64,000 bases of DNA from a virus. Its lineage: Duplodnaviria; Caudoviricetes. Where the stretch lies: the IMG/VR virus record IMGVR_UViG_3300029305_011788, positions 8,227 to 72,226 of that record, one strand, 5' to 3'. A program made the position numbers and the translations under genes. This document shows, piece by piece, positions 1 through 64,000 of this stretch; the stretch's first letter is position 1; every line of letters begins with the position of its first letter. The notes below the pieces were generated by a model. It did not search any database, was not told the origin of the DNA, and saw only the letters and a program-made list of their open reading frames with translations.

Positions 1-55
1 TGAAGGTCAGCTATTAGGATGAAATAAGTATAAGGGCAGGATTTCTCCCACCCCA

Positions 56-3000
56 TTACACATTCAGCGCATTCCGCGTCTGACGATAGATTTCCAGCCG
101 TGACAGTGATTTCGGGCTATTATTCGTCTGATTCACTGTGCGGCTGTTGTCGTTGTTGTAGTAGTTGTTGACCACACCGCCGCTGCCGCCGTCCAGCATT
201 GCGCCCGAAATGCCGTCAAACTTCACATCAAAGCCCGATTGCATTGTGAGCGACATCGCATCGGCTACAGAGGACACAGCCTTTTCCACATACTTCCTGC
301 TTTTGTTGATACCCTGTGCAAGTCCCTTCATGAAGTCCGGCATCCAGCTCTCAAACTCGGAAAGCGGCCCTTTGTCCGGCACCGAGAAGTGCAGATAATC
401 GCTGATTGCTCGTGCGACATCCGCAACTGTATTGATGAGACTGCCAAGCATATAGTTCAGACCGTTGATAAGATTCTGCATGAGGTCGCGTCCCCAAGAC
501 CACGAGCTGTTGACCTTTTCCATGACCGCCTGATAAACAGAATTCATCGCACCGGATACTGCATCCCGCACACCGCCGAGCCTGTCATTGATGCCGTTTT
601 TGATGTTATCCCAGATAGACAGCACAGCATCTTTGACCTGATTCATCGGCTGCCTAACAATATCCGGCATAGCGTTCCAGATGGTCGTAACAACGGATTT
701 GATGCCGTTCAGGACTGTATTGACTACATCCTTTGCGGCACCCCATGTGGTAGTGATGACGGATTTGATGTCAAGCTGTCCGGTCTGGATCAGGTTTTTC
801 AGTGCCGTCCATACTGCCGTGACGATCTTTTTAATGCCGTTCAAAGCGGATTCAATGACAGAAGATACAGCTTTCCATGTTGTGGTGATGATCTTGCGGA
901 TTTTCTCTAAAGCGGATGTGATTACAGATACAACTGCTTTCCAGCCGGAAGTAATACCGCTTTTGATCTGCGACATGGTTGTATCAATGGCTGCGTTGGC
1001 ATTTGACCAGACGGTTTTGACCGTATCAAAGACCTGCGTCATGAAGCCCTGCACCGCAGTAACAACATTGGACAGTGCGCTCTGAATCACGCTGCTGATT
1101 TTTTCGGCAAGACCGCCGGCAAAATTATTGACCGCATCGCCGACAACACCTGCGTTTTCGTTGATACCGTCAGCCAATCCCTGCATGAAGTCGGGCATCC
1201 AGCTCTCAAAATCCGCAAGAGGTCCCTCATCAGGTACAGAGAAGTGCAGGAAGGACTTGATTTTGTTTGCAACACCTTTGACAGCGTCTGCAACTTTATT
1301 GATACAGCCCTTGATGCCGTTCACGATTCCGTTGATGATGTCAGCACCCCACTGAAATGCCTGCGATGCAAGATTCTTGATGAAGCTGACCGCAGCATTA
1401 AAGCCGTTTTCAATGGTTGTCTTGATTGCTGTGATCTTCTGAGATACAGCGGATTTCACGTTCTCCCAGATATTCGATACCGTCGTTTTTATGGCATTCA
1501 TCACATTGGATACTGTATTTTTGATGCCGTTCCAGATGTTGCTGACCGTAGAGGAGATCGTATTCATGACGCTGCTGATAAATCCGCTGATAGCGTTCCA
1601 TACAGAAGAAACGACAGCATGAATTGCATTCAGCACAGCCGAGATGTGTGCGCTGATGCTGTTCCAGATGCTGGATACCACAGACCAGATCGCATTGAGA
1701 ATACCGGAAATAAAGCCGGAGATTGCATTCCATACTGTAGAGATCACACTGCTGATTGCATCCATCACCGTGGTGATGGTCGTAGAAATCGCATTCCAGA
1801 TCGTTTCAAAAAATGACCGGATCGCTTCGAGAACAGTTGAAACAACAGTTTTAATCGTTTCCCATGTTGTAGTGATCTTTTCGTGAATCCAGTCCATCAC
1901 ACGGGAAATGATAATGTGGATCGCTTCAAAAATCGTCTCGAACAGATACCTGAATGCATCCAGCAGCGGAGAAATGAAATCGTAGATCGTCTGCCAAACA
2001 GTAGAAATGACCGTCCAGATCGCATTCAGCACAGTGCTGATCGCTGTATGGATCGCATTCCATACGGTTGTGATGACCGTTTTGATGAGGTTGATTTTTG
2101 TAGTTACATCATTGTAGATTGCCGTCCAGATGCCGACAAAGAAGTTCTTGATGCCTGTCCAGATCGTAGTGAAGAATGTTGCAATGCCGTTGATGACACC
2201 GGAAAAGAAGTTTTTAATACCATTCCAGATATTGACGAAAAAGTTCTTGATCGCCGTCCAGACATTTACCCAGAACTCTTTCACTTCGTCAAGGCTTGTG
2301 CCGAAAATGTTGCACAGCACATTCATATAGTTTTTGAGCGTATCTTTCAGGAAATTCCAGACCGCTACAAAAATGCCCTTAATGCCGTTCCAGACCTTGT
2401 CCCAGTCACCGGTGAAGATACCGATGAAAATATCCAGTACATTCAGAATGGTGTCTGTCACAAACTTGAAGATGTTAGCGATTTGCTGAAAAACGCCCTC
2501 AAAGACAGGTGCAAGGAATTTACAGAGTCCGTCCCATACAGCCTTGATGACCTCACCGATGTTTTTGAAATCAAAGCCGAGTGCATTGACTCGGTCAACG
2601 ATTCCCTGACAGAAATTATTGAAAATACTCTTGATCTGTTCCCAGATCGCAGTGATCTTGTTTCGGAAGTCCTCATTGGTACGCCACAGATGCACGAAAG
2701 CCGCCACCAAAGCGGCAATCACCGCAATGACAGCGACCACAGGCGCACTAATCCCGCCGATAGCGGCACCAAAGGAACTAAACGCCGCCTTTGCACCTGC
2801 GATGATAGTCGGAAGATTTGAGATAAACTGCATCAGCTTGCCGACTGTGACCATTGTTTTGCCGACAACCACAAGCAAAGGTCCCAGTGCCGCCGCTACA
2901 AGTGCGATTTTTACAATGGTTTCTTTGGTCGCCGGATCCATCTGATTCAGCTTATCCACAAGTGCCTGAATCTTACTGACAATTGTACGAATCGCAGGCA

Positions 3001-4615
3001 TCAGAATCTCACCGAAAGAGATAGCAAGCTCCTGTAGTTGCGATTTCAGGATGGTGAGCTGTCCGCCGAGGTTGTCCTGCATGACAGCAGCCATCTTTTC
3101 GGTCACGCCATTGTAGCCGTCGATTTCGTCTGAACAAGTGTTGATCGCACCTTCGAGCTTTTCGATGTCGCCCGGTGCAGCGTTCATAAGAGCCAAGAAG
3201 CCGGACATGGCATTTTTGCCGACCAGTGTCTGTGCGGCGTTTGCCTTTTCCGATTCCGACATCTGAGAGAATGCCACACGGCAGTCCGCAAGGATATCGT
3301 TCAGGTCACGCATCGAACCGTCAGCGTTTGTAGTTGCGATCTCGATCTCTCCGAAGCTCTCACCGCAGAATTTTACCTCTCCGGCAAGCGCATTCATCAT
3401 AGATCGAAGCGCCGTACCTGCCTGTGAACCCTTGATACCGCTGTTCGCCATGAGACCGATAGCTTCCGCCGTGTCCTCGCAGGAGAATCCCAATGCACCT
3501 GCAACAGGCGCACAATATTTGAAGGTTTCACCCATCATGGACACATTCGTGTTAGCATTCGAGCTTGCCGCCGCAAGTACATCTGCGAAATGTCCGGAGT
3601 CAGCCGCCGTCAGTCCGAAAGCGGTCAGAGCGTCAGTAACGATATCAGATGTGGTAGCCAAATCCTCACCGGAAGCGGCAGCAAGGTTCATAATACCTTC
3701 GATACCGTCAAGCATATCTCCAGTTTTCCAGCCTGCCATCGCCATATAGTTCATGGCTTCTGCGGCTTCGGATGCGGAGAATTTCGTCTTTGCACCCATC
3801 TCACGGGCTTTGTCTCTCAGGCCTTGCAGTTCATCACCGGTCGCACCGGATACAGCAGCGACCTTGCTCATGGCAGTATCGAAATCTGATGCTGTTTTCA
3901 CAGCGGCAGTTCCGGCGGCGAGAATAGGCACAGTTACATGGGTTGTCAGTGTTTCACCGACATCGGCGATCTTGCCGCCGACCTTTTCAAGCGTTTCACC
4001 CGCCTGACCGATTTTCACCAGAGCCTCTTGGGATTTGCTTGCCTCCGTTTGCAGGCTCTGAAGCTCCTGCTCGGTCTCGATGATCTCACGCTGGAGTGCA
4101 TCGTACTGCTCCGGGCTGATCGGATTACCGAATTCATCGGACACATCCTTTGCCTGCTGTTTCAGAGAGGTCAGTTCATCAGTCGTTTCCTTGATCTCAC
4201 GCTGCAAAGAATCGTACTTCTCCTGTGAGATCTGTCCTTTAGAAAGCTGCTCATCGGCAGTTTTTGCCTGTTCCTTCAGCTCTTTCAGCTTGGTTTCGGT
4301 CTCACCGATCTTCTGTTTGATCGGATCATACTTTGCCTTCCAAGCATCGTAGTTGTCTTTGGTTTTGGCGGCTTCCTCGCTGGCTTTTTTCAGGGTATCC
4401 AGTCGTTCCTTTGTGCTTTTGACAGCATCACCGAGCAACTTCTGCTTCTGAGCAAGCAGCTCTGTATTTTTCGGATCGAGCTTCAGCAGCTTTTCGACAT
4501 CCTTGAGCTGCGTCTGCGTGTTCTTGATGTTTTTATCAACGGATTGCAGAGCCTTACTGAGTTTCGTAGTATCGCCGTTGATCTCGACTGTAATACCCTT
4601 AATTCTTCCTGCCAT
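56..4615 (-). CDS. Tail tape measure protein (TP901-like core)
   Basis: 1519 aa; MAGRIKGITVEINGDTT start, FSASEAAEAMNYMAMAGW core, W/F-periodic repeats, follows tail chaperones. Confidence 0.95.
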   Translation of the reverse strand: MAGRIKGITVEINGDTTKLSKALQSVDKNIKNTQTQLKDVEKLLKLDPKNTELLAQKQKLLGDAVKSTKERLDTLKKASEEAAKTKDNYDAWKAKYDPIKQKIGETETKLKELKEQAKTADEQLSKGQISQEKYDSLQREIKETTDELTSLKQQAKDVSDEFGNPISPEQYDALQREIIETEQELQSLQTEASKSQEALVKIGQAGETLEKVGGKIADVGETLTTHVTVPILAAGTAAVKTASDFDTAMSKVAAVSGATGDELQGLRDKAREMGAKTKFSASEAAEAMNYMAMAGWKTGDMLDGIEGIMNLAAASGEDLATTSDIVTDALTAFGLTAADSGHFADVLAAASSNANTNVSMMGETFKYCAPVAGALGFSCEDTAEAIGLMANSGIKGSQAGTALRSMMNALAGEVKFCGESFGEIEIATTNADGSMRDLNDILADCRVAFSQMSESEKANAAQTLVGKNAMSGFLALMNAAPGDIEKLEGAINTCSDEIDGYNGVTEKMAAVMQDNLGGQLTILKSQLQELAISFGEILMPAIRTIVSKIQALVDKLNQMDPATKETIVKIALVAAALGPLLVVVGKTMVTVGKLMQFISNLPTIIAGAKAAFSSFGAAIGGISAPVVAVIAVIAALVAAFVHLWRTNEDFRNKITAIWEQIKSIFNNFCQGIVDRVNALGFDFKNIGEVIKAVWDGLCKFLAPVFEGVFQQIANIFKFVTDTILNVLDIFIGIFTGDWDKVWNGIKGIFVAVWNFLKDTLKNYMNVLCNIFGTSLDEVKEFWVNVWTAIKNFFVNIWNGIKNFFSGVINGIATFFTTIWTGIKNFFVGIWTAIYNDVTTKINLIKTVITTVWNAIHTAISTVLNAIWTVISTVWQTIYDFISPLLDAFRYLFETIFEAIHIIISRVMDWIHEKITTTWETIKTVVSTVLEAIRSFFETIWNAISTTITTVMDAISSVISTVWNAISGFISGILNAIWSVVSSIWNSISAHISAVLNAIHAVVSSVWNAISGFISSVMNTISSTVSNIWNGIKNTVSNVMNAIKTTVSNIWENVKSAVSQKITAIKTTIENGFNAAVSFIKNLASQAFQWGADIINGIVNGIKGCINKVADAVKGVANKIKSFLHFSVPDEGPLADFESWMPDFMQGLADGINENAGVVGDAVNNFAGGLAEKISSVIQSALSNVVTAVQGFMTQVFDTVKTVWSNANAAIDTTMSQIKSGITSGWKAVVSVITSALEKIRKIITTTWKAVSSVIESALNGIKKIVTAVWTALKNLIQTGQLDIKSVITTTWGAAKDVVNTVLNGIKSVVTTIWNAMPDIVRQPMNQVKDAVLSIWDNIKNGINDRLGGVRDAVSGAMNSVYQAVMEKVNSSWSWGRDLMQNLINGLNYMLGSLINTVADVARAISDYLHFSVPDKGPLSEFESWMPDFMKGLAQGINKSRKYVEKAVSSVADAMSLTMQSGFDVKFDGISGAMLDGGSGGVVNNYYNNDNSRTVNQTNNSPKSLSRLEIYRQTRNALNV

Positions 4616-4697
4616 GCGATATCACCTGCCTTTCAGGAAAAATAAAAATACCTACTGTGGTAGGTAGACAAGTAGGCTGGATAGGTGTATAATATGG

Positions 4698-5324
4698 CTA
4701 TCTCCTGTGCAGTGTTTCGGCTATGCTTTTGTGATACAGTTCTCTCGGCTCAAAGCCGATTCCGACATAAAACAGATGCATCACAGCACCTGCACCGAAG
4801 GTAGAAATGAGTGTACCGATACCGACAGTGCCGCCGAGCAGCCAGCCAAACAATGTGACGAGTGCAAACAGCAATATCTCAACCACACCTATTGGCATCT
4901 TCGGCAACCGCTTTCCGATGGCAATCAGCAGACCGTCTTTCGGGCCGCAGCCCTGTTCCGCCTTCATATACACATACATTCCCAGAGCAATAAACAGAAA
5001 TCCGAAAAGCATATATGCGATGCCAAGCCATACGCTGTGGTTTTCGGGATAGGGAGATATATTACACAATAGCTGTGTAAGATTTCCCGTAGTGACTGCA
5101 TCAAACAGTGTTGCAAAGCCGATGCGCTCACGTAAGAGTAGCTGTAATATGACCGCCGTGAGAGATATCGCCATCATTGTACCGCCATAATTCAGCGGCG
5201 TATGACAGGATATCCCCACAGCGAGGCAGTCCCACGGTGCCAGACCGATGTTTGCATATATCGTCAGATATACACCGAAGGAATAAATGGTAAGTCCGAG
5301 AAGGATTTTCAGAAATTGCCGCAC
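4698..5324 (-). CDS. YczE/YitT-like multi-pass membrane protein (moron); start uncertain, alternative ATG at 5432
   Basis: Hydrophobic helices with GLAPWD and GCGPKDGL motifs, internal two-fold repeat. Confidence 0.7.
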   Translation of the reverse strand: MRQFLKILLGLTIYSFGVYLTIYANIGLAPWDCLAVGISCHTPLNYGGTMMAISLTAVILQLLLRERIGFATLFDAVTTGNLTQLLCNISPYPENHSVWLGIAYMLFGFLFIALGMYVYMKAEQGCGPKDGLLIAIGKRLPKMPIGVVEILLFALVTLFGWLLGGTVGIGTLISTFGAGAVMHLFYVGIGFEPRELYHKSIAETLHRR

Positions 5325-5379
5325 GATGATATCCGCACTTTTTCGGGATATTTTCCCAGAACTGCCGCGCTTTTTTGGC

Positions 5380-5544
5380 TTAGAAGGCGTCCATCTGCGC
5401 CTGAGTTGCCTTATACGGGTAATTATAGTCATCATTATCCCTTTCAATGAACATCTCATTGACCATCCCGATAGTGAGCAGATCAAGGTCGGATAAACTC
5501 AGCCCGATCTGCACACATCGGAGAAGGAACAGCGGCGTTGTCAT
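5380..5544 (-). CDS. Tail assembly chaperone, downstream (gpT-like) frame
   Basis: MTTPLFLLRCVQIGLS...; ATGA overlap with upstream gene and open in the -1 frame across the A9 run. Confidence 0.75.
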   Translation of the reverse strand: MTTPLFLLRCVQIGLSLSDLDLLTIGMVNEMFIERDNDDYNYPYKATQAQMDAF

Positions 5545-5921
5545 CTCGCGGTCAACTGGGCGAGATTTTTTTTTGACTCTGCCTGCGTCTCCAGATTCAT
5601 GCCCCACAGTTCAAAAAGCTGCGGCAGCACCTCGTAGATCGAGAAGCAGTTGAACTGTTCGAGCCAGTCGTCCGGGCTGTCAGGAACATTCTCCGGATCA
5701 GCGTGCTTTGCCATCGTCCATGCGATGTTCTCGAACACCTCAAGGCTCTCGATGCCGAGACCGGAATCCTGCTCATCGCTCTCGTCCACGGAGTCCTTCA
5801 GTGCCGCAAAATCCTTGAAGATGTCCTTGCGGAACTTTGCACGATAAAGGCGAGGCAGTGTTGCGCTCGCCTTGAAAGGAACCTCGATACCGTCAACAGT
5901 GATGATTTTCTTGATAGCCAT
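5541..5921 (-). CDS. Tail assembly chaperone (gpG-like)
   Basis: 126 aa acidic protein between major tail and tape measure genes. Confidence 0.8.
   Translation of the reverse strand: MAIKKIITVDGIEVPFKASATLPRLYRAKFRKDIFKDFAALKDSVDESDEQDSGLGIESLEVFENIAWTMAKHADPENVPDSPDDWLEQFNCFSIYEVLPQLFELWGMNLETQAESKKNLAQLTAR
5566..5574 (-). other. Candidate -1 ribosomal frameshift site (A9)
   Basis: TCA AAA AAA AAT; the -1 frame reads VKKKSRPVDREM into the downstream chaperone ORF. Confidence 0.65.
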
Positions 5922-5939
5922 ATTCTTTCTCCTTCGTTA

Positions 5940-6581
5940 TCAGTCAGTTGTGGTTGCAGTGCCACCCTTTGTGGTACTTGCGGAACGAGTGCCGGTGCTG
6001 TTGTTTGTGGTAGCGGCGGCAGGGATATACACCGCATTATACCAGTTATCATAAGTGGTCTGGTCGGTGCTTTCGCAGGTTTTGGACTTCACCAGACCGG
6101 ACGGGAGTGCCGATGCCTTGAGGGACAGCTTTTCCGTCTTGACGCTCTTGCTCTCCTCCGTGGTCTCGCCCTCGGTTGCAGGACGGGATGCCGAGCAGCA
6201 GTACAGCACATGACGGATGTGATTCTTGTCGCCGTCGAACTCAAACATCAGTGCAAACTGCGATGTTTCGGCATCATTGCGTTCTACAAGTACGCCCTTG
6301 CTGTCGAGCTGTTCCCCGAGAATTGCAGTTGCAAAGTCGGTCGTAATGAGTGCAACTTCGAGATCACCGTCATAGCCTGCGTTGTTGTTGATGACGTAGT
6401 ACACGCAGTTATCTGCGTAAAAGTTCTCGTTTTCGCCGTTGGCGTCAATGCTCAGCGAAACAGCACCGGGCAGACGCACGGGCGTTGCAAATGTCGGCAC
6501 ACCGTCTTCAGACCATGCCGTGATCTTTGCCCAGTGAACCTTGTTCAGACCGAACTTGACCTTGTTTTTCTGAAGTGCCAT
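5940..6581 (-). CDS. Major tail (tube) protein, phi13-like
   Basis: NKVKFGLNKVHWA start, FYADN, GYDGDLEVA motifs; GGAGG RBS fits second ATG. Confidence 0.9.
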   Translation of the reverse strand: MALQKNKVKFGLNKVHWAKITAWSEDGVPTFATPVRLPGAVSLSIDANGENENFYADNCVYYVINNNAGYDGDLEVALITTDFATAILGEQLDSKGVLVERNDAETSQFALMFEFDGDKNHIRHVLYCCSASRPATEGETTEESKSVKTEKLSLKASALPSGLVKSKTCESTDQTTYDNWYNAVYIPAAATTNNSTGTRSASTTKGGTATTTD

Positions 6582-6583
6582 AT

Positions 6584-6901
6584 TCATACCTCCATGATAT
6601 AGAGGACTTCATAGAGCCGTTCCGACTCAATCCATACCTCAGATTTTGTGTAATAAATGTTGTGCTGCAAGAGGACGTCCTCCACACGCTGTTCCGTATC
6701 CGGCGATTTTTCATCCGTGTATAATTCAATGTGCAGCCGCTTGAAGCTGACATACATCAGATTATCCGCACCGAATGTATTTTCACCGGGAGACAGAAAC
6801 AGCGTGAATGGAGGATCCGGGCTTTCACCCTCTGCGAAGTGATGGTAAGCAAAGGGCAGCCCGATCTCCTGCATCATTTCATTGATTTCCTCGTAGGTCA
6901 C
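6584..6901 (-). CDS. Tail completion/terminator protein
   Basis: 105 aa, GLPFAYHHF and IELYTD motifs, position before major tail. Confidence 0.7.
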   Translation of the reverse strand: MTYEEINEMMQEIGLPFAYHHFAEGESPDPPFTLFLSPGENTFGADNLMYVSFKRLHIELYTDEKSPDTEQRVEDVLLQHNIYYTKSEVWIESERLYEVLYIMEV

Positions 6902-6913
6902 GAATATCCCTCC

Positions 6914-7282
6914 TTATGACAGTGCCTTTTCGATGAGAGATTCCAGCATCTCCTCACCATGCTGTTCCGCCGGTGCAATATGCGGGATAGCAGCTACACG
7001 ACTGCCACCCCTTTTCGCATGACCGTGTTCCAGCAGATGTGCGATCTGGTAGCGGTTTTTGGAATGCACCGTCATTTCGAGTGTATGGCTATTCTCCTTC
7101 ACCTTTTTTGCCGCCCAGCTTTTCTGATACCGACCGGACTTTTTCGGAGCATTGGCGGAAATCTCGTTCTTGACGGCGGTCGCTGTCTTTCTCACAGCCT
7201 TTTTCATCGCTGTGTCCGCAAGTTCAGCATACTCGGTCAGCCCCTTCATGACCTCCGATGCCAGATCATCAATAGATGTCAT
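6914..7282 (-). CDS. HK97 gp10-like neck protein
   Basis: APKKSGRYQKSW, AHLLEHGHAKRGG, PHIAPA motifs. Confidence 0.85.
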   Translation of the reverse strand: MTSIDDLASEVMKGLTEYAELADTAMKKAVRKTATAVKNEISANAPKKSGRYQKSWAAKKVKENSHTLEMTVHSKNRYQIAHLLEHGHAKRGGSRVAAIPHIAPAEQHGEEMLESLIEKALS

Positions 7283-7628
7283 CCTTTGCACCCGCCTTTC
7301 TGGATTCACAGATCAGTTTCATATAGTCCTGTGTCTGGAAATTCGGAACAATGCCTTTGATGTCGTAGTCCAGACCGTCAAAACGGATTCTGTACACAGT
7401 TGACATCATCCGCTTTGTCTGAGGAGTTTGCCGGATAATGGCATCGATTTTCTGTATCGCTCTGGTCACGCCGGTGTCCGTCTCCTCTGATGCACCGTTA
7501 TTGGATACAGTCACAGAAGCCCAGAGGGAGAACACCTCCTCCCACTGAGCCTTGTGATTGCCGATAGCATCCTTTTTGACATGATTTTCAAGGACAGCAA
7601 TGCGCTGATTCAGTTTTCCGATCTCCAT
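7269..7628 (-). CDS. Head-tail adaptor / head closure protein
   Basis: MEIGKLNQRI start, KDAIGN, YRIRFDGLDYDI motifs. Confidence 0.85.
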   Translation of the reverse strand: MEIGKLNQRIAVLENHVKKDAIGNHKAQWEEVFSLWASVTVSNNGASEETDTGVTRAIQKIDAIIRQTPQTKRMMSTVYRIRFDGLDYDIKGIVPNFQTQDYMKLICESRKAGAKDDIY

Positions 7629-7906
7629 CAGACGATGCCCTCCCTCTGTGCGAACAGCAAAGCTCTGAGCGTTAGTGTCAGTGCATGATAATCAGCAGTA
7701 TTGCGGTTTTCGTAGAGGTAAGAAACAGTGTACAGCATAGCCTGCCGGGAGGTTTCCTCATTTTCCGCGAGCTGCTTTTCATTCATACGCCCCACATCCA
7801 TCACGAGCCGCTGCGCCGTATCGATCAGAGTGAGGATGAGCTTGTCATCCTCTGGGTGGTCAACACGGAGATAATTCTTGGTTTCAGGTAGTGAGATCAG
7901 ATTCAT
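7628..7906 (-). CDS. Head-tail connector (gp6-like)
   Basis: ETKNYLRVD..DDKLI and YLYENR motifs. Confidence 0.85.
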   Translation of the reverse strand: MNLISLPETKNYLRVDHPEDDKLILTLIDTAQRLVMDVGRMNEKQLAENEETSRQAMLYTVSYLYENRNTADYHALTLTLRALLFAQREGIV

Positions 7907-9168
7907 CAGCCGTTACCGCCAGTATTGCCGCCAGTCGTACCGCCGCTCGTGGTGTTGGACTTCGTGCCAGCCATCTTCAGCACCTTCACGGACTCGGGAA
8001 GGATAAGACGACCGTCCACACGCTGAGTAGTGAGGAAACCGACCTGATCGGTACGGGCATACAGCTCGTTCAGACGGCGGAAGGTACGGTTCTGTCTGTC
8101 AGCCACCCAGTAATTCTTCATGTCACCGAAGAGGAGAACACGCTCACCCTTGGCGATACCGGGCATGAAGGAAGATGTGCGGATGGGGCGACCGAGGAGC
8201 GTGTCGGGCTTTGCGATATCAAGGGACGGCTTCCAGAGGTAGTTGTCGTTCTTGTCCTTCAGCTTCATGAGCTGAAGCAGGATGGTCTCATTGCAGACGA
8301 ACTGTGCATTTCTGCGGTAGGGAGACTTGAGGCTGTAGTAGAGGTCGAACACCTCGTCAAAGGTGATCGCCGTCTGGGATGCCGCAGTAACACCAAGCTC
8401 TGCACCGCCTGTCTCATCGAGGATACCGAGAGGCTTTTTGTCGCCGTCACCGGTGAAAAACGCACGCTCCTCAGCATTGCCCATTGCAACACCGAAACGT
8501 GCAGCGATATAGCTTGCGAGGTCGAATGCGGAGTCGTGCAGAAGCTCGTTGCTGATCTTGATCATCGTACCGAGCTTGTATGCAGAGAGCGTGGTCTGAC
8601 CGAATCTGGTGTCAGTCTCCGGGATCTCCTCGCCCTCGTCGATCCACTGTGCCTCCATCGTGTCGTTGGCGATAGGGATCTTGCGGGTACCGGAGTTGGT
8701 CTTGATGACCGTAGCCATCTGACGGAAGATGTTGTTCTCCTCCAGCGCCTGGATCAGTCTGCGCTCGAACTCATCCGGCACAGTGTAGCCGCCCTCGGTG
8801 TCCTCACCGACAGAGAGTGCGTTGCGGACTGCAAGCTGGTCACCCTTGTTGCGGATCATATCCCAGAATGCGCCCTTGTACTCGTCGGTTGCGGTCGGGT
8901 TAGTGGGCGGCGTGTTCTTTGCGCCGGGAGCGTTGGTGACGGGACGGGAGGTCGGTGCGGACAGTGCGGCATCGAGGGCTGCCTGCTGTTCCAGACGCTC
9001 GATCTCTGCGCCGAGAGCCTGCACCTCGGATGCCATCTTGTTGTACTGCTCGACTGCGGATGCCTCAACGAGACCGTTCTCACCACGGTGCTTTTCAAGA
9101 AATGCCTTAGTCTGCTCCCACAGGGTATTGCGCTTTGTGCGAAGTTCCATGATCTTGCTCATATTCAT
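7906..9168 (-). CDS. Major capsid protein, HK97 fold
   Basis: Coiled-coil delta domain, EGGYTVPDEF, LLGRP, LLFGD, RVDG motifs. Confidence 0.95.
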   Translation of the reverse strand: MNMSKIMELRTKRNTLWEQTKAFLEKHRGENGLVEASAVEQYNKMASEVQALGAEIERLEQQAALDAALSAPTSRPVTNAPGAKNTPPTNPTATDEYKGAFWDMIRNKGDQLAVRNALSVGEDTEGGYTVPDEFERRLIQALEENNIFRQMATVIKTNSGTRKIPIANDTMEAQWIDEGEEIPETDTRFGQTTLSAYKLGTMIKISNELLHDSAFDLASYIAARFGVAMGNAEERAFFTGDGDKKPLGILDETGGAELGVTAASQTAITFDEVFDLYYSLKSPYRRNAQFVCNETILLQLMKLKDKNDNYLWKPSLDIAKPDTLLGRPIRTSSFMPGIAKGERVLLFGDMKNYWVADRQNRTFRRLNELYARTDQVGFLTTQRVDGRLILPESVKVLKMAGTKSNTTSGGTTGGNTGGNG

Positions 9169-9218
9169 TTCTCCATTTCTCCGGATAAAATCCGGCGGTC
9201 ATAAAAATAACAGCCTGC

Positions 9219-10151
9219 TTATCTCATAAAAGCAAGCTGCTGTTTCAAAATTTCATACGGCATTGCGCCGTCCTTTGTCCTGCCGTCCATGCCGATCACA
9301 GGCATATCGGGAACAGTCACAGTCAGTGCTGTATCCGTCAACCTTTTTTCGGCAGGTTTCGGTGCTTCAGTTTTGTCATCGGGAGTGTCGTCCGAGTCGG
9401 CGGTTTCTGCGCCTGCGGTGATCTTTCCCAAGATGGTCTGCCCCATGATACGGGTACTGTACTGCCAAAGGGCATCGCCGGAGTCCAGCTTGAACGGCTT
9501 CTTTTCGGTTTCCTTCTTTTCATCCCCGTCCTCGTCACCGCCTTCCTCGTCGGGCTTTTCGGGATCGTCCGGATTCTCAGGCTCATCCTCCTTCTTGTCC
9601 GGCGCAGGCTTTTCGTCAAAGAGGATCACATCGGCAAAGCCAAGCTCCACAGCCTTTTTCGCATTGATCCAAGTTTCATCGGACATGAGCTTGCTGATGC
9701 GGTTGTGAGAAAGCCCGGTTTTCGCCATATATGCGTTGATAATGCTCTCCTTGACCTCGTTGAGCGTTGCGATGGCTTTCTCCATATCACGCGCATTACC
9801 CATTGCAATTGTGCTGGGATCATGCACCATCAGCAAAGCCGTCGGGGACATCTCCACGGTGTTGCCGGCCATTGCGATCACGCTTGCCGCCGATGCTGCG
9901 ATGCTTGCGATTTTTACAGTCACCTTGTGCGGATAATCACGAATCATCGTGTAAATCTCGGCAGCGGCGAACACATTCCCGCCTGGACTATTCAGCCAAA
10001 GTGTAATGTCGCCTTCCTCGGCATACAGCTCATCACGGAACGACTGAGGCGTGATCTCATCCCCCCAGAAGCTCTCCGAGTCGATAGGTCCTTCGAGCCG
10101 GAGGACTCTGCCGCCGCTGTCATCGTGAATCCAGTTCCAGAACTTTTCCAT
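9219..10151 (-). CDS. ClpP-like head maturation protease with acidic C-terminal extension
   Basis: LNSPGG, AASAASVIAMAG, MVHDP, ETW motifs. Confidence 0.9.
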   Translation of the reverse strand: MEKFWNWIHDDSGGRVLRLEGPIDSESFWGDEITPQSFRDELYAEEGDITLWLNSPGGNVFAAAEIYTMIRDYPHKVTVKIASIAASAASVIAMAGNTVEMSPTALLMVHDPSTIAMGNARDMEKAIATLNEVKESIINAYMAKTGLSHNRISKLMSDETWINAKKAVELGFADVILFDEKPAPDKKEDEPENPDDPEKPDEEGGDEDGDEKKETEKKPFKLDSGDALWQYSTRIMGQTILGKITAGAETADSDDTPDDKTEAPKPAEKRLTDTALTVTVPDMPVIGMDGRTKDGAMPYEILKQQLAFMR

Positions 10152-11555
10152 TTACATACCCCCATTCTTGTACTTCTTCCTGCGTTTCTTCCGCAGGAAT
10201 CTGTCATCGGTTTCCTCGTCCGGATTTTCATCCGGCTCATCCTGTTCCTCGGTGTCGGGCTGATCGTCCGTATCATTACCGGACTGCTTCGGCTGATATG
10301 CCGCATACGCCGCACCTGCATCCTCCAGCTTGTTATACGAGCCGTTCAGGTAGTAGTCATTGCCGCCCTGATCATCGGGAATCAAATCCATATTTTCCAG
10401 ACGGCGCACATCGTTGGGAGACATAAAGCCGTTGCCGACACCGATGGCGTATGCGTTCATACGGCTCTGGTAGTCGCCGCGCATCAGACCGTCCACATTG
10501 AATTTCGGAAAATACACATCCTGTTCTTCCTCCAGAAGAAGGTCTTTCATGATGCCCTTTTCGATACGGATGATCCACGGCATAAGAGAATACTGCACGA
10601 ATGCGATGCCCTGATGCTCAATGTTATTGAAGGTGCTGCGTTTCAAATCCTGCACCAGATGTGGCGGAACCTGAAACATACGGCAGATTTCCTCCACATC
10701 GAACTCGCGGGTAGATAAAAACTGCGAATCCTCCGGCGGCAGGGAGATCGGCTTATACTGCATACCTTCTTCGAGGACTGCGATGCGGTGTGCGTTCCGT
10801 GCGCCGCCGTATGCCTTTGTCCAGTTGTCGCGGATCTTCTGCGGATCCTTCAGCACGCCCGGATGTTCGAGGACTCCGGCAGGCTGCGCTCCGTTTTTGA
10901 AGAAGGCGCTGCCGTATCGCTCTACAGCCATGACAGCACCGAGCGCATTTTTCATCATTGCTATCGGTGAGAATCCGACCAGTCCATTGAAGCCCAGACC
11001 GGGGATGTGCAGAATTTCATCCCTGCGAAAAATAATGTCCTTGTCATGCTCGCCCGGTTTTTCATCGGTGTAAGCGTGATAGGTGTAAATGAGGTCGCCG
11101 CTTTTCGGATCACGGTCGATTTCCACATTTTCCGGCAACAGCGGATACAGACCGAGGATACCATTCTTGCCGTCACGGACGATTTGTGCATACGCATTTC
11201 CCCAAAGCAGCAAATGACACATCAGTGTCTCCCAGAATGAAAATGAACTCATTTCGGGATTTGGCTGCCGGTATAGGATTTTGTACAGCGGATGGTCGGT
11301 CGCCAGTTCCTTATCCTCGCCCTCGCCGGTGTATCTGTATAGGTGCAGCGGTAGTCCTGCAATCGTATTGGAAAGCAGTCTCACGCAGGCATAAACGGTC
11401 ACAATCTGCATTGCGGTGCGCTCATCCACACGTTCTCCGCTGTGCGTCATGCCGAATACGAACAGGTTTCCTGAATCTCGGACATTGTCCTGAATATCCG
11501 GCAGCATCGGCGCGTCTCTTGGCTTGTTGATGCCAAGCCAGCTCAAAAAGCCCAT
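10152..11555 (-). CDS. Portal protein, HK97 family
   Basis: VYACVRLLS, LLWGNAYA, GFSPI, VLEEGMQY, FQVPPHL motifs. Confidence 0.95.
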   Translation of the reverse strand: MGFLSWLGINKPRDAPMLPDIQDNVRDSGNLFVFGMTHSGERVDERTAMQIVTVYACVRLLSNTIAGLPLHLYRYTGEGEDKELATDHPLYKILYRQPNPEMSSFSFWETLMCHLLLWGNAYAQIVRDGKNGILGLYPLLPENVEIDRDPKSGDLIYTYHAYTDEKPGEHDKDIIFRRDEILHIPGLGFNGLVGFSPIAMMKNALGAVMAVERYGSAFFKNGAQPAGVLEHPGVLKDPQKIRDNWTKAYGGARNAHRIAVLEEGMQYKPISLPPEDSQFLSTREFDVEEICRMFQVPPHLVQDLKRSTFNNIEHQGIAFVQYSLMPWIIRIEKGIMKDLLLEEEQDVYFPKFNVDGLMRGDYQSRMNAYAIGVGNGFMSPNDVRRLENMDLIPDDQGGNDYYLNGSYNKLEDAGAAYAAYQPKQSGNDTDDQPDTEEQDEPDENPDEETDDRFLRKKRRKKYKNGGM

Positions 11556-11570
11556 AAACATTACCTCCTG

Positions 11571-14237
11571 TCAGATGACCACAAGATCATGGTCGGGTTC
11601 ATCATATACAGATCCCTGCATTTCGTGACGGATACATCTGTCAAGTGCCATGATCCAAGCCACAATGCCGTCAATCTTTTCTGTCGATTTCTTTTTACTC
11701 GGTTTGATGTTCTCCGCCGCATCAATTTCAGCAACCACATTGCCCGCCATCCAGCGCAGGACAGGGTTGCCGCCGTGTATAAACTGCCCTTCGAGAATGA
11801 GCTTGTACAGTTCTTTCATCGGCGGGGACATATCCTTGAAGCCCATGCCCATCGGAACAACGGTAAAGCCGTCACCCTCAAGGTCGGTGATAAGCTGTGT
11901 GGCATTCCAGCGGTCGGCAGCAATTTCCTTGATGTTGTACATCGTGTGCAGCTCGTTGATCGTTTTCCGCACGAAATTATAATCGACCACATTGCCCTCG
12001 GTGATATGAAATAATCCCATGCGCTCCCATACATCGTAGGGAACATGGTCTCGGCGCACTCGCAAATCAAGCGTTTCTCTTGGCAGCCAGAAGTGCGGGA
12101 CAACGATGTATTTCTCGCCGTCATGCAGCGGAGGGAACACCAGCACAAATGCCGTGATGTCCGATGTGCTGGACAGGTCAAGACCTGCGTAGCATTCCCG
12201 TCCCCGCAGTTTTTCAAGGTCGATAGGAAGATTGCCCCTGTCGTAGATATGCTCCGGAATCCATGCAACGATGCTACCAACCCACTGATCAAGACGTAGC
12301 TGACGGAATACATTTTCTTCCGCAGGATTCGTCAGTGCTTCACGGTGGGCATCACGCACTCGGTCAATGGTGATTGTGTATCCGAGCGATGGATTTGCCT
12401 TGTACCAAGATTCCTCGGCATTCCAGTCATCGCCGTCATTCAGTCCGTAGATGACCGGATAAAAGGACGGATCAATACGCCGTCCATCGAGAATGTCTTT
12501 TGCTTTGGTGTGATACTCGTAGCAGATGCTGTTGCGGTCAGTGCCGGCGGTTGTAATCAGGAAGTACAGCGGCTGAGTACGGGCATCGCCGGATCCCTTT
12601 GTCAGAACATCCACAAGGCTGCGGTTCGGCTGGGCATGAAGTTCATCCAAAACCAGACCGGATACATTCAGTCCGTGTTTTGTACCGACTTCTGCTGAAA
12701 GCACCTGATAGAATCCCACATTGCTGTAGTTCACCAGCCGTTTTGTCGCCGCCATGATCTTGGAGCGTTTCAGGAGCGCCGGTGTCATTTCCACCATTCG
12801 CTTTGCTACATCGAATACGATGGATGCCTGCTGTCGGTCGGCGGCTGCACCATAGACCTCAGCGGAAGGCTCATTGTCGGCGTAAAGCAGATACAGTGCA
12901 ATTGCCGCCGCAAGCTCACTGTTGTGCGTAGGCATAAACGATGTTCCTGCAAGATATTGGTGGCTCGGACTGTCCACCTGAATGCACTGCATTTTCACAG
13001 GATGATCCACAGGCTGAATGTCCAGTAAATAATGAAAACAGGAGCGAGTTTCTTCCACCCGCGCCCGTGTGCGTGTGTACTTTCGTTTCAGTCTTGATGT
13101 CGGCTGATCGTCAAAGGTAGTAAACCGGACGATATACAAAATCTCTCCGGTCGGCCACCCATGCCGAGTAGAAGGCTCACATTTCACTGCATTTTTGATA
13201 CCGAGCGACCACAGCAGTTCTCTGACGGAAAGCGCCAGTTCTCGCAGTGTTGTGACATACACACTTTGCCCCTTTCGTTCGCCGATACAGCCGTCCGAAT
13301 CCATCAGACCTTGCAGCAATGCCCACCGCTGCTCTGTGGATGCTCTCAGATATTCCGGTCGGATCTTTTTTTCACGGAAGCTGTCAAGCAGGACCGCCTT
13401 CAGTTCACTGTACTTTATGATCTCACTGCCGCCGCATTTCTGCGGATAACGGTTGTGTACCTTATACGGAATATTCGAGATGATGTCCTCGACATCCTCC
13501 GTCCGAACAGTAATCTCCGGCTTGGTGGCATTGCCGTTTCCGAGCCAGTAGCCGTACAGATATGGATCAATCGGTAAATCTGCCGCCTTTGTCTGAAGGA
13601 CACCGCATACCGGAATTCGGATAAGGGAATCCCGCTTTGACTGCGGTCTGTCGGAAAAACGCTGTCTGTATTCCGAAGTCCTGCGATAGATCTCACCGGT
13701 TGTCCAGAGGACATCTTTGCACTTGCCGTAAATATACTGACAGTTCCACAGATGCCGTTCTCCGGCGATGATCGAAGTGCCGTCTTTGAAGGTCAGCTTG
13801 TAGGCTTGCTCTGTATCATCCACAGGGCTTTTCGCAACCACATGGCACGGATTTCCGTTCTCATCAAATACAGTATCTCCGACCTTCAGATCGCCCATAT
13901 TGGTGAATCCCTGCGGAGTCGGAATAGGCGTATCCAGAGCGAGCTGCTTTCCATTTTTCTTTGGAATTTCGACATAGGCTGTGCGGAATTGCCTCGTATC
14001 ATCCTCTTTGACGATGCCAAAAATGTCACGAATGATCTGTTCCTGCCACGGCAATAACCAGAACGGCTTTCCCGCCCATCTGCCTTTGGTATGGCACAGG
14101 TTTTCAATGAAGCGCACAGCCCTGTCCGCCTTCGCCGCATCGTAGTGCGATTCCGGCAGCATGAAGCGTGTCGGCTGGTAGTTCTTCAGCTTCGGATAGT
14201 TTTTCGGGCGCTCCCGCGCCCTTGCCGTTCCTGCCAT
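11571..14237 (-). CDS. terL: Terminase large subunit containing an intein
   Basis: PKKNGK/S Walker A interrupted by intein; LDELH Walker B; GLDLSSTSD nuclease motif; KIDGIVA. Confidence 0.95.
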   Translation of the reverse strand: MAGTARARERPKNYPKLKNYQPTRFMLPESHYDAAKADRAVRFIENLCHTKGRWAGKPFWLLPWQEQIIRDIFGIVKEDDTRQFRTAYVEIPKKNGKQLALDTPIPTPQGFTNMGDLKVGDTVFDENGNPCHVVAKSPVDDTEQAYKLTFKDGTSIIAGERHLWNCQYIYGKCKDVLWTTGEIYRRTSEYRQRFSDRPQSKRDSLIRIPVCGVLQTKAADLPIDPYLYGYWLGNGNATKPEITVRTEDVEDIISNIPYKVHNRYPQKCGGSEIIKYSELKAVLLDSFREKKIRPEYLRASTEQRWALLQGLMDSDGCIGERKGQSVYVTTLRELALSVRELLWSLGIKNAVKCEPSTRHGWPTGEILYIVRFTTFDDQPTSRLKRKYTRTRARVEETRSCFHYLLDIQPVDHPVKMQCIQVDSPSHQYLAGTSFMPTHNSELAAAIALYLLYADNEPSAEVYGAAADRQQASIVFDVAKRMVEMTPALLKRSKIMAATKRLVNYSNVGFYQVLSAEVGTKHGLNVSGLVLDELHAQPNRSLVDVLTKGSGDARTQPLYFLITTAGTDRNSICYEYHTKAKDILDGRRIDPSFYPVIYGLNDGDDWNAEESWYKANPSLGYTITIDRVRDAHREALTNPAEENVFRQLRLDQWVGSIVAWIPEHIYDRGNLPIDLEKLRGRECYAGLDLSSTSDITAFVLVFPPLHDGEKYIVVPHFWLPRETLDLRVRRDHVPYDVWERMGLFHITEGNVVDYNFVRKTINELHTMYNIKEIAADRWNATQLITDLEGDGFTVVPMGMGFKDMSPPMKELYKLILEGQFIHGGNPVLRWMAGNVVAEIDAAENIKPSKKKSTEKIDGIVAWIMALDRCIRHEMQGSVYDEPDHDLVVI
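12921..13946 (-). mobile_element. 342-aa intein with LAGLIDADG homing endonuclease, class-3 signature
   Basis: QLALDTPIP start, HLW block B, MQCIQVD block F, THN/S end; YLYGYWLGNG and LLQGLMDSDG endonuclease motifs. Confidence 0.9.
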
Positions 14238-14710
14238 CAGCCACCTCCGAGCAATTCATCCATATCGTCAACGGCAGCGTTTTTCATATCCGCACCGGCT
14301 GTGATACGGCTTCTTGCCGCCGGAGTCAGACCGAACTGCTCTGCGATCTTATTCATGATTTTCAGATAGGTCTGAGCAATGGACACCTGCGGAACCTGCT
14401 GCCAGTAGCCGGACTTCGTTTTTACAATCGTACCGTGCTGCGTCATAAATTCCTCGGCTTCCTTCCAACGGGCGTATGCCTGACAGTACGATGCGAATGC
14501 CGCCTGATCGACCTCGGTTAGCACACCGATCTGTTCGAGCTGTTTAGACAGCCTGCGCCATTCCTTTTTCGCTTCCGGCTCCAACCACTTCGGACAAGGC
14601 GGCGCTTTGCGTTCCGGCTTCGGCTCTGCATCATTCAGCGGACGCTTGCCCGGATTTCCTTCCAGCTCTTTGATCGCTGTCGGCTTTGGTTTTCTGCCTC
14701 TCTGAGCCAT
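14237..14710 (-). CDS. terS: Terminase small subunit, P27 family
   Basis: GRKPKPTAIKELEGNPGKR and FGLTPAARSRI motifs. Confidence 0.92.
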   Translation of the reverse strand: MAQRGRKPKPTAIKELEGNPGKRPLNDAEPKPERKAPPCPKWLEPEAKKEWRRLSKQLEQIGVLTEVDQAAFASYCQAYARWKEAEEFMTQHGTIVKTKSGYWQQVPQVSIAQTYLKIMNKIAEQFGLTPAARSRITAGADMKNAAVDDMDELLGGG

Positions 14711-14795
14711 CCGCATCACTCCTTCCTCAAAAAATCTGCATAAAGAAAAGACCTGCATGCTGCAAGCCTCTCCTATGTATAAAACCACCATGAAT

Positions 14796-15059
14796 TTATC
14801 CGTTCAGCATATCCAGCATCAGCCTTGCGCCGTCACGAAAGCCTCTCGTGTAGCTGTCCTCTGAGGTGATCGATTCCATCTGTCGGTGAAGGTCGATCAA
14901 TGCCTCGAATGCTTCCGCAGTATCCGCTTTCATTCCGTCAGCGATCTGATTGTGCAGATCTTCCGCGCGCCCGTTCAGGTTGTCGTAATCGTCCGCCCTG
15001 ACCTTGATATCTGTAGGTGCGCTGATTCTGCCCCGGTATAACTCGCTGATTGCTCCCAT
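14796..15059 (-). CDS. Hypothetical protein (DUF6809-like)
   Basis: AGGAGG RBS; ELYRGRI...GFRDGARL pattern recalled, unverified. Confidence 0.65.
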   Translation of the reverse strand: MGAISELYRGRISAPTDIKVRADDYDNLNGRAEDLHNQIADGMKADTAEAFEALIDLHRQMESITSEDSYTRGFRDGARLMLDMLNG

Positions 15060-15124
15060 CCGCTTCACCTCCTTGCCGTGGGGCGATGGGGCGGCTTTGT
15101 GCTGCCGCCCGCCGTCCGTTTTGT

Positions 15125-15349
15125 TCAGTTGAACTTGTCGAGGAGCATCCGAAGGACTGCCTTGGTGTCCTTGTCAGCCGCCCTGACATCCATGCCCCGG
15201 TCGTAGTTGAAAACCGTCTCGCCGTTGCGCTCAATCCAGATCTTCGAGGCTCTGCCCTCCTTGTAGCCGAACTCGCTGGGCTCCTCGAAGTGCTTCACGC
15301 TGTAGCGGTATTCCCTCCCGTTGTAGTTGATCGTGCCGTGTGTCCACAT
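15125..15349 (-). CDS. Small cassette protein (DUF7678-like)
   Basis: MWTHGTI...NYDRGMD; directly after promoter copy P1. Confidence 0.7.
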   Translation of the reverse strand: MWTHGTINYNGREYRYSVKHFEEPSEFGYKEGRASKIWIERNGETVFNYDRGMDVRAADKDTKAVLRMLLDKFN

Positions 15350-15387
15350 AGTGTTTACCTCGTTCTTTCGTAGTTTTCGGTAGGCTT

Positions 15388-15495
15388 TGCCCTTCCGTTG
15401 TACCCATATTACCATAGGTCGGCGGATATATCAAGCGGCTAAACTGCCAGAATGTGCAGGGCGATTTTTCGGCGTTTGTTGTACATATTATGCCT
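15388..15495 (-). promoter_or_regulatory. Cassette promoter module P1
   Basis: TTGATA-17-TAATAT, upstream TTTAGCCGC and ATGTACA box, leader ACAACGGAAGGGC. Confidence 0.8.
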
Positions 15496-15506
15496 TTCCC
15501 CAGAAG

Positions 15507-15595
15507 GCGCACAGTCGCCCTGTGTGGGCGGCTTTCAGTGTGGGGCAAGTTATCCGCAGGAGCCTCAAAAGCCGCGACACAGGCGAACGTGGCGC
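15507..15595. repeat. Long imperfect hairpin repeat R1 (89 bp)
   Basis: GCGC...TGTGTGGGCGGCTTT / AAAGCCGC..CACAGGCGAACGTGGCGC arms, core GGGCAAGTTATCC. Confidence 0.8.
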
Positions 15596-15635
15596 GGAAC
15601 AGCCCCTCCGCAGAAGGACTGCTCCGTTTTGGCAA

Positions 15636-15908
15636 TCAGCCGCCGTAGTACTCCTCGATGTACTGTGTGCCGTCCTCCTCGGTGACCACGCTGGGGAACC
15701 GTACCTTGTGTCCCTGCTCGGTCATGATGCCCGCGGCAAGGTCGGCGATCTCACCGAGGAATGCCATGTCCCATTCGAGGTCGGGGTTCTCGGTCAGCAC
15801 CTTGCAGAATTCAAAGGCTGCCTCGTAGATGTCATCGTTGCGGTCTGCTTGCGCATCGGTCAGTTCCAGATTCTCGGCTTCGCCGCACTTTGTAGTGTTC
15901 TCGTTCAT
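15636..15908 (-). CDS. Small acidic cassette protein
   Basis: 90 aa, about 22 D/E versus 5 K/R; ACGGAGG RBS after P2. Confidence 0.75.
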   Translation of the reverse strand: MNENTTKCGEAENLELTDAQADRNDDIYEAAFEFCKVLTENPDLEWDMAFLGEIADLAAGIMTEQGHKVRFPSVVTEEDGTQYIEEYYGG

Positions 15909-15949
15909 GTAGATTTCCTCCGTTTTTCGTTGTTTTCGGTTCGGTTTCC

Positions 15950-16050
15950 CGTTCCGTTGTACACACTATAACTCTTTTTTCGCACATTATCAAGCGTGAG
16001 TAATCACGATCATACCGGCTGTTTTTTGCACTGAATTGTGTACATTATAG
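15950..16050 (-). promoter_or_regulatory. Cassette promoter module P2
   Basis: TTGATA-17-TATAGT, ATGTACA box, leader ACAACGGAAC. Confidence 0.7.
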
Positions 16051-16063
16051 CTTGCGGTAAATT

Positions 16064-16152
16064 GCGCCAGAACGCGCAGTGTGGGCGGCTTTTATCTCAG
16101 GGCAAGTGATCCGCAGGAAAGCCGTAAGCCACCACACAGGCGAACGTGGCGC
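16064..16152. repeat. Long imperfect hairpin repeat R2 (89 bp)
   Basis: Same ends (GCGCC... / CACACAGGCGAACGTGGCGC), core GGGCAAGTGATCC. Confidence 0.8.
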
Positions 16153-16155
16153 AAG

Positions 16156-16335
16156 TCAGGGCTTGCTGTTTCTGCCCAGCTCGTAGGCTCTTGCCAGCAT
16201 CATGCGGAGCGTCATTATGCTGACCTCGGTGGTATCCGCATCAATGCCCCGGAAGTCCAGCCCGCCGCGCTCAGCAAGCACAAGGCTTTCTTCCATTGCG
16301 ATCTGCTCCAATGCCTTCTGGATTTCGGTATCCAT
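16156..16335 (-). CDS. 59-aa protein, DUF6900-like (not in ORF track)
   Basis: MDTEIQKALEQIAMEESLVLAERGGLDFRG...ARAYELGR; AAAGGAG RBS; similar to C-terminus of 18497-18862. Confidence 0.7.
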   Translation of the reverse strand: MDTEIQKALEQIAMEESLVLAERGGLDFRGIDADTTEVSIMTLRMMLARAYELGRNSKP

Positions 16336-16389
16336 GTATGCGCTCCTTTCGGTGGATGCCGCCCCTCCGGAGAAGGGCGGCTCGTTTTC

Positions 16390-16752
16390 TCAGCCTGCGA
16401 AGTTTTCAAGGTAGTCGCTGATCGCCTTTGCCGTTTTGGTGTAGTCCGCTGCGGTTGGGCGGTAGCCGTACCACTTGGGGTCATTGTAAGCCGTCCAGAC
16501 GTAAAGCCCGTCGTGCTTGCCCCAAAGGTCCTCGAACTTCACCGTCAGGCTGTCGATCTTGCCCTCGGTGCGGTTCAGCACCGTGATCAGGATGCCGTAG
16601 CGGCGGTCCGCCTCGATGCATCTTGCGAACTCGACCTTCACCGTGGTGGTGTCGGTCAGGCGGGCGATGCAGGCGCTTCCGACCAGCTTGGGGTTCTTCA
16701 TGGCGGTGACCTTTGCGGTCATCTTCTTCAGTTCGGTTTCAAAAAAGTTCAT
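16390..16752 (-). CDS. Hypothetical cassette protein
   Basis: MNFFETELKKM..., 120 aa, ACGGAGG RBS after P3. Confidence 0.75.
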   Translation of the reverse strand: MNFFETELKKMTAKVTAMKNPKLVGSACIARLTDTTTVKVEFARCIEADRRYGILITVLNRTEGKIDSLTVKFEDLWGKHDGLYVWTAYNDPKWYGYRPTAADYTKTAKAISDYLENFAG

Positions 16753-16790
16753 GGTGGAATCCTCCGTTTGTTTTATTCGGCGGGGCGTTT

Positions 16791-16897
16791 GCCCTTCCGT
16801 TGTGTCACATATTACCATGATCTCCCCGGAATAGCAAGCGGCTAAACTACCAGAATGTGCAAGGCGATTTTTCGCTGATTGTTGTACATATTATGCC
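16791..16897 (-). promoter_or_regulatory. Cassette promoter module P3
   Basis: TTGCTA-17-TAATAT (TGG-extended), leader GTGACACAACGGAAGGGC. Confidence 0.8.
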
Positions 16898-16912
16898 GCC
16901 GCCCGAAGGCGC

Positions 16913-16936
16913 GGAGCAGAGCCGAAGCCCTGCCCC
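16913..16936 (-). repeat. 24-nt cUUCGg hairpin, identical copy at 19701-19724
   Basis: GGGGCAGGGC TTCG GCTCTGCTCC at the 3' end of a cassette; no U-tract. Confidence 0.7.
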
Positions 16937-16944
16937 TGATGCGG

Positions 16945-17322
16945 TCAGAGCATTACGCGGATGCCTTCGACCTCGTAGTCGTCCATGACATGATAGTCGT
17001 TGTCGTTGCGGGTAATGGAATCAAGCCCATACACCGTACAGCCGAGCCGTCTCATCTGATGCAGTGCTTCAATCAGAACTGTGGTTTTTGCCGTTACCAC
17101 AATGGTTGTGATATTGGCAATGCGGAGCGTGTTAAGAAAATCCTCCATGTCGCCCTCGTTCGGCAGGTCGGTCACTTCGTACTTGCTGCTGTTGTGACGG
17201 CGGCTGTCCTTGTAGTTCCACAGTGCCTTCCTTGCACCGAGGCTGTAGCCCGACTTCTGACCGTTGCTCTTGCGTTCGTAGATTTTGCGATCCATCTGTT
17301 CAAACGTGTAAATGATATCCAT
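16945..17322 (-). CDS. Hypothetical protein (DUF7698-like)
   Basis: MDIIYTFEQM..., AAAGGAG RBS; family recalled, unverified. Confidence 0.7.
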   Translation of the reverse strand: MDIIYTFEQMDRKIYERKSNGQKSGYSLGARKALWNYKDSRRHNSSKYEVTDLPNEGDMEDFLNTLRIANITTIVVTAKTTVLIEALHQMRRLGCTVYGLDSITRNDNDYHVMDDYEVEGIRVML

Positions 17323-17377
17323 GTATTTTCTCCTTTCGGCATTCGGCTGCCCGGTGAAGGGCAGCCCCGCCTTTGTT

Positions 17378-17734
17378 TTAGTCAATAATGTGCAGCACCA
17401 CCATGCCATTCGGTGTCGGGATGAAGATTTCAGGCTCCCAGAAGATTGCCTTGTACTTTTCGATCTGCTCATCGGTCAGCCCTGTGAAATCCTCGAAGCC
17501 CAGTCCGCAGACGAAGAAGGTACCTTTGATCGGGCCGTATTTCTCAACCGTTCTGTTCCATGCAAGGTCATCGCGGAACAGCCCCTCCTCGTTGCACACA
17601 ACGGCGATGTTGTCGGTTTCGCTCGGATACAAGGCCTGAATGTAGCCATCCACCTCCGCCTGAAGGTTCTCAAGGGTGTGTTCGATGTCCTTGACGTAGG
17701 GGCGCTTGCCGGGTTCGCATACCAGAATTTTCAT
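17378..17734 (-). CDS. DUF3846-like protein
   Basis: MKILVCEPGKRPY, LQAEVDGYIQ, VCNEEG, IKGTFFVCG motifs. Confidence 0.8.
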   Translation of the reverse strand: MKILVCEPGKRPYVKDIEHTLENLQAEVDGYIQALYPSETDNIAVVCNEEGLFRDDLAWNRTVEKYGPIKGTFFVCGLGFEDFTGLTDEQIEKYKAIFWEPEIFIPTPNGMVVLHIID

Positions 17735-17770
17735 GTAGATTCGCTCCTTTTGTATGATTCCGCTTGTCTG

Positions 17771-17870
17771 GCGGTAGTGACATATTAACTCTTTTTCTGC
17801 GATAAGTCCACGCCTTTTCGCAAAATAAATGTACCAGACATGAGCCGATATTTCAGGCGGAATTGTACAT
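17771..17870 (-). promoter_or_regulatory. Cassette promoter module P4 (TGGACT variant)
   Basis: TGGACT-17-TAATAT with ATGTACA box upstream. Confidence 0.7.
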
Positions 17871-17880
17871 CGCAAAGAAC

Positions 17881-17969
17881 GCGCACAGTCGCGCCGTGTG
17901 GGGCGGTTTTCCGCAGTGGCAAGTTATCCGCTGTCGCCATGAAAAGCCCCACACAAGCGAACGTGGCGG
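17881..17969. repeat. Long imperfect hairpin repeat R3 (89 bp)
   Basis: GCGCACAGTCGCGCCGTGTGGGGC / GCCCCACACAAGCGAACGTGGCG. Confidence 0.8.
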
Positions 17970-17970
17970 C

Positions 17971-18249
17971 TTATTCCGCCCTCTGCCGTGCAAGCTCTGC
18001 TCTGAGCTGTGTCAGTTCGCATAGCATCTCAAATGAGCGTCCGTACTGCTCCATGTATGCAGCGATGTCGTAGTCTGCGCAGCACAGCAGCTCGAACTTG
18101 TCGGTCACGCCGTTCTTTCCGACCGTGAACTTTGCCTTTCTCGGAAACTGCCGGTCGAGCGTGCCTTCAAAGCCGTGCTTGTTGAACCAGTCGATTGCGT
18201 ACATCTCCTCGTTGGAAAGTACCCTTGTCGCTTTGATCAGGTCGATCAT
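17971..18249 (-). CDS. Hypothetical cassette protein
   Basis: 92 aa, ATGA overlap with upstream ORF. Confidence 0.7.
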   Translation of the reverse strand: MIDLIKATRVLSNEEMYAIDWFNKHGFEGTLDRQFPRKAKFTVGKNGVTDKFELLCCADYDIAAYMEQYGRSFEMLCELTQLRAELARQRAE

Positions 18250-18434
18250 TCTTTCTCACCTCCGTATTCCTTAAGGTAGGCGTTCACGCGGTCGCCGTAG
18301 CCCATCTCAGCAAGCTCCTGCGGTTCAAGGACTTCCAGAAGTGCTTCCATTGCAATCCGCTCAGTGAGCAGTCCATCCGTTGAAAGGTTCGCAATGATTG
18401 CGGTCAGGCATCTGACCTGTTCGTATGTATCCAT
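18246..18434 (-). CDS. Hypothetical cassette protein
   Basis: 62 aa, GGAGG RBS. Confidence 0.65.
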   Translation of the reverse strand: MDTYEQVRCLTAIIANLSTDGLLTERIAMEALLEVLEPQELAEMGYGDRVNAYLKEYGGEKE

Positions 18435-18496
18435 GTTCTTTCCTCCTTCGGGTTTGGCAGCCCCTCCCTGCGGAAGGGCTGCGCTGCTCCGTTCGT

Positions 18497-18862
18497 TTAC
18501 TTGCTCTTGCGTCCTGCCTCATAGGCTTCTTTCAGGGCTGCTTCCAGTCCCCAGACCGAAACCTCGATGAAGTCCTCGCGGTCGCAGTGGCGGGTTTCGA
18601 GGTCTCCGCGCTCGGCTACCAGAATCAGGTGCTTTGCGGCAATCTCGTAGACCTTCTTGTCGATGCCCTCCAGCGGATGCTCGGCTCTCTGCAGCTCGCG
18701 CTCGTATTTGGCGATGCTGCTGTCCATGTTCTTCAGTGCCTGCGCCTTTGAGATACCGTAGACCTCAAGGCAGACCTCTTCGGTCATCTGCTCGGTGGCG
18801 GCTCTGCCGTTCCGCAGGAAGTTCAGGGTGGTCTTGATCTCGTTCAGCTTTTTCTTGGTCAT
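18497..18862 (-). CDS. Protein with C-terminal DUF6900-like domain
   Basis: DLETRHCDREDFIEVSVWGLEAALKEAYEAG motif; after P5. Confidence 0.75.
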   Translation of the reverse strand: MTKKKLNEIKTTLNFLRNGRAATEQMTEEVCLEVYGISKAQALKNMDSSIAKYERELQRAEHPLEGIDKKVYEIAAKHLILVAERGDLETRHCDREDFIEVSVWGLEAALKEAYEAGRKSK

Positions 18863-18902
18863 GGTGGTGTACCTCCGTTTTTTGTTTTCGGCTGGGCTGT
18901 CT

Positions 18903-19003
18903 GCCCTTCCGTTGTGTCACATATTACCATGATCTTTCCGGAATAGCAAGCGGCTAAATGTACAGAATGAAATCGGCGTATCTTCGTCATTTGTTGTACA
19001 TAG
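18903..19003 (-). promoter_or_regulatory. Cassette promoter module P5
   Basis: ATGTACA-N30-TGTACATTTAGCCGC-TTGCTA-17-TAATAT-GTGACACAACGGAAGGGCAGACAGCCC. Confidence 0.85.
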
Positions 19004-19032
19004 TACACCATGCCCACAGGAAGTTCACAAAT

Positions 19033-19120
19033 GCGCCAGAATGCGCCGTGTGGGGCGGTTTTCCGCAGGGGCAAGTTCATCGCTCACCGCAGGAAAACCG
19101 CACACAGGCGAACGTGGGGC
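19033..19120. repeat. Long imperfect hairpin repeat R4 (88 bp)
   Basis: GTGTGGGGCGGTTTTCC / GGAAAACCGCACAC arms, core GGGGCAAGTT. Confidence 0.8.
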
Positions 19121-19146
19121 AAGCCAGCCCCGCAGGGCTGAACTTG

Positions 19147-19530
19147 TCAGCCCTCGGTCGGCGGAATCCACTGTCCCGTCCTTTCATCGAAAAGGTAGTA
19201 ATACGGGATGCCCCAGTCGTCTCTCATCAGCGAAACAACGCTCTTGTGGGTGACCGCAGGCTGCATCGGCTCGTTGCGGTCGCGGTGGTATGCAACCGTC
19301 ACGCCCTCCGCGGGCTTCTCGAAGCTGTGCGGCTCGTCCGCATCCGGCGCAAGGCGCTCACCGAGGATGCTGATGTCTCCGAGGGCAAGCAGCGCCTTGA
19401 CCTTCTCTGCGGTGTTGTAATGCTCGGTGAGGATCGGCATCTGGTGGTCGGGGTAGCCGTCCCAGTGGCAGTAGATCGTTTCCGTGGTGCCGTCCTCGTG
19501 CAGGATGCCGATTCTTGAATTCGTGCTCAT
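19147..19530 (-). CDS. Hypothetical cassette protein (STNSRIG...IYCHWDGYP type)
   Basis: Own promoter P6 and RBS; motif recalled from phage hypothetical proteins. Confidence 0.75.
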   Translation of the reverse strand: MSTNSRIGILHEDGTTETIYCHWDGYPDHQMPILTEHYNTAEKVKALLALGDISILGERLAPDADEPHSFEKPAEGVTVAYHRDRNEPMQPAVTHKSVVSLMRDDWGIPYYYLFDERTGQWIPPTEG

Positions 19531-19571
19531 GTTCATAGACCTCCGTTTTTTTTGTTTTCGGCGGGCTGTCT

Positions 19572-19686
19572 GCCCTTGCCGTTGTGTCACATATTACCAT
19601 GATCTAGCCGATAAGTCCACGTCTATGTGCAAAATAAATCGTAGAAGAATCGCCGTATTCACCCTTTCGTATTGTCGGATGTACAC
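19572..19686 (-). promoter_or_regulatory. Cassette promoter module P6 (TGGACT variant)
   Basis: TTTATTTTGCACATAGACG-TGGACT-17-TAATAT-GTGACACAACGG. Confidence 0.8.
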
Positions 19687-19732
19687 ATGAGTGAAAGGGT
19701 GGAGCAGAGCCGAAGCCCTGCCCCTGTTGCGT

Positions 19733-20227
19733 TCACCCCTTCAGCTCATCCTCGGTCATCAGCCTGAAGTTTTTGTCCTGCCAGAAGGAAATGTAAACAT
19801 CGTAGCGGACATCCCATTCGCTTTCGTAATATTCGTCTGCTTCCTCATCGTATTCCTCGCTGGTCTCGACCTCTGTATAGCTGTAGACCTCTCTCTGCTC
19901 GAAGCCCTCGCCCCAGCCGTCGCTGTACTGTCCGCTGAGGTATTCCTTGAGCTGTGCTGTGTCATCATCCGTCCAGTCGTCATCTACCTCGCAGGTGGCA
20001 AGTCCGTAGAGCTTTCTGCCAACCCACTCTGCGCTCATTGTGACCTTGTGGAGCTTTTTGTAGTAGGTTGCGCCGTGGTAGTCGTCTGCGTACTCGGCAA
20101 GGTCGGTATTGTCGTTCTCCAGTGTTTCGATAAGCTCTGCGGCGTACTCCTCGGCGGGGGCTGTGAAGCAGTTGCTTTCGCTTGCAATCTGGGCAATCAG
20201 CGGATTGTAAATTTTCAGGGTTTTCAT
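19733..20227 (-). CDS. Very acidic cassette protein
   Basis: 164 aa, about 41 D/E versus 13 K/R; GQYSDGWGEGFEQ motif. Confidence 0.8.
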   Translation of the reverse strand: MKTLKIYNPLIAQIASESNCFTAPAEEYAAELIETLENDNTDLAEYADDYHGATYYKKLHKVTMSAEWVGRKLYGLATCEVDDDWTDDDTAQLKEYLSGQYSDGWGEGFEQREVYSYTEVETSEEYDEEADEYYESEWDVRYDVYISFWQDKNFRLMTEDELKG

Positions 20228-20265
20228 GGTGGTGTACCTCCGTTTTTGTTTTCGGCGGGCTGTCT

Positions 20266-20374
20266 GCCCTTCCGTTGTGTCACATATTACCGCCTTTTGC
20301 CTGAAAAGTCCACGCCTATGTGCAAAATAAATCGTAGAAGAATCGCCGATTTTCGCAGTTATAACTGGTACATA
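20266..20374 (-). promoter_or_regulatory. Cassette promoter module P7 (TGGACT variant)
   Basis: Near-identical upstream part to P6; TGGACT-17-TAATAT; same leader as P5. Confidence 0.8.
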
Positions 20375-20483
20375 TACCAACGCCCCACAGGAGGCTCACA
20401 AACGCGCCGTGTCGCGCCCGAAATCCTCCCAACAAACAAGCGGCGCAGAGCCGTAGAGCCCCACACCGCCCGTTGTACGCCCC

Positions 20484-20687
20484 TTATTCGGGAATGTACT
20501 TGTCGTGGATGATGCCGAGGATCTTGTCCTGTTCATCGATGCTGATGCCCATGCTTTCGAGGGCTTCCCTCGTGCCGCAGTCGGGGCAGATCAGTGTATC
20601 GTTGTCGTAGCGGGACAGCGCCGGTCGCTCGGTGTAGGTGCGTCCGCACTTGGGGCATTTGCGTGGTTCGTTTACTCGGTCTTTCAT
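20484..20687 (-). CDS. Small zinc-ribbon protein
   Basis: CPKC...ICPDC, PALSRYDN motif. Confidence 0.8.
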   Translation of the reverse strand: MKDRVNEPRKCPKCGRTYTERPALSRYDNDTLICPDCGTREALESMGISIDEQDKILGIIHDKYIPE

Positions 20688-20738
20688 TTGAATTCCTCCT
20701 ATGTAGTTGGTGGTGTGCCGCCCGAAGGCGGCAGGCTG

Positions 20739-21002
20739 CTATTCTTCGGTTCGTTCGGTGTGGCTGAGGATCTCTGCGGCGCTGCCCGACTCTGCGTATC
20801 CGCAGTCCCAGATGGCGAGGAGCATCTCCTCGTCGGTTTCGGGAACCTTGATGCTGTAGGTGATCTTCCGTGCCCGAATGTCGATCAGCATCTTGGTGGT
20901 GATCTCAAGGAAGTCGGCGGGGATCTCTCTGGTCGTGCCGTCCTTTGCGATCAGGCGGACTCCGTGGCGGCGAAGGCTTTCAATATGTTCTTGGCTGGTC
21001 AT
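20739..21002 (-). CDS. Hypothetical cassette protein
   Basis: 87 aa, AAAGGAG RBS after P8. Confidence 0.7.
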   Translation of the reverse strand: MTSQEHIESLRRHGVRLIAKDGTTREIPADFLEITTKMLIDIRARKITYSIKVPETDEEMLLAIWDCGYAESGSAAEILSHTERTEE

Positions 21003-21030
21003 GTTCAGGACTCCTTTGCGTTATTTTCCC

Positions 21031-21132
21031 TTGCGGTAGTGACATATTAACTCTTTTCGGGGCTGATTGCAAGCGGCTAAATGTACAGATCATGATGGGC
21101 GATTTTTCGGCAGTCATTGTTCAATTTATGCC
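21031..21132 (-). promoter_or_regulatory. Cassette promoter module P8
   Basis: TGTACATTTAGCCGC-TTGCAA-17-TAATAT. Confidence 0.8.
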
Positions 21133-21144
21133 TTGCCCACATTT

Positions 21145-21235
21145 GCGCCGTGTCGCGCTGTGTGGCGCGGTTGACTGAGATGGGATAACCGTTCGGAGGA
21201 TACCCCTTCCGCCCCACACGGGGCGACGTGGGCGC
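21145..21235. repeat. Long imperfect hairpin repeat R5 (91 bp)
   Basis: GCGCCGTGTCGCGCTGTGTGG / CCACACGGGGCGACGTGGGCGC. Confidence 0.7.
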
Positions 21236-21287
21236 TGTGTGTGCGCCCGTGCCGTTCCGCTTTGCATCCGCCCCGCAGGGCAGGCCG

Positions 21288-22232
21288 TTAAGGCCTGCCG
21301 AAGCGGAATGCGTTGTCGCCAGTCAGGTTTTCAGTTAAAACCGTTCTGGCAGTCTCGAACTCGGCTCCGATAAAGCCCATTCTCATCAGCCAAGTCCGCA
21401 TTGCGAACTTTTTGTTTTCCTTCTGCTGTTCCTTGGGGCTTGCGCTTCTGAGGTCCTTTGCCATCTGGCTCATTGCGAGGCAAAGCTGAATGTAGCTCTT
21501 GAGCTTGCCTGCGTGGAGTCCGTTCTGCTTGCCGTTGGAAGGCGGTGCGAACTGGAAAAGTCTGAACTCGACCGTGCCTTTTGTGAAGGTCGCGTGCAGG
21601 TTGAGCATGTGGTATCGGCTGCCGTTGTAGTGGTGCGTTCTGCCGCTGCTGTAGCCCTGCGAACCGTACCAGATGTCCGCAAGCTGTGCCATCGTGCGGG
21701 GCTTTCTGCGGTTGAGCTGTTCAAGGAATCGCGGGTCAACCGTTCTGCAATACTGGCTCATTCTGTAGCTGTCAACCTTGATTGCCTCGGCGATCAGCGT
21801 TTCGTGGCTTGCCATGATGTTCGCAAGGTTTCTGAGGCTCTGCGGTGTGTGTCCCTGTGCGCCGATGTGAATGTGGACTCCGCATCCTCTTGTGTAGTCG
21901 CTCTTTGCGCCTGCCTTGCGGAGTCTTCTCACAAGCTCCTGCAGGGTTTCGATGTCTGCGTAGTGCAGGATCGGTGTGACCAGTTCGCACTTTTCGCTGT
22001 CGGAGCCTGCGATGCTGACATCCTTCTGGAACTTCCACTCGCGTCCCTGTGCGTCCCATGCGCTGTAGGTTTCGTAGCCGTTGCGGTGGCCTGTGTACTC
22101 GGTGCGGTCTGTGCCGAAGAACTCGGCGGCAAGCTGTGCGGCAGCCTTGCGGGTGATGTTGTTCATCTCGATCTCAACCCCAATGGTCTGCTCCTTCATT
22201 CTGTTGATCTGCTGTGCGGTCTTCTCAGTCAT
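21288..22232 (-). CDS. Putative amidoligase (COOH-NH2 ligase type 2)
   Basis: GVEIEM, KDVSI, CELVTPIL, CGVHIHIG, YHMLNL, TVEFRLF motifs. Confidence 0.9.
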   Translation of the reverse strand: MTEKTAQQINRMKEQTIGVEIEMNNITRKAAAQLAAEFFGTDRTEYTGHRNGYETYSAWDAQGREWKFQKDVSIAGSDSEKCELVTPILHYADIETLQELVRRLRKAGAKSDYTRGCGVHIHIGAQGHTPQSLRNLANIMASHETLIAEAIKVDSYRMSQYCRTVDPRFLEQLNRRKPRTMAQLADIWYGSQGYSSGRTHHYNGSRYHMLNLHATFTKGTVEFRLFQFAPPSNGKQNGLHAGKLKSYIQLCLAMSQMAKDLRSASPKEQQKENKKFAMRTWLMRMGFIGAEFETARTVLTENLTGDNAFRFGRP

Positions 22233-22269
22233 TTTTGTATCCTCCGTTTCGGTTTTCGGTGGGCTGTCT

Positions 22270-22370
22270 GCCCTTCCGTTGTGTCACATATTACCGTCTT
22301 TCGGAGGATATATCAAGCGGCTAAATGTACAGATCATTTCGGTGTATTTTTCCCGTATCTCTGGTACTTT
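22270..22370 (-). promoter_or_regulatory. Cassette promoter module P9
   Basis: TGTACATTTAGCCGC-TTGATA-17-TAATAT-GTGACACAACGGAAGGGCAGACAGCCC. Confidence 0.85.
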
Positions 22371-22412
22371 TACATACTTGATAAACTTGCAATTCTATGG
22401 TAAACTTGGATA

Positions 22413-22510
22413 CGATGGAATAGGTTCTCACATTTTCGGGAGCCCCAGTGCGGTATAAAATCGGCGGTCGGGAAGGCAGAAATCCAGCCCTGCCATTCCG
22501 CCGTTTTTTC
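22413..22510 (+). ncRNA. Candidate ~100-nt small RNA
   Basis: TTGATA(22378)-17-TAAACT promoter, 5' hairpin GGTTCTC/GGGAGCC, long 3' hairpin followed by T6; no ORF. Confidence 0.5.
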
Positions 22511-22511
22511 T

Positions 22512-22982
22512 TTATCTATACAGATGCCTTGTGCTTTGCTCGTAGGCTTCGTAGAGGAATTCGGGATCGAATCCGAATGACCGATAACCTGTCACGCAAG
22601 TCCAGAAGTATCGGGGTGTCGGTTCTCCGAGCCGTCGCTTTTCATTCATGATGTACAGAAAGCCGTTTGTCATCACCGTCCTGCCGCTTGCAGTGCGGAA
22701 CACCGGGAGTCTGATCTCCTTTTTATAGTAGCAGACCGGGCAGCCTTCGTAGCGATCGAGCATCTTCTCATGCTCCGCTGTGACCTCCCAGACCGCGATT
22801 GGAACAACGCCGTCCGGCTTCGGCTCGATGGTCAGGTAGAATCCGGTCTTGCTGCCTTTGAAGAGCAGCTCGTAACCTTCGAGCAGCGCCGTTCCTACCG
22901 GCTTTGCACCGGGGCATCGCATCTGCATCTGTCTGCGGTTGAGGTTGCTCCCGTAGGCGAGGTAGTATCTTTTCTTGCTCAT
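22512..22982 (-). CDS. Gamma-glutamylcyclotransferase (AIG2-like) 1
   Basis: YLAYGSNL and LDRYEG motifs. Confidence 0.9.
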   Translation of the reverse strand: MSKKRYYLAYGSNLNRRQMQMRCPGAKPVGTALLEGYELLFKGSKTGFYLTIEPKPDGVVPIAVWEVTAEHEKMLDRYEGCPVCYYKKEIRLPVFRTASGRTVMTNGFLYIMNEKRRLGEPTPRYFWTCVTGYRSFGFDPEFLYEAYEQSTRHLYR

Positions 22983-23019
22983 GTGATCTCCTCCGTTCAG
23001 GGTATTTGGCGGGCATCCT

Positions 23020-23126
23020 GCCTTGCCGTTGTGTAGCATATTACCATACCCTGCGGAGGTTATCAAGCGGGTAAATGTACAGATCATAACGGGCGATTCC
23101 TCGCCGTTTGTTGTGCATATTACGCC
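23020..23126 (-). promoter_or_regulatory. Cassette promoter module P10
   Basis: ATGCACA-N30-TGTACATTTACCCGC-TTGATA-17-TAATAT. Confidence 0.8.
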
Positions 23127-23138
23127 TTGCCGTAAAAC

Positions 23139-23226
23139 GCGCCGTGTCGCGCTGTGTGGGGCATAAACCGTAACGGAGTAACTGTCGGAGGATACCCGCA
23201 AAGCCCCACACAGGCGAGCGTGGCGC
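23139..23226. repeat. Long imperfect hairpin repeat R6 (88 bp)
   Basis: GCGCCGTGTCGCGCTGTGTGGGGC / GCCCCACACAGGCGAGCGTGGCGC. Confidence 0.8.
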
Positions 23227-23238
23227 ATTTGTGCGCGT

Positions 23239-23655
23239 TCAGCGGCCGGACAGAGATTCCTGCCGAGCCTGTTCGAGAAAGGTCATTTCAAGACCGTTCA
23301 TTTCATATCCCTCGCGGATGATGCTGTAGTAGCCGGGGCTGGGCGGTCGGACTCCCTTGCTGTTCATAATGTAGACCATCGCATCAACGGTCTTGCCGTT
23401 CAGCTCGACCTGCACTGTCTCCCTGCGGTAAAGGTGCGGGTAGCCCTCGTAGCGGTCAAGCGGAATCTCATCCGCAGGCTTGATGTTCCAGAGCAGAACG
23501 GGAACGCTGCGGTCGGGATCGGGCTCGATGGTCGCCACGCCGTTGAATACCAGCCGGTAGCCGTAGAGCGTACTTGTGCCGAGGACTTCGGCTGTGGGGC
23601 AGCGCCGCTGCATCTGCCCGATGTGAAGGTTTGAGCCATAGGCTAAGTAGATCAT
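23239..23655 (-). CDS. Gamma-glutamylcyclotransferase (AIG2-like) 2
   Basis: MIYLAYGSNL and LDRYEGYP motifs. Confidence 0.9.
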   Translation of the reverse strand: MIYLAYGSNLHIGQMQRRCPTAEVLGTSTLYGYRLVFNGVATIEPDPDRSVPVLLWNIKPADEIPLDRYEGYPHLYRRETVQVELNGKTVDAMVYIMNSKGVRPPSPGYYSIIREGYEMNGLEMTFLEQARQESLSGR

Positions 23656-23894
23656 GATTTTTCCTCCTCGTTGGTGATGATTGTGAATTCGTCTGCGCCT
23701 TCGATCAGGGAAAGCGTTCTGCCGTTGTCCCATTTCATATGGACATTGCCGGCATCGTCAATATAATCAACGGAACCGGTCGTTCCGGGCGGAATGGGTG
23801 CGTAGGGATCGTCCATGTGATTCAGGCGGATGCGGGTGCCTGCGGGATAACGCTCCCGCAGGGCTTTCAGTTCATGTTCATTCGGAAACCGCAT
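23652..23894 (-). CDS. DUF4314-like protein
   Basis: LRERYPAGTRIRLNHMDDPY...WDNGRTLSLI. Confidence 0.8.
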   Translation of the reverse strand: MRFPNEHELKALRERYPAGTRIRLNHMDDPYAPIPPGTTGSVDYIDDAGNVHMKWDNGRTLSLIEGADEFTIITNEEEKS

Positions 23895-24870
23895 CGTACT
23901 CTTCCTCCTCGGTGGTCTGTGCGGCTGCCTTTGCCGCCTCACGCTTTGCCTTTTGGCGCTCCGTCCATTTTGCCTTTTCCTCATCGTTGCGGAAAGCGGT
24001 ATGCCCGGTCAGATGCTCCAGAAGGATGCGGCGGTCGGTCTTGTGGTCTGCGCCGCCGAAGCCGATGCGTACCAGCCAGACGCGCATTGCGTACTTCTCG
24101 TTGCTGTCATCGACATCCTTTGCCTGCACGCGCTTCTGCGTCAGTGCCATGCTGTTCATCGCTGCGGCGAGGTTCGTGAATGCCTGCACATGGTCGGCAT
24201 CCGGCGCTTCACCAAAACCGTCAAAGATGAGCTTGTCATCGGCAAATCGGATGCCCTTCAGTTCAGGGTTCGTTTCTTCCCATTCTCTGATAAAGGCGAT
24301 CAGCTCGTAAGTGCTGCGGAACTCATGTCCGCCAATCTCATCCACAAGGCTCTTATCGGCGGCGAATGCTCCGCAGGTCGCCTTGCTGAGAAGTGCGCCC
24401 CTTGCGTGGATCATGCAGATGAGGTTCGTGAGGCTCTGCACCGTGTGGTCAGCCAGCGGAAGTGCGACCGTTACCGCAATCGGGAAGCCGTCCGTTTCGG
24501 TCTCCGGCTCATTGTCATTGGTGACCTCTTCATCGGTGTCCGGCGTATCCTCCTCGGTGTCGGAAATGATGGTCACATCAATCTCGACATAGTCCTCTTC
24601 GGCTTCCGTTACGGTATCCGTTCCTGCCGGCGGAGTGATTGTCTCGCCGTTGTAGCCTGCATCGGCAAGTCCGTCCAGCACCTTCTCCACGATCTCGGTG
24701 TCGCTGCGGTCGGTGAAGCTGAGGACCGCGTCCTTGCCGAGGGTAAAGATGTCGATCTGGTAGGCGCAGCTCGGAACGCCGAGGTACTTGACCTCTGCAC
24801 CGATGATCTCTGCGATTTTCTGTGCCAGTGCCTTGCGCTGGCTCTTTTCGATATTGTACTTGATTTCCAT
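23878..24870 (-). CDS. Hypothetical protein with amidoligase-like C-terminal segment (often labelled virulence-related)
   Basis: YLGVPSCAYQI N-terminus; NEKYAMRVWLVRIGF...LTGHTAFR. Confidence 0.8.
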   Translation of the reverse strand: MEIKYNIEKSQRKALAQKIAEIIGAEVKYLGVPSCAYQIDIFTLGKDAVLSFTDRSDTEIVEKVLDGLADAGYNGETITPPAGTDTVTEAEEDYVEIDVTIISDTEEDTPDTDEEVTNDNEPETETDGFPIAVTVALPLADHTVQSLTNLICMIHARGALLSKATCGAFAADKSLVDEIGGHEFRSTYELIAFIREWEETNPELKGIRFADDKLIFDGFGEAPDADHVQAFTNLAAAMNSMALTQKRVQAKDVDDSNEKYAMRVWLVRIGFGGADHKTDRRILLEHLTGHTAFRNDEEKAKWTERQKAKREAAKAAAQTTEEEEYDAVSE

Positions 24871-24930
24871 AATAAAACCTCCGTTTTTACTGCCGCCCCT
24901 TGCGCCTTGTGCGCTTGGGCTGCGGCGTTT

Positions 24931-25024
24931 TCGTAGTCACATATTACCGCCTTTTGCCCCGGAATGCAAGACTGTAAAACGGAGAATGTACGGGGCATAT
25001 CCGCCCCTGTGATTGTGCATAATA
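24931..25024 (-). promoter_or_regulatory. Cassette promoter module P11
   Basis: ATGCACA-N30 box, TTGCAT-17-TAATAT. Confidence 0.7.
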
Positions 25025-25034
25025 CGAGTGTAAA

Positions 25035-25101
25035 AAAGAAGCCTGCGGCAGAACATCTGATTTAGTATCAGAACGTTCACAATTTGCTGCAAGGCTTCTT
25101 T
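25035..25101. terminator. Long hairpin, likely bidirectional terminator insulating the cassette array
   Basis: AAAGAAGCC...GGCTTCTTT outer stem, TCTGAT/ATCAGA inner stem. Confidence 0.55.
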
Positions 25102-25105
25102 ATTA

Positions 25106-25444
25106 CTATTTCTTTCTCGGTGCGAAAACCCTGACCGGAACACGCTGTTCCCGGCAGTGGTCGATCACATATTTTGTACCGCGGGACTGTCCGTCCCAGA
25201 ATGCGAGAACCACATCGGCATAGGCGATGATCTCCAGATTCCTTTTCAGCGGGGCGCTCCTGCCGAAGCGTTCATAATCCGGCAGAAACTCCTTCAGCGG
25301 AATGCCGTGTGCCTGTGCATATGCCCGCGCATCCGAATCAATGCCCCTTGCTCCTCCGCTGACGATTTCTGTGACATCTTCCGGAAGATACCGTTCAAGG
25401 TCATTCACATGAAGTCCCCGTGAGCCAATAATTGCTATTTTCAT
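25106..25444 (-). CDS. Stand-alone SLOG-superfamily protein (YspA/DUF2493-like)
   Basis: KIAIIGSR, IVSGGARGID, APLKRN, AFWDGQSRGT motifs. Confidence 0.8.
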   Translation of the reverse strand: MKIAIIGSRGLHVNDLERYLPEDVTEIVSGGARGIDSDARAYAQAHGIPLKEFLPDYERFGRSAPLKRNLEIIAYADVVLAFWDGQSRGTKYVIDHCREQRVPVRVFAPRKK

Positions 25445-25557
25445 ACCGCACAACTCCTGATAGATATATTTTAGATACACTTTATATCCATTTCAAACAT
25501 TATACCACAAAACAGGTCTAAAATAAAGTCATAATATATCTGAAAGGAAGTTATTTT

Positions 25558-25740
25558 ATGGCTATCAAAAGTGTATCCATCCGTATCGAACAGGAGATGC
25601 TTGATAAACTTCACGTTGTTGCTGACTACGAAGGTCGTTCTGCCAACAGTCAGGTTCTTATCCTGATTCGTGACTGTATCGAACAGTACGAGGAAAAGCA
25701 CGGAAAGATCGAGCTTGGCGGGGATAAGAAATCTGAATGA
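25558..25740 (+). CDS. Arc-like ribbon-helix-helix DNA-binding protein
   Basis: SVSIRIEQEMLDKL...EGRSANSQV pattern. Confidence 0.85.
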   Translation: MAIKSVSIRIEQEMLDKLHVVADYEGRSANSQVLILIRDCIEQYEEKHGKIELGGDKKSE

Positions 25741-25817
25741 GTGTATCTCTGCGAAATCAAAGTAACGCAGATTCGGGAGTTTTCGTTTCATCGTTTCAAA
25801 ACGGGCACGTTATGCGT

Positions 25818-28289
25818 TCACTTTTGTGTATCTCTCTGCGCTGCCCATGCGATGCCGGAAAGCACGAAGTATACGACCGGCTCTGAGACACCGTTGCCCC
25901 ACAGCTTGTACTCCGCTGAATCCGTGTACGGATCAGCCAGCCATTTTCTGATCTGCTTTTCCGTTTTCGGCTTGCCCTTGGGATTGGTGATTTGCCGCCA
26001 TGTTTCCCAGACCTCCGTCCAGAAAGCGATCTCCTCATCGGAAGGATCAGTAATTGCAAGGTCGGCACACCACCAGTCAGGGAATCCCTGTAATCGTGCA
26101 CATTCAACGGGAGTCAAGCGGCGTACAATATATACCGGCTCGTCATTCGGAAGGTCGTTTACAAGCGGAGGATCCTTCCTGTCGGAAGCGACAAGCGTGT
26201 TTGCTTGTTCATGCGCAGCGACCGTGTGGTGTGAATTCTTGCTTGTGCAGTAATGATCTGCGGGGGCTGCGACTGTTGCAGTTCCTCTTGCAACAGCCGT
26301 AACGGATACATCCTCCGAAACGGCGAAGTGATTGTCGCGGGAGATTGTGAAGGAGGGATCAGGCGCGGCTACGCAATGGCGATCTGCGGTATTCAACGTG
26401 AAACATACATCCTCGTTGATGCCATCACCCTGCGGACCGTTTTGATCGGCACGACCGATCATTGAGCCTTGCAGAGCGTAGGTCTCCGGCTCAGCTACCA
26501 CAACAGCCTGCTGATTATCCCCGGCATTTGCACGGAGCGTACCACTTTTGCCGTCACTATATACATGACCGCCGATGCGGGATGCCGCCCCCGGTTCGAG
26601 AGCGACCACCGCAACTCCTCCATGATTCGAGTCTGGCGATCCCTCGCCGGTATCAAGGCATCGTGAAATCTGCGTCGGGTAGCAATGCCCACGAGCGTTT
26701 TTCGTGCCGTCCGATGTGAAACGCACATCGAATGTTTCCGGCGCAGGTGCTACCACGCAGATGCCGCCCTGATTCGATGTGACCGAATTTCCGCCGCTTT
26801 GGTCGAGTGTCCTGCTTGTGGTCGCTTCATAGAAACCGCTGTGCGGATTGTCCGACATCATCGCATTGGAATGCTTGCTGCATACACCGAAGGCATGGAT
26901 ATCCGGCTGGAAGAGCGTCTGGTCATTATTCGTACCGAGCGTTGCTGACTTGTCGGTCTGCCAGAGAGCGCCCTTGCCTCCACCGCTGCACCCCGCCCTT
27001 ATCTTCAGCGTGACAGGTTCAGCGACAAGTGGCGTATTGTTTCCGCCTGTTCCGGCTCGTCCGCAGAGCGTCTGAAACACACCGTCGGGATTGATTTTCG
27101 CTCTTCCGTCCGTGGGATTATTCTCCACCACAAGCGGCTGATTGTTGCCGCCCATGCCGTAGGTAGCAGTCACAGGCTGGGCTACTTCCAGAGGTCCTCT
27201 GAATCGGCTGTCTTGCCCGTGATTTTCATAAAGTTCCATTGCCGCCGGAACGACACCGGCTCTCAGCGTCGGGGAGACTTCCTCCTCGTAACCGATGCTC
27301 CGAGCCTTTGCGCTGTGTTCGGTTGAGAATCCCGCCGCCTGCAGGACACCGTTTCTGCCGGTTGACATTCCGCAGTTCACACCGAGCGTTGCTGCGGTAT
27401 CATCTGTAACCGCAGCATTGTAGCCGTCAATGCCGACCGCATGAAGCACCGCCGGATGATTGCCGTGATCCTGTGCGACCAGAGCGAGCGCCTTGTCCTC
27501 GGTGATGCCGACACCGGAATTGCCCTGCGGATTCAGGCAGAGGGTTCCACCTCCAGCGTCAGACCGCCCGCCTGTCTCTCCAGCGCTTTCCGCAGCACCT
27601 CCGGCAGTTCCTTGCCACGAACGGAAGCCCTGCGGAGTATACCCAGACACGCCTTCGGACTTAAATAGTATTTCTCCGGCACTTCCGCCAGCAAAATCTG
27701 CGACAAGGTAGATTCTTGCTCTGCGCTGGGGGACACCCCAGTATTGAGCGTCGAAAACTCGGTAAGCCACGCTCCATCCGTTTCCCAGATATACGTCTGA
27801 TTTTGCCCATCTGTGATTCTCAGGCGCAGGCACCTCGATCCCTTTTTCTTTAACTCCGATAACTGCTTCGAGGACAGCTTTGAAATCGTCTCCTCCGTTG
27901 GAGGAGAAAGCGCCGGGGACGTTCTCCCAGACGCAGTATCGCGGGTATTGTCCATTTGTTGCATCCCTCATTTCTTTGATGATGCGAATCGCCTGAAAGA
28001 ACAGGTTCGACCGATCACCGTCATGGATTCCGGCACGCTTGCCCGCAATGGACAGGTCCTGACACGGGCTGCCGAAGGTGATGATATCCACCGGCGGAAG
28101 CTCCGCACCGTTCAGCGTAGATACATCGCCGTAGTGCTTCACCTGTGGAAGCCGTCTGTGCGTGACAAGTACCGGAAAAGGTTCAATTTCGCTGCTCCAC
28201 TTCGGCTCGATCCCTGCGAGGATGCCGCCAAGCGGAAAACCGCCGGAGCCGTCAAACAGGCTGCCGAGCGTCAGATGTTTTGTTTTCAT
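25818..28289 (-). CDS. C5 cytosine DNA methyltransferase with greatly expanded variable region
   Basis: SLFDGSGGF, FGSPCQD, WENVPG, QRRARI, RRLTPVECARLQGFPD, KLWGNGV. Confidence 0.92.
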   Translation of the reverse strand: MKTKHLTLGSLFDGSGGFPLGGILAGIEPKWSSEIEPFPVLVTHRRLPQVKHYGDVSTLNGAELPPVDIITFGSPCQDLSIAGKRAGIHDGDRSNLFFQAIRIIKEMRDATNGQYPRYCVWENVPGAFSSNGGDDFKAVLEAVIGVKEKGIEVPAPENHRWAKSDVYLGNGWSVAYRVFDAQYWGVPQRRARIYLVADFAGGSAGEILFKSEGVSGYTPQGFRSWQGTAGGAAESAGETGGRSDAGGGTLCLNPQGNSGVGITEDKALALVAQDHGNHPAVLHAVGIDGYNAAVTDDTAATLGVNCGMSTGRNGVLQAAGFSTEHSAKARSIGYEEEVSPTLRAGVVPAAMELYENHGQDSRFRGPLEVAQPVTATYGMGGNNQPLVVENNPTDGRAKINPDGVFQTLCGRAGTGGNNTPLVAEPVTLKIRAGCSGGGKGALWQTDKSATLGTNNDQTLFQPDIHAFGVCSKHSNAMMSDNPHSGFYEATTSRTLDQSGGNSVTSNQGGICVVAPAPETFDVRFTSDGTKNARGHCYPTQISRCLDTGEGSPDSNHGGVAVVALEPGAASRIGGHVYSDGKSGTLRANAGDNQQAVVVAEPETYALQGSMIGRADQNGPQGDGINEDVCFTLNTADRHCVAAPDPSFTISRDNHFAVSEDVSVTAVARGTATVAAPADHYCTSKNSHHTVAAHEQANTLVASDRKDPPLVNDLPNDEPVYIVRRLTPVECARLQGFPDWWCADLAITDPSDEEIAFWTEVWETWRQITNPKGKPKTEKQIRKWLADPYTDSAEYKLWGNGVSEPVVYFVLSGIAWAAQRDTQK

Positions 28290-28303
28290 TTATTCCTCCT
28301 GAC

Positions 28304-28948
28304 TCAGACGTACTCGATGCGCCTGTCAGATTTTTGAAGCACGATAAAATACGCATGATACTTGCGGCTGTGCTTCTGATTCCGCTTTTGCCAGTCAGCT
28401 ACCAGTCGGCTTTTCGCAAGCAGTACAAACAGGTCTTTCGGATAAAAGCCGATCTTCACCGCCTCGTTGATGATATACACATGGCTCAGATGCTGCCTGC
28501 CGCTGCTGACCTTGTCCTGACACTTGAAGATCAGGATGCCGTCCGGTTTCAGAACTCTGTATGCCTCGGAAAGCATATCCGAATAGCATCGGTGCAGGCT
28601 CTTTTCATCGGGATATACACCGAAACGCCTGTTGATAATGTTGCCATCAGTTCCGTTCAGCGATTTCCCTTTGGTCGCCAGAAACGGCGGATCGAGCATC
28701 ATGCACGAAATACTACTGTCCGCAAGCGGAAGATGCCTTGCATCCGCCTGTACCACATCGCTCCGCTGCGGAGATATGTCAAATCGGTACTGTGGCAGAG
28801 CGATGTCCGTTCCGTTGTAGAAAGTCCCTGTGCTGAAGGTCGGATCGCAATCGATCTTTCCCTCCGGCACATGGAGCTTTAGAATGTTACGGATGATCTC
28901 GCCCTGATCGTAGCCGATGCTTTTTACAAGGTCAGGCATCGGTCGCAT
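28304..28948 (-). CDS. Compact amino-methyltransferase (DPPF)
   Basis: DPTFSTG SAM-binding-like motif, QADARHLPL, LDPPF, RVLKPDG. Confidence 0.75.
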   Translation of the reverse strand: MRPMPDLVKSIGYDQGEIIRNILKLHVPEGKIDCDPTFSTGTFYNGTDIALPQYRFDISPQRSDVVQADARHLPLADSSISCMMLDPPFLATKGKSLNGTDGNIINRRFGVYPDEKSLHRCYSDMLSEAYRVLKPDGILIFKCQDKVSSGRQHLSHVYIINEAVKIGFYPKDLFVLLAKSRLVADWQKRNQKHSRKYHAYFIVLQKSDRRIEYV

Positions 28949-29138
28949 TCCTGCATATCACAAGGAAATCCTCTCTGATCTGTTCTCTGTAGGCTGCCGC
29001 CACCGCAGGAATCTCATGCGTATACACTGGTCTGCCGATAAAGCCGGAAAGGTAATCGTACAGATATTTCAGATCATCGCCTTTCAGCATCGAAATCTCT
29101 GTGTACGCGGTCACGACCGCACATTCATGCTTTGTCAT
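28932..29138 (-). CDS. Hypothetical protein
   Basis: MTKHECAVVTAYT..., overlaps both neighbours. Confidence 0.65.
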   Translation of the reverse strand: MTKHECAVVTAYTEISMLKGDDLKYLYDYLSGFIGRPVYTHEIPAVAAAYREQIREDFLVICRNATDA

Positions 29139-29904
29139 CCAGCGCCTCCCCAAGCATCTGCTTACAGGCTTTCGTGTAAAAATCCCTGCTGACTTCAAAG
29201 CCGTAGCTGTGTCTGCCAAGTTCCCTCGCAGCGCGGAGCGTTGAGCCGGAACCGGCGCAGGGATCGATGACCACATCACCCTCATCGGTGAAAATACCGA
29301 TCAGCCGCTTCAGCAGATTCACCGGCTTTTGGCTCGGATGTATCTTCGGGATATCCTTGCCGTCACGCACCCAATCGAAGTGGTCGAAGATCATGTGCCG
29401 TCTGCCGTTCGCATCGGTATTGCGGAACTTCGGAAGCTTGCCGCGATACAGTACAAGAGCATATTCGGTAGCACCCACGATCCTCATGTTTGCCTTCAGC
29501 ACCTGCGGACTGTAATTCTTCATGAAGCACAAAAACTGATACTTCTTGAAGCCGTATTTCTCCGCCTGCCGGATGACCTCCGGTATCTGCTGAAAGGCAC
29601 AGAACACGATCATACACGGAGCGTCCTTTTCACCTTTGGACGGCTCTTTTTTGAGCAGCCGGTTACAGAAAGCAAAGTATTCCGCAATGTTGAAGGTGTA
29701 GTCCGTGTGGAATGCCGCCTTGTGTGCTTTGCTGCTTTCGCCGTTCTGATTGTCACCGTCTACATACCAGTCGGGACGGCTGGCATAAAAATCGCCGCCG
29801 ATGTTATACGGGATGTCTGCGATGACAAGCTGCGCCTTCGGGATGTTGTAGCCTTTGAAGTTTTGGAAATTATCATGCAGTAAAACGCATTTCACATCAG
29901 CCAT
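29125..29904 (-). CDS. N4/N6 DNA methyltransferase (beta class)
   Basis: IADIPY, HPSQKPV, VIDPCAGSGST motifs. Confidence 0.88.
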   Translation of the reverse strand: MADVKCVLLHDNFQNFKGYNIPKAQLVIADIPYNIGGDFYASRPDWYVDGDNQNGESSKAHKAAFHTDYTFNIAEYFAFCNRLLKKEPSKGEKDAPCMIVFCAFQQIPEVIRQAEKYGFKKYQFLCFMKNYSPQVLKANMRIVGATEYALVLYRGKLPKFRNTDANGRRHMIFDHFDWVRDGKDIPKIHPSQKPVNLLKRLIGIFTDEGDVVIDPCAGSGSTLRAARELGRHSYGFEVSRDFYTKACKQMLGEALDDKA

Positions 29905-30700
29905 CGACACCCTCCAGTCTCTTTTTCAGTGCCTTGCGGAATTCCTTTGTGCCGAGCTGATTGCCGTCCGTCTGCCATTCCAGCTCAAAATCAAAACGCG
30001 CCTCCAGTTTCCGGACTGACCAGCCGGGCTTGAAGGTGCGCCATGTCGCATCGTCCCACTCTCTGAGTTGTTTCCAAAGGTCGGGGAAATCGTAGTAAAG
30101 AACACGCAGCTCGTTCAGCGGCTGCAGCGGGCAGCACCAACAGGATACCCGTCCGAATTTCTCATACAGACCGCCCCAGTCATAGCCGCGTTCCCTGCAG
30201 TATTGCAGGCAGTCAGCTTCGGTCATGCCCCACTCCACAAGCGGCAGCCGGACATTCGGTCGGCAGTTGCATTTGTGCGTAATGCGTTCCGTTTCATCGG
30301 CGGCGATGCCGATGTACTCGATCACCGTGTACTTCTTTCGCAGTTCGCTGAGGAATTTCTCGCGGGGTACTGTTTTCAGAAGATTGGTACACCACCGCAT
30401 CAGCGGTCCCGCCCAACTGTATCCGGTCTTGCCGCGCATTTCCGGCTTTTTCCGTTTGATTGGCTTATGGAGCATGAGATATTCAAAGGTATATTCGCTC
30501 TTGACAGTCGTAACCTTCATGCCGGTATCCTGCTCAACTTTGTGTACATGGTCATACAGTGCCGGGAATTCCAAACCGGTATCGCAGAACAGTACCACAT
30601 CGACCTGCATACCCATTTCGAGCATTTTCAGGAGCATTGCAGTGCTGTCTTTTCCACCGCTGAAGGAGACCATATGGAGCAGAGGTTTCATCTCATCCAT
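29897..30700 (-). CDS. PAPS-reductase-family (PP-loop) protein
   Basis: VSFSGGKDSTAM, FCDTGLEFP, RWCT..LKT, RVSCWCCP motifs. Confidence 0.85.
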   Translation of the reverse strand: MDEMKPLLHMVSFSGGKDSTAMLLKMLEMGMQVDVVLFCDTGLEFPALYDHVHKVEQDTGMKVTTVKSEYTFEYLMLHKPIKRKKPEMRGKTGYSWAGPLMRWCTNLLKTVPREKFLSELRKKYTVIEYIGIAADETERITHKCNCRPNVRLPLVEWGMTEADCLQYCRERGYDWGGLYEKFGRVSCWCCPLQPLNELRVLYYDFPDLWKQLREWDDATWRTFKPGWSVRKLEARFDFELEWQTDGNQLGTKEFRKALKKRLEGVDG

Positions 30701-31964
30701 TCGCGTCACCGTCCTGCGGCATCGCTGCGACCGCTTCATCGAAGGAGAGCTTCTGACCGCCACGGATAACATATGCGACCTCGGCAGTCTGCTTTTCGTG
30801 ACACCATGCGAGATACCGCTTGACGATGACATCCACAAATTTCGGATCAAGCTCAATGCCACGGCAGACACGGTCTGTCTCGCAGCAAGCGATCAGCGTG
30901 GAGCCGCTGCCGAGGAACGGATCGAGGACGATGCCGTTTGTCATGGTGCTGTTTTTGATCGGGTATGCCATCAGCGGGATCGGTTTTGTGGTCGGATGGT
31001 CGGGACTGCTCTTGGGCTTGTCGTATTCCCATACAGTCGTCTGCTTGCGGTCGGCGTACCACTGATGCTTGCCCTTCTGTTTCCAGCCGAACAGACACGG
31101 CTCGTGAATCCACTGGTACGGACTCCTGCCCAGCACCAGAGAATTCTTCTTCCAGATACAGCAGCCGGAAAGCTGGAATCCCGCCTCCTTGAATGCTCTG
31201 CGGAAGTTCAGCCCTTCGGTGTCGGCGTGCCATACATAGATGCTGCCGTCATCGGCAAGGTTGTCATACATACACTTATAAGCGGCAAGCAGGAAGTTAT
31301 AGAAATCGCTGTCACTCATGTTATCGTTCATAATCTTGCCGGCGGTCTCCTCAACGTCCACATTATAAGGGGGATCGGTCAGGACGAGGTTTGCCTTCTG
31401 ATCGTCCATCAGCTTTGTGTATGTCTCTGCGACTGTACTGTCGCCGCAGATGACTTTGTGCCTGCCGAGAATCCAGATGTCTCCCGGCTGTGAGAAGGTC
31501 GGCTTTTGCAGTTCTTCCTCCACATCGAAGCTGTCCTCTTTGACCTGCTTGTCGTGTACTTGATTGAAAAGCTGCTCGATCTCCGGCGGATCAAAGCCGG
31601 TCTTGCCGAGGTCGAAATCGCTGTTCTGGATATCTTCGAGCAGTTCTGCCAGAAGGCTCTCGTCCCATGCGCCGGTAATTTTGTTGAGCGCAATGTTCAG
31701 AGCCTTTTCACGCACCTTGTCGATGTCCACCACGGCGCAGGGTACCTCGGTGTATCCGAGCGCCATCGCTACGGTCAGTCTTTGGTGTCCGCCGATGATC
31801 GTCATATCGGCATTGACAACAAGCGGATCGGCAAAGCCGAATTCGTCGATGCTGTTTTTAATTTTCTCGTATTCCTTATCGCCGGGCTTCAGATTTTTAC
31901 GGGGGTTATATTCCGCAGGCTTCAGTTCCGAGACAGGGATCATACGAAGTTCTGCTGTTTTCAT
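30693..31964 (-). CDS. ParB-N-domain N6 DNA methyltransferase
   Basis: YNPRK..IIGGHQR ParB-like N-terminus; TDPPYNV, HPTTKP, DPFLGSGST. Confidence 0.92.
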   Translation of the reverse strand: MKTAELRMIPVSELKPAEYNPRKNLKPGDKEYEKIKNSIDEFGFADPLVVNADMTIIGGHQRLTVAMALGYTEVPCAVVDIDKVREKALNIALNKITGAWDESLLAELLEDIQNSDFDLGKTGFDPPEIEQLFNQVHDKQVKEDSFDVEEELQKPTFSQPGDIWILGRHKVICGDSTVAETYTKLMDDQKANLVLTDPPYNVDVEETAGKIMNDNMSDSDFYNFLLAAYKCMYDNLADDGSIYVWHADTEGLNFRRAFKEAGFQLSGCCIWKKNSLVLGRSPYQWIHEPCLFGWKQKGKHQWYADRKQTTVWEYDKPKSSPDHPTTKPIPLMAYPIKNSTMTNGIVLDPFLGSGSTLIACCETDRVCRGIELDPKFVDVIVKRYLAWCHEKQTAEVAYVIRGGQKLSFDEAVAAMPQDGDANG

Positions 31965-31965
31965 C

Positions 31966-32301
31966 TCATCCCTCCACATAGTACAATTGCCGCAGCTTTG
32001 CGGCTCGCTTTAAGTTCTGCTCCTTCAGTGCAGCCATCTCACGGAGCGCCTGTTCACTCAGGGGCTTGATCTTGTGCTTTTCCGCAAGCGTTCTGTATCT
32101 GCGGATATCTTTGCGGAGGTCTGCATCTGTCACGGATATGAGATACGCCTTGCCGCAGTAGTCGCAGCGGAAGAAGCTGTATTCAATCTCACCCTCACGC
32201 TGTGTCAGCGTTTCAGGGACAAAAGCACATCCGCACTTATCACACCGCACTGCATTTTTCAGCACGATGCGAGGTTTGTTCTTCTTTGTTTTCCGGCTCA
32301 T
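31966..32301 (-). CDS. Hypothetical zinc-finger-like protein
   Basis: CDKC and CDYC pairs. Confidence 0.65.
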   Translation of the reverse strand: MSRKTKKNKPRIVLKNAVRCDKCGCAFVPETLTQREGEIEYSFFRCDYCGKAYLISVTDADLRKDIRRYRTLAEKHKIKPLSEQALREMAALKEQNLKRAAKLRQLYYVEG

Positions 32302-32329
32302 ACGGCTCCTTTCCCGGTCATGATCTGCA

Positions 32330-32425
32330 CAAGGAATGTGCGTTATCTGCGCCCGATGTTCTGTACATTTAGCCGCTTGCTATTACCCCGATAACGTGGT
32401 AATATGGGTACAACGGAACGAGGGG
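32330..32425 (+). promoter_or_regulatory. Orphan inverted cassette promoter module P12
   Basis: TGCACA-N30-TGTACATTTAGCCGC-TTGCTA(32377)-17-TAATAT(32400)-GGGTACAACGGAA. Confidence 0.85.
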
Positions 32426-32461
32426 AAACCCCACCGAATACAGAACGCGGAGGACACAGCT

Positions 32462-32650
32462 ATGAAGTACGAGGTTACCATCAACAACTACCAGAAGGGC
32501 GCGCAGCTCAAGACCGCCATGCCGGATCATGTGCTCCTGCTCGAAAAGATCGACCGGAATCACCATCGGGTGGTCTACGAGCTGGAGAACGAACGCCAGC
32601 GGCAGTTCATCGAGAAGGTGTATGCCCGGAAGCTCCGCCCCCTCGACTGA
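32462..32650 (+). CDS. 62-aa orphan cassette protein
   Basis: MKYEVTINNYQKG...; GGAGG RBS, GC hairpin after stop. Confidence 0.75.
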   Translation: MKYEVTINNYQKGAQLKTAMPDHVLLLEKIDRNHHRVVYELENERQRQFIEKVYARKLRPLD

Positions 32651-33128
32651 GGGCGGGTTGCCCGACCGCCTCGCCGCCGCGCAAGCGGAGGATGCGCTGA
32701 TTCCGGCTGCCCCGGAAGGCAAGCGAGATGTCCTTCTGTTCCAGCAGGAACGGACCGTCTACAAGCACATCGACATAGCGGAGGATTTCCTCACCCCGAA
32801 GCATCTCGTAGGTGTATCCGGAGAACAACCAGATATCCTTCTCCGGCATCTCCCACCAGATCTTCTTCAGCAGCGGCAGCAGCACACACTCGTTCTCCTC
32901 CTCGCAGGGTTCGCCGCCGAGTATGGAAATGCCCTGAATCCAAGAAGGACGCAGGGCATTGATGATCTCTTTTTCGGTTTCGGAAGTGAACGGCTGACCG
33001 TAGTTGAAGTCCCATGTCTCCGGGTTATGACAACCCTTGCAGTGATTCCGGCATCCGCTGACGAACAGCGACACACGCACACCCTCGCCGTTGGCAATGT
33101 CATTCTTATTCAGACCGCAGTAGTTCAC
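32607..33128 (-). CDS. nrdG: Anaerobic ribonucleotide reductase activase
   Basis: GVRVSLFVSGCRNHCKGCHN radical-SAM motif, LGGEP, VLVDGPF, GSRNQR. Confidence 0.92.
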   Translation of the reverse strand: MNYCGLNKNDIANGEGVRVSLFVSGCRNHCKGCHNPETWDFNYGQPFTSETEKEIINALRPSWIQGISILGGEPCEEENECVLLPLLKKIWWEMPEKDIWLFSGYTYEMLRGEEILRYVDVLVDGPFLLEQKDISLAFRGSRNQRILRLRGGEAVGQPALSRGGGASGHTPSR

Positions 33129-35266
33129 AGGTGCATCACCCGATCCTTGATCTCTGCCGTCCTGCCTTGATTCCAGAATTGCGTGCCGAGGTAGCCGCAG
33201 GTACGGCGGCAGACATTCAGCGTCCGCTGATCGCGGTTGCCGCAGTTCGGACATTCCCAGATCAGCTTGCCGTCTACTTCCACGATCCCGATCTCGCCGT
33301 CATAGCCGCAAGCCTGACAATAGTCGGATTTGGTATTCAGTTCGGCGTACAGGATCGTTTCATAAATGTGCCGCATCAGCGCAAGCACCGCAGGAATGTT
33401 GTTTTGAAGGTTCGGCACTTCCACATACGAAATCGCGCCGCCGGGAGAAAGCTCCTGAAATTCGGACTCAAAGGTCAGCTTGCTGAAGGCATCAATCGGC
33501 TCGGTCACATGGACATGATAAGAATTAGTGATATAGCTTTTATCCGTCACATGGGGAATGATGCCGTGTCTGCGCTGAAGGCACTGTGCAAATTTGTAGG
33601 TGACGGATTCCATCGGTGTACCGTACAGCGAAAAGCTGATGTTTGTTTCGGAGCGCCACTTGCTGCACTTGTCATTTAGGAATCGCATCACCGAAATGGC
33701 GAAGGCTTTTCCCGCCGGTTCTGTATGCGAACAGCCTGTCATGCGGTAGGTCATTTCTGCGATACCGGCATAGCCGAGCGAGATCGTGCTGTAATTGTTA
33801 TACAGCAGGTCATCAATGACCTCGCCGTTCTTCAGTCTTGCCAGTGCGCCGTACTGCCAGAGGATCGGCGCAACATCGGACGGAGTTCCTTTCAATCGCT
33901 CATGCCTGCACATTAGCGCCTTGCGGCACAGTTCGCAGCGTTCATCAAGAAGCTGCCAGAACTTGTCAGTATCGCCGTCAGCGGAACACGCTACATCCAC
34001 AAGATTGATGGTAACGACACCCTGATTGAAGCGACCGTAATACTTGTGGTCAGCGGAAGGTGTCAGGAAAGATCGGCAGCCCATGCAGGCATACACATCG
34101 CCTTTGAGCTGTTTCATGATCTTGGCAGAGATATAATCGGGAACCATGCGCTTTGCCGTACACTTGGCGGCAAGTTCGGTGAGGTAGTAATACTTGGAGC
34201 CGGGCTGAATATTGTCCTCATCGAGAACATAGATCAGCTTCGGGAATGCCGGTGTGATCCACACGCCCTTCTCGTTTTTTACGCCCTCGATACGCTGCAA
34301 CAGCGTTTCCTCGATGATAAGCGCAAGGTCATCTCTGGTCTGTCCCTCCGGTACCTCGTCCAGATACATGAACACTGTCACAAACGGAGTCTGTCCGTTG
34401 GTGGTAAGCAGTGTATTGATCTGGTACTGGATGGTCTGTACGCCTCGCTTGACTTCCCGGCGCACACGCTTTTCAACGATATGGTCGAGTTCTTCCTCGG
34501 ACAGCTTTGCACCGCAGTCGCAGTTCACATCCTCGAACACCTCGGCTCGTATCTTCTGGCGGCTGACATCCACAAAAGGTGCGAGGTGCGCCAACGACAC
34601 TGTCTGTCCGCCGTACTGGTTCGATGCCACCTGTGCAATGATCTGCGTTGCGATGTTGCAGGCAGTCGAAAAGCTGTGCGGCTTCTCGATCATTGTACCG
34701 GATACCACAGTACCGTTCTGAAGCATATCTGCCAGATTCACCAGACAGCAATTGTGCATCGGCTCTGCGATGTAGTCGAGGTCATGCACATGAATGATGC
34801 CGTCATCATGGGCGGCGATCACATCCTCCGGAAACAGAAAGCGGCGGCAGATGTCTCTGCTGACTTCACCCGCCATATAGTCGCGGAGTGTGCTGTTGAT
34901 GATTGGATTCTTGTTGGAATTCTCCTGCTTGGCTTCCTCGTTGTTGCGCTCCAGCAAACTGAGGATTTTGCCGTCCGTCGTATTTATCCGACGCTGCTGC
35001 TCATGACGCAGACGGTACTCGCTGTAGTGGCGTGCAAGTTTGTACGCTTCGGCCTTGTCCAGTTCATCGAGGACCATGTCCTGGACTTCTTCGACATGGA
35101 CAGGTCTTGCAAGCGCCTCACACCGCTGCTCGACTCTGCCGACAATGAAGCCGATAGCCGTATCAGATATCTTCTCCGACACCTCATCATTTGCCGCTGA
35201 TATTGCGGCTCTTATCTTTTCGCAGTTATACGGCACTTCCGCACCGTTGCGTTTTATAATTCTCAT
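33125..35266 (-). CDS. nrdD: Anaerobic (class III) ribonucleotide reductase
   Basis: ATP cone, HNCCL, MGCRSFL, YGTPMES, CQACG/CPNCG zinc site, RRTCGYLG glycyl-radical motif. Confidence 0.95.
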   Translation of the reverse strand: MRIIKRNGAEVPYNCEKIRAAISAANDEVSEKISDTAIGFIVGRVEQRCEALARPVHVEEVQDMVLDELDKAEAYKLARHYSEYRLRHEQQRRINTTDGKILSLLERNNEEAKQENSNKNPIINSTLRDYMAGEVSRDICRRFLFPEDVIAAHDDGIIHVHDLDYIAEPMHNCCLVNLADMLQNGTVVSGTMIEKPHSFSTACNIATQIIAQVASNQYGGQTVSLAHLAPFVDVSRQKIRAEVFEDVNCDCGAKLSEEELDHIVEKRVRREVKRGVQTIQYQINTLLTTNGQTPFVTVFMYLDEVPEGQTRDDLALIIEETLLQRIEGVKNEKGVWITPAFPKLIYVLDEDNIQPGSKYYYLTELAAKCTAKRMVPDYISAKIMKQLKGDVYACMGCRSFLTPSADHKYYGRFNQGVVTINLVDVACSADGDTDKFWQLLDERCELCRKALMCRHERLKGTPSDVAPILWQYGALARLKNGEVIDDLLYNNYSTISLGYAGIAEMTYRMTGCSHTEPAGKAFAISVMRFLNDKCSKWRSETNISFSLYGTPMESVTYKFAQCLQRRHGIIPHVTDKSYITNSYHVHVTEPIDAFSKLTFESEFQELSPGGAISYVEVPNLQNNIPAVLALMRHIYETILYAELNTKSDYCQACGYDGEIGIVEVDGKLIWECPNCGNRDQRTLNVCRRTCGYLGTQFWNQGRTAEIKDRVMHL

Positions 35267-35748
35267 GCTGTATCCATCAGCTCCTTTTCGGACTCTGCCA
35301 GAAGTGTGGCACAGTCTTTTTCGTGATATCTCCGGCACTGCCGGTTCAGTATTTCATACACACATTCCTTTTCGGATTCCGTCAGGTCAATTGTATACAT
35401 ATCCTCATTGTCATCCGAATCCGAATTAACGACCACAAAGCTGATGCTGCTGTCAAGCTGGCACCGCTGATGGTCGCCGGGAAGTTTTGATATCCCGACA
35501 TAGAAATCATACCAGCCGTCATTGTCAACATCGTCTGTTCTGCTGTCTCGCGGATGCATCGGGAGGTAGCCTTTCTCCATACGGATTCTGTCAGCGACCT
35601 CAACAAGTGCATCCGTTGCCGCAAGCTGAAACTCGACAGTCGGAAAGCGGCAGGGATAGGTGTCATAGATCTGGTCGCTGCCGTACATGACCTCCGCACC
35701 GCTGTCAAGCTGAATGGCATCAGTGATGAACTTTTCAGTCAGCGTCAT
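35263..35748 (-). CDS. Acidic hypothetical protein
   Basis: 161 aa, ATGA overlaps on both sides. Confidence 0.7.
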   Translation of the reverse strand: MTLTEKFITDAIQLDSGAEVMYGSDQIYDTYPCRFPTVEFQLAATDALVEVADRIRMEKGYLPMHPRDSRTDDVDNDGWYDFYVGISKLPGDHQRCQLDSSISFVVVNSDSDDNEDMYTIDLTESEKECVYEILNRQCRRYHEKDCATLLAESEKELMDTA

Positions 35749-35999
35749 GACTTGCCCTCCTGCTTTCCGAGGTACTCAATGTAGCGGTTGATATACCAGA
35801 TCGCTTTGCGGAGGTCTTCGGAGGTCTTGCTCTTATCTTTCCGCCCTGCGCGGCAGATGTATTTTATCGCGTTCGCCAGATGGAACGGGAAGTTCCACGA
35901 TTCCAGAAAGTCGATGACCTCGATGCCGCCAGCAGTGTAATGTGACGGATGATTCACGGGATCGTTCTGCACCACAGACTGATTATTGTTTTCTGTCAT
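35745..35999 (-). CDS. DUF3310-like protein
   Basis: DPVNHPSHYT, GIEVID, NAIKYICRAGRK, EDLRKAIWY. Confidence 0.85.
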   Translation of the reverse strand: MTENNNQSVVQNDPVNHPSHYTAGGIEVIDFLESWNFPFHLANAIKYICRAGRKDKSKTSEDLRKAIWYINRYIEYLGKQEGKS

Positions 36000-36171
36000 G
36001 ACGTTTTCTCCTCTCTTCCTGAATCGGACACCAGCCATCGTAGAAACAATGCTTGCAGTCCGTGTAGTGGCATTTGCCGTCATGATTCAGAATGCTGTGA
36101 ATCCAGACCGCCTGAAAAACGATCATAAACAACATCAGAATCCAGTTCAGAATCGCTAAGACCATGTTCAT
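35983..36171 (-). CDS. Small membrane-anchored Cys-rich protein
   Basis: N-terminal hydrophobic helix, CxxxxCxxC cluster. Confidence 0.55.
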   Translation of the reverse strand: MNMVLAILNWILMLFMIVFQAVWIHSILNHDGKCHYTDCKHCFYDGWCPIQEERRKRHDRKQ

Positions 36172-36467
36172 ACCTCCGTATCTTTTCTCATAATGCAGTA
36201 TCTCGTGCGGCAGCTACCAGAACAGAAACGTCTGCGTCTGCCGCGCCGCGGCTGTTTCAGCTTTATGCCGCAGAAGGCGCAGCGGTTATTCTCTCGGCAC
36301 CAGACATCGTGGTTTAGCCTGACAAGACCAGCATCTCCGGCAAGCCCATGCGACTTGCAGTAGAGCTGTACCAAATGCTCGTCCAGATTCAGTGTCTTGC
36401 CGATGACGTGATATCCGATGCCCTGCATCCGCATACTGAGGATCTGCTGCTTTTGTGTGTCGGTCAT
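36168..36467 (-). CDS. HTH plus zinc-finger protein
   Basis: QILSMRMQGIGYHVIGKTL HTH-like, CAFCG...RFCSGSCR. Confidence 0.75.
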   Translation of the reverse strand: MTDTQKQQILSMRMQGIGYHVIGKTLNLDEHLVQLYCKSHGLAGDAGLVRLNHDVWCRENNRCAFCGIKLKQPRRGRRRRFCSGSCRTRYCIMRKDTEV

Positions 36468-36754
36468 ATCCTCACATCCTCAAAATGGCTTTACTACGCA
36501 CCTTTTCGGTATCCACACGGGCTGCGCCCAGTGAAAAACGGCGGAAGCATAAAAACGCTGAAAATGATGTTTTTCGCTTGTTTTTTGCGTGAAAAATCGT
36601 CGTTTTTCACCGTTTTCATTAACGAAATAGCGCAGTGCCGCTTTGAAAGGAGAAGATGTAGTATGCCATCTGAAATATCGCATAGAATCAAGATTTTCCG
36701 TTGCCGCCGTTTCCGTTGGCGGCTCTATTTTTTTCAACTGTCAGGGTCCCAGAC

Positions 36755-36875
36755 GGGCGGGGGGCCTTCAATTTCGCGTTTTTTAACACGAGAGGGGCCG
36801 ACGGTCTTGTGCTGCCCTCATTTTAGAGATTTCGACCCGCCCCGGGGCAGCCCCAGCCCCCAGCCCCCGCCCCAT
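36755..36875 (-). other. Candidate cos / packaging initiation region
   Basis: Non-coding G-run tract then GGGCGGGTCGAAATCTCT...GACCGTCGGCCCCTC...CGCGAAATT just downstream of the HNH gene; inference from HNH-cos-terminase layout. Confidence 0.5.
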
Positions 36876-36927
36876 AGGTACACCCCTGAGCCAAGTCTGA
36901 ATCGCAGAGTAGGTCGGTGAGCCGCAT

Positions 36928-37287
36928 TCAGTACTTGTACTCAGGGGTGTGATCTTCGTTTCGGGTCTTGATGCTGTGGTGACGGTGGCAAAGGCTCTGC
37001 CAGTTGCTTTGATCCCAGAAGAGAACGCTGTCTCCTCGGTGCGGCTTGATGTGATCCACATCAGTCGCCTTGACGTAGCGTCCCTGCTTCAAGCACTCCA
37101 CACACAGCGGATGGGTCTCAAGGTAACGCTTGCGGGCTTTGTTCCACGCTGTGCCGTAGCCTCGGCTGCCTGCGGAACGTGTATCCTCCGGATGAAGGGA
37201 ACGATGCTTGTCACAGTACTTCGTACCATAAGGAACGAGCGCCGCACAGCCGGGATGCCGGCATGGAGTATTTGGTCTCTTAGGCAT
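36928..37287 (-). CDS. Terminase-associated HNH endonuclease (gp74-like)
   Basis: RGYGTAW, HPLCVEC, VDHIKPHRGD, NWQSLCHRHHSIKT. Confidence 0.92.
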   Translation of the reverse strand: MPKRPNTPCRHPGCAALVPYGTKYCDKHRSLHPEDTRSAGSRGYGTAWNKARKRYLETHPLCVECLKQGRYVKATDVDHIKPHRGDSVLFWDQSNWQSLCHRHHSIKTRNEDHTPEYKY

Positions 37288-37399
37288 TGGCTTCACCTCC
37301 GCTTGCCAGCTCTTGTAAAAGAGCCTCTACTATATACCGTTTCAGGGGGGCAAAATGGCGGGGTGGTTTGGAAATTTTTTTCAAAAACCTCAAAATTTT

Positions 37400-38494
37400 T
37401 CAGTACTCCCACGGAAGCCCCTGCTTTCCGAAGTGTCCGTAGGCGGAAACCTTGTTATAATCTACATCCAGCAGACCAAGGCTCTCGATGATGCCCCTCG
37501 GCGTAAGGTCGTAGTTTTCACGGACATACTGGTTGATAAACTCAGCGTCCTGATGCTCCGTACCGAAGGTCTCCACATAGACCGACACGGGCTCTGCCAC
37601 ACCGATGGCGTATGAAATCTGCACCTCTGCCTTGTCTGCGTATCCGGCACTGACGATGTCCCTTGCGATCTTGCGGGCGGCATACGCACCGCTGCGGTCG
37701 ACCTTGGACGGATCCTTGCCGGACATTGCACCGCCGCCGATGTGTCCGATGCCGCCGTAGGTGTCGCAGGCGAGCTTGCGCCCGGTCACACCGCAGTCAG
37801 CAAAAGAGCTGCCGAGGACAAAACGGCCGGTCGGATTCACGAGCTTTGTGAAGTCGGTGTTCAGCCCGTATTCAGTGGCAGTTCGGATCATGATGCTCTC
37901 GATGATCTCACGGAAGTCATCAACCTCAACATCACGGAGATGCTGTACCGAACAGAGGAAGGTCGTGATCCTGCCGGTATCATAATCAAAGCTGACCTGC
38001 GCCTTGGCATCGGCTTTGAGCATACGACAGGGGTAGGCTTTCAGCAGTTCCAGAGATCTGGTCGCCAGCGCGAAGGGGATCGGGAGCAGTTCCGGCGTTT
38101 CGTTGGTCGCATAACCGTACATCATACCCTGATCTCCTGCACCGCCGGTATTCACACCGAGAGCAATATCGTTGCTCTGGTGATCGATCAGAATGGCGAT
38201 GTCAAGATCATCTGCTGTGAAGTCCAGCTTATAGTCAAGTCCTGCATCTGCGCTCTCTGCACCGCCGTTGTTGATGCAGTCAAACACCTGCTGCACAAGT
38301 GCCTTATAATCCGGCTCATGTGTGCTTATCAGTTCACCGGCGATCACAAGGCAGCGGTTCTTGAAAAGGCACTCGATTGCAACACGGCTACTACGGTCAT
38401 GGCGAAGGCAGTCGGTCACAATGGCATCTGCGATCTGGTCACAGATCTTGTCGGGGTGTCCAGCGGATACCTGTTCACTTGTAATGATTCTCAT
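37400..38494 (-). CDS. metK: S-adenosylmethionine synthetase
   Basis: SEQVSAGHPDKICDQIAD, GAGDQG, DAKAQV, GVTGRK, GGGAMSGKDPSKVDRS. Confidence 0.95.
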   Translation of the reverse strand: MRIITSEQVSAGHPDKICDQIADAIVTDCLRHDRSSRVAIECLFKNRCLVIAGELISTHEPDYKALVQQVFDCINNGGAESADAGLDYKLDFTADDLDIAILIDHQSNDIALGVNTGGAGDQGMMYGYATNETPELLPIPFALATRSLELLKAYPCRMLKADAKAQVSFDYDTGRITTFLCSVQHLRDVEVDDFREIIESIMIRTATEYGLNTDFTKLVNPTGRFVLGSSFADCGVTGRKLACDTYGGIGHIGGGAMSGKDPSKVDRSGAYAARKIARDIVSAGYADKAEVQISYAIGVAEPVSVYVETFGTEHQDAEFINQYVRENYDLTPRGIIESLGLLDVDYNKVSAYGHFGKQGLPWEY

Positions 38495-38642
38495 ATTCTT
38501 GTTCCTCCTGAATGATTGATCGTTGGATTTTGACCTTGCCACGCTTTGTCGCTTACACACTCTTTGTCAGTGACAGCATCGGGCAAGGTTCAAAACATGA
38601 TTTTTCCCTATTCTTCTTATCTTTTCTATTATTTTTATTTAT

Positions 38643-38733
38643 TTGGGGCAAGTAGGGGCAAGTAAAAATAGTAATATATATAAGAGAAGTAATAATAATA
38701 ACCACCGAAAAAACTTGCCCCACGCTGCCCCAA
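38643..38733. repeat. 21-bp inverted repeats around an AT-rich core; candidate replication origin
   Basis: TTGGGGCAAGTAGGGGCAAGT (38643) / ACTTGCCCCACGCTGCCCCAA (38713), just downstream of primase-helicase. Confidence 0.6.
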
Positions 38734-38771
38734 CTGCGGAAAACAGCGTAAATACGGAGAAAAGTCTGCGT

Positions 38772-41201
38772 TCACTCTAAAGCTGCAAACTCCTCCGGCT
38801 CGTCAGCTTCGCCGTTTTCATGATCCAGGAAACGACAGCCCACAAGCATCGTTGTTTTCTGCGCACCCTTTGTATCGTTCGGGCGCTTGCGGATAATCGG
38901 GAAAAAACGCTGGATCGCGTTATTGAAGTTGGTGCTGTTCTCCTTGCGGTAGCCATACTTATCGCACCATTCACCGTACAGCTTATATGCCGCAGAGGTT
39001 CGGACTTCAAATGCTTCGCCTTCTTCGAGCCACGCATCCACAAACTGCCCGATGCGGTCAGACTCCTCCTGATACTCCTTGGTTGCCTGAGATACAGCAG
39101 CCGGATCTTCCAGACCTTCGGAACGGAACCGCTTATATCCCTCATAGCACCAGTTGAAGATGGCAGAGAGACAGACATCCGTACTGAAAAACGCCTTCAA
39201 TCCCTTGTCCTGCTCATGTTCCTCGAAATGACGTTTGAATGGGATGAGCTTTAGACGATTGGAATAAAACAGCGTCATATCGGACACGGACGGTTTGTAA
39301 TTCGTATTGATGAAGATCTTGAAATTCGGTCGGAAGTCAAAAGAATTCTCGTGCAGGAAGCGGGCATTCAGTGTATCGTTACCTGTCATTCTCTTGACAA
39401 GTGCTGCATTGAAGGTGATCTTCTTCTCCGGCTCGGAGATATTGACAAAACGGACACCCGCAAGGCGAGCAATCTCCTCAGACGGTCCGGACGCATTGGT
39501 GTTGCCGAATTTTGTAGACAGCATTTCCGGATTGGAGGTCTTGCCGTAATCACCCATAATTTTGAGAAAGGTCTCCATTGTGGTACCTTTACCGTTTCGG
39601 GAGGTAGCACCGTAGAGGATGAACAGGCATTCAAGCGATGTGTCGCCTGTGAGAGCATAGCCGAGAGCCTTCTGCAAGTATAATGCGAGGTCAGCATCGT
39701 TACACATAACTTCGGAAATGAACTGCTCCCATCTCGGACAGGTGGCATTCGGATCATAAGTGACGCCGGACATCATGGTGAGAAAGTCTGCCGGATCGTG
39801 CGGACGGAATTCACCTGTGGTGAGGTTCAGTGTACCGTTCTGACAGTTGAACAGATCAGTATTGCGGTCAAAGATAGCGTGCGGCACAGGATACACGGAT
39901 TTCGCATCTTCAATCATGGTGCGGCGGTTCTTCCGCATCTGCAGCTTTTGAACACGCTTGATGTAACGGTTGCGGGTGTCCTCATCCTTGATCTGAAGGG
40001 CAAAGGTATACAGCCTGTCTGCCAGACGCTTTGCAAGCTCCGCCACAGCAAGCGCGTTCTCATCCGGCTGCCACACCTTTCCGTCAAAGACATACCAGAT
40101 GCCGCGTTCACGGTCGAAACGAGCGATGGGCTTATAATAATCTGCAAAAGCATAGCCGATGCCGATCTCGTCACGCTGATAGCGGGGATTCGTGTGCGGC
40201 TGCATTTCTTCCAATGTCAGAGAAACATGGGTGAGATCCGGCTCAAACATAAGCTGCTCATTTTCCGCATCGCCCTCGATATCGTCAAAGTCATCCTCTG
40301 CCGTAGAATCTGCAATTGGTGTATAGACAGCGGAATTGGTAGCGACAGCATTGCGAATAGTGATCTGTCCGTAGGTCGCATCACCGGTCTTGCGATCCCA
40401 CTTATCACGCATAAGTCCAGAGGTGCGGAAGATACGGTCGATCTGCTCCTCCACATTGCCGCACCAGAAGCAGAGCATGGACACGAATGCCATATCTGCA
40501 TCGGACTGCGAATCATAGCCTTCCTCCCAGTTGCCCTCGTAAAGCGCTTTGAACTTGTCGCCGGATTCAGATGCCAGTGCATGAGCGATCACGCCATCGT
40601 CATCCAGATAAGACGATGCTTCAATGGTTTTTGCAGACATACGAGTGCTGCGCTTCATGAAGGTGTCAAGCAGATTGCGGAGCGCATCATCGTCACGCTC
40701 CACTGTGCCGGGGCGGAACATATCGCCCGTAACGGTTACAAAGCGGTTGGTCGTTCCCGGCAGATAGACCTCCAGTCCGTGCTTGCGATTGTTGATGTAG
40801 TACACGGTCTTATCGTAGGCGAAATCAGGGCTGAGTTTGAAGAAGCCTCGCAGTCCGGTACCGGAGGGAGAGCGTTCAAAGTAAGCAGTTGAGAAGATAC
40901 CGAGAATGGATGCAGCCACATCATTCAGGCTTCCGTCTTCACGGATACAGTGGTCAATATCAATGGCACCGATACCCTCGCTGACACGGTAGCCGATGCC
41001 GTCCCATCCGCCGATGGCGTACGCCTTCATTGCGGTCTTGAAGTCAGTGAAGGTAGACGGATCGTTGGTTCTCGCCATTGCGCCAGTGCGTGGATTATAC
41101 GGCACTTTGGTGGGGCGACCGCTGCGCTTCTCCATCTTCCATACACAGAACGATGCAGACTGTTTCAGCACATCGGGGATATTCACGAAATTTACAGACA
41201 T
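38772..41201 (-). CDS. Primase-polymerase (NrS-1/AEP-like) fused to D5/P4-type SF3 helicase
   Basis: KVPY, IDIDHC, ERSPSGTGL; SQSDAD; NCQNGTLNL; GATSRNGKGT Walker A; TGNDTLNARFLH. Confidence 0.9.
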   Translation of the reverse strand: MSVNFVNIPDVLKQSASFCVWKMEKRSGRPTKVPYNPRTGAMARTNDPSTFTDFKTAMKAYAIGGWDGIGYRVSEGIGAIDIDHCIREDGSLNDVAASILGIFSTAYFERSPSGTGLRGFFKLSPDFAYDKTVYYINNRKHGLEVYLPGTTNRFVTVTGDMFRPGTVERDDDALRNLLDTFMKRSTRMSAKTIEASSYLDDDGVIAHALASESGDKFKALYEGNWEEGYDSQSDADMAFVSMLCFWCGNVEEQIDRIFRTSGLMRDKWDRKTGDATYGQITIRNAVATNSAVYTPIADSTAEDDFDDIEGDAENEQLMFEPDLTHVSLTLEEMQPHTNPRYQRDEIGIGYAFADYYKPIARFDRERGIWYVFDGKVWQPDENALAVAELAKRLADRLYTFALQIKDEDTRNRYIKRVQKLQMRKNRRTMIEDAKSVYPVPHAIFDRNTDLFNCQNGTLNLTTGEFRPHDPADFLTMMSGVTYDPNATCPRWEQFISEVMCNDADLALYLQKALGYALTGDTSLECLFILYGATSRNGKGTTMETFLKIMGDYGKTSNPEMLSTKFGNTNASGPSEEIARLAGVRFVNISEPEKKITFNAALVKRMTGNDTLNARFLHENSFDFRPNFKIFINTNYKPSVSDMTLFYSNRLKLIPFKRHFEEHEQDKGLKAFFSTDVCLSAIFNWCYEGYKRFRSEGLEDPAAVSQATKEYQEESDRIGQFVDAWLEEGEAFEVRTSAAYKLYGEWCDKYGYRKENSTNFNNAIQRFFPIIRKRPNDTKGAQKTTMLVGCRFLDHENGEADEPEEFAALE

Positions 41202-41698
41202 TCAGGTTCGCTCCTTTCCATAATTTTTTCCAGCGCAAACTGTGACAGCACCGCATTCTCGATGCGGTTCATCGCTTCATCATCGGAAATATGCCCTGCA
41301 TAGGTTCTCAGTGCATACTTACTGATGGTGGTAAGCTGCTCTGCCAACACCATTGACGGTGCGAGAAGCTGACTGCCGCCGGTGACGCTGTGCGGATCAA
41401 GCTGTGTATGACAGGGCAGCTCCGGCTTCTTCAGATGCTTGGTCATCGGAAGCACATTGACGGTGTCAGCGTGAGCGTTGCCGATGTTGTTGGAGATAAT
41501 AACAACGGGGCGTGTGCCGGACTGCACACTGGAATTGGGATGTGCGCCGAGGTTGGCAAACCAGACGTCTCCGCGCTGCGGCGTGCGGTCTGGGAGAACA
41601 TATCCCGTGCGCTGCACTGGTGCAGAGATATACTTCCTCGGATCAAAGCCGAGCCCTCTGTGGTATTCGATTTTCATACGGTTATTCTTTCGAGCCAT
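41192..41698 (-). CDS. mazF: PemK/MazF-family endoribonuclease
   Basis: RGDVWFANL, SVQSGTRPVVIISN, VLAEQLTTISK. Confidence 0.85.
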   Translation of the reverse strand: MARKNNRMKIEYHRGLGFDPRKYISAPVQRTGYVLPDRTPQRGDVWFANLGAHPNSSVQSGTRPVVIISNNIGNAHADTVNVLPMTKHLKKPELPCHTQLDPHSVTGGSQLLAPSMVLAEQLTTISKYALRTYAGHISDDEAMNRIENAVLSQFALEKIMERSEPECL

Positions 41699-41767
41699 AT
41701 AATTTTCACCTCCACATTGTCATTTTTCACAATCACGAATCTGCGATATTTTTGTGAAAAAGTTGCT

Positions 41768-41796
41768 TTGAAAAAATTTCGGTTTTTTGCTATAAT
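41768..41796 (+). promoter_or_regulatory. Sigma-A promoter of the 82-aa moron
   Basis: TTGAAA-17-TATAAT with TG extension. Confidence 0.75.
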
Positions 41797-41841
41797 AGAA
41801 ATACAGCGAAAGCTGAATAAATACGGAGTGAGTGTGCAGTT

Positions 41842-42090
41842 ATGAAAAGGATTCAGGCGGCCTGCATCCTGCAGACACTCAGATTTCAGCAGAAGGAAGA
41901 CAGCGGTCTTTCCGTTGAAGCTATGCTGAAGCTGAATCGTTCTGAGGTGCAGAAATACAAGGCGCAGTTAGACAAGAACAAGACAAGATATAAGATCGAT
42001 GAGGAAAGCGAACAGCCGGACGGCGCGATCATTGTTCGTATCCGCAAGGAATACAACAACGGTGCCGCTGTCGGCGAATACTTCGACTAA
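41842..42090 (+). CDS. 82-aa hypothetical moron
   Basis: Own promoter and terminator, opposite strand to operon. Confidence 0.75.
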   Translation: MKRIQAACILQTLRFQQKEDSGLSVEAMLKLNRSEVQKYKAQLDKNKTRYKIDEESEQPDGAIIVRIRKEYNNGAAVGEYFD

Positions 42091-42103
42091 TCGATATCAC
42101 CCG

Positions 42104-42134
42104 GAGAGCAGTCCACAGTGGCTGCTCTCTTTTT
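42104..42134 (+). terminator. Intrinsic terminator
   Basis: GAGAGCAG/CTGCTCTC stem followed by T5. Confidence 0.75.
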
Positions 42135-42207
42135 CGTTACCGATTTGTCGCCGCTTTGCCGTCTTTCTGTCGTCAATAAAGGGCAGATCATACGGACTGT
42201 ATATTGG

Positions 42208-43578
42208 TTACAATCTTGCTTTGACCGCTGCGATCAGCTTCTCCTGCGTCACATCCTTTGAAGCAAGTGCTTTGAGTACATCCTCGTCCACAGTGTCTTT
42301 TGTTACGATGTGGTGGATCGTGACAGTGTTCTGCTGTCCCTGCCGCCAGAGTCTTGCGTTGGTCTGCTGATAAAGCTCCAGACTCCACGTCAGTCCGAAC
42401 CAGATCAGGATATGACCGCCGGACTGAATATTGAGTCCATGTCCTGCCGATGCAGGGTGTATCAGAGCAACAGCAATCTTTCCGGCGTTCCAGTCTGTAA
42501 TATCGTCGGAATCCTTAATATCCCTCGGAGCATAACCACAGGCGGTCAGATGCTCTATAATTCGGGTGCGGTCATGCTTGAACCAGTAACCGATCAGCAC
42601 AGGCTGTCCATTTGCTGCTTCGATCAGATCTTCCAGCATTTCCAGCTTTCGACTGTGAATGGTGCGCGCTTCCTTATTTTCGTCATAGACAGCACCGTTC
42701 GCCATTTGCAGGAGCTTATTACTGAGACTCGCAGCGTTGGCAGCATCAATATCGCCGTCCTCAAGTGGAATAATAAGGTCGTGCTTCATTTGATCGTAGA
42801 GCTTTCGCTCCGCCGCATTCATCTCGACCTCATGATTGACATACACGCACTCCGGCATATCCAGATAATCCAGTGCTTTCATGGATATTGTAATATCAGA
42901 AATTTTCTGATATATCTGTTCTTCTGCTCCGGGACGGGGTGTATACGAGAACACCACACCCGTACTCGGATTCATGCTGCCGGGTTTGAAGTAGCTTTCA
43001 CGAAAGCGCCCGATGAATCGTCCGAGCCTTTCGCCGCCGTCAAGGATACCGATTTCCGCCCACAGATCCATCAGACCGTTGGATGTCGGCGTTCCTGTCA
43101 GCCCGACCCAGCGTTTCACGAACGGGCGCACCTTCCGAAGCCACTTGAAACGCTGTGACTGATAATTTTTGAAGGAACTCAGCTCGTCAATGACGATCAT
43201 GTCAAAATCCCAGCGCAGGCCGTTTTTCTCGTAATACTCCACAAGCCATTTCACGTTCTCACGATTCACGATGTAAATAAAAGCATTATGATTGACTGCG
43301 GCGGTGCGCTCCTTGACGCTGCCGACAATGACAGATATTTCAAGATTCTGCAAATGATCCCACTTTTTCACTTCGGCAGGCCATGTGTCACGGGCTACTC
43401 TAAGGGGTGCGATCACAAGCACCTTGTTCACTTTCAGCTCGTCAAACATCAGGGCGTTGAGGGCTGTCAGCGTGATGATCGTCTTGCCGAGTCCCATGTC
43501 CAGGAATAATGCCGAAACAGGATGCTCTCGAATATATTCGATACAGTACTTCTGGTAATCGTGGGGTGTGTATTTCAT
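42208..43578 (-). CDS. SNF2-family helicase
   Basis: FLDMGLGKT, VIDELSSFK, LTGTP, SAGHGLNIQ, QTNARLWRQGQ. Confidence 0.93.
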   Translation of the reverse strand: MKYTPHDYQKYCIEYIREHPVSALFLDMGLGKTIITLTALNALMFDELKVNKVLVIAPLRVARDTWPAEVKKWDHLQNLEISVIVGSVKERTAAVNHNAFIYIVNRENVKWLVEYYEKNGLRWDFDMIVIDELSSFKNYQSQRFKWLRKVRPFVKRWVGLTGTPTSNGLMDLWAEIGILDGGERLGRFIGRFRESYFKPGSMNPSTGVVFSYTPRPGAEEQIYQKISDITISMKALDYLDMPECVYVNHEVEMNAAERKLYDQMKHDLIIPLEDGDIDAANAASLSNKLLQMANGAVYDENKEARTIHSRKLEMLEDLIEAANGQPVLIGYWFKHDRTRIIEHLTACGYAPRDIKDSDDITDWNAGKIAVALIHPASAGHGLNIQSGGHILIWFGLTWSLELYQQTNARLWRQGQQNTVTIHHIVTKDTVDEDVLKALASKDVTQEKLIAAVKARL

Positions 43579-44042
43579 CCGGTATCATCCTCCAACTCAT
43601 AGAATCCTGCCAGATCGTCCGGATCAATCGGTTCCAGTGTCTCTCCGAAATCGTCCATCTCCGATGGCAGCGTTGTGATCTCCAGATCAGGTATCTTTGC
43701 TCCGATACCCTCCGAAAACGGTTCACCGGGTGTCCAAGTAAGGATCGCATCAATGCAGGGTCTGATCTGATACAGCTTGTCAATGCAGAGAACCGGAAAG
43801 CCCAGCTTCATAAGCTGGTATCTCCGTTTTCTTTGCAGCGGGCGCATCATTTTGCCCGGTGCTTTCAGCTCGACAAACACTGTCTTTGCAGGAAAGAACA
43901 GAACGAGTCTGTCCGGCAGCCCGTTCGCTGTCTGCGATGTCAGCTTATATGCCACACCACCCGCGGCCTTGACTGCCTTGACAAACTCGTTCTCAACAAC
44001 ATATTCTCTCAATGCCTGCCGTCCTTCCAGTATTCGCACCAT
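43575..44042 (-). CDS. VRR-NUC domain nuclease
   Basis: GLPDRLV, FVELKAPG, LQ-x4-QL motifs. Confidence 0.88.
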   Translation of the reverse strand: MVRILEGRQALREYVVENEFVKAVKAAGGVAYKLTSQTANGLPDRLVLFFPAKTVFVELKAPGKMMRPLQRKRRYQLMKLGFPVLCIDKLYQIRPCIDAILTWTPGEPFSEGIGAKIPDLEITTLPSEMDDFGETLEPIDPDDLAGFYELEDDTG

Positions 44043-44242
44043 CCGGACGGGAACGGCGTATGACAGCAGTTTCCGTAGAAGCGACAGTTCTCACAGCACT
44101 GGTCGTCTACATACAGTTCCTCGTCGCTGTGGTCGTAATCGTCATAGCCGCCGCGGGTGTAATTACAGATCTCCGGCACAGGATATCCGCGGCGTTTCCT
44201 GCGTGTTTTATATCCTTTTCTGTCTTTCCAAGTTCTGCTCAT
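44009..44242 (-). CDS. Small Cys-rich hypothetical protein
   Basis: CCENCRFY...WCEYW. Confidence 0.6.
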   Translation of the reverse strand: MSRTWKDRKGYKTRRKRRGYPVPEICNYTRGGYDDYDHSDEELYVDDQCCENCRFYGNCCHTPFPSGWCEYWKDGRH

Positions 44243-45288
44243 GCGTTGATCTCCTTCCACTGTGTTTTCGGCATGGTCGCTACCTGCCAGCCGATACCTT
44301 CCAGCGCAGTGGCTCTGTCGTAGGACTCTACATCCTGCGAAGCACGCGTGATGGCATTGCTCAGACCGTAGAGGGAGAGATCGCCGCCCTGAATCAGGTA
44401 ATTGAGAATGCTGTCCTGTTCCGGCTGATTGAGGTCATACGCCTTACCGGTCAGTTCAATGACATCCTGCACACGTCCTGTGATCTTTGCGCCGTGACTC
44501 TGCTCTAGTACGCCGACGATCTGAGTGAATCTTGCTTCTTCAATCGCGGCAAGCGTTGTGTCACGGAGTTTCAGCATAAATGCGTGGTCTTCCGCTTCAA
44601 GCGTTTCATCTGTATAGATATTGAAGCTGTCTTCCAGCGCCTTCGCAGCTCTGCCCACATGGGTACGGCGTTCGCCCATACTGTTGACCACCATACCATT
44701 GGTGCAGGCAAGCGTATAAACAAGCGGCTGCACGGAAACTGCGCCGAGTCCGACTTCGGAATTGGAAATGATAACGCCCGCCTGAACTCTGTCTCCGACA
44801 CACGCCATTTCAAGGCGGTGATTGACGATCTTCAGATACAGCTTGTTCTCCGTGACCTCACAGCTCATGACCTCCATACCGTCCTGACCTGCGAACAACG
44901 GCAACACCGCCGATGCAATTTCCAGATTGTCGATGCGGCGATAGCGGTCAGAGAGGAGCGCACGGGCGACCTGTCCGCTGCCGTAGTCAAGCGTTCTGAC
45001 CATGTAGCTGTTGCCCTTGTCGGAGAACCATGCGTTCACGTTATCTGCCAGAAGCTCCGGCTTCTGTTTCTGCATCATATCATAATATCTCGCGGGGATA
45101 CCGAGTGCCGATGCCACCTGACGGTGAAAAAGCTGTGTAGTGCCGAAGCTGTGATCGTCTCCGATGTGGAAGGTGCTGCCGTCCTCGTCCAGACGGAATG
45201 CCTCCGCCGCACCGATATAGTCCTGCTTTGCCGAATTCTGACGCTGAAGCTCTGTCAGAACCTCCGGTAATGCTCGTCCCTGTTTCAT
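44239..45288 (-). CDS. DUF932-like protein
   Basis: RALLSDRYRRIDN, ISNSEVGLG, LACTNGMV, SLYGLSNAIT. Confidence 0.8.
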   Translation of the reverse strand: MKQGRALPEVLTELQRQNSAKQDYIGAAEAFRLDEDGSTFHIGDDHSFGTTQLFHRQVASALGIPARYYDMMQKQKPELLADNVNAWFSDKGNSYMVRTLDYGSGQVARALLSDRYRRIDNLEIASAVLPLFAGQDGMEVMSCEVTENKLYLKIVNHRLEMACVGDRVQAGVIISNSEVGLGAVSVQPLVYTLACTNGMVVNSMGERRTHVGRAAKALEDSFNIYTDETLEAEDHAFMLKLRDTTLAAIEEARFTQIVGVLEQSHGAKITGRVQDVIELTGKAYDLNQPEQDSILNYLIQGGDLSLYGLSNAITRASQDVESYDRATALEGIGWQVATMPKTQWKEINA

Positions 45289-45300
45289 AGAAATATCCTC

Positions 45301-47256
45301 CTAGTCTTTGAAATAGTAATTGCCTGTATATCCTGCAGAGGACAGCGGAAGGCCGTCCGCCCATGCCGGATTCCGGTTCATGATACTGCAAACCTCGTCC
45401 ACAGTGATACTGCCCTTCGGCACTTCCAGAATAACCTCGTCATGCACATGGCCGACGATACCGAGCCCTGCAAGCTCCATCCGGCGCATTGCCTCCGCAA
45501 GCAGGTCACGGGCGGTCGCCTGTGTGATGTTCTCGGTCAATTTTCCGCTGTAGGTCTCGCCGCGTGTCCACTTGTTGTTTGCACCGAGCCCTTCAAAGGT
45601 CAGTGCCATGCGCCCGAAACGGTTCGGCTGTAATTTCGGTTTGATGTAGGCAAGCCTGCGACCTGACGGCAGCACGATCCACAGTGTATTTGCAGAAAAC
45701 TGAAAACCGATCCTGCCAACGGTTCTGTCCGTATGGTCCTTTACTGTTTCGATCGCCGCTTTTTCCACGGCATACCAGAATTTCACGATCTCCGGGTTTG
45801 CATCGCGCCAGCTTGAAATGATGTCGGGAAGTTCGTCCTCTTTCAAACCCATATCCAGTGCGCCCATTGAGATCAGCGCACCTGCACCTCCGCCGTAACC
45901 GCAGGCCAGTTCTGCGACCTTACCTTTCTGCCGCAGTTCACCGTTGATACCGTGCTTCACAACAGGCACTCCAAACATTTGCGATGCCGATGCACAGTAG
46001 ATGTCTTTGCCTTCAGTGAATGCATCCAGCCGCCATTGCTCTCCGGCAAGCCATGCAAGCACACGAGCCTCGATAGCAGAGAAGTCAGCCACGATAAACT
46101 CACAGCCATCTTTCGGAATGAGCATCGTGCGGATCAGCTGTGACAGAATATCCGGCGTATTGCCATACAGTGCTTCGATCATATCGAAACAGTCCATTTT
46201 CACAAGCTCTCTTGCTTCATCGAGGGTAGAGATATGATTCTGCGGCAGATTCTGCAATTGAATCCCGCGTCCTGCCCAGCGCTGTGTGCGGTTCGCACCG
46301 GAGAACTGAAACAGTCCGTGTGCTCTGCCGTCCTCGCAGATATATCTCTCCGCCGCCTGATACTTTTTCACAGAGGACTTTGCCATCTGCAATCGCAGCT
46401 TCATCATATCCAGAGCTTCACCGTCTGCGCTGTGCTTGTCAAGGTCTGTGATAAGAGAAGCGACATTCTTTTTGCCGAGGGAATCCACCTCGATGCCGCG
46501 TTCTTCCAGCCAGCCCTTCAGCTGAGATACAGAATTCGGGTTTTCAAGTCCTGTCAGAGCGTAGGCGCGTTTCGTCATTTCCTCAGACATTGCCATATTG
46601 CAGATGATTGCCTGCTGCACCAGTTCTTTGTCGATCAGGATGCCGCGGTCATTGATACGCTGATCCATGTGGTAGTAGTCCCATTCCTGCGGGAGCAGGG
46701 GGAACTTTTCAAGTCTACGACGGATATCCCGCTCGGTCTCCACGTCCTGTATGCAGTAGCTTTTGAACAGCTTCCAGTCCTCTGGGGCGTGCTCAGGCAG
46801 ATTCCTTGTTCTGCCGCCGTTTGCTTTGGTGGGCTTACAGGGCAGAGAGAAATAACGGATAAGACGCTCACCGACAGCGTCCTTCTGCTGTGCGGTCTTC
46901 AGAGCCTGTGCCGCAGTTGCCAGCTTCAGCGGCAGGGACAGCGATGCCGCCCAGACCATCGTGCATTGCCAACTGTCCGGGGAAAGCTGTGTGCCGAGAT
47001 ACTTCGACAAACAGGTGCGCTCAAATTGCGCGTTCCATGCCGATTTGATAATATTGTCATCCTGCAGCGCATCCACGACATCTGCCGGGAGCTGCTCCCC
47101 GCAGGCCATATCCACACATTTTGTTTCTTCATCGTCAAAGGCGTATGCGAACAGCAGAATATGAAAGTCGCCCTCAACATAGCGGTACACGCCGCAGTTC
47201 GGGAGGTCAACATCCGAATAGGTTTCTAAGTCGATGGAAAGTACACGTCTGCTCAA
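45301..47256 (-). CDS. polA: Phage family-A DNA polymerase
   Basis: SIDLETYS exonuclease, ADFSAIEARVLAW, RQKGKVAELACGYGG, HVHDEV. Confidence 0.93.
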   Translation of the reverse strand: MSRRVLSIDLETYSDVDLPNCGVYRYVEGDFHILLFAYAFDDEETKCVDMACGEQLPADVVDALQDDNIIKSAWNAQFERTCLSKYLGTQLSPDSWQCTMVWAASLSLPLKLATAAQALKTAQQKDAVGERLIRYFSLPCKPTKANGGRTRNLPEHAPEDWKLFKSYCIQDVETERDIRRRLEKFPLLPQEWDYYHMDQRINDRGILIDKELVQQAIICNMAMSEEMTKRAYALTGLENPNSVSQLKGWLEERGIEVDSLGKKNVASLITDLDKHSADGEALDMMKLRLQMAKSSVKKYQAAERYICEDGRAHGLFQFSGANRTQRWAGRGIQLQNLPQNHISTLDEARELVKMDCFDMIEALYGNTPDILSQLIRTMLIPKDGCEFIVADFSAIEARVLAWLAGEQWRLDAFTEGKDIYCASASQMFGVPVVKHGINGELRQKGKVAELACGYGGGAGALISMGALDMGLKEDELPDIISSWRDANPEIVKFWYAVEKAAIETVKDHTDRTVGRIGFQFSANTLWIVLPSGRRLAYIKPKLQPNRFGRMALTFEGLGANNKWTRGETYSGKLTENITQATARDLLAEAMRRMELAGLGIVGHVHDEVILEVPKGSITVDEVCSIMNRNPAWADGLPLSSAGYTGNYYFKD

Positions 47257-47308
47257 TAATGATCACCACCTCTTGTGTATGTAAAAGGGAGGACACACCT
47301 CCCTTGTC

Positions 47309-47890
47309 TCAGTTCAGAAAATCCATATCATCATCGTCAAGCTCGTCGGCATCATCGCCCTCGACCTCCACAAAATCGGATGCCGCAGTCGGTCTGCCGG
47401 CAAGACGCTCGCCGTGACGGACAAGCTGGATGTTCTGGAGTCCTGCCGCGATGCCCTTGTTGCCGGATGCTGCGAAACCGTAGAAATTGACGGACACATT
47501 GCAGTAGTCGCCGCTGCCGCACTCCATAGGATCCAGGATCGGCTGCACATGACGGTCAACGATCTGCGGTGCGTCCTTGCTCGTTGCGTTGAAGAAGAAA
47601 TGACCAGCATAGTTCTCATCGTCCGGACGGTCGATGTCGCCGTCGTGCATCGGCAGCTTGAGATTTGCGGGGATCTTGCCGTTCCACTTCTTCTCCTTGG
47701 CGGCTTCCTTCGCAGCCTCGATCGCCTTCTTGATCTTGGCGAGGGTAGCCTTGTCATCCTTGGGGATCAGCAGAGAGACGGAATACTTCTCATCGCTGCC
47801 GTTGATGCTCTTGGGCTCCCAGATGTTTGCAAAAGAGATGCGGCAGGGCACGATGACCTTGGTTGCGGGTGCTGTATTGTTGTTTGCCAT
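47309..47890 (-). CDS. DUF2815 ssDNA-binding protein
   Basis: EKYSVSLLIPK, DGD..RP, SGDYCNVSVNFY, GLQNIQ, acidic tail. Confidence 0.9.
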   Translation of the reverse strand: MANNNTAPATKVIVPCRISFANIWEPKSINGSDEKYSVSLLIPKDDKATLAKIKKAIEAAKEAAKEKKWNGKIPANLKLPMHDGDIDRPDDENYAGHFFFNATSKDAPQIVDRHVQPILDPMECGSGDYCNVSVNFYGFAASGNKGIAAGLQNIQLVRHGERLAGRPTAASDFVEVEGDDADELDDDDMDFLN

Positions 47891-47916
47891 TGTTTTTTCC
47901 TCCTGTAATGTAGTTT

Positions 47917-49167
47917 TTATTCCTCGTCAGGCAGTACCGAAAACTCCTGATCGGGTGCTGATGTGAGATCGACAGGCTCTCTCGGGTCGCTCTCCGGCAC
48001 AAGCGCCAGCTTTCCGGGCGGCTTGGCGACATATTCACCGAGCAGCTCATTGAACTTTTTCTTGCCCATCATCTTCTCAAATTCGGTCAGTGTGATGAGT
48101 GACTGTTTGTAAAGATCGGTGTAGCCGTTCTCGACAGCGACATCGACCACCGCCTTGGTGTCTGTGAAAACACGCTTGCTTCGTCCCTCTACCACCTTAT
48201 AGCCGGGAATGGGAACACCGTGGTTGATCGCTTCAGAGGAGACGAATGCAAACACCGCTTCGATCCACGAGGATATCCTGTTCAGCGTCGGCAGTATCTC
48301 CGCCAGTTCTGCTATAGGGATCAGACCCGGCTGCTTGAATACGGCTGTATTTGTATCCGCTTCGTAGGGTGCTGTCATATCGCTTTCCTCTGCGGTTTCA
48401 TCAAAAGCCCCGGCATCAAGATCAAGGAAATCCTCACGGCAGAGCGCCAGCGCTTCATCGGCACACGCCTTGCAGACCGGCTTTGCACGGCAGAAGCGGC
48501 ACCAGTCACCGGGATGCTGTTCGCCTTTGCCCTCGAAAGCAAGCAGTGCGGTCGGTTTGATGCTCTCGCCCCAGTCCTCAAGCTCCTGACGGGAGCATTC
48601 AAACGTGCTGATATTGTCAAGACGAGGCTGGATGATGCTCATACGAACGATCTCGATATCATACAAAAAGCCATAGGCGGCTAAACCTCCGAGTGCATAC
48701 AGCATCATCTGGCTGTTGTGGTCTGCGTCCACAAACACGCCTTTGCCCGTCTTGAAGTCGCACACATGAAGCAGACCTCTGCCATCAGCATCCTTGCCGA
48801 TGATAAGCATATCTGCGGTGCCGAATCCGGAAGGGGCAATGTGGCTGTAATCCACACGCTCCTCCACAAAGGCAAGCGGTTCACAGCCATTTTCCCGCAT
48901 CTGCTCGATGATGGAAATGACGAATTCAGCATACACGTCGGTGATCTGCTCAATTTCCTCAGTGTCGAACTCCTCGGACTGCGGTCGCTTCACACGCTCA
49001 TGCAGATACTTTCGGACCTTGTACTCACAGATCTCATGGGCGAAAGTGCCTTCCTCGGCATAGACGGAGCTTTCGTTCGGGAAGTTCTCCTGCAGGCGAA
49101 CGGAAGGCGGACAGTGCAGCCACTGCTTGGAACTGGATGCGCTCAGAAGCGCGTGTACATCCGGCAT
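47917..49167 (-). CDS. DUF2800 PD-(D/E)XK nuclease
   Basis: HALLSASSSKQWLHCPPS, FGTADM, DFKTGKG, QMMLYALG, CRFC. Confidence 0.9.
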   Translation of the reverse strand: MPDVHALLSASSSKQWLHCPPSVRLQENFPNESSVYAEEGTFAHEICEYKVRKYLHERVKRPQSEEFDTEEIEQITDVYAEFVISIIEQMRENGCEPLAFVEERVDYSHIAPSGFGTADMLIIGKDADGRGLLHVCDFKTGKGVFVDADHNSQMMLYALGGLAAYGFLYDIEIVRMSIIQPRLDNISTFECSRQELEDWGESIKPTALLAFEGKGEQHPGDWCRFCRAKPVCKACADEALALCREDFLDLDAGAFDETAEESDMTAPYEADTNTAVFKQPGLIPIAELAEILPTLNRISSWIEAVFAFVSSEAINHGVPIPGYKVVEGRSKRVFTDTKAVVDVAVENGYTDLYKQSLITLTEFEKMMGKKKFNELLGEYVAKPPGKLALVPESDPREPVDLTSAPDQEFSVLPDEE

Positions 49168-49181
49168 CCAATCACCTCCGG

Positions 49182-49670
49182 TCAGAGCTGGGACACATCG
49201 GTGAGAAATGCCTCGTACTTGTCCTGCGGAATATCGCTGACCTTCGCTGCACCATACGATTTCAACAGGGCGAGAACCTTGTCCTTGTTGGCTCTGTTCT
49301 GCTTGATCTTGCCGGTCACAACCTTAATAAGGTCATCGGCGGTCAGCTCCGATGCAGGCTCCTGTTTCTTTGCAGGGGCTTTCTTTTTCGGCTGCTCCTT
49401 CGGCTTTTCCTCCGGTTCAGTGTCCCACGGCAGATCATCTGCCGAAATGATCTCCTCAAAATCGTCAATGTTCAGGTTCTGCGGAGCCGTGTCCGCCGCA
49501 GGCTTCGGTACGCCATTGATTGCCATGTCTGCAAGCTGCTGCGCCATGCTCGGCTCCATTGAATTCAGAAGCTGGATAACACCGCCAAAGATCGTACCGA
49601 GCCCGTCGATCAGCTTCTTTGCGTCCACCGGGATCGGCTCCGGCAGCTTGTTCTTCTCAGTCTCCGTCAT
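49182..49670 (-). CDS. Hypothetical replication-module protein
   Basis: C-terminal VLALLKSYGAAKVSDIPQDKYEAFL. Confidence 0.75.
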   Translation of the reverse strand: MTETEKNKLPEPIPVDAKKLIDGLGTIFGGVIQLLNSMEPSMAQQLADMAINGVPKPAADTAPQNLNIDDFEEIISADDLPWDTEPEEKPKEQPKKKAPAKKQEPASELTADDLIKVVTGKIKQNRANKDKVLALLKSYGAAKVSDIPQDKYEAFLTDVSQL

Positions 49671-50019
49671 AGATCAGTCCCTCCTCGTCATCATCATCAT
49701 CATTTTCAGGCATCTTCCCGCTGACACCGCTGTCGCTGCGGAGCTTCTTTCTGAAATCGTCCGGGTAGCGGATCTCGAAGAAAACGCCCTCATCATCGAT
49801 TTTCAGGCGGAACACACCGACATCCAGTTCCATGTTCGGGAGCATAGCCGATGCCATCGACATGAAACGGAACATATCCGTTGCGGTCTGTGCGATGTCT
49901 CCGGCACGCTTGTCCATTGCCGTTTCAAGCAGCTTCAGGGCATCCGGTTTACCTGCGGACTTGCCGGGATCGGGGGCGGCGGCGCCGTTGTAGCGGTTCT
50001 TCGGGGTTCTGTTTTCCAT
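49657..50019 (-). CDS. Hypothetical protein
   Basis: MENRTPK..., AAAGGA RBS, acidic tail. Confidence 0.65.
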   Translation of the reverse strand: MENRTPKNRYNGAAAPDPGKSAGKPDALKLLETAMDKRAGDIAQTATDMFRFMSMASAMLPNMELDVGVFRLKIDDEGVFFEIRYPDDFRKKLRSDSGVSGKMPENDDDDDEEGLIYDGD

Positions 50020-50119
50020 AGGCTTTTCCTTTCTGTGCGACCTTGCGGCCAATGTATTATCGTGAGGAGCATCATGGCCTCTCATATACTGTCGTGGGAG
50101 CGTTTATTTTGGTAGTATC

Positions 50120-50824
50120 TCAGAAAAATTTTTTTGCTTTTTTAAGAGCTCCTTCCAATCTGAAGCCGACTGCTCTGTGGTTGATGCCCAGCACAGCAGC
50201 AATTTCCTCCAAAGTCATGCAGTCTCTGTAATACATAATAAATGCTTCACGTTGCTTGTCTGTCATGTCTGCAAGCATCTCTTCGCGTGTCTCTCTGCGC
50301 TCCACAGCATCCTGCGGATTCTCACCCATGCGTCCGTCATACCAGTTGAAGGCTCTGCGATAGGGATCTGCCAAAGCCTGCTCCGCATCGCCGTCCTTAT
50401 CTCCGTTGTCTGCACTGTCATAGTCAGTGGTGTCTCTGCGGCTGCCGGTACGATTCATGCTGTTTGCCTCGATGCGGTGGTCACCGATCAGAGTAACTGC
50501 AAGGATCCAGGGCTGCGCGGCGAGAAAGCCGTCCGGCAGTTCATAGGACTCTCTGAAGGTGTCCTTTTCTGAATCTCTCAGTTTGGTAAAGTAGAATGTG
50601 AAGTTCTTGCAGTACGGCAGCCACACAACGGTACGCCCGGTGATGTTCTGGTAGATCGCAAAACCGTTGCTGAACAGTGTGCAGTCATTTGTTTCTGCTA
50701 TCGGGTCGCCGGCGGTCTCAAACAGCTCTCTTGGTGTAGGTGTCTTTCCGGACTTCTCTGCAAGGTTCAGGAGTGTGAGCAGTTCGCCAAGGGTGGTCTT
50801 TTCTGTAATCGTGATTGTTTCCAT
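50120..50824 (-). CDS. Sigma-70 region-4 (ECF-like) DNA-binding protein
   Basis: MTDKQREAFIMYY...MTLEEIAAVLGINHRAV. Confidence 0.8.
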   Translation of the reverse strand: METITITEKTTLGELLTLLNLAEKSGKTPTPRELFETAGDPIAETNDCTLFSNGFAIYQNITGRTVVWLPYCKNFTFYFTKLRDSEKDTFRESYELPDGFLAAQPWILAVTLIGDHRIEANSMNRTGSRRDTTDYDSADNGDKDGDAEQALADPYRRAFNWYDGRMGENPQDAVERRETREEMLADMTDKQREAFIMYYRDCMTLEEIAAVLGINHRAVGFRLEGALKKAKKFF

Positions 50825-50827
50825 AAT

Positions 50828-50981
50828 CGTTCCTTTCTGCAAGGAACGCACCAAGCGGCAGATGCTCTTACTGCGAAAAGGGCACGCAGGCAGACAATGT
50901 CCACACGGAAATTCGTTCATGATACCTGTTCCGGTCAATACTGACCGCAGGCATTGTTTTCCGTTATGAGCATCTGTCCGC
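50828..50981 (-). promoter_or_regulatory. Structured 5' leader with RBS-sequestering hairpin
   Basis: 13-bp closing stem, three to four inner stems, plus 8-bp CGTTCCTT/AAGGAACG hairpin over the RBS. Confidence 0.55.
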
Positions 50982-51677
50982 CAGTGCGCGCCCTGACTAA
51001 CAAATGTATTATTACTTCTTGATAATGGTGGCATAAAAACAGCCGGCTGCATACGAGTTGGATGCAGATACAGCTATACCCGTGCTTATGGTTATAGTTC
51101 GAGCCTGTGACCACAAGATATAGTTCTGTATGAACATCCATCCGCCGTATGCATCCGGCAAAGAGTGTTATTTTGAGTAAGGCGATCATTCGGCAACCCA
51201 TGAAAAAGTTGCACAAATCCACATTTCAGGTCTTGACATTTAGATAAACGGTGTTCTGAGCGTTTTCTCTCAAGCTGAAACGATTCTCTGAAAATATCGT
51301 ATCTATGCCAATTTTAGCAATATCCTTACTCTTGTTTGTCCGGGAGGTTGTCCCCCTTACAAGTATTAGTTTATCATATTTTTTCGGGCTTGTAAGCCAA
51401 CCGGAGGGGTTGCCGAATGTTTTGGCTATTTTACGTGCTTTTTGTAAAACGGCGAAAACTGTCCGCCCGTAGCGGACAAATTATCTAAGAAAACGCCGAT
51501 TCTACGTTTGCATAAAACCAATTGTATTTTTATTCTGACAACCAAATGATTGCCGAAATGCGATGAAAAATTTTTTGATTCGTCATTTTGCACAATAGCA
51601 AGAGCTATCCATATATCTGAAAAGAGCATAAAAAAAGACCAGCGGTAACAACCGCCGGTCTGGGCAATGTGATTATC

Positions 51678-54137
51678 CTATTTTTCGTCTGCAATACCGT
51701 ACTTTCTTCTCAGTTCTTCCTGTGTCATCGGATCAAAATCCAGAAGGTCAAATTCAAACTGTCTGCCGTCATTCAGCTTTTTATAGTTTTGAGCCACCAG
51801 AATGTCGTTGCCTCGCTCAACAGTCATATTTCGGTCACACAGCAGATGCAGATATATCGGATCAGGACCATAGCAGCCTAAACGAAGAGTCGCAAGTTCG
51901 ATCATCTTCAGACTTACTCCCATATCCAACCGCAAAGCGATACAGATACCAACAACATGACGTTTCAGCATTAAATCCCTTTTCAGCCATTTCTGGAAAG
52001 CCTGTCGGGACACGCCCATACGGGAGGCAAGTGTTGTCTGAGACACTCCTATTTCATCCAACACCATCTGCAAGGCATCATGGAAAGTTCCGTGAAGTGA
52101 GCCTGCCAACTCGCCCCAAAGCTGTGCATTATCCGAAAAACTCATGTTTTCTGAATCATAGTCTGCATCGCCGGGTTCACTTACAAGTTCAACCGTCTTG
52201 TACTTATCATTGCCTTCTTTCTTTGTGCGGGCTGCCGCACCACAGGAGTACTCATAATACTTTCTCCTGCGCCGGGGTCTGAATGCCAGACAGCACTCCT
52301 CAATATGCTCATGTGCGTAAGGAGTAAGGCTCAATGTACCGTCTGATGCTGTTTCGACATATTTTGGCCTGTTCAGAACATAGTGTCCCTCAAGATAGAT
52401 GTACTTTCCACTGAGAAGCACCTGTGCGAATCTCTGTGAGCTGCCGGTCAGCGCAATCGCATCCGGTGTATCTATCGTGTACACAATACCGCTGCTCCAT
52501 ACGCCGCTGACTGCGTGATCCGGTACACGAATTCTGTTGCCGATGAAGTTCCAGATGCCTTCTGCCTGCGGGATACCAACTTCTTTCATGTGTATTTTGG
52601 TCATCTGCATGGAGGCGCCAAATGTAGCTGAAAGGTTTTCCAGCATCCACATCAGTGCAGGCGGTGTTCTGTCATTGCCAGTCATTGCAAACATACGGTC
52701 GCACTCACTGCGGAAAACGCCTTCTTCCATCATAACATAGGCGGTCAACTTCTCATCCTGTTTCTCCATTTCCTCTATCAGTTCCATCTGATAGTCGCTG
52801 CCCTGACGCTTCCTTTCGCTTTTCAGCCATCTGCTTGTTCTGTCTATGAAGCTGTAGTGCGGTTTTCCTGCCATAAGCTGCAGCATGAAAAACGGCAGGT
52901 CAATATAAACATGAACACATTCATGAACGATCGTTACAAGAACGTCCGTATCAAATCTCATCTCGTCCAGATTTACAACAATGTCTCCGGCTTTGAACTT
53001 GATCGGCTCTCCGTCTCCATCCAGCACTTCCATATCCGAAAAGATGATCCGTCCCTTTACACCGTCACCCTTGCCAAGATGCTCTTTACGGAGGCGCAGC
53101 TTCATGCGACTGTACCGTTTTTTCAGCCATCTGCTCAGTCTTTTTACGAGCAGCTCTCCGTCAAGTCTGGTAGGGGTTTCCAAAGCCTCCGGGTAAATAT
53201 CCTGCAGCATTTTTCTCGCAAGGATCGGGAAATCCTTTGCTGTCAGGTTCGGTCTGAGTATCCGGTTGGTCGTCCATTCCCTCTGTGCTGTAATGCGGTC
53301 TTCCGGAAAATACTGTACGGGTGCCGTAATCGGACCGCTGCAGGTCTTATAGCCATTCACACCATAGAGGTCAAAAGTGTAACGAAACCGATAATCGATA
53401 GTCCTGCGAGTATCCCGATACACGAGCATTGTTTTGTCACCGCAGTAATGCTCCGCAGGGACTTTGAGCATAAAATCAGCACTGACGATCACATCAACCT
53501 TGAAGTCATCAAGCCGCTGTTCCCATGAGCTTTCCACACGCTTCACATAGCCCCCCTCAAATTCAACGGAAAGAGCGTCCGTCATACCGAGAGCCTCTGT
53601 AATATCCGTGGGGCAAGTCTGTGCCAGGAAACGCAGTGCTTCCCCGAAATCCTCATGGAGATTGTTCTGAAGCACGTCCAAAACTGTATGCACTTTCTCA
53701 GCACTATCCTCATCAATATTGATATCCGGTGTGGCTGTCGGCATCATTACAAGCGAACTTCTGCCGTTCATTTCCAGAACAGTAGAGGCATAACCTTCGC
53801 TGTATCCGTGGTTCAATCCTCTGTCGGACGAACTGAAAAGACTGGCAATGCCGATGCAGTCATGCAGCGCACAAAAGCGTTCCAGCTCAGCAAGCTCGAA
53901 CGGTGTGCAGGTGCGCCGATAGTATGCTGCTTCCTCCTTCGAGACAAAGGCACCAGCCCCCAGTCTTGCGCGGATATTGGCTCTGTCTCTGGAAGGTTTG
54001 AATCCTGTAGTCCTTTTGCATCTTCTCGCTTTCTTTGCTTTTTCCTCCTGTTCAATGATATCCAGGATATCGGGGTACTGGTAAGTATCCTGAATCCAGT
54101 CCGGTGTACTGCCAAAGTTATAGTATTTCGATCTCAT
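51678..54137 (-). CDS. Large ImmA/IrrE-like metallopeptidase with C-terminal HTH
   Basis: VTIVHECVH HExxH motif; SQTTLASRMGVSRQAFQKWL HTH. Confidence 0.75.
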   Translation of the reverse strand: MRSKYYNFGSTPDWIQDTYQYPDILDIIEQEEKAKKARRCKRTTGFKPSRDRANIRARLGAGAFVSKEEAAYYRRTCTPFELAELERFCALHDCIGIASLFSSSDRGLNHGYSEGYASTVLEMNGRSSLVMMPTATPDINIDEDSAEKVHTVLDVLQNNLHEDFGEALRFLAQTCPTDITEALGMTDALSVEFEGGYVKRVESSWEQRLDDFKVDVIVSADFMLKVPAEHYCGDKTMLVYRDTRRTIDYRFRYTFDLYGVNGYKTCSGPITAPVQYFPEDRITAQREWTTNRILRPNLTAKDFPILARKMLQDIYPEALETPTRLDGELLVKRLSRWLKKRYSRMKLRLRKEHLGKGDGVKGRIIFSDMEVLDGDGEPIKFKAGDIVVNLDEMRFDTDVLVTIVHECVHVYIDLPFFMLQLMAGKPHYSFIDRTSRWLKSERKRQGSDYQMELIEEMEKQDEKLTAYVMMEEGVFRSECDRMFAMTGNDRTPPALMWMLENLSATFGASMQMTKIHMKEVGIPQAEGIWNFIGNRIRVPDHAVSGVWSSGIVYTIDTPDAIALTGSSQRFAQVLLSGKYIYLEGHYVLNRPKYVETASDGTLSLTPYAHEHIEECCLAFRPRRRRKYYEYSCGAAARTKKEGNDKYKTVELVSEPGDADYDSENMSFSDNAQLWGELAGSLHGTFHDALQMVLDEIGVSQTTLASRMGVSRQAFQKWLKRDLMLKRHVVGICIALRLDMGVSLKMIELATLRLGCYGPDPIYLHLLCDRNMTVERGNDILVAQNYKKLNDGRQFEFDLLDFDPMTQEELRRKYGIADEK

Positions 54138-54356
54138 GTCTTTCCCCCTGTTTACTGTTATAGTCCTGTGTCTCCTGATATGCTCTCTTGTTCTCTTCAC
54201 ATCTGTAGTTTCAACAGCAGTAAATACCTTTTGGCGAAGGCGGGGTCACAACCATAGAACAGAAACAGTATGCGGTGATTGTTCATATGTCATATAAGCC
54301 TGACAAAGCTTCCGCGCCGAATCGTTCATATGTTCGTTTTTGTCTGCGTGTTTCCC

Positions 54357-54448
54357 ATTATACACCATCAGGAACTTCTTGTCAATAGCTTTTGCAAAGA
54401 ATTTCTTTTCTTTTTTCTATTGACAGAAAAGCTATTGTATGCTATAAT
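54357..54448. promoter_or_regulatory. Back-to-back consensus sigma-A promoters with operator-like inverted repeats
   Basis: Plus TTGACA(54420)-17-TATAAT(54443); minus TTGACA(54385)-17-TATAAT(54362); CAATAGCTTTT/AAAAGCTATTG inverted repeat. Confidence 0.88.
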
Positions 54449-54573
54449 GTATTCAACAAGTGTTCTGAATACAGGCAAAGTGTATCAGGACGATGCTGCG
54501 AAGCGGTCGCTGCAGCTTTTGGCATAGCACCGCTGTGCATTTTTGAGTCATAATTGGAACGGAGGATGTTGTT

Positions 54574-55563
54574 ATGAGTACCGATGATAAGCAACTCAGG
54601 AAAACAACAAGTAAAACAAAACGAACCGGAGGAGAGGAAACGGCACCTAAGAAACCGGTCGAACCCAAGGCTGCCAATGCAGCTCTGACTACTGATGCAC
54701 AGCTTCACTTGGCAGATTCCGGCATAAAAGCACCATCTGCCAGCAGCGTAGACGAAACTGTGAAGTTCGGAGCTGCTATAAAGGCCTTCAGAGCCAAAGC
54801 AGGCTTTTCACAAGCTGAACTTGCTGAGATCGTTCATGTCAGCCGAAACACGGTAGTGAAATGGGAAAATGATGGGTACAAGCCGGATCACGATACGATC
54901 ATCGAGTTATGCAAGATTCTGGGTATGTCTCTGGATGAGTTGTACGGCATCGCCACAGCCTCAGTTTCTCAGCAGGAACTTCGGATGATCCGTGAATTTC
55001 GCCGCATCAGTCCGGTCGGACAGAAGGTCATCGAGAAAATGATCTATCATATGCTTGATGAGGAACTGAAAGCGAAGGATGAGCTGATGAAAGCGTCCTT
55101 TGAACTTTTCGAGACACCGTACACGAAAGCAGCGGCGGGATCGGGTACACCATATTCCGATGAGGAACTGACATACTGCTTTATGAGGAAAACCGACAGA
55201 AACCGTGCGGCTGATGCAGTGGTCGGTGTTGTCGGTGACAGTATGCTGCCCGTCTATCACGATGGTGACAGCGTTTACATAGAATACTGCGATGATGCCT
55301 ATCCGGGTGAGGATGTGGTCTGCAACACACCGGACGGACTGATCATCAAGAGGCTTTCTGCCGACCACAAGCTGTTTTCTGTCAATCCGAAGATCCCATA
55401 CACCAAGAAGGATGACAGCTATAAGATTCAGATCGTTGGCAGAGTGCTTGGAATTGCAGAAACATCCGATTTCCCGGCTGAGGGCGAAGATAAGATACTT
55501 GAAATGCTGTTTGCCAGAGAAATTCGCCTGTTCAAGCAGGAACACAGAATATATGAGGACTGA
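54574..55563 (+). CDS. CI/LexA-like repressor: XRE HTH plus S24 peptidase
   Basis: [21 protein letters not shown]; AAAGSG; VVGDSMLP; IIKRL. Confidence 0.9.
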
Positions 55564-55569
55564 TAACGA

Positions 55570-56127
55570 ATGGCAAAACTGATATTTCGATACGGTGCGA
55601 TGGGCAGCTCCAAGACCGCCAATGCGCTGATGGTACGGTATAACTATGTGGAGAAAGGCAAGAAGGTCGTTCTGCTGAAGCCGAGATGCGAGGACAGGGA
55701 TGGCGCAAAAGCGATCAAGTCCCGTATCGGCTTGGAGGAACCCTGCGAGTTTGCGGAGGACTTCCTTGCAGACTATAGCGGTGAGCATTATGACTGCATC
55801 ATCGTAGACGAGGTGCAGTTCCTTGCACCGGAGATTATCGACATGCTCAGTGACCTGGTCGATGAGCATGGTATCACCGTCATCTGCTACGGTCTGCGGA
55901 CGGACTTCCAAAGCCATTTGTTCCCCGGCGCAAAGCGACTCATGGAACTGGCTGACGATATAGAGCAGATCAAGACGATATGCTGGTGTGGTAAGAGGGC
56001 ACATTTCAATGCCCGTATCATGGACGGAAAGATGATCACTGAAGGAGAACAGGTGCAGCTCGGAGGAAACGAGAGCTACACGGCGCTTTGCCGCAAACAC
56101 TATAAGCTGCGAATGATCGAGGGCTGA
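55570..56127 (+). CDS. tdk: Thymidine kinase
   Basis: YGAMGSSKT, IIVDEVQFL, CYGLRTDF, KTICWCG, YTALCRKHY. Confidence 0.95.
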   Translation: MAKLIFRYGAMGSSKTANALMVRYNYVEKGKKVVLLKPRCEDRDGAKAIKSRIGLEEPCEFAEDFLADYSGEHYDCIIVDEVQFLAPEIIDMLSDLVDEHGITVICYGLRTDFQSHLFPGAKRLMELADDIEQIKTICWCGKRAHFNARIMDGKMITEGEQVQLGGNESYTALCRKHYKLRMIEG

Positions 56128-56141
56128 AAGGTCGTGATTTC

Positions 56142-56774
56142 ATGTGTACCCGCTTTTATGTAGAGCCTGCGTATTATGCTCCAATTATCAGTAGAGCACA
56201 GAAGCTGAAGCTCGCTGACGACATGATGAGACATCTCAGCAAACCGCTTACCATGTCAGGCGAGATGCGACCGACCGATGTTGCGGCAGTTCTTGCACCG
56301 AATAAGGAGGGCAATGTATCGGTTTTCCCAATGATATGGGGATTCAGCCACGAGGCAACCGATGCTCCAATCGTCAACTGCCGCTTGGAAACAGCAAGCC
56401 AGAAGGAAATGTGGAAGGACTCGTGGTATCGACGGCGGTGCGTGATTCCGTGTAGCTGGTATTTCGAGTGGGAGCATTTCAGAAGCCCTGACGGAAAGCG
56501 TTCAAAGGTCGGAGACAAGTATCTGATACAGCCGAAAGGATCCGAATCTACGCTGCTTGCCGGATTGTATCGGATTGAGCAACGAAATGGGGTAGATTGC
56601 CCTGTGTTCTCAGTTCTCACAAGGAATGCTGTTGGAGATTTACGAGGGATTCATGACAGGATGCCGCTGATCCTGCGGCGAGAGGATATAGCTACATGGG
56701 TGCGACCAGACGGGAATCCGCAGGAGATAGCTGAGAAAGGCTTGACGGAGATGTGCTTTGATAAGGCGCAATGA
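56142..56774 (+). CDS. SRAP (YedK/HMCES-like) abasic-site protein
   Basis: N-terminal MCTRF, NCRLET, RRCVIP, YFEW, IHDRMPLIL. Confidence 0.9.
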   Translation: MCTRFYVEPAYYAPIISRAQKLKLADDMMRHLSKPLTMSGEMRPTDVAAVLAPNKEGNVSVFPMIWGFSHEATDAPIVNCRLETASQKEMWKDSWYRRRCVIPCSWYFEWEHFRSPDGKRSKVGDKYLIQPKGSESTLLAGLYRIEQRNGVDCPVFSVLTRNAVGDLRGIHDRMPLILRREDIATWVRPDGNPQEIAEKGLTEMCFDKAQ

Positions 56775-56866
56775 AGAAAAAACTTTGATAGGCAAGAAAA
56801 AGGAAAATCAGGTATTGAAAAAGACAGGATCGTATGGTATAATAGAAATATTAGCATTATCAGGGA

Positions 56867-57862
56867 GTGAACACAATGCAAAAACCACTGACATGTGTTG
56901 AAATATGCGCCGGAGCAGGTGGACAGGCGCTCGGCTTGGCAATGGCCGGATTTGTCCATGTAGCTTTGGTTGAATATGAAGAAGAGTATTGCCAAACACT
57001 GAGGGACAATCGTCCTGAATGGAATGTGATATGTGCAGATGTACATGATTTTGATGGACGCCCATACAAGGGTGTAGACCTTTTAGCAGGCGGTGTTCCA
57101 TGTCCCCCATTTTCGGTAGCAGGAAAGCAGCTTGGTGCTGATGATGAGAGGGATCTGTTTCCAGAAGCGATTCGGCTAATTGGAGAGATACGGCCCCGCG
57201 CTGTTATGCTTGAAAATGTGCGCGGTTTTCTCAGTCCTGAATTTGACGAATACCGAGAGCGTATATTCAATGAGATCCGTGCATTGGGATATGATCCGCA
57301 GATCAAGTTGCTTAATGCATCTGATTTTGGTGTACCGCAGCTTCGTCCAAGAATCGTCATAATTGCGATTCGTAACGATCAAAACAGATCCTTTTCTTAT
57401 CCGGAAACATTCACAGAGACCGCACCTACTGTCGGTGACACATTATATGATCTAATGAAGGCAAATGGGTGGAGCGGTGCAAAAAAATGGGCAAAAGGTG
57501 CAAACCGTATCGCCCCCACGCTTGTAGGCGGCTCCAAGAAACACGGCGGTCCGGACTTAGGTCCCACAAGAGCTAGAAAAGCGTGGGCTGAGCTTGGTGT
57601 AGATGGCTGTGGTATTGCCAATGAAGCACCTGCAGAGGATTTTGAAGGCATGCCTCGTCTCACTAGCAGAATGATGGCAAGACTTCAAGGATTCCCGGAT
57701 ACATGGACATTCGGAAAGAAAAAAACATGCGCTTGCCGTATGATTGGTAATGCTTTCCCGCCACCCGTTGCGCGAGCAGTAGGAATTAAACTTAAGGAGT
57801 GTTTACAAAATGAACGCACTGATCTCGGATGCCAGATTCAGCTTTCACAAGAAGCTATTTGA
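56867..57862 (+). CDS. C5 methyltransferase of type II R-M system (NgoMIV-like)
   Basis: EICAGAGGQALG, GGVPCPPFS, ENVRG, QLRPR, RLQGFPD, IGNAFPPPVA. Confidence 0.92.
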   Translation: MNTMQKPLTCVEICAGAGGQALGLAMAGFVHVALVEYEEEYCQTLRDNRPEWNVICADVHDFDGRPYKGVDLLAGGVPCPPFSVAGKQLGADDERDLFPEAIRLIGEIRPRAVMLENVRGFLSPEFDEYRERIFNEIRALGYDPQIKLLNASDFGVPQLRPRIVIIAIRNDQNRSFSYPETFTETAPTVGDTLYDLMKANGWSGAKKWAKGANRIAPTLVGGSKKHGGPDLGPTRARKAWAELGVDGCGIANEAPAEDFEGMPRLTSRMMARLQGFPDTWTFGKKKTCACRMIGNAFPPPVARAVGIKLKECLQNERTDLGCQIQLSQEAI

Positions 57863-58685
57863 ATCAAACACACTGGCACTAACGACGGCAGGTGTCGCAT
57901 CGAATGCAGATACCAGCAGCAAAGCTTCCAAGGCTATCTCAGGTCGAATCATAGAAATCCTCGTTGAGGAGCAGGGACATTCTGCAAATGCAGTTGATAA
58001 GATCTCAGGTCAGACGCTCGGAAAGCTGTTTGAAACGCTTACTATGGAATTTCTGCGAGACACCTTTCCGAGACTGCAAAACCTCCGTCCTGGTACATGG
58101 ACGATTCTTCAGCTTGGAAACAATAATAAGCTCAAGACTAGCGATTTCGCACAGTATGAACATCTTGCATATTTGAGTACGATGACATCTCAGAATGCAC
58201 AGCTTGCTGCGGCTCTTGGAAATGATTATCTCGTTGCTCCTGATGTTGTAATCTATCGGGATACATATGAGGATGATGAAATTAACACAAATGAGCTTGT
58301 TGTAAATGATGATGTTTGCCGTATGACAGATATTCGTAAGTCAAATGGCGGAAAACCAATTCTCCATGCGAGTGTCTCTGCAAAGTTTACGATGAGAAGT
58401 GATCGTGCGCAAAACAGTCGTACTGAGGCACTGAATCTTATCAGAAATCGAAAGGGACATCTCCCACATATTGTAGTGGTGACTGCTGAACCAATGCCGA
58501 ATCGAATTGCTTCTCTTGCATTGGGGACTGGTGACATCGACTGTGTATATCACTTTGCTCTCTACGAGCTAATCCGAGCTGTTAAGGAAGTCGGCTCTGA
58601 AGATGCTGTTGAAACGCTCGAAACATTGGTACAGGGTAAACGGCTAAAAGATATCTCTGATCTTCCACTTGATTTGACAGTATAA
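57810..58685 (+). CDS. NgoMIV-family restriction endonuclease (GCCGGC predicted)
   Basis: LHASVSAKFTMRSDRAQNSRTEALNLIRNRKGHLPHIVVVTAEP...GTGDIDCVYH closely resembles NgoMIV. Confidence 0.88.
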   Translation: MNALISDARFSFHKKLFESNTLALTTAGVASNADTSSKASKAISGRIIEILVEEQGHSANAVDKISGQTLGKLFETLTMEFLRDTFPRLQNLRPGTWTILQLGNNNKLKTSDFAQYEHLAYLSTMTSQNAQLAAALGNDYLVAPDVVIYRDTYEDDEINTNELVVNDDVCRMTDIRKSNGGKPILHASVSAKFTMRSDRAQNSRTEALNLIRNRKGHLPHIVVVTAEPMPNRIASLALGTGDIDCVYHFALYELIRAVKEVGSEDAVETLETLVQGKRLKDISDLPLDLTV

Positions 58686-58779
58686 AACAAAAGTGTTCGG
58701 CTCGACTGCTTATGTCATGTAGATATTAGGAGTCTGAGCCGAACACTATATATCAACATATGCTTACGGGGGTGAAGTA

Positions 58780-59004
58780 ATGCCAAAAGAACCCATGATC
58801 GACCGCGATACCTACCGCACCATAAAGAAGATGTCCCGTGAGGAGCTGCAAGCCTTTCTCATACGGCATGCTGACGGTTTAAGAGAGGACGCACCTACGC
58901 TTGACCTGAGAGAGCTGGAGAAAGACATCAAGGGTGTGAAAGGTATCGGAGAGAAGCGTGCAGAGGAGATCATGCAGATCATAGAGCGTCATCTTGGCGT
59001 ATAA
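58780..59004 (+). CDS. 74-aa helix-hairpin-helix protein
   Basis: IKGVKGIGEKRAEEI HhH motif. Confidence 0.7.
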   Translation: MPKEPMIDRDTYRTIKKMSREELQAFLIRHADGLREDAPTLDLRELEKDIKGVKGIGEKRAEEIMQIIERHLGV

Positions 59005-59022
59005 AAGAACGGAGGTGCTGCG

Positions 59023-60372
59023 ATGGCTTCTAACAACAGATATTCTACCGTTGATACGAAAGATCTTGTAGCAACTATAGCCTATCTCATAGGTGTGAAG
59101 AAACACATTGTCGAAAAGTGCTTCGATGCGGAATGCCATGAGCTGTTACAGAAATTGTACAGCTCCCAGGCAGCTACGACAATCCGCTATCTCTGTAAGC
59201 TACGGACAGCTCTGTTCCTGAAATACAAGAAGACCGACTATGAGATGCGGAACAATCTGAAGAACCTGAACACGCTTGAATGGTATGATGCTGATAATAT
59301 CGCTCAGCTCGAAAAATGGGGCATTCCGATCATCAAGGCAAACTATCGCTCCGAAAAATATATGCTCGACCTCAACAAGCTGATCGCCAACCACATAGAC
59401 GATGTGGCAGCACTGATTCCTGACTGGTGCGAGTGGCAGTACATACGGGAGCTGTTCGTCATACCGCATTATAACAACCCTATTGCGCTGAAGCGTGAGT
59501 TTGAAAAATATATGACGAGTAAGATGTACTATCCGTTTCAGGTCTACATATACTGGACGCCCTTTGACTGTGGTTCCATGCTGCTTTCCGACCGGAAGTT
59601 CCTGCAAATCATATACGGCTTACATCATGATTCCTTTGAGGATCCCAGCAAATACCGAGATGCGACCGAGGAGACCAAGAACAACATCTACACGTTCATT
59701 CGCAACAGTATGCGGACGGTCATCGCTGTAGACTGCGAGAATTCTGATGTTTATAAGCTGTATGCCACACTGAGGAACCTCGATCAGAGTGAGCTGGATA
59801 AGATAGAGAAGATCTATCTGTACGATGACCACCACACGACCGTCGGATGGCAATGGCTCGATAAGTTTACCGAAATTCCAGTGGAGCATATCCTGATAGA
59901 CCGTGTCACGGAGCGAAAGAGCCTTGTTGATATTGTCATGACTGCCGGTGTCTGTCAGAGCCACTTTGCAGAGGGCATCGATAGCTTCATCCTCGTGTCC
60001 AGTGACTCGGACTTCTGGGGACTGATCACCTCGCTGCCGAACGCAAGGTTCCTCGTCATGTACGAATACGAGAACTGCGGCAGAGCGATAAAGAACGCTT
60101 TAGAAGAGCATGATATCTATTATTGTGCTATCGATGACTTCTGTTCCGGAAATGTTGACGGCTTCAAACGGGCGGTTCTGCTCGGTCTATTACAGAAATA
60201 TTTGCCGGACATACTGTATCTGAACGGTAAGGAGCTGGTTGAGCATCTTTACGAGGAAGCGTGGATCGAGGGCACGGACAGCGAGAAGAAGCATTTCTAC
60301 GATAGGTATGTCAAAACACTGAGCCTGAAAGTTGACGGTGACGGAAACTTTACGGTTGAGGTGAAGAAATAG
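59023..60372 (+). CDS. Protein with C-terminal NYN (PIN-like) domain
   Basis: AVDCEN, KSLVD, ILVSSDSDF acidic tetrad pattern. Confidence 0.75.
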   Translation: MASNNRYSTVDTKDLVATIAYLIGVKKHIVEKCFDAECHELLQKLYSSQAATTIRYLCKLRTALFLKYKKTDYEMRNNLKNLNTLEWYDADNIAQLEKWGIPIIKANYRSEKYMLDLNKLIANHIDDVAALIPDWCEWQYIRELFVIPHYNNPIALKREFEKYMTSKMYYPFQVYIYWTPFDCGSMLLSDRKFLQIIYGLHHDSFEDPSKYRDATEETKNNIYTFIRNSMRTVIAVDCENSDVYKLYATLRNLDQSELDKIEKIYLYDDHHTTVGWQWLDKFTEIPVEHILIDRVTERKSLVDIVMTAGVCQSHFAEGIDSFILVSSDSDFWGLITSLPNARFLVMYEYENCGRAIKNALEEHDIYYCAIDDFCSGNVDGFKRAVLLGLLQKYLPDILYLNGKELVEHLYEEAWIEGTDSEKKHFYDRYVKTLSLKVDGDGNFTVEVKK

Positions 60373-60386
60373 GAGTGTGATCTGCA

Positions 60387-60881
60387 ATGAAAAGAGTTCT
60401 CGTTAAATCTGTTCACGGAGCATTCGGCTATGTCATGGAGCATTATTATCCTTTTGGCATGGCTGATGAAGCCGCAGAGCAGGGAGCGCTGACCGATACA
60501 TACGCAGTAATCTCGATTCAGGACAGCCACACAGGAGGGTTCGGTGTGAGATTTGCAGAGAACCAGTTCTGCAAAGGCGTTCTTACGCTACTATTCGATG
60601 ATATCGTAACAGAGATAGACGGAGCTGTTCTGTTCGATGATGATATGGCAGAGAGCATTATAGAATTTATCGAACAGCATAAAGCGACGGTTGATACGCT
60701 TTTAGTTCACTGCTATGCCGGACAGTCACGATCCAGAGCAGTCGGAGCATTTGCGGTAGAGATGCTCGGCGGCGACAATAGCAAGTATTTTGAAGAAGGT
60801 AACGCTCCGAATATGTATGTTTATGATGTTCTGGAGAGTGCGTGGGTTAGAAGACAGTTGAGTATGCTGTCGGCGGAATAG
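60387..60881 (+). CDS. Cys-based (PTP/DSP-like) phosphatase
   Basis: VISIQD, LLVHCYAGQSRSRAV, PNMYV. Confidence 0.8.
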   Translation: MKRVLVKSVHGAFGYVMEHYYPFGMADEAAEQGALTDTYAVISIQDSHTGGFGVRFAENQFCKGVLTLLFDDIVTEIDGAVLFDDDMAESIIEFIEQHKATVDTLLVHCYAGQSRSRAVGAFAVEMLGGDNSKYFEEGNAPNMYVYDVLESAWVRRQLSMLSAE

Positions 60882-60882
60882 T

Positions 60883-61045
60883 TGACGGACAATTTACGTT
60901 TTAGCGGTTGTGAGGTATAGTCCCACAGCCGCTTTTTTATTTGACGGTCTTTTTCCGTTTTAGTAGTGGTCGTAGTTGGAGCTGACGGAGAGCGTCCGTT
61001 AGAGCGCCACCATTCACACAGCAATCTGACGGACGATTTCCGTTA
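60883..61045. repeat. Four TGACGG-N7-CCGTT(A/T) palindromic sites
   Basis: Copies start at 60883, 60942, 60983, 61027. Confidence 0.7.
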
Positions 61046-61257
61046 AAAAGCATGCCAACATAACATATCACGTACAATCACCAGATATAAGCGAGGTTTT
61101 GACTCATATATCTGGTGGTTTTATATCTTGATTTCTCCCATAAAACAGAGTAATATATGATACTGATACCCAGAGTATAGGAATGATTGCCCATAAGAAT
61201 GCAAATAGCCACACCGCTGATGTAGCGATATGACTGATGAAATCCAAGATTCTATCA

Positions 61258-61285
61258 CAAAATAACACCTTTTGCGAAGGGTGCA
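61258..61285. repeat. Left 28-bp inverted repeat
   Basis: CAAAATAACACCTTTTGCGAAGGGTGCA, exact reverse complement of 62577-62604. Confidence 0.95.
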
Positions 61286-61322
61286 ACCGTACTTATTAAG
61301 TTTTCAAGTTGCCTCTCTTTTT

Positions 61323-62396
61323 TCAAAAAGCCATCTGAACACGCTTCATATACTCTCTCTTCTGCTCAAAAGAGCTATGAACATAGCGATTCAGCGTGAT
61401 TTCCACAGAACTATGCCCCAGAAGTTCGCTCAGAGCTTTAACATCAAAGCCCAACTTGATGCAATTTGAAGCGAAAATGTGGCGCAGAGCATGAAAATGG
61501 ACTGACGGAAGTTTTGCGTTTTTCAGGATCGTCCGGAAGCGATACTGCATTGCTCTCGGCTCAATCGGCTTTTCGGTGCCGGTCAGGATATATTCGTTGG
61601 GTTTTCCCTTGAATTTAAGCAAAAAGCTCACCATGCACTCCGGAATCGGAATCTGTCTGTGGGAAGATTCGCTTTTCGGATCGGTAATGATGAGCTTTGT
61701 TTTACTAAATGCGCTCGGACACTGGATACGCTGCATGGTCTTGCTGACGGTCAATATCCGTTTTTCGAGGTCGATATCGCGCCACTGAAGCGGACACAGT
61801 TCTCCTATGCGGAGCCCAGTGGTCATGGAAAGGGCTGTTCCCATCGTACTTCGATTCTGGTGAGCCCCAATATACTGCTGCAAGGTCTTCTGTTCTGCTT
61901 CGTCAAGAAGCTGAATCTCAGGAGACTTACTTTTTGGCACCACAATTCCATCCAGAGGATTAAAAATCTGGTAGGTTCTGACAGCATATTTGAAGATAGT
62001 TTTCATCAAAATCACAATATCGGCAATATATCGGGGTGAAAAACCGGCTTTCTGCTTCTCTGCGATGAAGTCATAGATCTGATTAGCAGTTAGGTTACTG
62101 ACAGCCATATCTCCGAAGGCTGGAAGAATATGCTTGTCCGCTTTCATGGTATAGTTTGCAGCCGTGGATTCCTTTACACGGTGAAGGATACTGCGGTGCC
62201 ACTCGGAAAACAGCTCTGTAATGGTCATGGTGCAGTATCCTTGAGGTTTGTTTTGTTGACAAATGGCTTGAACACGCTCGATGCACTGCTCTTTGGTTCG
62301 AGCAAGGACATATAAAAACGCCCTTTTTCCGTCAGGCTTCTTGCCATTTGGCACCCTCGACTCGTACCGACCGTCCTTGCGCAAGTATAGATTCAT
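61323..62396 (-). CDS. Tyrosine recombinase/integrase
   Basis: TGLRIGEL, PKSESSHRQIPI, FHALRH, LLGHSS, NRYVH catalytic set intact. Confidence 0.93.
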   Translation of the reverse strand: MNLYLRKDGRYESRVPNGKKPDGKRAFLYVLARTKEQCIERVQAICQQNKPQGYCTMTITELFSEWHRSILHRVKESTAANYTMKADKHILPAFGDMAVSNLTANQIYDFIAEKQKAGFSPRYIADIVILMKTIFKYAVRTYQIFNPLDGIVVPKSKSPEIQLLDEAEQKTLQQYIGAHQNRSTMGTALSMTTGLRIGELCPLQWRDIDLEKRILTVSKTMQRIQCPSAFSKTKLIITDPKSESSHRQIPIPECMVSFLLKFKGKPNEYILTGTEKPIEPRAMQYRFRTILKNAKLPSVHFHALRHIFASNCIKLGFDVKALSELLGHSSVEITLNRYVHSSFEQKREYMKRVQMAF

Positions 62397-62489
62397 GGTG
62401 ACTCCTCCTTGATTTCTCCTGATTGTTTAATATGAACGGATAATAATCCACAGTATAGAAATTTTCTTTGCAAAATCTCATAAAGTCCC

Positions 62490-62518
62490 TTGATTTTCCT
62501 GTCGATTTATGTTATAAT
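62490..62518 (+). promoter_or_regulatory. Outward-facing sigma-A promoter inside the inverted-repeat segment
   Basis: TTGATT-17-TATAAT with TG extension, 58 nt inside the right repeat. Confidence 0.8.
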
Positions 62519-62576
62519 ACTAACTGTAGATTGATTCGAAGGATTTGTCAAGGATGTGGATAGGCAAGATTGGCTA

Positions 62577-62604
62577 TGCACCCTTCGCAAAAGGTGTTAT
62601 TTTG
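62577..62604. repeat. Right 28-bp inverted repeat
   Basis: TGCACCCTTCGCAAAAGGTGTTATTTTG. Confidence 0.95.
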
Positions 62605-62641
62605 CGAATGTTCTATTTGTTTTTTAGTAGTTTAAATTCGG

Positions 62642-64000
62642 TTGGTGATAAATGTGAATTGGGAAGTTTTTATTGCTTATCATGGTAGCTTTCAAGGTAG
62701 TGGGGGGTCAAAAGAAAAAGCAAGAGAAATATTCGATTTTCTAAAAGGTCAAAATGGCATTAATTGTTACTTTTATCCAGAATGCGAAGAAGGAAAATTT
62801 GGTAACACGCCTAAAGAGGCAGCACACAGTCGTTTATTTCTTTTAGTTGCTAATAGGAACATAGCTGGTAAACTTGATATAACAAGTGGCGAAATCAAGG
62901 AAGGTGAACCAATTTACGAAGAAATAGATGCATTTTATCAAAACAAAATGCATCTAAAAAAAGGGAGTAATGGGATTCTACGTGTATATTGTTACGATGG
63001 TTATAGAGATGCGGATGCTGATTTGCTTTTCCCTGTTGCCACAAAAAATGTTGAACATTTTGATGAGGAAAGGGACGGCGGTGAGGAAAAGACATTTACT
63101 AAACTATTGGAATGGATCACGAATTCTTCTCGTGCCAGAAGTGAACATCTGAATGAAGCAACGGAAAAAGATGCATCATCAGAGATGAGTATACCTCTCA
63201 CTATTCCTAATGTCCATAAGGGTAAAAATAAAATCTTTGAATGGTTTCACTATGTTTTTACACAACATTCTTGGCTTATAATAAGCATTATAGTCCTCTT
63301 GGTATCTATTGTTGTATATTTTAGCGGAATTATCACTCATAAAAATATATATTTTTCAGTAGTGTTTTGGATGCTTTCAGTGATGATTGTAATCATTACT
63401 CGCCTAATGTCATGGACGAAAAAATTTCTCTCAATGGGATTCCGAAAGATATATTGCTCAGCAGTATTCGGCGAGGCTAAACCTCAAAACATTATGAAGA
63501 GTTCAAAAAGAAAAATACGATTCTTAGGGATTGCTTCATCAAAGTGGCTCAGAGATGAAAGTCTCTTTAAAGAAACCTTGATGAGGCTATGTTCAGATGA
63601 TTGTGGAGGAATGGAGTTTTTATTATTAAATCCCAACTCGGAATATGCGAAAAGAATGGATTTGGCCTGTAAATCAGGTGACAGACTAACAAGCGAAAGC
63701 ATTAATCAATGTTTAGATATAATAAGTCGCATTGTGAGAGAAGTTTGTTTAGAAAAGGGGCTAAAAGAAATAAAGGCTTTTTCGGTTAGGCTTTACTCTC
63801 ATTATCCAATTTATCGTATAATTATCTCAGATGATGACAGGATATTCCTTAGTTTCTATAGTGCTGGAATAAGCGGAAACAACAATTACCAAATAAAAGT
63901 CGATGGCCATAAAAGCAATAATGTTTACCCATGTTTAATAAATTATTACAATCAATTATGGAATGATGAATCAACAGTAATCTATAGCATAAAAAAATAA
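62642..64000 (+). CDS. TIR-like domain + two TM helices + DUF5919/PLD-like domain; candidate defence protein
   Basis: VFIAY, INCYF, SRLFLLV, IYEEID TIR pattern; hydrophobic hairpin; KIRFLGI, EFLLLNPNS, RLYSHYP, RIFLSFY; AT-rich. Confidence 0.65.
   Translation: MVINVNWEVFIAYHGSFQGSGGSKEKAREIFDFLKGQNGINCYFYPECEEGKFGNTPKEAAHSRLFLLVANRNIAGKLDITSGEIKEGEPIYEEIDAFYQNKMHLKKGSNGILRVYCYDGYRDADADLLFPVATKNVEHFDEERDGGEEKTFTKLLEWITNSSRARSEHLNEATEKDASSEMSIPLTIPNVHKGKNKIFEWFHYVFTQHSWLIISIIVLLVSIVVYFSGIITHKNIYFSVVFWMLSVMIVIITRLMSWTKKFLSMGFRKIYCSAVFGEAKPQNIMKSSKRKIRFLGIASSKWLRDESLFKETLMRLCSDDCGGMEFLLLNPNSEYAKRMDLACKSGDRLTSESINQCLDIISRIVREVCLEKGLKEIKAFSVRLYSHYPIYRIIISDDDRIFLSFYSAGISGNNNYQIKVDGHKSNNVYPCLINYYNQLWNDESTVIYSIKK

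Follow-up and report, generated by a model that had tools for sequence, protein, structure and literature searches.

Promoter-early stem-loops (PeSLs) are 'mobile regulatory cassettes' of T4-type myoviruses (Arbiol et al., 2010, PMC2839356; Comeau et al., 2014, PMC4122927). They are the closest analogue, by function and not by descent, of a module repeated in the 64,000-nucleotide stretch of viral DNA analysed here (hereafter the window). Both are repeated intergenic units in which a promoter of the sigma-70 type is combined with a stem-loop, a known or predicted terminator or attenuator, and with a Shine-Dalgarno sequence and start codon; both front small genes of mostly unknown function; and in both, the indels and replacements observed among related phages terminate in the repeats. 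At this functional level (promoter repeats, small variable cargo, indel ends in repeats), the analogy with T4 PeSLs drawn in the original prediction is borne out. The two systems nevertheless differ in several respects. There is no sequence relationship between them, and PeSLs belong to lytic T4-like phages whereas the modules belong to a temperate siphovirus-like prophage of Gram-positive anaerobes. The module is longer (about 150 nt, or about 250 nt with its large hairpin) and has a putatively transcribed leader with a covarying 5' hairpin, not described for PeSLs. The array forms one mostly order-conserved block beside the small terminase gene terS, whereas PeSLs are found in dispersed hyperplastic regions, and one module copy fronts the packaging operon. 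Descent from PeSLs was considered and rejected, given the temperate siphovirus-like carrier and a module without any match in GenBank phage records.

Other described systems resemble this locus in part. In the host-takeover module of the lytic phage SPO1, numerous small genes are clustered and served by multiple terminators and early promoters of the host-sigma type; the present cluster is organised in a similar way. To our knowledge, however, SPO1 has no single 150-nt module repeated at its promoters, and these are not known to take part in cassette exchange, whereas the temperate phage analysed here carries one repeated module. In phage lambda, the PR'-tR' region is subject to Q antitermination and has a moron/stx insertion site downstream. 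The likeness is that the late operon is preceded by a host-type promoter, then a brief transcribed segment and a terminator, a place where accessory cargo accumulates, but no Q-like protein, QBE or pause element is identified here and there are twelve copies instead of one. The morons of lambdoid phages, in the Juhala/Hendrix concept, are unrelated, one-off insertions with unrelated promoters. The present cassettes are, like them, autonomous promoter-gene-terminator units lying between phage genes, but one homologous promoter/leader is used throughout and most units are conserved in the lineage.

The array is carried by a temperate, siphovirus-like prophage whose host is a gut bacterium of the Ruminococcus type, and the temperate nature of this element is supported by the presence of a CI-like HTH+S24 repressor, an integrase, a terminase, a portal, a capsid and a tape measure. 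It appears to be related to 'Ca. Heliusvirales': its terS gene (14237-14758, minus strand) has 75% nucleotide identity to that of Blautia/Faecalimonas phages classed in this group, and they have a common layout, composed of a MazF-like gene, a methylase, an amidoligase/GGACT/DUF4314 set and terS. The array is located between the canonical terminator that follows the methylase block and terS. This predicted intrinsic terminator (25029-25101, minus strand; A-tract, long hairpin and U6; fold of -30 kcal/mol, z -6.0) closes the methylase/SLOG operon directly upstream of the first module. On the other side, the packaging/late operon starts with DUF6809 (14796-15059) and terS, together spanning 14237-15059 on the minus strand.

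The eleven modules originally predicted are real, as all are recovered by an nhmmer profile built from them and all have a 17-nt spacer. They lie on the minus strand and are, with the first T of the -10 and the nhmmer E value: P1 (24869-25027; 24946; 5e-20, and alignment), P2 (22981-23127; 23043; 3e-33), P3 (22230-22373; 22293; 1e-30), P4 (21000-21133; 21049; 5e-24), P5 (20225-20365; 20289; 2e-30), P6 (19528-19674; 19596; 7e-28), P7 (18860-19010; 18926; 7e-38), P8 (17732-17875; 17787; 6e-16), P9 (16750-16897; 16814; 8e-38), P10 (15906-16051; 15970; 4e-20) and P11 (15347-15495; 15411; 1e-29), which heads the DUF7678 gene. A twelfth copy, P12 (32317-32464; 3e-29), is found outside the span reported earlier and in the opposite orientation, on the plus strand; E values of the twelve range from 6e-16 to 7e-38. 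P12 presumably drives a 62-aa ORF (32462-32650, plus strand) which overlaps the nrdG 3' end by 44 nt and is kept in five loci. The profile finds no further match in the window or in the 8.4 kb by which the record exceeds it. When relatives were scanned with it, as had been proposed, 290 more copies were found in 59 related viral contigs, with variable cassette content. Genomes of Ruminococcus/Oscillospiraceae, among them R. callidus ATCC 27760, also carry module arrays. We found no description of this arrangement in the literature.

Across 211 unique copies, a TTG -35, a TAnnnT -10 and the 17-nt spacer are conserved and the spacer letters are unconstrained, the most conserved positions being the -35 TTG, G-14, T-12, A-11, T-7 and G-6. 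Housekeeping sigma-70-family factors contact the -35 TTG, G-14, T-12, A-11 and T-7. The module promoter is thus presumably of the sigma-A type, the kind used by the main sigma factor of the host. Within the array, the -35 is TTGnnn or TGGACT (the latter in P5), and the -10 is TAATAT in ten modules and TATAGT in one (P10). Against this reading, a generic promoter scan gives no sigma-70-like excess in the region (14 found, 11 expected), and only 4 of the 12 modules are listed by it at a threshold of at least 9 of 12 matches.

An upstream box ATG(T/C)ACA-N30-TGTACATTTAGCCGC had been attributed to all eleven modules, which does not hold: the exact upstream 15-mer is present in P3, P4, P7 and P12, and P2 differs from it at one position; the form in P9 and P11 is diverged; a different type (type B) is seen in P5, P6 and P8; and P1 and P10 show only a loose similarity. 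TGYACA boxes occur at about -50 in 99 and at about -85 in 82 of the 211 copies, and a third site overlaps the start as TGTGACACA, all five copies of which fall in modules. The density of TGTACA in modules is 33 times that outside them, an enrichment due to common descent. No CI-type operator is evident in the modules, and the CI switch (54.3-54.6 kb), made of divergent consensus promoters and repeats, has no obvious operator in common with them. An unaided host-type promoter would thus be on in the lysogen, which would be awkward for the module preceding terS, unless the GC hairpin between DUF7678 and DUF6809/terS (15089-15110, minus strand), whose counterpart in some relatives is a canonical terminator, does terminate.

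The leader (median length 56 nt) is conserved well beyond the needs of a ribosome-binding site. ACAACGG, expected in most leaders, is found in 8 of 11; P4 has an alternative leader type, GTCACTACCG, and P8 also has an alternative leader. GGAGG lies 7-9 nt before the ATG in 140 of 170 copies. The first 25-30 nt form a small two-step stem-loop that begins 2-4 nt away from the predicted 5' end. Over 167 unique leaders, its mean fold z is -3.1 and its stem is made of more than 20 different complementary sequences; on a model-fitted alignment, 96.4% of cells pair, with compensatory changes at five of the seven pairs. None of 500 shuffles matches this pairing, and slid controls reach at most 57%. 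The stem-loop is presumably an mRNA 5' stabiliser or a protein-binding site.

The GC hairpins described at cassette ends are also real. Stable hairpins are found upstream of every module, a U-tract being present on only some, and at 6 of the 11 junctions in the window they belong to one family of imperfect hairpins of about 95 nt, all on the minus strand: 23133-23229 (between cassette 1 and P2), 21143-21230 (between cassette 3 and P4; a diverged copy, from nhmmer, E 3e-4, and fold), 19028-19123 (cassette 6 and P7), 17875-17972 (cassette 7 and P8), 16058-16156 (cassette 9 and P10) and 15502-15597 (cassette 10 and P11). This family has 107 copies, 95 of them at most 40 nt upstream of a module, precedes about a third of modules overall and often has a U-rich tail. 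Its mean fold z is -2.9, the pairing being held mostly by sequence conservation, with little covariation. The hairpins of the array are putative terminators. No Rfam family reaches the gathering threshold for either leader or hairpin when the whole window is searched.

The cassettes, all on the minus strand, encode small proteins. Cassette 1 (23239-24870) has three genes, for a 330-aa amidoligase-related protein (23878-24870), DUF4314 (23652-23894) and GGACT/AIG2 (23239-23655). It is followed by a 156-aa GGACT/AIG2-like protein (cassette 2, 22512-22982, ending in a U-tract hairpin), a 314-aa Amidoligase_2 protein (cassette 3, 21288-22232, E 3e-58), an 87-aa orphan with a 67-aa zinc-ribbon protein (cassette 4, 20484-21002), an acidic 164-aa orphan (cassette 5, 19733-20227), a 129-aa protein of phrog_1987, function unknown (cassette 6, 19147-19536), a 121-aa DUF6900 protein with 62-aa and 92-aa orphans (cassette 7, 17971-18862), DUF3846 (118 aa) with DUF7698 (125 aa) (cassette 8, 16945-17734), a 120-aa orphan with a 59-aa DUF6900 protein (cassette 9, 16156-16752), an acidic 90-aa orphan (cassette 10, 15636-15908) and, as first gene of cassette 11, DUF7678 (74 aa, 15125-15349). 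The cargo had been called unrelated, which has to be corrected for the two GGACT paralogues, the two DUF6900 proteins and the 330-aa protein, which has its C-terminus in common with the amidoligase. An anti-defence role is unsupported by these DUFs, amidoligase/GGACT proteins and orphans without informative matches. The shared promoter/leader design is confirmed, and co-regulation can fairly be deduced from it.

Among relatives, change consists mainly of gain, loss or replacement of whole cassettes, with junctions inside modules. The array had been proposed to be shuffled by recombination, and fixed gene order in relatives would have spoken against this. The 42 loci compared show 40 arrangements, and exchange of whole cassettes at the repeats is upheld, but the word shuffled is too strong, as order is largely collinear, 188 of 216 pairs of cassette families being consistent and 28 inconsistent; few families (DUF7698, GGACT, F4 and F13/18/24) shift position. 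Indel junctions end in module-bearing intergenic DNA, which makes up 25% of the length, in 73 of 112 cases, these events sharing ancestry and not being independent. The junctions are scattered over hairpin, boxes, core promoter and leader, and several indels have duplicated module sequence on either side (72, 138 and 177 nt long in relatives and 110-240 nt within the window). Paralogous modules are about 62% identical, so that homologous exchange would have to use short identical stretches; the figure is 75% for modules that precede members of one gene family. Likeness within genomes (0.62) is no higher than between genomes (0.61), which gives no indication that copies frequently convert one another. 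Illegitimate recombination followed by selection would likewise leave junctions at gene ends.

Taken as a whole, we consider it rather probable that the modules are portable expression units, that the array is a series of eleven mini-operons and that the repeats are the joints at which cassettes are exchanged. Each unit would comprise one or more GC hairpins closing the preceding cassette, a promoter for the host main sigma factor (TTGnnn, 17 nt, G at -14, TAATAT), a leader of about 56 nt with its 5' stem-loop, and GGAGG 7-9 nt upstream of the ATG. Since the canonical terminator would cut the array off from the methylase operon, the cassettes would depend on their own promoters, and P11 would also feed the packaging operon across a hairpin or terminator. 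As the units of about 150 nt are direct repeats, they could serve as joints for deletion, insertion and replacement of promoter-plus-gene units, cassette order being conserved apart from such exchanges.

The environment of P11 bears on when these promoters could act. The packaging operon is without a promoter of its own, P11 being the only one seen upstream of DUF6809-terS-terL and the 72-kb record having no module elsewhere. A canonical terminator with a U-tract lies between the last small gene and terS in the relatives L063, L009 and L023, in Blautia phage NatCom_2932 and in provirus G007, and no room is left there for a promoter. G007, which has almost no array, keeps one module-like promoter, a small ORF and a terminator just before terS. 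The early timing initially proposed is not supported by this organisation, which would suit a late or regulated role at least equally well. The modules could accordingly be viewed as a phage-controlled class of promoters for a late or middle switch, and not as free-running early promoters, which we hold to be possible but not probable. RNA polymerase starting from a module could be acted on by a phage factor, either an activator or a repressor bound to the TGYACA boxes near -85, near -50 and across the start, or an antiterminator loaded at the leader hairpin. In both cases polymerase would pass the hairpins and enter the packaging operon, in the manner of lambda PR'/tR'/Q, and the cargo would ride on the late promoter region. 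The box density, the extent of leader conservation and an early-operon protein with a sigma-70 region-4 HTH (50120-50824), which has homologues in all five complete module-bearing relatives, would fit with such control. However, the conserved core positions match those of a plain housekeeping promoter, whose good -35 TTG usually makes an activator unnecessary, roughly half of the copies lack the boxes, the HTH protein (234 aa) is also encoded by G007, where the R1-type leader is missing, and no Q-, N- or put-like element is identified. This protein was rejected as a true sigma factor, as region 2 is lacking and the N-domain has a mixed alpha/beta fold in the model (pLDDT 63.5).

Each unit has the anatomy typical of morons, in that a promoter of its own precedes one to three genes and a terminator-like hairpin follows them. 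Lysogenic conversion, with the units expressed in the repressed prophage to the advantage of the lysogen (by superinfection exclusion or host modification, for example), would agree with the lack of an obvious operator common to the CI switch and the modules and with the insulation of the array from the lytic early operon by a terminator. We find this doubtful, since every unit is co-oriented with the lytic genes and the last one enters the packaging genes, and most cassette families are backbone genes whose order is kept across the lineage, the amidoligase/GGACT/DUF4314 set being found even in a Blautia Heliusvirales phage; sporadic additions would differ. The row of small co-oriented genes separated by imperfect hairpins recalls integron arrays, and the hairpins of about 95 nt, long, conserved in shape and located at cassette 3' ends, could be attC-like, the array being moved by site-specific recombination of folded single strands. 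Such a mechanism is unsupported and, in our opinion, very improbable: the family is found at only 6 of the 11 junctions here and at about a third of modules overall, there is no integron-type integrase (IntI), the sole tyrosine recombinase of the window (61323-62396) being about 36 kb from the array and of a generic phage integrase family, the cassettes have separate promoters where an integron has a single Pc, and the junctions are spread, without a single fixed crossover point.

One further possibility, which is speculative and which we judge unlikely, is that the leader, with its ACAACGG, its GNRA-like hairpin and CCGAAAAC, is a nut/put-like RNA site, located behind every module and conferring terminator resistance on polymerase through a phage factor. 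Each module would then express only its own cassette before the switch, and all eleven transcripts would cross the hairpins into the 25-kb packaging/late operon after it. If this were true, the array would be the late-gene switch of the phage, and new genes could join this switch simply by bringing a copy of the module.

The array of repeated promoter and leader modules is real, strongly non-random and conserved across the phage lineage. The eleven modules with exact 17-nt spacing of the original prediction are confirmed, on the minus strand, by both a profile and an alignment. A regular-expression scan combined with alignment places the -10 boxes of P1 to P11 at 24946, 23043, 22293, 21049, 20289, 19596, 18926, 17787, 16814, 15970 and 15411, with a spacer of 17 nt in 11/11 modules, a TAATAT box in ten and TATAGT in one, and a -35 of the form TTGnnn or TGGACT. 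The nhmmer module profile gives exactly twelve matches in the window (E 6e-16 to 7e-38), the additional one being P12 (32317-32464, plus strand), outside the reported span; no thirteenth module is found by nhmmer in the window or in the other 8.4 kb of the 72-kb IMG/VR provirus record in which it sits. P12 heads a 62-aa ORF (32462-32650, plus strand) convergent with nrdG (32607-33074, minus strand), whose 3' end it overlaps by 44 nt. Five loci keep this ORF with substitutions, so that it probably represents a genuine gene.

When the proposed HMM of the module was built and scanned against relatives, it returned 290 further copies in viral loci, with at most 13 in any one locus; arrays were also present in genome loci. 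In IMG/VR, 59 stretches contain the exact pattern TGTACATTTAGCCGCTTG-N20-TAATATG, and 32 bacterial-genome stretches contain a near-identical one; these 32 are mostly from Ruminococcus and Oscillospiraceae and include the chromosome of R. callidus ATCC 27760, in which two prophages (L084 and L085) have 4-5 modules each beside terL. Nothing in GenBank phages and PLSDB plasmids matches a module plus hairpin, and megablast of the whole array has terS in three phages as its sole match. This terS is 75% identical, at the nucleotide level, to its counterpart in Blautia and Faecalimonas phages assigned to Ca. Heliusvirales. A Blautia phage among them shares the same layout and has a short homologous stretch upstream of terS, with an F1a-like protein, amidoligase, GGACT and DUF4314, and with promoters weakly similar to the modules. 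No description of repeated promoters in Ruminococcus prophages was found in the searchable literature, and the words promoter, intergenic, sigma and transcription are all absent from the published Ca. Heliusvirales description that was searched.

Over 211 unique copies, the best-conserved positions are the -35 TTG, G at -14, T-12, A-11, T-7 and G-6; TAATAT accounts for 79% of the -10 boxes, and the spacer sequence is free to vary. At promoters of the extended -10 type, a housekeeping sigma factor contacts the -35 TTG, G-14, T-12, A-11 and T-7. A generic promoter and terminator scan gave counts not above those of shuffles and is therefore uninformative here. The upstream box ATGYACA-N30-TGTACATTTAGCCGC, thought to be common to all modules, holds for part of them: the exact 15-mer is present in four copies and, with one mismatch, in a fifth, but it is not general, P5, P6 and P8 carrying a second upstream type. 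Among the unique copies, 99 have the TGYACA boxes at about -50 and 82 have them at about -85; TGTGACACA is a palindrome at the predicted start site.

Could the modules be read by a phage sigma factor? A 234-aa early-operon protein (50120-50824, minus strand) has a C-terminal sigma-70 region-4 HTH and a weak match to the 'positive control sigma-like factor' model, and it occurs in 5/5 complete module-bearing relatives. It possesses region 4 only, its modelled N-domain is not sigma-2-like, and its link to the modules is imperfect, as a complete provirus that lacks the common leader type has it too; this possibility was thus rejected. Because region 2 is missing and the N-domain is mixed alpha/beta (AF2 model of moderate quality, pLDDT 63.5), the protein is instead a candidate transcription regulator. 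The modules may run freely or be controlled; no CI operators are evident in them by eye, nor anything resembling the repeats of the CI switch.

The leader, of a median length of 56 nt, opens with a two-step stem-loop (CGG..GGGC-loop-GCCC.CCG) and ends with GGAGG located 7-9 nt 5' of the ATG in 140 of 170 copies. Folding of the 167 unique leaders is more stable than that of shuffles (mean z -3.1), and among them are more than 20 different complementary stem sequences. RNAalifold on a MAFFT alignment gave no consensus because hairpins of unequal length were misaligned, and a covariance-model alignment was used in its place. In this alignment, which is fitted to the model, pairing is kept in 96.4% of cells (57% or less in slid controls), and compensatory changes are seen in 5/7 pairs; 0/500 shuffles reach this result. 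If transcription starts 6-8 nt past the -10 box, the stem would begin 2-4 nt into the transcript. A stem at that position shields mRNA of Firmicutes from 5'-end-dependent decay, and by analogy we infer that the leader stem could offer such protection. Rfam has zero matches over the whole window, and no tRNAs are found in it.

Strong hairpins close every cassette, as originally seen. Six of them belong to one imperfect family of about 95 nt, with 107 copies in 39 sources, 95 of which lie at most 40 nt upstream of a module. RNAalifold gave no more than a local stem for this family, so that the fold of the consensus was used instead; its pairing is kept mainly through sequence conservation. A canonical terminator (25029-25101, minus strand; -30 kcal/mol, z -6, U6) directly precedes P1 and would insulate the array from the operon before it. 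Next to the array on its upstream side, 25818-31964 (minus strand) carries four DNA methyltransferase genes (an 823-aa C5 enzyme, two N6/N4 enzymes and a ParB-N6/N4 fusion), then a YspA/SLOG-like gene. Within this region, a 788-nt stretch in which a crude gene caller called no gene (29905-30692) has coding-like sequence and probably contains a gene whose ribosome site is weak.

To compare arrays, the genes behind 302 modules were called and their products clustered into 82 families. The array had been predicted to be shuffled by recombination, which agrees with the whole-cassette indels and with the 40 different arrangements among the 42 loci with at least three modules, but not with gene order, which is constant in 188 of the 216 family pairs seen in at least three loci; the exceptions concern a few families (DUF7698, GGACT, F4 and F13/F18/F24). 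Indels of at least 250 nt were located by aligning the array of the window to those of relatives. Module-bearing intergenic DNA makes up 25% of the length and receives 73 of the 112 junction ends, the events sharing ancestry, and the other ends lie mostly at gene ends. In several cases the indel is exactly one or more 'module plus cassette' units with duplicated module sequence on both sides. A 1.4-kb two-cassette insert in two loci (L055 and L010) has matches to the P5 leader (20220-20291) on both flanks, and a 470-nt cassette in three (L060, L055 and L038) has matches to P9 (16760-16897) on both flanks. Conversely, cassette 10 is absent from L056, and cassettes 5 and 6 from L023 and L009, with junctions in modules. 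Illegitimate recombination plus selection would also be expected to leave junctions at gene boundaries. Concerted evolution of modules within a genome is not seen, identity being 0.62 within and 0.61 between loci. It reaches 0.75 when modules that head the same gene family are compared; module units mostly travel with their genes.

One cassette set encodes an amidoligase-related protein, DUF4314, two GGACT/AIG2 proteins and an Amidoligase_2 enzyme; the remaining cargo consists of DUF6900 (twice), DUF3846, DUF7698, DUF7678, a zinc ribbon and orphans, some of them acidic. PDB holds no sequence match for the 164-, 129- and 118-aa cargo proteins, an Atlas search returned solely a viral cluster without a name, and nothing was found in the literature on the DUF names; none of these searches gave a cargo function or a link to defence evasion.

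The temperate nature of the phage is borne out by Pfam, which points to a siphovirus-like temperate phage with a CI-like HTH+S24 repressor (54574-55563) and an integrase (61323-62396). The switch region (54300-54570) contains two divergent perfect TTGACA-17-TATAAT promoters, with the inverted repeat TGTATTCA...TGAATACA directly past the -10 of the repressor-side one. The leftward lytic operon (SSB, family-A polymerase, helicase, MazF-like protein, D5 primase, MetK, NrdDG and four DNA methylases) is followed by the array, then by DUF6809, terS, terL, portal, ClpP protease, capsid and tape measure. The PemK/MazF-like toxin gene (41192-41698, minus strand) lies within the replication module, and Blautia phage NatCom_2932 has a gene annotated as MazF-like in the corresponding position. 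The large terminase (11571-14237, minus strand; 888 aa) has LAGLIDADG_3 at residues 303-370, ahead of its ATPase and nuclease domains; this insertion is probably an intein or else a homing endonuclease.

DUF6809-terS-terL has a single promoter ahead of it, the last module, and apart from the twelve copies the record contains no module. A hairpin follows the last small gene in every lineage; it is a canonical U-tract terminator in L063, L009, L023, the Blautia phage and provirus G007, and these five have no space for a promoter between terminator and terS. G007, whose terS and terL share about 90% amino acid identity with those of the window, has almost no array: one degenerate module (-10 GAACAT), an ORF of about 85 aa and a canonical terminator directly before terS (L121, 16780-17400). 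As the last module is the sole promoter and a hairpin or terminator precedes terS, the late operon probably depends on read-through of last-module transcripts, in an arrangement like lambda PR'/tR'. The label 'early' given to the array is consequently doubtful.

The modules probably work like the PeSLs (promoter-early stem-loops) of T4-type phages (PMC2839356; PMC4122927), to which they are not related. The likeness lies in indel junctions falling in repeats, the same argument as was used for PeSLs. Unlike PeSLs, the modules reside in a temperate Gram-positive phage, have a conserved structured leader, form one largely order-conserved block and include a copy that fronts the packaging operon.

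With its predicted promoter, 5' hairpin and strong ribosome site, the module could be a ready-made natural expression unit for Ruminococcus and relatives, for which we know of no genetic tools. About 80 cargo families, interchangeable to the phages, are now defined, and the link between last module and packaging operon means that late-gene control can be tested directly in R. callidus ATCC 27760, which is in culture. Finally, the PeSL principle, in which a repeated unit is both expression signal and gene-exchange joint, is not confined to lytic T4-like phages, and would also operate in a widespread lineage, related to Ca. Heliusvirales, of temperate phages from gut and rumen Clostridia.

Follow-up and report, generated by a model that had tools for sequence, protein, structure and literature searches.

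The accessory-gene array of a temperate, siphovirus-type prophage of Ruminococcus/Oscillospiraceae (Clostridia) carries a family of long imperfect hairpins, termed R, that is most likely a terminator-type insulator and also a shared sequence for gene swapping between related phages, and most likely not an integron-like recombination site. We give about an even chance to the analogy in which R would be the terminator or attenuator hairpin of a composite terminator-promoter linker comparable to the PeSL, the promoter-early stem-loop of T4-type myoviruses (Arbiol et al. 2010, PMC2839356; Comeau et al. 2014, PMC4122927).

Hairpin repeats in the window

Repeat finding and a 21-mer search of the window, the whole 64,000-nucleotide stretch of viral DNA analyzed, recovered six imperfect palindromes of 90-92 nt (R1 to R6), all in identical orientation on the minus strand, which is the gene strand. 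The 21-mer search gave 5 matches, compared to 0.01 expected from shuffles. Six imperfect hairpins of near-constant length and one orientation, as described in the earlier note, were thus confirmed along with their coordinates. R1 (15507..15597; covariance model score 92.4 bits), R2 (16064..16154; 98.5 bits), R3 (17881..17971; 94.7 bits), and R4 (19033..19122; 82.9 bits) have a class I apex, and R6 (23139..23228; 94.8 bits) has a class II apex and the tail GTTTTAC; these copies were identified by repeat finding, the 21-mer, folding, and the covariance model. R5 (21145..21236; 72.5 bits), identified by repeat finding, folding, and the covariance model, has a class II apex with AUCCUCCG and no T-rich tail.

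With RNA parameters, each copy folds on either strand into one long imperfect hairpin (-42 to -57 kcal/mol, z -1.5 to -4.8), and the three copies run with DNA parameters (R2, R4, and R6) gave the same long hairpin on both strands. The helix is near-continuous and GC-rich, with 28-33 pairs and recurrent internal loops. The right arm on the plus strand is near-invariant and its partner arm is variable with a mispaired middle, both as first reported. A variable center was also present; however, it is about 50 nt rather than 30-40 nt and falls into two classes, each with a conserved motif (GCGGATAACTTGCC in class I and TATCCTCCG in class II). A supposed degenerate copy near 20404 proved to be a rearranged remnant (20404..20474, minus strand), composed of a segment resembling the 3' arm and a GTGTGGGGC segment, and forming two separate hairpins when folded. 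It was detected by the repeat finder (families D7 and D13) but not by the covariance model of R.

Linkers between cassettes

The array is flanked by the methylase/replication block on one side and terS on the other. Every window copy sits between a cassette 3' end and the next promoter (6/6), as had been claimed, with a stop codon 0-45 nt upstream on one side and -35/-10 hexamers on the other. R2 starts 1 nt past the stop codon of the gene at 16156-16335, and the stop codon of the gene at 17971-18249 abuts the 5' edge of R3. A small GC hairpin lies ahead of R1, after the stop codon of the gene at 15636-15908, and R4 is preceded by a small hairpin, CAGCCC-TGCG-GGGCTG.

The promoters, all on the minus strand, are TTGATA-17-TAATAT at 15406..15434 (72 nt after R1), TTGATA-17-TATAGT at 15965..15993 (70 nt after R2), TGGACT-17-TAATAT in a type B linker at 17782..17810 (70 nt after R3), TTGCTA-17-TAATAT at 18921..18949 (83 nt after R4), TTGCAA-17-TAATAT at 21044..21072 (72 nt after R5), and TTGATA-17-TAATAT at 23038..23066 (72 nt after R6). 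The distance from R to the -35 hexamer is therefore 70-72 nt for five window copies and 83 nt for R4, and paired TGTACA boxes adjoin R within this interval. The slot from stop codon to promoter is filled by a hairpin in 10/10 window linkers: R in six, the remnant in one, small hairpins with a TTCG loop in two, and a canonical terminator in one. Hairpin, promoter, and leader together form a composite linker of about 250 nt between one small accessory-gene cassette and the next.

When relatives were included, a sigma-70-type promoter was found downstream of R in 47 of 51 distinct contexts, with a spacing of 70-73 nt in 39 of the 47 and in both linker types; four copies lack it. In three relatives, a ribosome-binding site (33 nt on) and a gene come directly after the R5 subtype, without a promoter.

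Distribution of the R family

A covariance model built from the window copies was searched against related phage contigs and host genomes. In about 20 contigs of related uncultured phages it matched 63 copies, 50 of them distinct, and all 63 were on the gene strand just past a stop codon. Prophages in Ruminococcus callidus and Oscillospiraceae genomes also carried copies in clusters; the cultured strain R. callidus ATCC 27760 has variants of R. Each host genome had 4-9 model matches, nearly all of them clustered in prophage arrays; the search returned no genome-wide spread of R and no cultured-phage match. Matches to the 21-nt arm motif (≤2 mismatches) were likewise almost confined to prophage arrays, the two exceptions being solitary sites in G003. 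Positional orthologues are stable (80-97% identity) and paralogues are only about 70% alike, and the arm motif is kept across both these paralogues and the phage groups. In the window group the motif is better kept in the 5' arm, and in the R. callidus group in the 3' arm.

Possible termination and RNA processing

As a GC-rich hairpin directly 3' of genes and co-oriented with them, R occupies the position of an intrinsic terminator. Divergent family members in R. callidus and Ruminococcus prophages, among them variants X and Y of R. callidus, consist of a long hairpin with a run of 5-7 T immediately after the stem, and so look like canonical intrinsic terminators. Copies of the window group have a weaker T-rich tail (mean of 3.0 T in 8 nt, 38% compared to a 17% background). 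The R5 type, which has none, is the subtype tolerated inside operons. Canonical terminators elsewhere in the array were not enriched (17 found, 14.5 expected). Against termination, the window copies have no proper U tract, only this weak tail, and the stem is far longer and the sequence far more conserved than termination requires. In addition, another small hairpin lies upstream of some copies, and at L006:7836 and L008:12594 a terminator-like hairpin with a T-rich tail precedes R, so R is not the only 3' structure.

We infer that, in vivo, when transcription of the upstream cassette runs into R at its 3' end, R would form a long hairpin acting as a terminator or attenuator, and that the folded copy could remain as a protective 3' stem-loop on the upstream message. 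Each cassette would then be insulated from read-through ahead of the strong sigma-70-type promoter 70-73 nt on.

The weak U tract also fits an unlikely explanation, compatible with attenuation, in which R is a processing and stability site of the RNase III type. Read-through RNA would fold into an imperfect duplex of about 30 bp; cleavage by host RNase III at its internal loops would separate the cassette mRNAs and leave behind a protective 3' hairpin. RNase III cuts imperfect hairpins between phage genes in the early mRNAs of T7 and the early RNAs of SP82, and R shares with those sites repeated, similar imperfect hairpins with internal loops, located between phage genes in the mRNA sense. The helices of R are long enough, the copies are intergenic and co-oriented with genes, and the R5-type copies inside operons, being without a promoter, must be transcribed through. 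In contrast to the T7 and SP82 sites, R cassettes have promoters of their own, so processing is unneeded for message separation, and the internal loops are not family-wide, variant X of R. callidus being nearly perfectly paired. Strand asymmetry was absent as well.

Folded RNA or duplex DNA

Sense and antisense strands of R folded equally well with equal G-U counts, arm-swap chimeras folded almost as well as native copies, indicating weak co-adaptation of the arms, and covariation across copies was weak. These data do not single out RNA over DNA as the selected form. Rfam 15 returned no match for the whole window at gathering thresholds, and nothing for 15300-23400 at E≤1 except one chance snoRNA match elsewhere. 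The structured RNA proposed in the earlier note stays a candidate, but one with no Rfam match, no strand asymmetry, and a covariation signal that exists but is weak.

Equal stability of both folded strands also fits a reading in which R would act as double-stranded DNA, as a protein platform, roadblock, or cruciform regulating or insulating the promoter at its fixed distance. The conserved arm motif, the 70-73 nt spacing in both linker types, and the adjoining TGTACA boxes are consistent with this reading, which we nevertheless consider quite unlikely. The arms are about 70 bp apart center to center, an unusual separation for a dimeric operator; a downstream promoter is lacking for four copies; spacing is about 66-78 nt in the R. 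callidus variants; no candidate binding protein was found; and the T runs after those variants point to termination at the RNA level.

Retention of the arm motif in paralogues of such low likeness hints at sequence-specific recognition. R could be the cis site of a putative dedicated phage factor that recognizes the motif, folded or duplex, for either phased-promoter control or structure-specific cassette exchange, a proposal that we regard as speculative and doubtful. If true, the first version would mean array-wide switching of accessory or anti-defense cassettes, and the second a cassette system of gut phages that resembles an integron but has no IntI.

Cassette junctions

In comparisons with relatives, homology breakpoints are concentrated at the 5' edge of R (positions 17966, 15593-15595, 16154, and 19125), with others 10-15 nt past R5 and at start codons. 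At R3, homology with relatives begins at 17966-17968, and R4 is missing at the orthologous junction in L006 and L013. Junctions of gain, loss, and replacement between related phages are beside R; the expectation that they would be at R was borne out to the extent that they adjoin it, but not that they fall inside it, since they flank it. R travels sometimes with the upstream gene and sometimes with the downstream unit. Conservation of the arms, both among paralogous linkers and from phage to phage, means that R and its promoter give homology at which related phages could gain, lose, and replace cassettes, and recombination there would be the cause of the junctions.

Presence or absence of R at one orthologous junction could instead reflect a selfish or decaying miniature inverted-repeat element, or a duplicated palindrome, with no function beyond homology. 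Near-constant length, inverted terminal arms with a variable core, and the weak co-adaptation of the arms are in keeping with such an element, which is nonetheless improbable. Neither a target-site duplication nor a clean insertion boundary was found at this junction, the four host genomes had no IS-like partners, and arm motifs were nearly limited to arrays. Moreover, gene-relative orientation is constant in all copies, promoter-relative position is fixed, and positional orthologues are stable.

A folded single-strand recombination or priming site (attC- or ssi-like), served in trans by a recombinase or primase and used for moving cassettes or starting lagging-strand synthesis, is highly improbable. 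The imperfect hairpin with lineage-conserved bulges that folds as single-stranded DNA (R2, R4, and R6) and the cassette indel junctions at R speak for it. However, the conserved mismatches recur within the window phage group only, and the extrahelical bases vanish in the near-perfect R. callidus palindromes, bulges being absent from variant X. Linkage of R shifts between the upstream gene and the downstream unit, and the cassettes carry their own promoters. The attC cores RYYYAAC (R'') and GTTRRRY (R') were found in 0/51 repeat-plus-flank sequences within 35 nt of the ends on either strand, and a sigma-70-like hexamer pair was found inside 0/51 copies on either strand. The window contains a single recombinase, a standard tyrosine integrase (Phage_integrase) at 61323-62396, 38 kb away, in agreement with the remark that none is adjacent.

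The attC, REP, and Frpo/ssi models raised in the earlier note were not supported. R resembles an integron attC site as an imperfect inverted repeat (57-141 nt) with a variable center at a cassette 3' end. An attC site is argued against by the missing R''/R' cores, the lack of an integron integrase (IntI), promoters on the cassettes themselves (attC cassettes are promoterless, with a common Pc and attI), and a cassette boundary beside R rather than a crossover in the R' core; the bulges are also not family-wide. Frpo is a hairpin whose stem rebuilds the -35/-10 hexamers, located in the leading region of a conjugative plasmid; an Frpo-type single-stranded DNA promoter is argued against by the lack of hexamers in R and by the prophage context.

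In gut and rumen Clostridia phages, the accessory arrays beside terS seem to be assembled from standard parts, namely a hairpin, operator boxes, a promoter, a leader, and an ORF. Were R both an insulating hairpin and a recombination handle, this would help explain how small genes are swapped without disturbing expression of their neighbors. The cargo is small, mostly unknown genes, such as amidoligase/GGCT pairs, DUF3846, and DUF6900, and a covariance model of R would be a practical marker for such arrays and their cargo in metagenomes.

Comparison with known systems

ERIC/IRU, Correia/NEMIS, RUP, and REP/BIME elements are intergenic imperfect palindromes of about 100 nt that fold in mRNA and can end, process, or stabilize transcripts. 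R is likewise an intergenic imperfect palindrome of about that size; in contrast, those families are genome-wide, with tens to hundreds of copies in both orientations, whereas R has 4-9 copies per genome, in prophage cassette arrays, co-oriented with genes and phased with promoters. REP/BIME elements in particular are short palindromes (20-40 nt), tens to hundreds per chromosome, linked to RAYT transposases, and this identity is argued against by the 90-nt size, the low copy number per host genome, and the clustering in prophage arrays.

R is similar to intrinsic terminators as a GC-rich, co-oriented hairpin at stop codons, with T runs in the R. callidus variants. It differs in a stem three times the usual length, a large apex, the weak tail of the window copies, and a sequence conserved beyond pairing alone.

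The PeSL combines a stem-loop terminator with a sigma-70 promoter; it recurs in hyperplastic regions and contains recombination junctions (PMC2839356; PMC4122927). R linkers share with it a composite intergenic unit in which a stem-loop with an optional U tract is followed by a strong sigma-70-type promoter, SD, and ATG. They also share many repeats amid small orphan genes and indel or replacement junctions in or beside the repeats. A stem-loop with a sigma-70 promoter among small genes was present for 6/6 window copies and 47/51 distinct contexts, and junctions in or beside the repeats were found between related phages. The differences are that R spans about 90 nt and has about 30 pairs, a 21-nt arm motif, and an apex of about 50 nt, compared to short polyG/polyC stems; that R sits 70-73 nt upstream of the -35 hexamer with two TGTACA boxes between; and that R belongs to a temperate siphovirus-type Clostridia prophage rather than a lytic T4-like phage. 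The PeSL, as described in PMC2839356, has no sequence relation to R, which makes this an analogy and not homology. If R does serve as both insulating hairpin and recombination handle, the PeSL concept would reach beyond lytic T4-like phages of Gram-negative hosts and cover temperate phages of anaerobic Firmicutes as well.

The repeat R in the window

The repeats were recovered where the earlier note had placed them (R1-R6 at 15507, 16064, 17881, 19033, 21145, and 23139), both by a repeat finder and by a 21-mer search (5 matches compared to 0.01 expected). Copies of R are 90-92 nt long, lie in a single orientation throughout, and fold into a single long imperfect hairpin of approximately 28-33 pairs; all six copies gave this fold on either strand under RNA parameters, as did the three copies folded under DNA parameters. 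The near invariance described for the plus-strand right arm, which is the sense 5' arm of R, was confirmed, and the mispaired middle was found to consist of several partner-arm versions that pair with the 5' arm in different registers. The degenerate copy proposed near 20404 was borne out in part; R-derived sequence is present there, but as a rearranged remnant rather than a degenerate full copy. The idea that class I (R1-R4) and class II (R5 and R6) differ by an inverted apex was considered and dropped, as visual alignment places both classes in one orientation.

The window covers most of a 72-kb IMG/VR provirus, and the genes at 0-54 kb are directed along the minus strand. These include DNA polymerase, helicase, primase, and NrdD (33-47 kb), a DNA methyltransferase block (25.8-32 kb), the array of small genes (15-25 kb), terS (14237-14791), and terL (11571-14237; 888 aa). 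The methyltransferase block (25818-31979) lies directly upstream of the array and holds at least 4 DNA methyltransferase genes, an 823-aa fusion protein, a ParB-domain fusion, and a PAPS-reductase-like gene. TerL has terminase matches in two parts (residues 31-101 and 439-880) with an insert between, which is compatible with an intein. Array cargo comprises DUF3846, DUF6900, DUF6809, several orphans, and two amidoligase/gamma-glutamyl-cyclotransferase pairs, which stand in succession among the cassettes on the minus strand at 21288-24870 (pair 1, 23878-24870 with 23239-23733; pair 2, 21288-22232 with 22512-22982). A tRNA/tmRNA scan found none. BLAST of the 10-kb array against cultured phages showed DNA similarity only at terS, to Blautia and Faecalimonas phages, and the linker had no match among cultured phages.

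Distribution of the R family

A covariance model built from the six window copies (cut-off E<1e-7) returned 63 copies, 50 of them distinct, in approximately 20 IMG/VR contigs retrieved through a 17-mer pattern; single contigs carried as many as 7-8. Members were also located, by another pattern scan and by searching whole genomes, in prophages of Ruminococcus callidus ATCC 27760, Ruminococcus MAGs, and Oscillospiraceae MAGs. Host genomes carry 4-9 copies each, clustered in arrays, and the arm motif (up to 2 mismatches) occurs almost exclusively in the prophage arrays; REP-like or IS-end-like spread of the motif was absent from four host genomes. This distribution marks R as a phage element specific to the arrays, as opposed to a REP-like repeat of the host. 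Comparison with Rfam, a check named beforehand, gave nothing for R at gathering thresholds or at E<=1, and nothing specific to the element was found in the Ruminococcus-phage literature. The R repeats form a genuine and uncharacterised family that is specific to phages. Paralogues within the window array share only about 70% identity, compared to 80-97% for positional orthologues from other phages, which indicates that the R subtypes are old and have not been homogenised within the array.

The R. callidus ATCC 27760 chromosome has several prophage arrays (near 1.65, 1.81, 1.91, and 1.96 Mb; loci L188-L190), which carry the divergent variants X, Y, and Z; some variants on this chromosome have canonical T runs. 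Because this strain is cultured and its genome is complete, it is a usable experimental system.

Linker layout and promoter phasing

In the direction of the genes (minus strand), a stop codon opens each linker and is followed by 0-45 nt, R, two boxes, a promoter, a leader, GGAGG, and ATG. The 0-45 nt gap contains a small GC hairpin in some linkers, the first box resembles ATAATATGTACAAC, the second is TGTACA, and the leader is conserved and has a small hairpin. Linker promoters consist of TTGATA, TTGCTA, TTGCAA, or TGGACT, 17 nt, and TAATAT or TATAGT. A sigma-70-type promoter lies downstream of R in 47 of 51 distinct contexts, and in 39 of those 47, with both linker types represented, the stem ends 70-73 nt before the -35. 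In the linkers at 15406-23066 and their relatives, the TGTACA box pair is shifted by approximately 10 nt between type A (TTGATA) and type B (TGGACT) while the R-to--35 distance stays at 70-73 nt; in R. callidus variants this distance is approximately 66-78 nt. That R serves the promoter as a protein site at the DNA level is improbable in our judgment.

Four copies had no promoter. Three are of the R5 type, a class II subtype, and lie within an operon, where a ribosome-binding site follows 33 nt later; the fourth is followed by unrelated AT-rich DNA. The class II apical loops (R5, R6, and about 13 relatives) share a conserved CCUCC-containing octamer (21194-21201 and 23186-23193; plus strand CGGAGGAT, sense RNA AUCCUCCG) that is complementary to cassette ribosome-binding sites (CGGAGG), including the type of site that follows the promoter-less R5-type copies. 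The octamer could be an anti-SD element in read-through RNA, or the complementarity could be chance.

The slot between the stop codon and the first box held a hairpin in 10/10 window linkers: R in six, the remnant in one, TTCG-loop hairpins in two, and a canonical terminator in one. Canonical terminators were otherwise not enriched in the array. The sole linker with such a terminator (22233-22511; CGGCGG...CCGCCG then ATTTTAT) also has a plus-strand promoter-like site at 22378-22406, a TG-extended TTGATA-17-TAAACT, which fits a counter-oriented small unit. Short intra-operon gaps (15069-15124, 16336-16389, 18435-18496, and 20688-20738) each have a small GC-rich hairpin that lacks a T run, such as GCCGCC-TTCG-GGCGGC, and such hairpins may stabilise RNA or act as attenuators.

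Junctions and cassette exchange

When the array was compared to relatives by BLAST, homology blocks began or ended where R has its 5' edge (17966-17968, 15593-15595, 16154, and 19125) and also at start codons. Cassette junctions in related phages do fall at or beside R, and three were examined more closely, by aligning them or comparing their flanks. After the gene at 19147-19530, R4 is present in the window and in related contigs L032 and L011, while L006 and L013 have only a small hairpin. A clean insertion of R4 with target duplication was not seen at this junction; the flanks differ, which indicates replacement. Contigs L008 and L034 lack one unit of the window (promoter, gene 20739-21002, and small hairpin), whose insertion point is 10-15 nt past R5 and immediately ahead of the following ribosome-binding site. 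The R3 subtype remains linked to its downstream promoter and gene with three different genes upstream, and the R2 subtype remains linked to its upstream gene with at least 5 different units downstream. R thus behaves like one component of a conserved linker, with exchange on either side.

Conservation at the RNA or DNA level

Folding energy over 50 copies was -41.8 kcal/mol for sense and -42.2 kcal/mol for antisense, with G-U counts of 2.8 and 2.6, and neither measure differed significantly between strands (Wilcoxon p ~0.33). When arms were swapped, native copies gave -41.8 kcal/mol compared to -40.3 kcal/mol for chimeras, a small gap, though one reached by only 2/2000 permutations. Pair counts on the model alignment showed two-sided changes in only 3 pairs, with a covariation score reached by 8/500 shuffles, and RNAalifold did not return the hairpin from the 63-copy alignment, owing to register shifts and insert columns. 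The R helix is upheld mainly by conservation of arm sequence, which fits sequence recognition, selection for homology, or simply a very stable stem that tolerates a few mismatches. An RNase III processing site is a minor possibility, and a functionless palindromic passenger is a distinctly doubtful one.

Probable terminator ancestry and relation to known systems

Of the divergent members from R. callidus-group prophages, variant X is a near-perfect palindrome with arms CCACGTTTCGGCGTGTGGGG and CCCACACGTGCGAACGTGG. In variants X and Y, runs of 5-7 T immediately follow the stem, as in canonical intrinsic terminators. The better conserved arm in variants X, Y, and Z is the 3' arm, which is complementary to the one that window-group copies conserve. 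Taken together, the near-perfect variant X, the T runs, and the switch of conserved arm indicate that ancestral R was probably a near-perfect palindrome, and the conserved mismatches are confined to one lineage. The tail of the window group is T-rich only (38% T in 8 nt compared to 17% background) and is missing from the R5 type, exactly the subtype found inside operons.

The earlier note had likened R to integron attC, REP, and Frpo elements. AttC cores were absent from 51/51 repeat-plus-flank sequences on both strands, promoter hexamers were absent from inside R in the 51 copies, and the arm motif had no REP-like spread in four host genomes. The sole recombinase of the window is a standard phage tyrosine integrase (61323-62396), and each cassette has its own promoter. 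On these results, R is not an attC, REP, or Frpo-type element, and any attC/ssi-like single-strand site is very improbable indeed. The reading we prefer, with about even confidence, is that R is the terminator or attenuator hairpin of a terminator-promoter linker and also a recombination handle. The closest described system is the promoter-early stem-loop (PeSL) of T4-type phages, in which stem-loop terminators joined to sigma-70 promoters are repeated among orphan genes and have recombination junctions inside them (PMC2839356; PMC4122927). R resembles the PeSLs in design but is not related to them by descent.

Follow-up and report, generated by a model that had tools for sequence, protein, structure and literature searches.

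A probable invertible promoter cassette carrying its own tyrosine recombinase upstream of a TIR-like gene

Close to the right-hand end of a 64,000-nucleotide stretch of viral DNA (here called the window), which was taken from a 72-kb provirus record, a recombinase gene lies between two inverted repeats immediately upstream of an operon. The arrangement raises the question of whether repeats and gene together constitute a genetic switch, and what that switch would control. Our answer, to which we assign a probability of about 0.85, is that positions 61255-62607 are a self-contained invertible promoter cassette, flipped by its resident recombinase, whose outward promoter (Pout) drives the operon when ON. 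The elements of the cassette and its target gene are as follows.

61255-61285, no strand assigned: left inverted-repeat arm, with the core site 61255-61277 reading TCACAAAA-TAACACC-TTTTGCGA
61323-62396, minus strand: tyrosine recombinase of 357 aa, the sole intact ORF between the arms, with a PF00589 match
62490-62518, plus strand: outward promoter Pout, TTGATT-17-TGTTATAAT, a consensus match whose equivalent is kept in most cassettes of the family
62523-62551, minus strand: candidate recombinase promoter, TTGACA-17-TACAGT, back to back with Pout, a consensus match only
62577-62607, no strand assigned: right inverted-repeat arm, with the core site 62585-62607 reading TCGCAAAA-GGTGTTA-TTTTGCGA
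62642-64000, plus strand: target gene, 451-452 aa, with a TIR-like N-terminal domain, two transmembrane helices and a PLD-like C-terminal domain

The arms form a 31-nt inverted repeat that is 97% complementary, with 28 nt exact, and are 1291 nt apart, so that the repeat search bears out the lengths given in the first-pass annotation of this DNA (28 bp exact, 31 with one mismatch). The 27-nt core of the arm occurs at just two places in the 64-kb window, where 100 shuffles gave an expectation of 0, and scans of viral and genome collections returned no other copy of the exact arm sequence. Each arm contains a palindrome, TCGCAAAA-N7-TTTTGCGA, in which 8-bp half-sites surround an asymmetric 7-bp spacer; the window holds 2 matches to this pattern against 0.02 expected. 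Both half-sites of the right core site are perfect and its spacer is the left-arm spacer inverted, while the left core site has one mismatch, in its outer half-site. Read from outside towards the cassette interior, the spacer is TAACACC in either arm. The asymmetric centre had been recognized in the first-pass annotation, but the register given there, CACC...GGTG, did not stand: the conserved register is that of the half-sites above, and the CACC...GGTG pairing is peculiar to the window copy and not kept, for example, in the related locus L008.

The enzyme encoded between the arms, which had already been annotated as an intact tyrosine recombinase standing alone there, belongs to the tyrosine recombinase superfamily by its match to Phage_integrase PF00589 (E 9.6e-27, 94.3 bits, cut-off 27.1) and also matches Phage_int_SAM_3. 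It consists of an N-terminal arm-type region, a SAM-like core-binding domain and a catalytic domain, and residues R196, H302, R305, H328 and Y338 are invariant in a family alignment of 21 homologues. The record contains no match to PF00239 (Resolvase), and the enzyme is thus not a serine invertase of the Hin/Gin/Cin type. Its scores stay far below the cut-offs of the NCBIfam model for FimB/FimE-type "tyrosine-type DNA invertase" (NF007370; 26.6 bits, cut-off 221) and of integron integrases (TIGR02249; 37.7 bits, cut-off 265); the second site is an inverted copy beyond the far side of the recombinase gene, not an attC site.

The closest solved structure is that of Tn1549 Int (6EMZ family, E 5e-16), a conjugative-transposon integrase. 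Together with the fact that this is the only PF00589 or PF00239 match in the provirus record and lies at the record's edge, this relationship could be taken to mean that the enzyme is simply the integrase of the 72-kb prophage and that the repeats are irrelevant to its function. Integrases of the Tn916/Tn1549 type do resemble it in domain content, with a short N-terminal region, a SAM-like core-binding domain and a catalytic domain. They act on directly oriented ends, excising and integrating the element between them, whereas the sites described here are inverted and enclose the recombinase gene alone. The locus, consisting of the HhH-NYN-phosphatase region, the cassette and the TIR operon, also occurs without a prophage beside WYL and dockerin genes in the assembly L109, where homology to the window begins at 58790, and dozens of non-phage loci show the family architecture. 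We consider the integrase explanation very improbable; the cassette lies outside the prophage proper, though it carries the record's only "integrase".

The interpretation as an invertible cassette draws its most direct evidence from public assemblies, in which both orientations are observed, as the earlier proposal of an invertible switch had anticipated. In L109 and L110 the flanks are colinear with the window (58790-61285 at 91.7%, 62577-64000 at 99.5%) and the interior is reversed (61255-62607 at 93.6%), with breakpoints exactly at the arms; both arms are therefore the breakpoints of a natural inversion. The OFF-left junction, predicted beforehand, was found letter for letter in L109. The ON orientation, that of the window, is present in about 24 contigs including L019-L027, and the window strain is never OFF among them. 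Candidate samples for this strain are ENA ERZ28654748/SAMN15830109 and ERZ28654132/SAMN15830103, JGI 3300024272, 3300024270 and 3300024268, and Logan SRR12529169 and DRR848836. The same locus is thus found ON in the window and L019-L027 and OFF in L109 and L110, in a segment bounded by inverted-repeat recombination sites, two features of an inverton. Additionally, across 11,424 nt L111 (ON junction) matches L109 (OFF) at 100.000% identity; these contigs belong to different samples from the same study, and L111 is interrupted 27 nt into the cassette. These orientations come from assemblies, not from reads of one clone. In the interior and the left flank the OFF copies are 6-8% divergent from the window, and the evidence for a flip of the window strain therefore comes from a sister strain. 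The exact OFF junction is absent from the JGI metagenome contigs scanned and present in ENA and Logan assemblies, which were reached through the target protein. Short Logan contigs were considered as a sign of mixed orientation and rejected: the break in L113 is accounted for by repeat length alone, since the contig ends in a 30-nt (k-1) terminal inverted repeat, and L114 breaks 21-27 nt past the repeat and is uninformative on orientation.

The promoter reported in the first-pass annotation, TTGATT-17-TGnTATAAT, was found on the plus strand at the position listed above. Its -10 element carries a TG extension, and it ends 58 nt from the right arm, aimed at the 451-aa gene. That gene points away from the cassette and has candidate starts at 62642, 62645 and 62654, which are 35-47 nt past the 31-nt arm; the distance of 38 nt given earlier holds when measured from the 28-nt arm. 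The minus-strand TTGACA-17-TACAGT sequence has a placement that suits a promoter of the recombinase gene, and similar TTGACA-17 sites are found at equal distance in four relatives (L008, L028, L030 and L031). One feature counts against the switch interpretation: the transcribed core site is predicted to fold into a hairpin (-9.5 kcal/mol) followed by a T-rich tract, which could attenuate Pout.

In the mechanism that we propose, the resident tyrosine recombinase would bind the two 23-bp core sites, and strand exchange within the 7-bp spacer would flip the 1.29-kb interior because the core sites are inverted. Tyrosine recombinases acting on inverted core sites produce inversion and not excision. 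The window orientation would be ON, with Pout reading over the right site into the target gene and the long operon. The flipped orientation would be OFF or low: Pout would face the left flank, where a conserved terminator hairpin lies in its path, leaving only the 3' end of the recombinase gene to face the operon. We infer that the cassette is flipped by its own enzyme, that populations switch often and that expression follows cassette orientation. Three elements of the left flank are relevant to this mechanism.

61207-61235, minus strand: hairpin followed by a T-rich tail, immediately beyond the left arm and directed away from the cassette
61073-61180, no strand assigned: conserved non-coding block with a hairpin
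60944-61043, no strand assigned: three clustered ACGG-N7-CCGT palindromes, identified by motif count

The 66-nt stretch 61195-61260, which contains the first of these hairpins, folds at -19.7 kcal/mol (z -3.15), and a left-flank hairpin with a T-run is also kept in L028, L031 and L009. It is likely a terminator, which would act on recombinase mRNA in the window state and on Pout transcripts when the cassette is flipped. The adjacent block contains no HTH ORF and is a remnant of a regulator module that bears an XRE/HTH gene in one switch subfamily. The ACGG-N7-CCGT motif occurs 7 times in the window against 0.67 expected and also follows the HTH gene in relatives; the cluster is possibly a set of accessory or arm-type binding sites. 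Together with a TTACTCA-N5-TGAGTAA palindrome, the motif is a candidate binding site for the N-terminal region of the recombinase and for the XRE protein of the subfamily. A 60-aa ORF on the minus strand (61104-61286) was rejected as spurious. It has no family match, spans the conserved terminator and the operator remnant, and lies in a region where conservation is at the nucleotide level, not the codon level.

The position of the terminator also bears on an alternative, in which the cassette flips but read-through from the recombinase gene past its 3' site drives the operon, and the window would show the OFF or low state, or one of two expression levels instead of ON and OFF. The sole clear terminator sits outside the left arm and remains there after a flip, so recombinase transcripts of the flipped state could enter the operon. 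Among cassettes with an outward gene within 300 nt, that gene is on the recombinase 3' side in about 49 and on the promoter side in about 26; the many relatives with a target gene downstream of the recombinase can be read either as OFF states or as evidence for a read-through driver. Against these counts stands Pout itself, which no other non-coding feature of the family matches in conservation: an outward extended -10 promoter is kept in most of 75 cassettes, often as a perfect TTGACA-17-TGnTATAAT, and inward promoters are weak. Such conservation is hard to explain without a target, and in the HTH-gene subfamily Pout points at the HTH gene or else at the target. We therefore regard read-through as an unlikely driver and retain Pout in that role.

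The 75 cassettes were obtained in the search that the first-pass annotation had suggested, for flanking inverted repeats around homologous recombinases. They share the architecture described above, with recombinases 50-94% identical and sites of the form TCGCAAAA-N7-TTTTGCGA. The spacers of both arms are identical in 72 of the 75, and 50 distinct 7-bp spacers are present across the set, so that site and spacer covary. In L088 compared with L090 and L092 the interior is 100% identical, and the flanks, at 98-99.9%, are swapped and reverse-complemented at the arms; the same pattern is found in L055/L056, L004/L085, L064/L070 and L071/L074, which gives five pairs flipped at conserved flanks besides the window locus. 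Matches to the family number at least 577 among species-representative genomes. Members of the family occur in the isolates Ruminococcus albus 8 (5 copies), Ruminococcus sp. YRD2003 (4) and Ruminococcaceae bacterium FB2012 (6). In the P0035 loci L009-L018 no TCGCAAAA-type upstream site was found, and the contigs break upstream of the gene; these loci, which may be degenerate switches, were not counted as evidence. The outward-pointing neighbours of the cassettes include genes for ResIII/SNF2, BrxA, Wzz, sugar transferase, BspA-LRR and VWA proteins, which are typical phase-variable cargo.

A family spread in this manner might instead consist of mainly mobile, small transposon-like elements, with terminal inverted repeats and a tyrosine transposase, whose inversions are a by-product. 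The unit bounded by inverted repeats does recur at unrelated loci (in L008, whose enzyme is 94% identical, homology ends exactly at the arms and the flanks are unrelated), five genomes hold 3-8 family recombinase genes each, and tandem pairs of cassettes are present in L008 and L046. However, copies within one genome differ in sequence and spacer and so are not recent transposition products. The 72-kb record has a single copy, without an exact arm elsewhere in the collections scanned, and the arm ends show no evident target-site duplication; a transposon with target duplications, named in the first-pass annotation as a finding that would speak against a switch, is thus unsupported. Inverted core sites, moreover, invert rather than excise, and flips between conserved flanks are directly seen. 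We judge this explanation quite improbable. Returning to the cassettes as switches, we lean, at little better than even odds, towards the broader view that the window copy represents an undescribed and very widespread family of portable, mutually orthogonal switches of Ruminococcus and other Oscillospiraceae. In each, a segment of 1.3 kb would combine a dedicated Int-like tyrosine recombinase with a consensus outward promoter and with a 7-bp crossover spacer private to that copy, which would keep the copies from cross-talk. Defence systems, exopolysaccharide loci and surface proteins would in this way come under independent phase variation; in one subfamily Pout would serve the target operon in one state and a small gene for an XRE regulator in the other. 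No published description of the family was found in the literature searched, which does not in itself prove that none exists. With about 1.3 kb between their repeats, such cassettes are probably missed by standard inverton finders.

The target gene heads a long same-strand operon that runs past the end of the window; the genes after it encode products of 443 aa, 673 aa (ARMT1-like plus methyltransferase), 731 aa and 1151 aa (Tubulin_2). The product of the target gene has no match in Pfam, PADLOC or NCBIfam, and a profile search of PDB sequences gave noise only. In an AF2 model (mean pLDDT 72.7) the N-terminal domain resembles the TIR domains of SARM1 and TIR-1 (TM 0.58-0.70 by target, E 2e-3 to 4e-3), and the Glu E93, a candidate for the catalytic Glu of the TIR fold, is invariant in 16 homologues. 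The TIR assignment made from the sequence is tentative: its evidence is at the level of the fold, a SARM1-like domain in a model of modest confidence, and not a Pfam match; the two transmembrane helices, also assigned then, are at about residues 210-258. PADLOC returned just a weak mad2-like methyltransferase match for the downstream operon and assigned it to no known defence system. The operon may be a putative defence or toxic system that benefits from bet-hedging.

Several known systems resemble the cassette in part. In fimS with FimB/FimE, C. difficile RecV and Bacteroides Tsr, a tyrosine recombinase inverts a promoter segment and turns surface or defence genes ON and OFF, and, as here, that segment lies between short inverted repeats. 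Those segments measure about 150-350 bp and do not contain the recombinase gene, which sometimes lies at a distance and serves many switches; enzymes of the FimB/E type have about 200 aa. In contrast, the cassette carries a 357-aa Int-like enzyme inside a 1.35-kb segment, with one enzyme per switch. The Hin/H-segment (hixL-hixR) of flagellar phase variation is, like the cassette, bounded by short inverted recombination sites and holds the recombinase gene and an outward promoter; that promoter serves the adjacent operon in one orientation only, as Pout is proposed to do. The Hin enzyme belongs to the serine recombinases and depends on an enhancer bound by Fis. Hin has been cited as an example of a recombinase inside the invertible segment (PMC5903667). 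The analogy to Salmonella hin drawn in the first pass therefore covers the layout and does not extend to the enzyme; the cassette further differs in its 8-7-8 core sites and in forming a multi-copy family with a private spacer per copy. The "epigenetic invertons" of type I R-M hsdS genes in Firmicutes have an adjacent tyrosine invertase and inverted repeats (PMC7672463). They share with the cassette a recombinase at the locus, inverted repeats and, putatively in the case of the cassette, control of a defence function, but they reshuffle coding sequence (hsdS halves) through repeats within genes and flip no promoter. In L008 an hsdS-type shufflon is located directly beside two cassettes of the present family.

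Promoter inversion as a means of phase variation has been studied in detail in Bacteroides, enterobacteria and C. difficile. Reports of it from Ruminococcus and other Oscillospiraceae, fibre degraders of the rumen and gut, are to our knowledge scarce. In the drawing of provirus boundaries such recombinases are mistaken for integrases of prophages, as happened in this record, and the natural spacer variants offer synthetic biology a ready set of potentially orthogonal one-gene memory switches. For the bacteria themselves, a switch equipped with an enzyme, a promoter and a private crossover sequence would account for the several independent ON/OFF decisions taken by one genome, including those over candidate anti-phage or toxic operons such as that of the TIR-like membrane protein, and would bear on the inference of phage susceptibility and surface phenotypes from metagenomes.

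The cassette in the window comprises a tyrosine recombinase gene and an outward promoter (Pout) held between two inverted-repeat arms. Its parts, recovered by inverted-repeat search and consensus promoter scan, are listed with the neighboring elements.

58780-60881: trio of genes encoding HhH (74 aa), NYN-domain (449 aa) and Cys-phosphatase-like (164 aa; weak DSPc match) proteins
60944-61043: cluster of three ACGG-N7-CCGT copies, just left of the switch
about 61073-61180: remnant of an XRE/HTH_3 module, of which only the upstream part is conserved, in decayed form
61235-61207, minus strand: conserved hairpin with a T-tail, directly outside the left arm
61255-61285: left arm (31 nt with one mismatch, 28 nt exact, relative to the right arm)
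61323-62396, minus strand: tyrosine recombinase ORF (357 aa), the single long ORF between the arms
62490-62518, plus strand: Pout, TTGATT-17-TATAAT with a TG extension
62551-62523, minus strand: candidate recombinase promoter, TTGACA-17-TACAGT, back-to-back with Pout
62577-62607: right arm, separated from the left arm by 1291 nt
62642-64000, plus strand: 451-aa target ORF, the next ORF, starting 35-47 nt past the right arm

The first-pass annotation had reported the same repeat, a lone recombinase ORF and a TTGATT-17-TGnTATAAT promoter between the arms, and a gene beyond the right repeat; its description of the cassette region is accurate. The 27-nt arm core occurs at only two places in the window, both of them arms (zero expected in 100 shuffles), and the recombinase matches Phage_integrase (E 9.6e-27) and Phage_int_SAM_3. 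The placement of the minus-strand promoter match would suit the recombinase gene.

We compared contigs from public assemblies that carry the same locus. All of the more than 20 contigs retrieved by the exact recombinase or by its left-hand neighbor are in the orientation of the window (ON). Searching with the exact 451-aa protein retrieved L109, a 124-kb ENA scaffold found in five samples, and L110, a Logan contig, in both of which the recombinase gene and the 451-aa gene point the same way, unlike in the window. In BLAST alignments to L109, window positions 58790-61285 and 62577-64000 are colinear (91.7% and 99.5% identity) and 61255-62607 is reversed (93.6%), and the three alignments join within the arms. 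The flipped left junction, forecast beforehand from the window sequence, is present in L109 letter for letter, and the A/G difference of the outer half-site remains with the left flank, as exchange within the site predicts. A further contig, L111, assembled from a different sample within the same study, carries an ON-type right junction and begins just 27 nt inside the cassette. Over 11,424 nt it matches L109 with 100.000% identity, so one strain shows both junction types. An assembly artefact is unlikely, since several independent assemblies made with different assemblers stand behind each orientation. The inversion between the arms proposed at first pass is thus borne out by reversed interiors within the same flanks, and sequence comparison supports reading the cassette as an invertible switch.

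Comparison of flanks outside the arms across loci, and then of whole loci, revealed five further flips among relatives. The interior of L088 is 100% identical over 1368 bp to those of L090 and L092, and the flanks (98.4-99.9% identical) have traded places in reverse complement, the breakpoints falling at the arms. The pairs L055/L056 and L064/L070 each consist of two contigs from one MAG; the other pairs are L004/L085 and L071/L074.

Each arm contains an 8-bp/7-bp/8-bp site, TCGCAAAA-N7-TTTTGCGA, of which the right-arm copy is perfect and the left-arm copy carries a single mismatch in its outer half-site; the pattern has two matches in the window, where 0.02 are expected. Tyrosine recombinases classically act at a core site in which an asymmetric crossover spacer is flanked by two inverted binding elements, and, judged by sequence, the arm sites have this layout. 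The CACC...GGTG palindrome noted in the first-pass annotation proved to be an accident of the spacer in the window copy, without conservation in relatives. A scripted search for inverted repeats flanking each recombinase homolog yielded 75 tabulated cassettes, with enzymes 50-94% identical to that of the window and arms of 20-35 nt at the same distances from the gene. Read from outside to inside, both arms show a TCGCAAAA-like element, N7 and a TTTTGCGA-like element. The spacer is the same in both arms of 72 cassettes, a single base distinguishes the two arms in the remaining three, and 50 different spacers occur across the set. Strand exchange in the spacer requires just this pattern, with spacers identical inside a cassette and diverse from one cassette to the next, and we infer that private spacers would also keep copies sharing a genome from recombining. 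The arms are far longer in L044 (4676-4856/6088-6268, a 181-nt inverted repeat with three mismatches) and L064 (4697-4762/6103-6168, 66 nt with a duplicated core), which suggests that arms can grow through duplication or gene conversion.

In the mechanism that we propose, the resident recombinase would pair the two inverted core sites and swap strands within the 7-bp spacer, so that the interior is inverted. With the cassette as in the window, transcription from Pout would start near 62525 and run across the right site into the operon, and the left-flank hairpin would end the recombinase mRNA. After a flip, Pout would run into that hairpin and the operon would be faced by weak recombinase transcription only. 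The 66-nt stretch holding the hairpin folds at -19.7 kcal/mol (z -3.15). The transcribed core site could fold into a hairpin of -9.5 kcal/mol ahead of a T-rich tract, which may damp expression.

The recombinase belongs to a large family: among 8000 scored, 7364 homologs have E <= 0.001, and a scan of species-representative genomes gave at least 577 confirmed stretches with family matches. Those listed are mostly from Ruminococcus, Ruminiclostridium and other Oscillospiraceae or Clostridia MAGs from rumen and gut, with some isolates. The five genomes searched whole, among them Ruminococcus albus 8, Ruminococcus sp. YRD2003 and Ruminococcaceae bacterium FB2012, carry 3-8 family recombinase genes each. 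Most cassettes have an outward promoter between the start codon and the promoter-side arm, in very many cases a perfect TTGACA-17-TGnTATAAT; promoter matches that face inward are weak. L008 (enzyme 94% identical) is homologous to the window over 61254-62608, precisely from one arm to the other, within unrelated flanks (in L008, a protein kinase/VWA/PP2C/TerY_C operon). Tandem cassette pairs occur in L008 (600-6142) and L046 (3164-6140); that of L008 directly adjoins a Type I R-M hsdS shufflon with its own 310-aa recombinase, giving three recombinases within 5 kb.

At loci L009-L018, which carry an 81% identical recombinase (P0035), many assemblies end 145-256 nt upstream of the start codon, upstream sequences diverge at one point (L016 versus L009), and downstream, homology to the left flank of the window extends to 60883. 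A TCGCAAAA-type site was not observed upstream at these loci, where contigs break before the gene; they could represent a degenerate or differently organised switch.

Among the genes that face away from a cassette within 300 nt are those for ResIII/SNF2 helicases, BrxA, YpsA-SLOG, Wzz, a sugar transferase, LRR proteins of the BspA type, VWA proteins and HTH regulators. Phase variation typically acts on defence, exopolysaccharide and surface functions. A subset of 13-14 cassettes has a small (~75-aa) outward XRE/HTH_3 gene lying 100-210 nt outside one arm, with its own consensus promoter (TTGACA-17-TATAAT) and a TTACTCA-N5-TGAGTAA palindrome; the module spans 100-450 nt outside the arm (L032, L033, L037, L038, L040, L042, L055-L058, L061, L062 and L082). 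Because the recombinase can have this gene on either flank, a flip would alternate Pout between target and regulator in this subfamily. ACGG-N7-CCGT palindromes number seven in the window (0.67 expected) and may be accessory or arm-type binding sites; one copy lies inside the recombinase gene at 61747, and in relatives the motif also follows the HTH gene.

The 451-aa protein has no match in Pfam, PADLOC or NCBIfam and only five full-length homologs, and its N-terminal 160-190 residues also occur in fusions with BspA-LRR or DUF5919 domains. Hydropathy indicates two transmembrane helices at about residues 210-258. In an AlphaFold2 model built from 16 sequences (mean pLDDT 72.7, pTM 0.41), Foldseek relates the N-domain to the TIR domains of SARM1 and TIR-1 (TM 0.58-0.70 by target, E 2e-3 to 4e-3) and finds PLD-like folds for the C-domain (FAM83/DUF1669, Nuc, NucT, Zucchini and vaccinia F13; E about 2e-5 to 1e-3); Glu E93 is invariant. 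The earlier label of a TIR-2TM gene lacks a family match, and "TIR-2TM-PLD-like" is thus a reasonable reading of the model at fold level, short of demonstrated family membership. The operon continues beyond the window on the same strand with tight spacing (L109:11381-21356), encoding a 443-aa protein without family, a 673-aa ARMT1-like phosphatase-methyltransferase fusion, a 731-aa protein, a 1151-aa Tubulin_2 (PF13809) protein and more, including one of at least 678 aa. PADLOC recognised no system in the operon save a weak mad2-like methyltransferase match of the 673-aa fusion; taken together, these genes are a candidate for an undescribed defence or toxin system.

The window is the final 64 kb of a 72,226-bp IMG/VR "provirus" record, and both end where the 451-aa gene has its stop codon. 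The cassette recombinase is the sole PF00589 or PF00239 match in the record, and this lone integrase-type match may explain why the provirus call extends to the cassette. We rejected the enzyme as the prophage integrase, because the locus exists prophage-free in L109: there the HhH/NYN/phosphatase-like trio, cassette and operon adjoin WYL and dockerin genes, R-M pair and phage genes are absent, and homology to the window starts at 58790. The cassette therefore belongs to a host island beside the prophage, and in the region concerned, 56867-64000, the right-hand provirus boundary was probably set too far out. The trio accompanies the switch locus in prophage-bearing and prophage-free strains.

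The cassette resembles the Salmonella H segment in enclosing both enzyme and promoter, and shares tyrosine recombinase chemistry with the fimS, RecV and Tsr switches. As in the first-pass comparison, the parallel with Hin concerns segment layout; the enzyme here is a tyrosine, not a serine recombinase. Since the record has no PF00239 match and the enzyme falls far under the cut-off of the FimB/E invertase model, the cassette is a member of neither group; its enzyme is Int-like, and among solved structures Tn1549 Int is the nearest. A full-text literature search found no account of such cassettes in these bacteria. With the observation confirmed and its interpretation supported, the comparisons argue for an invertible switch that is a variant of known promoter-inversion switches, new in form. 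Common inverton finders restrict repeat spacing to well under 1.3 kb, and with such a restriction the cassette family would probably stay hidden from them.
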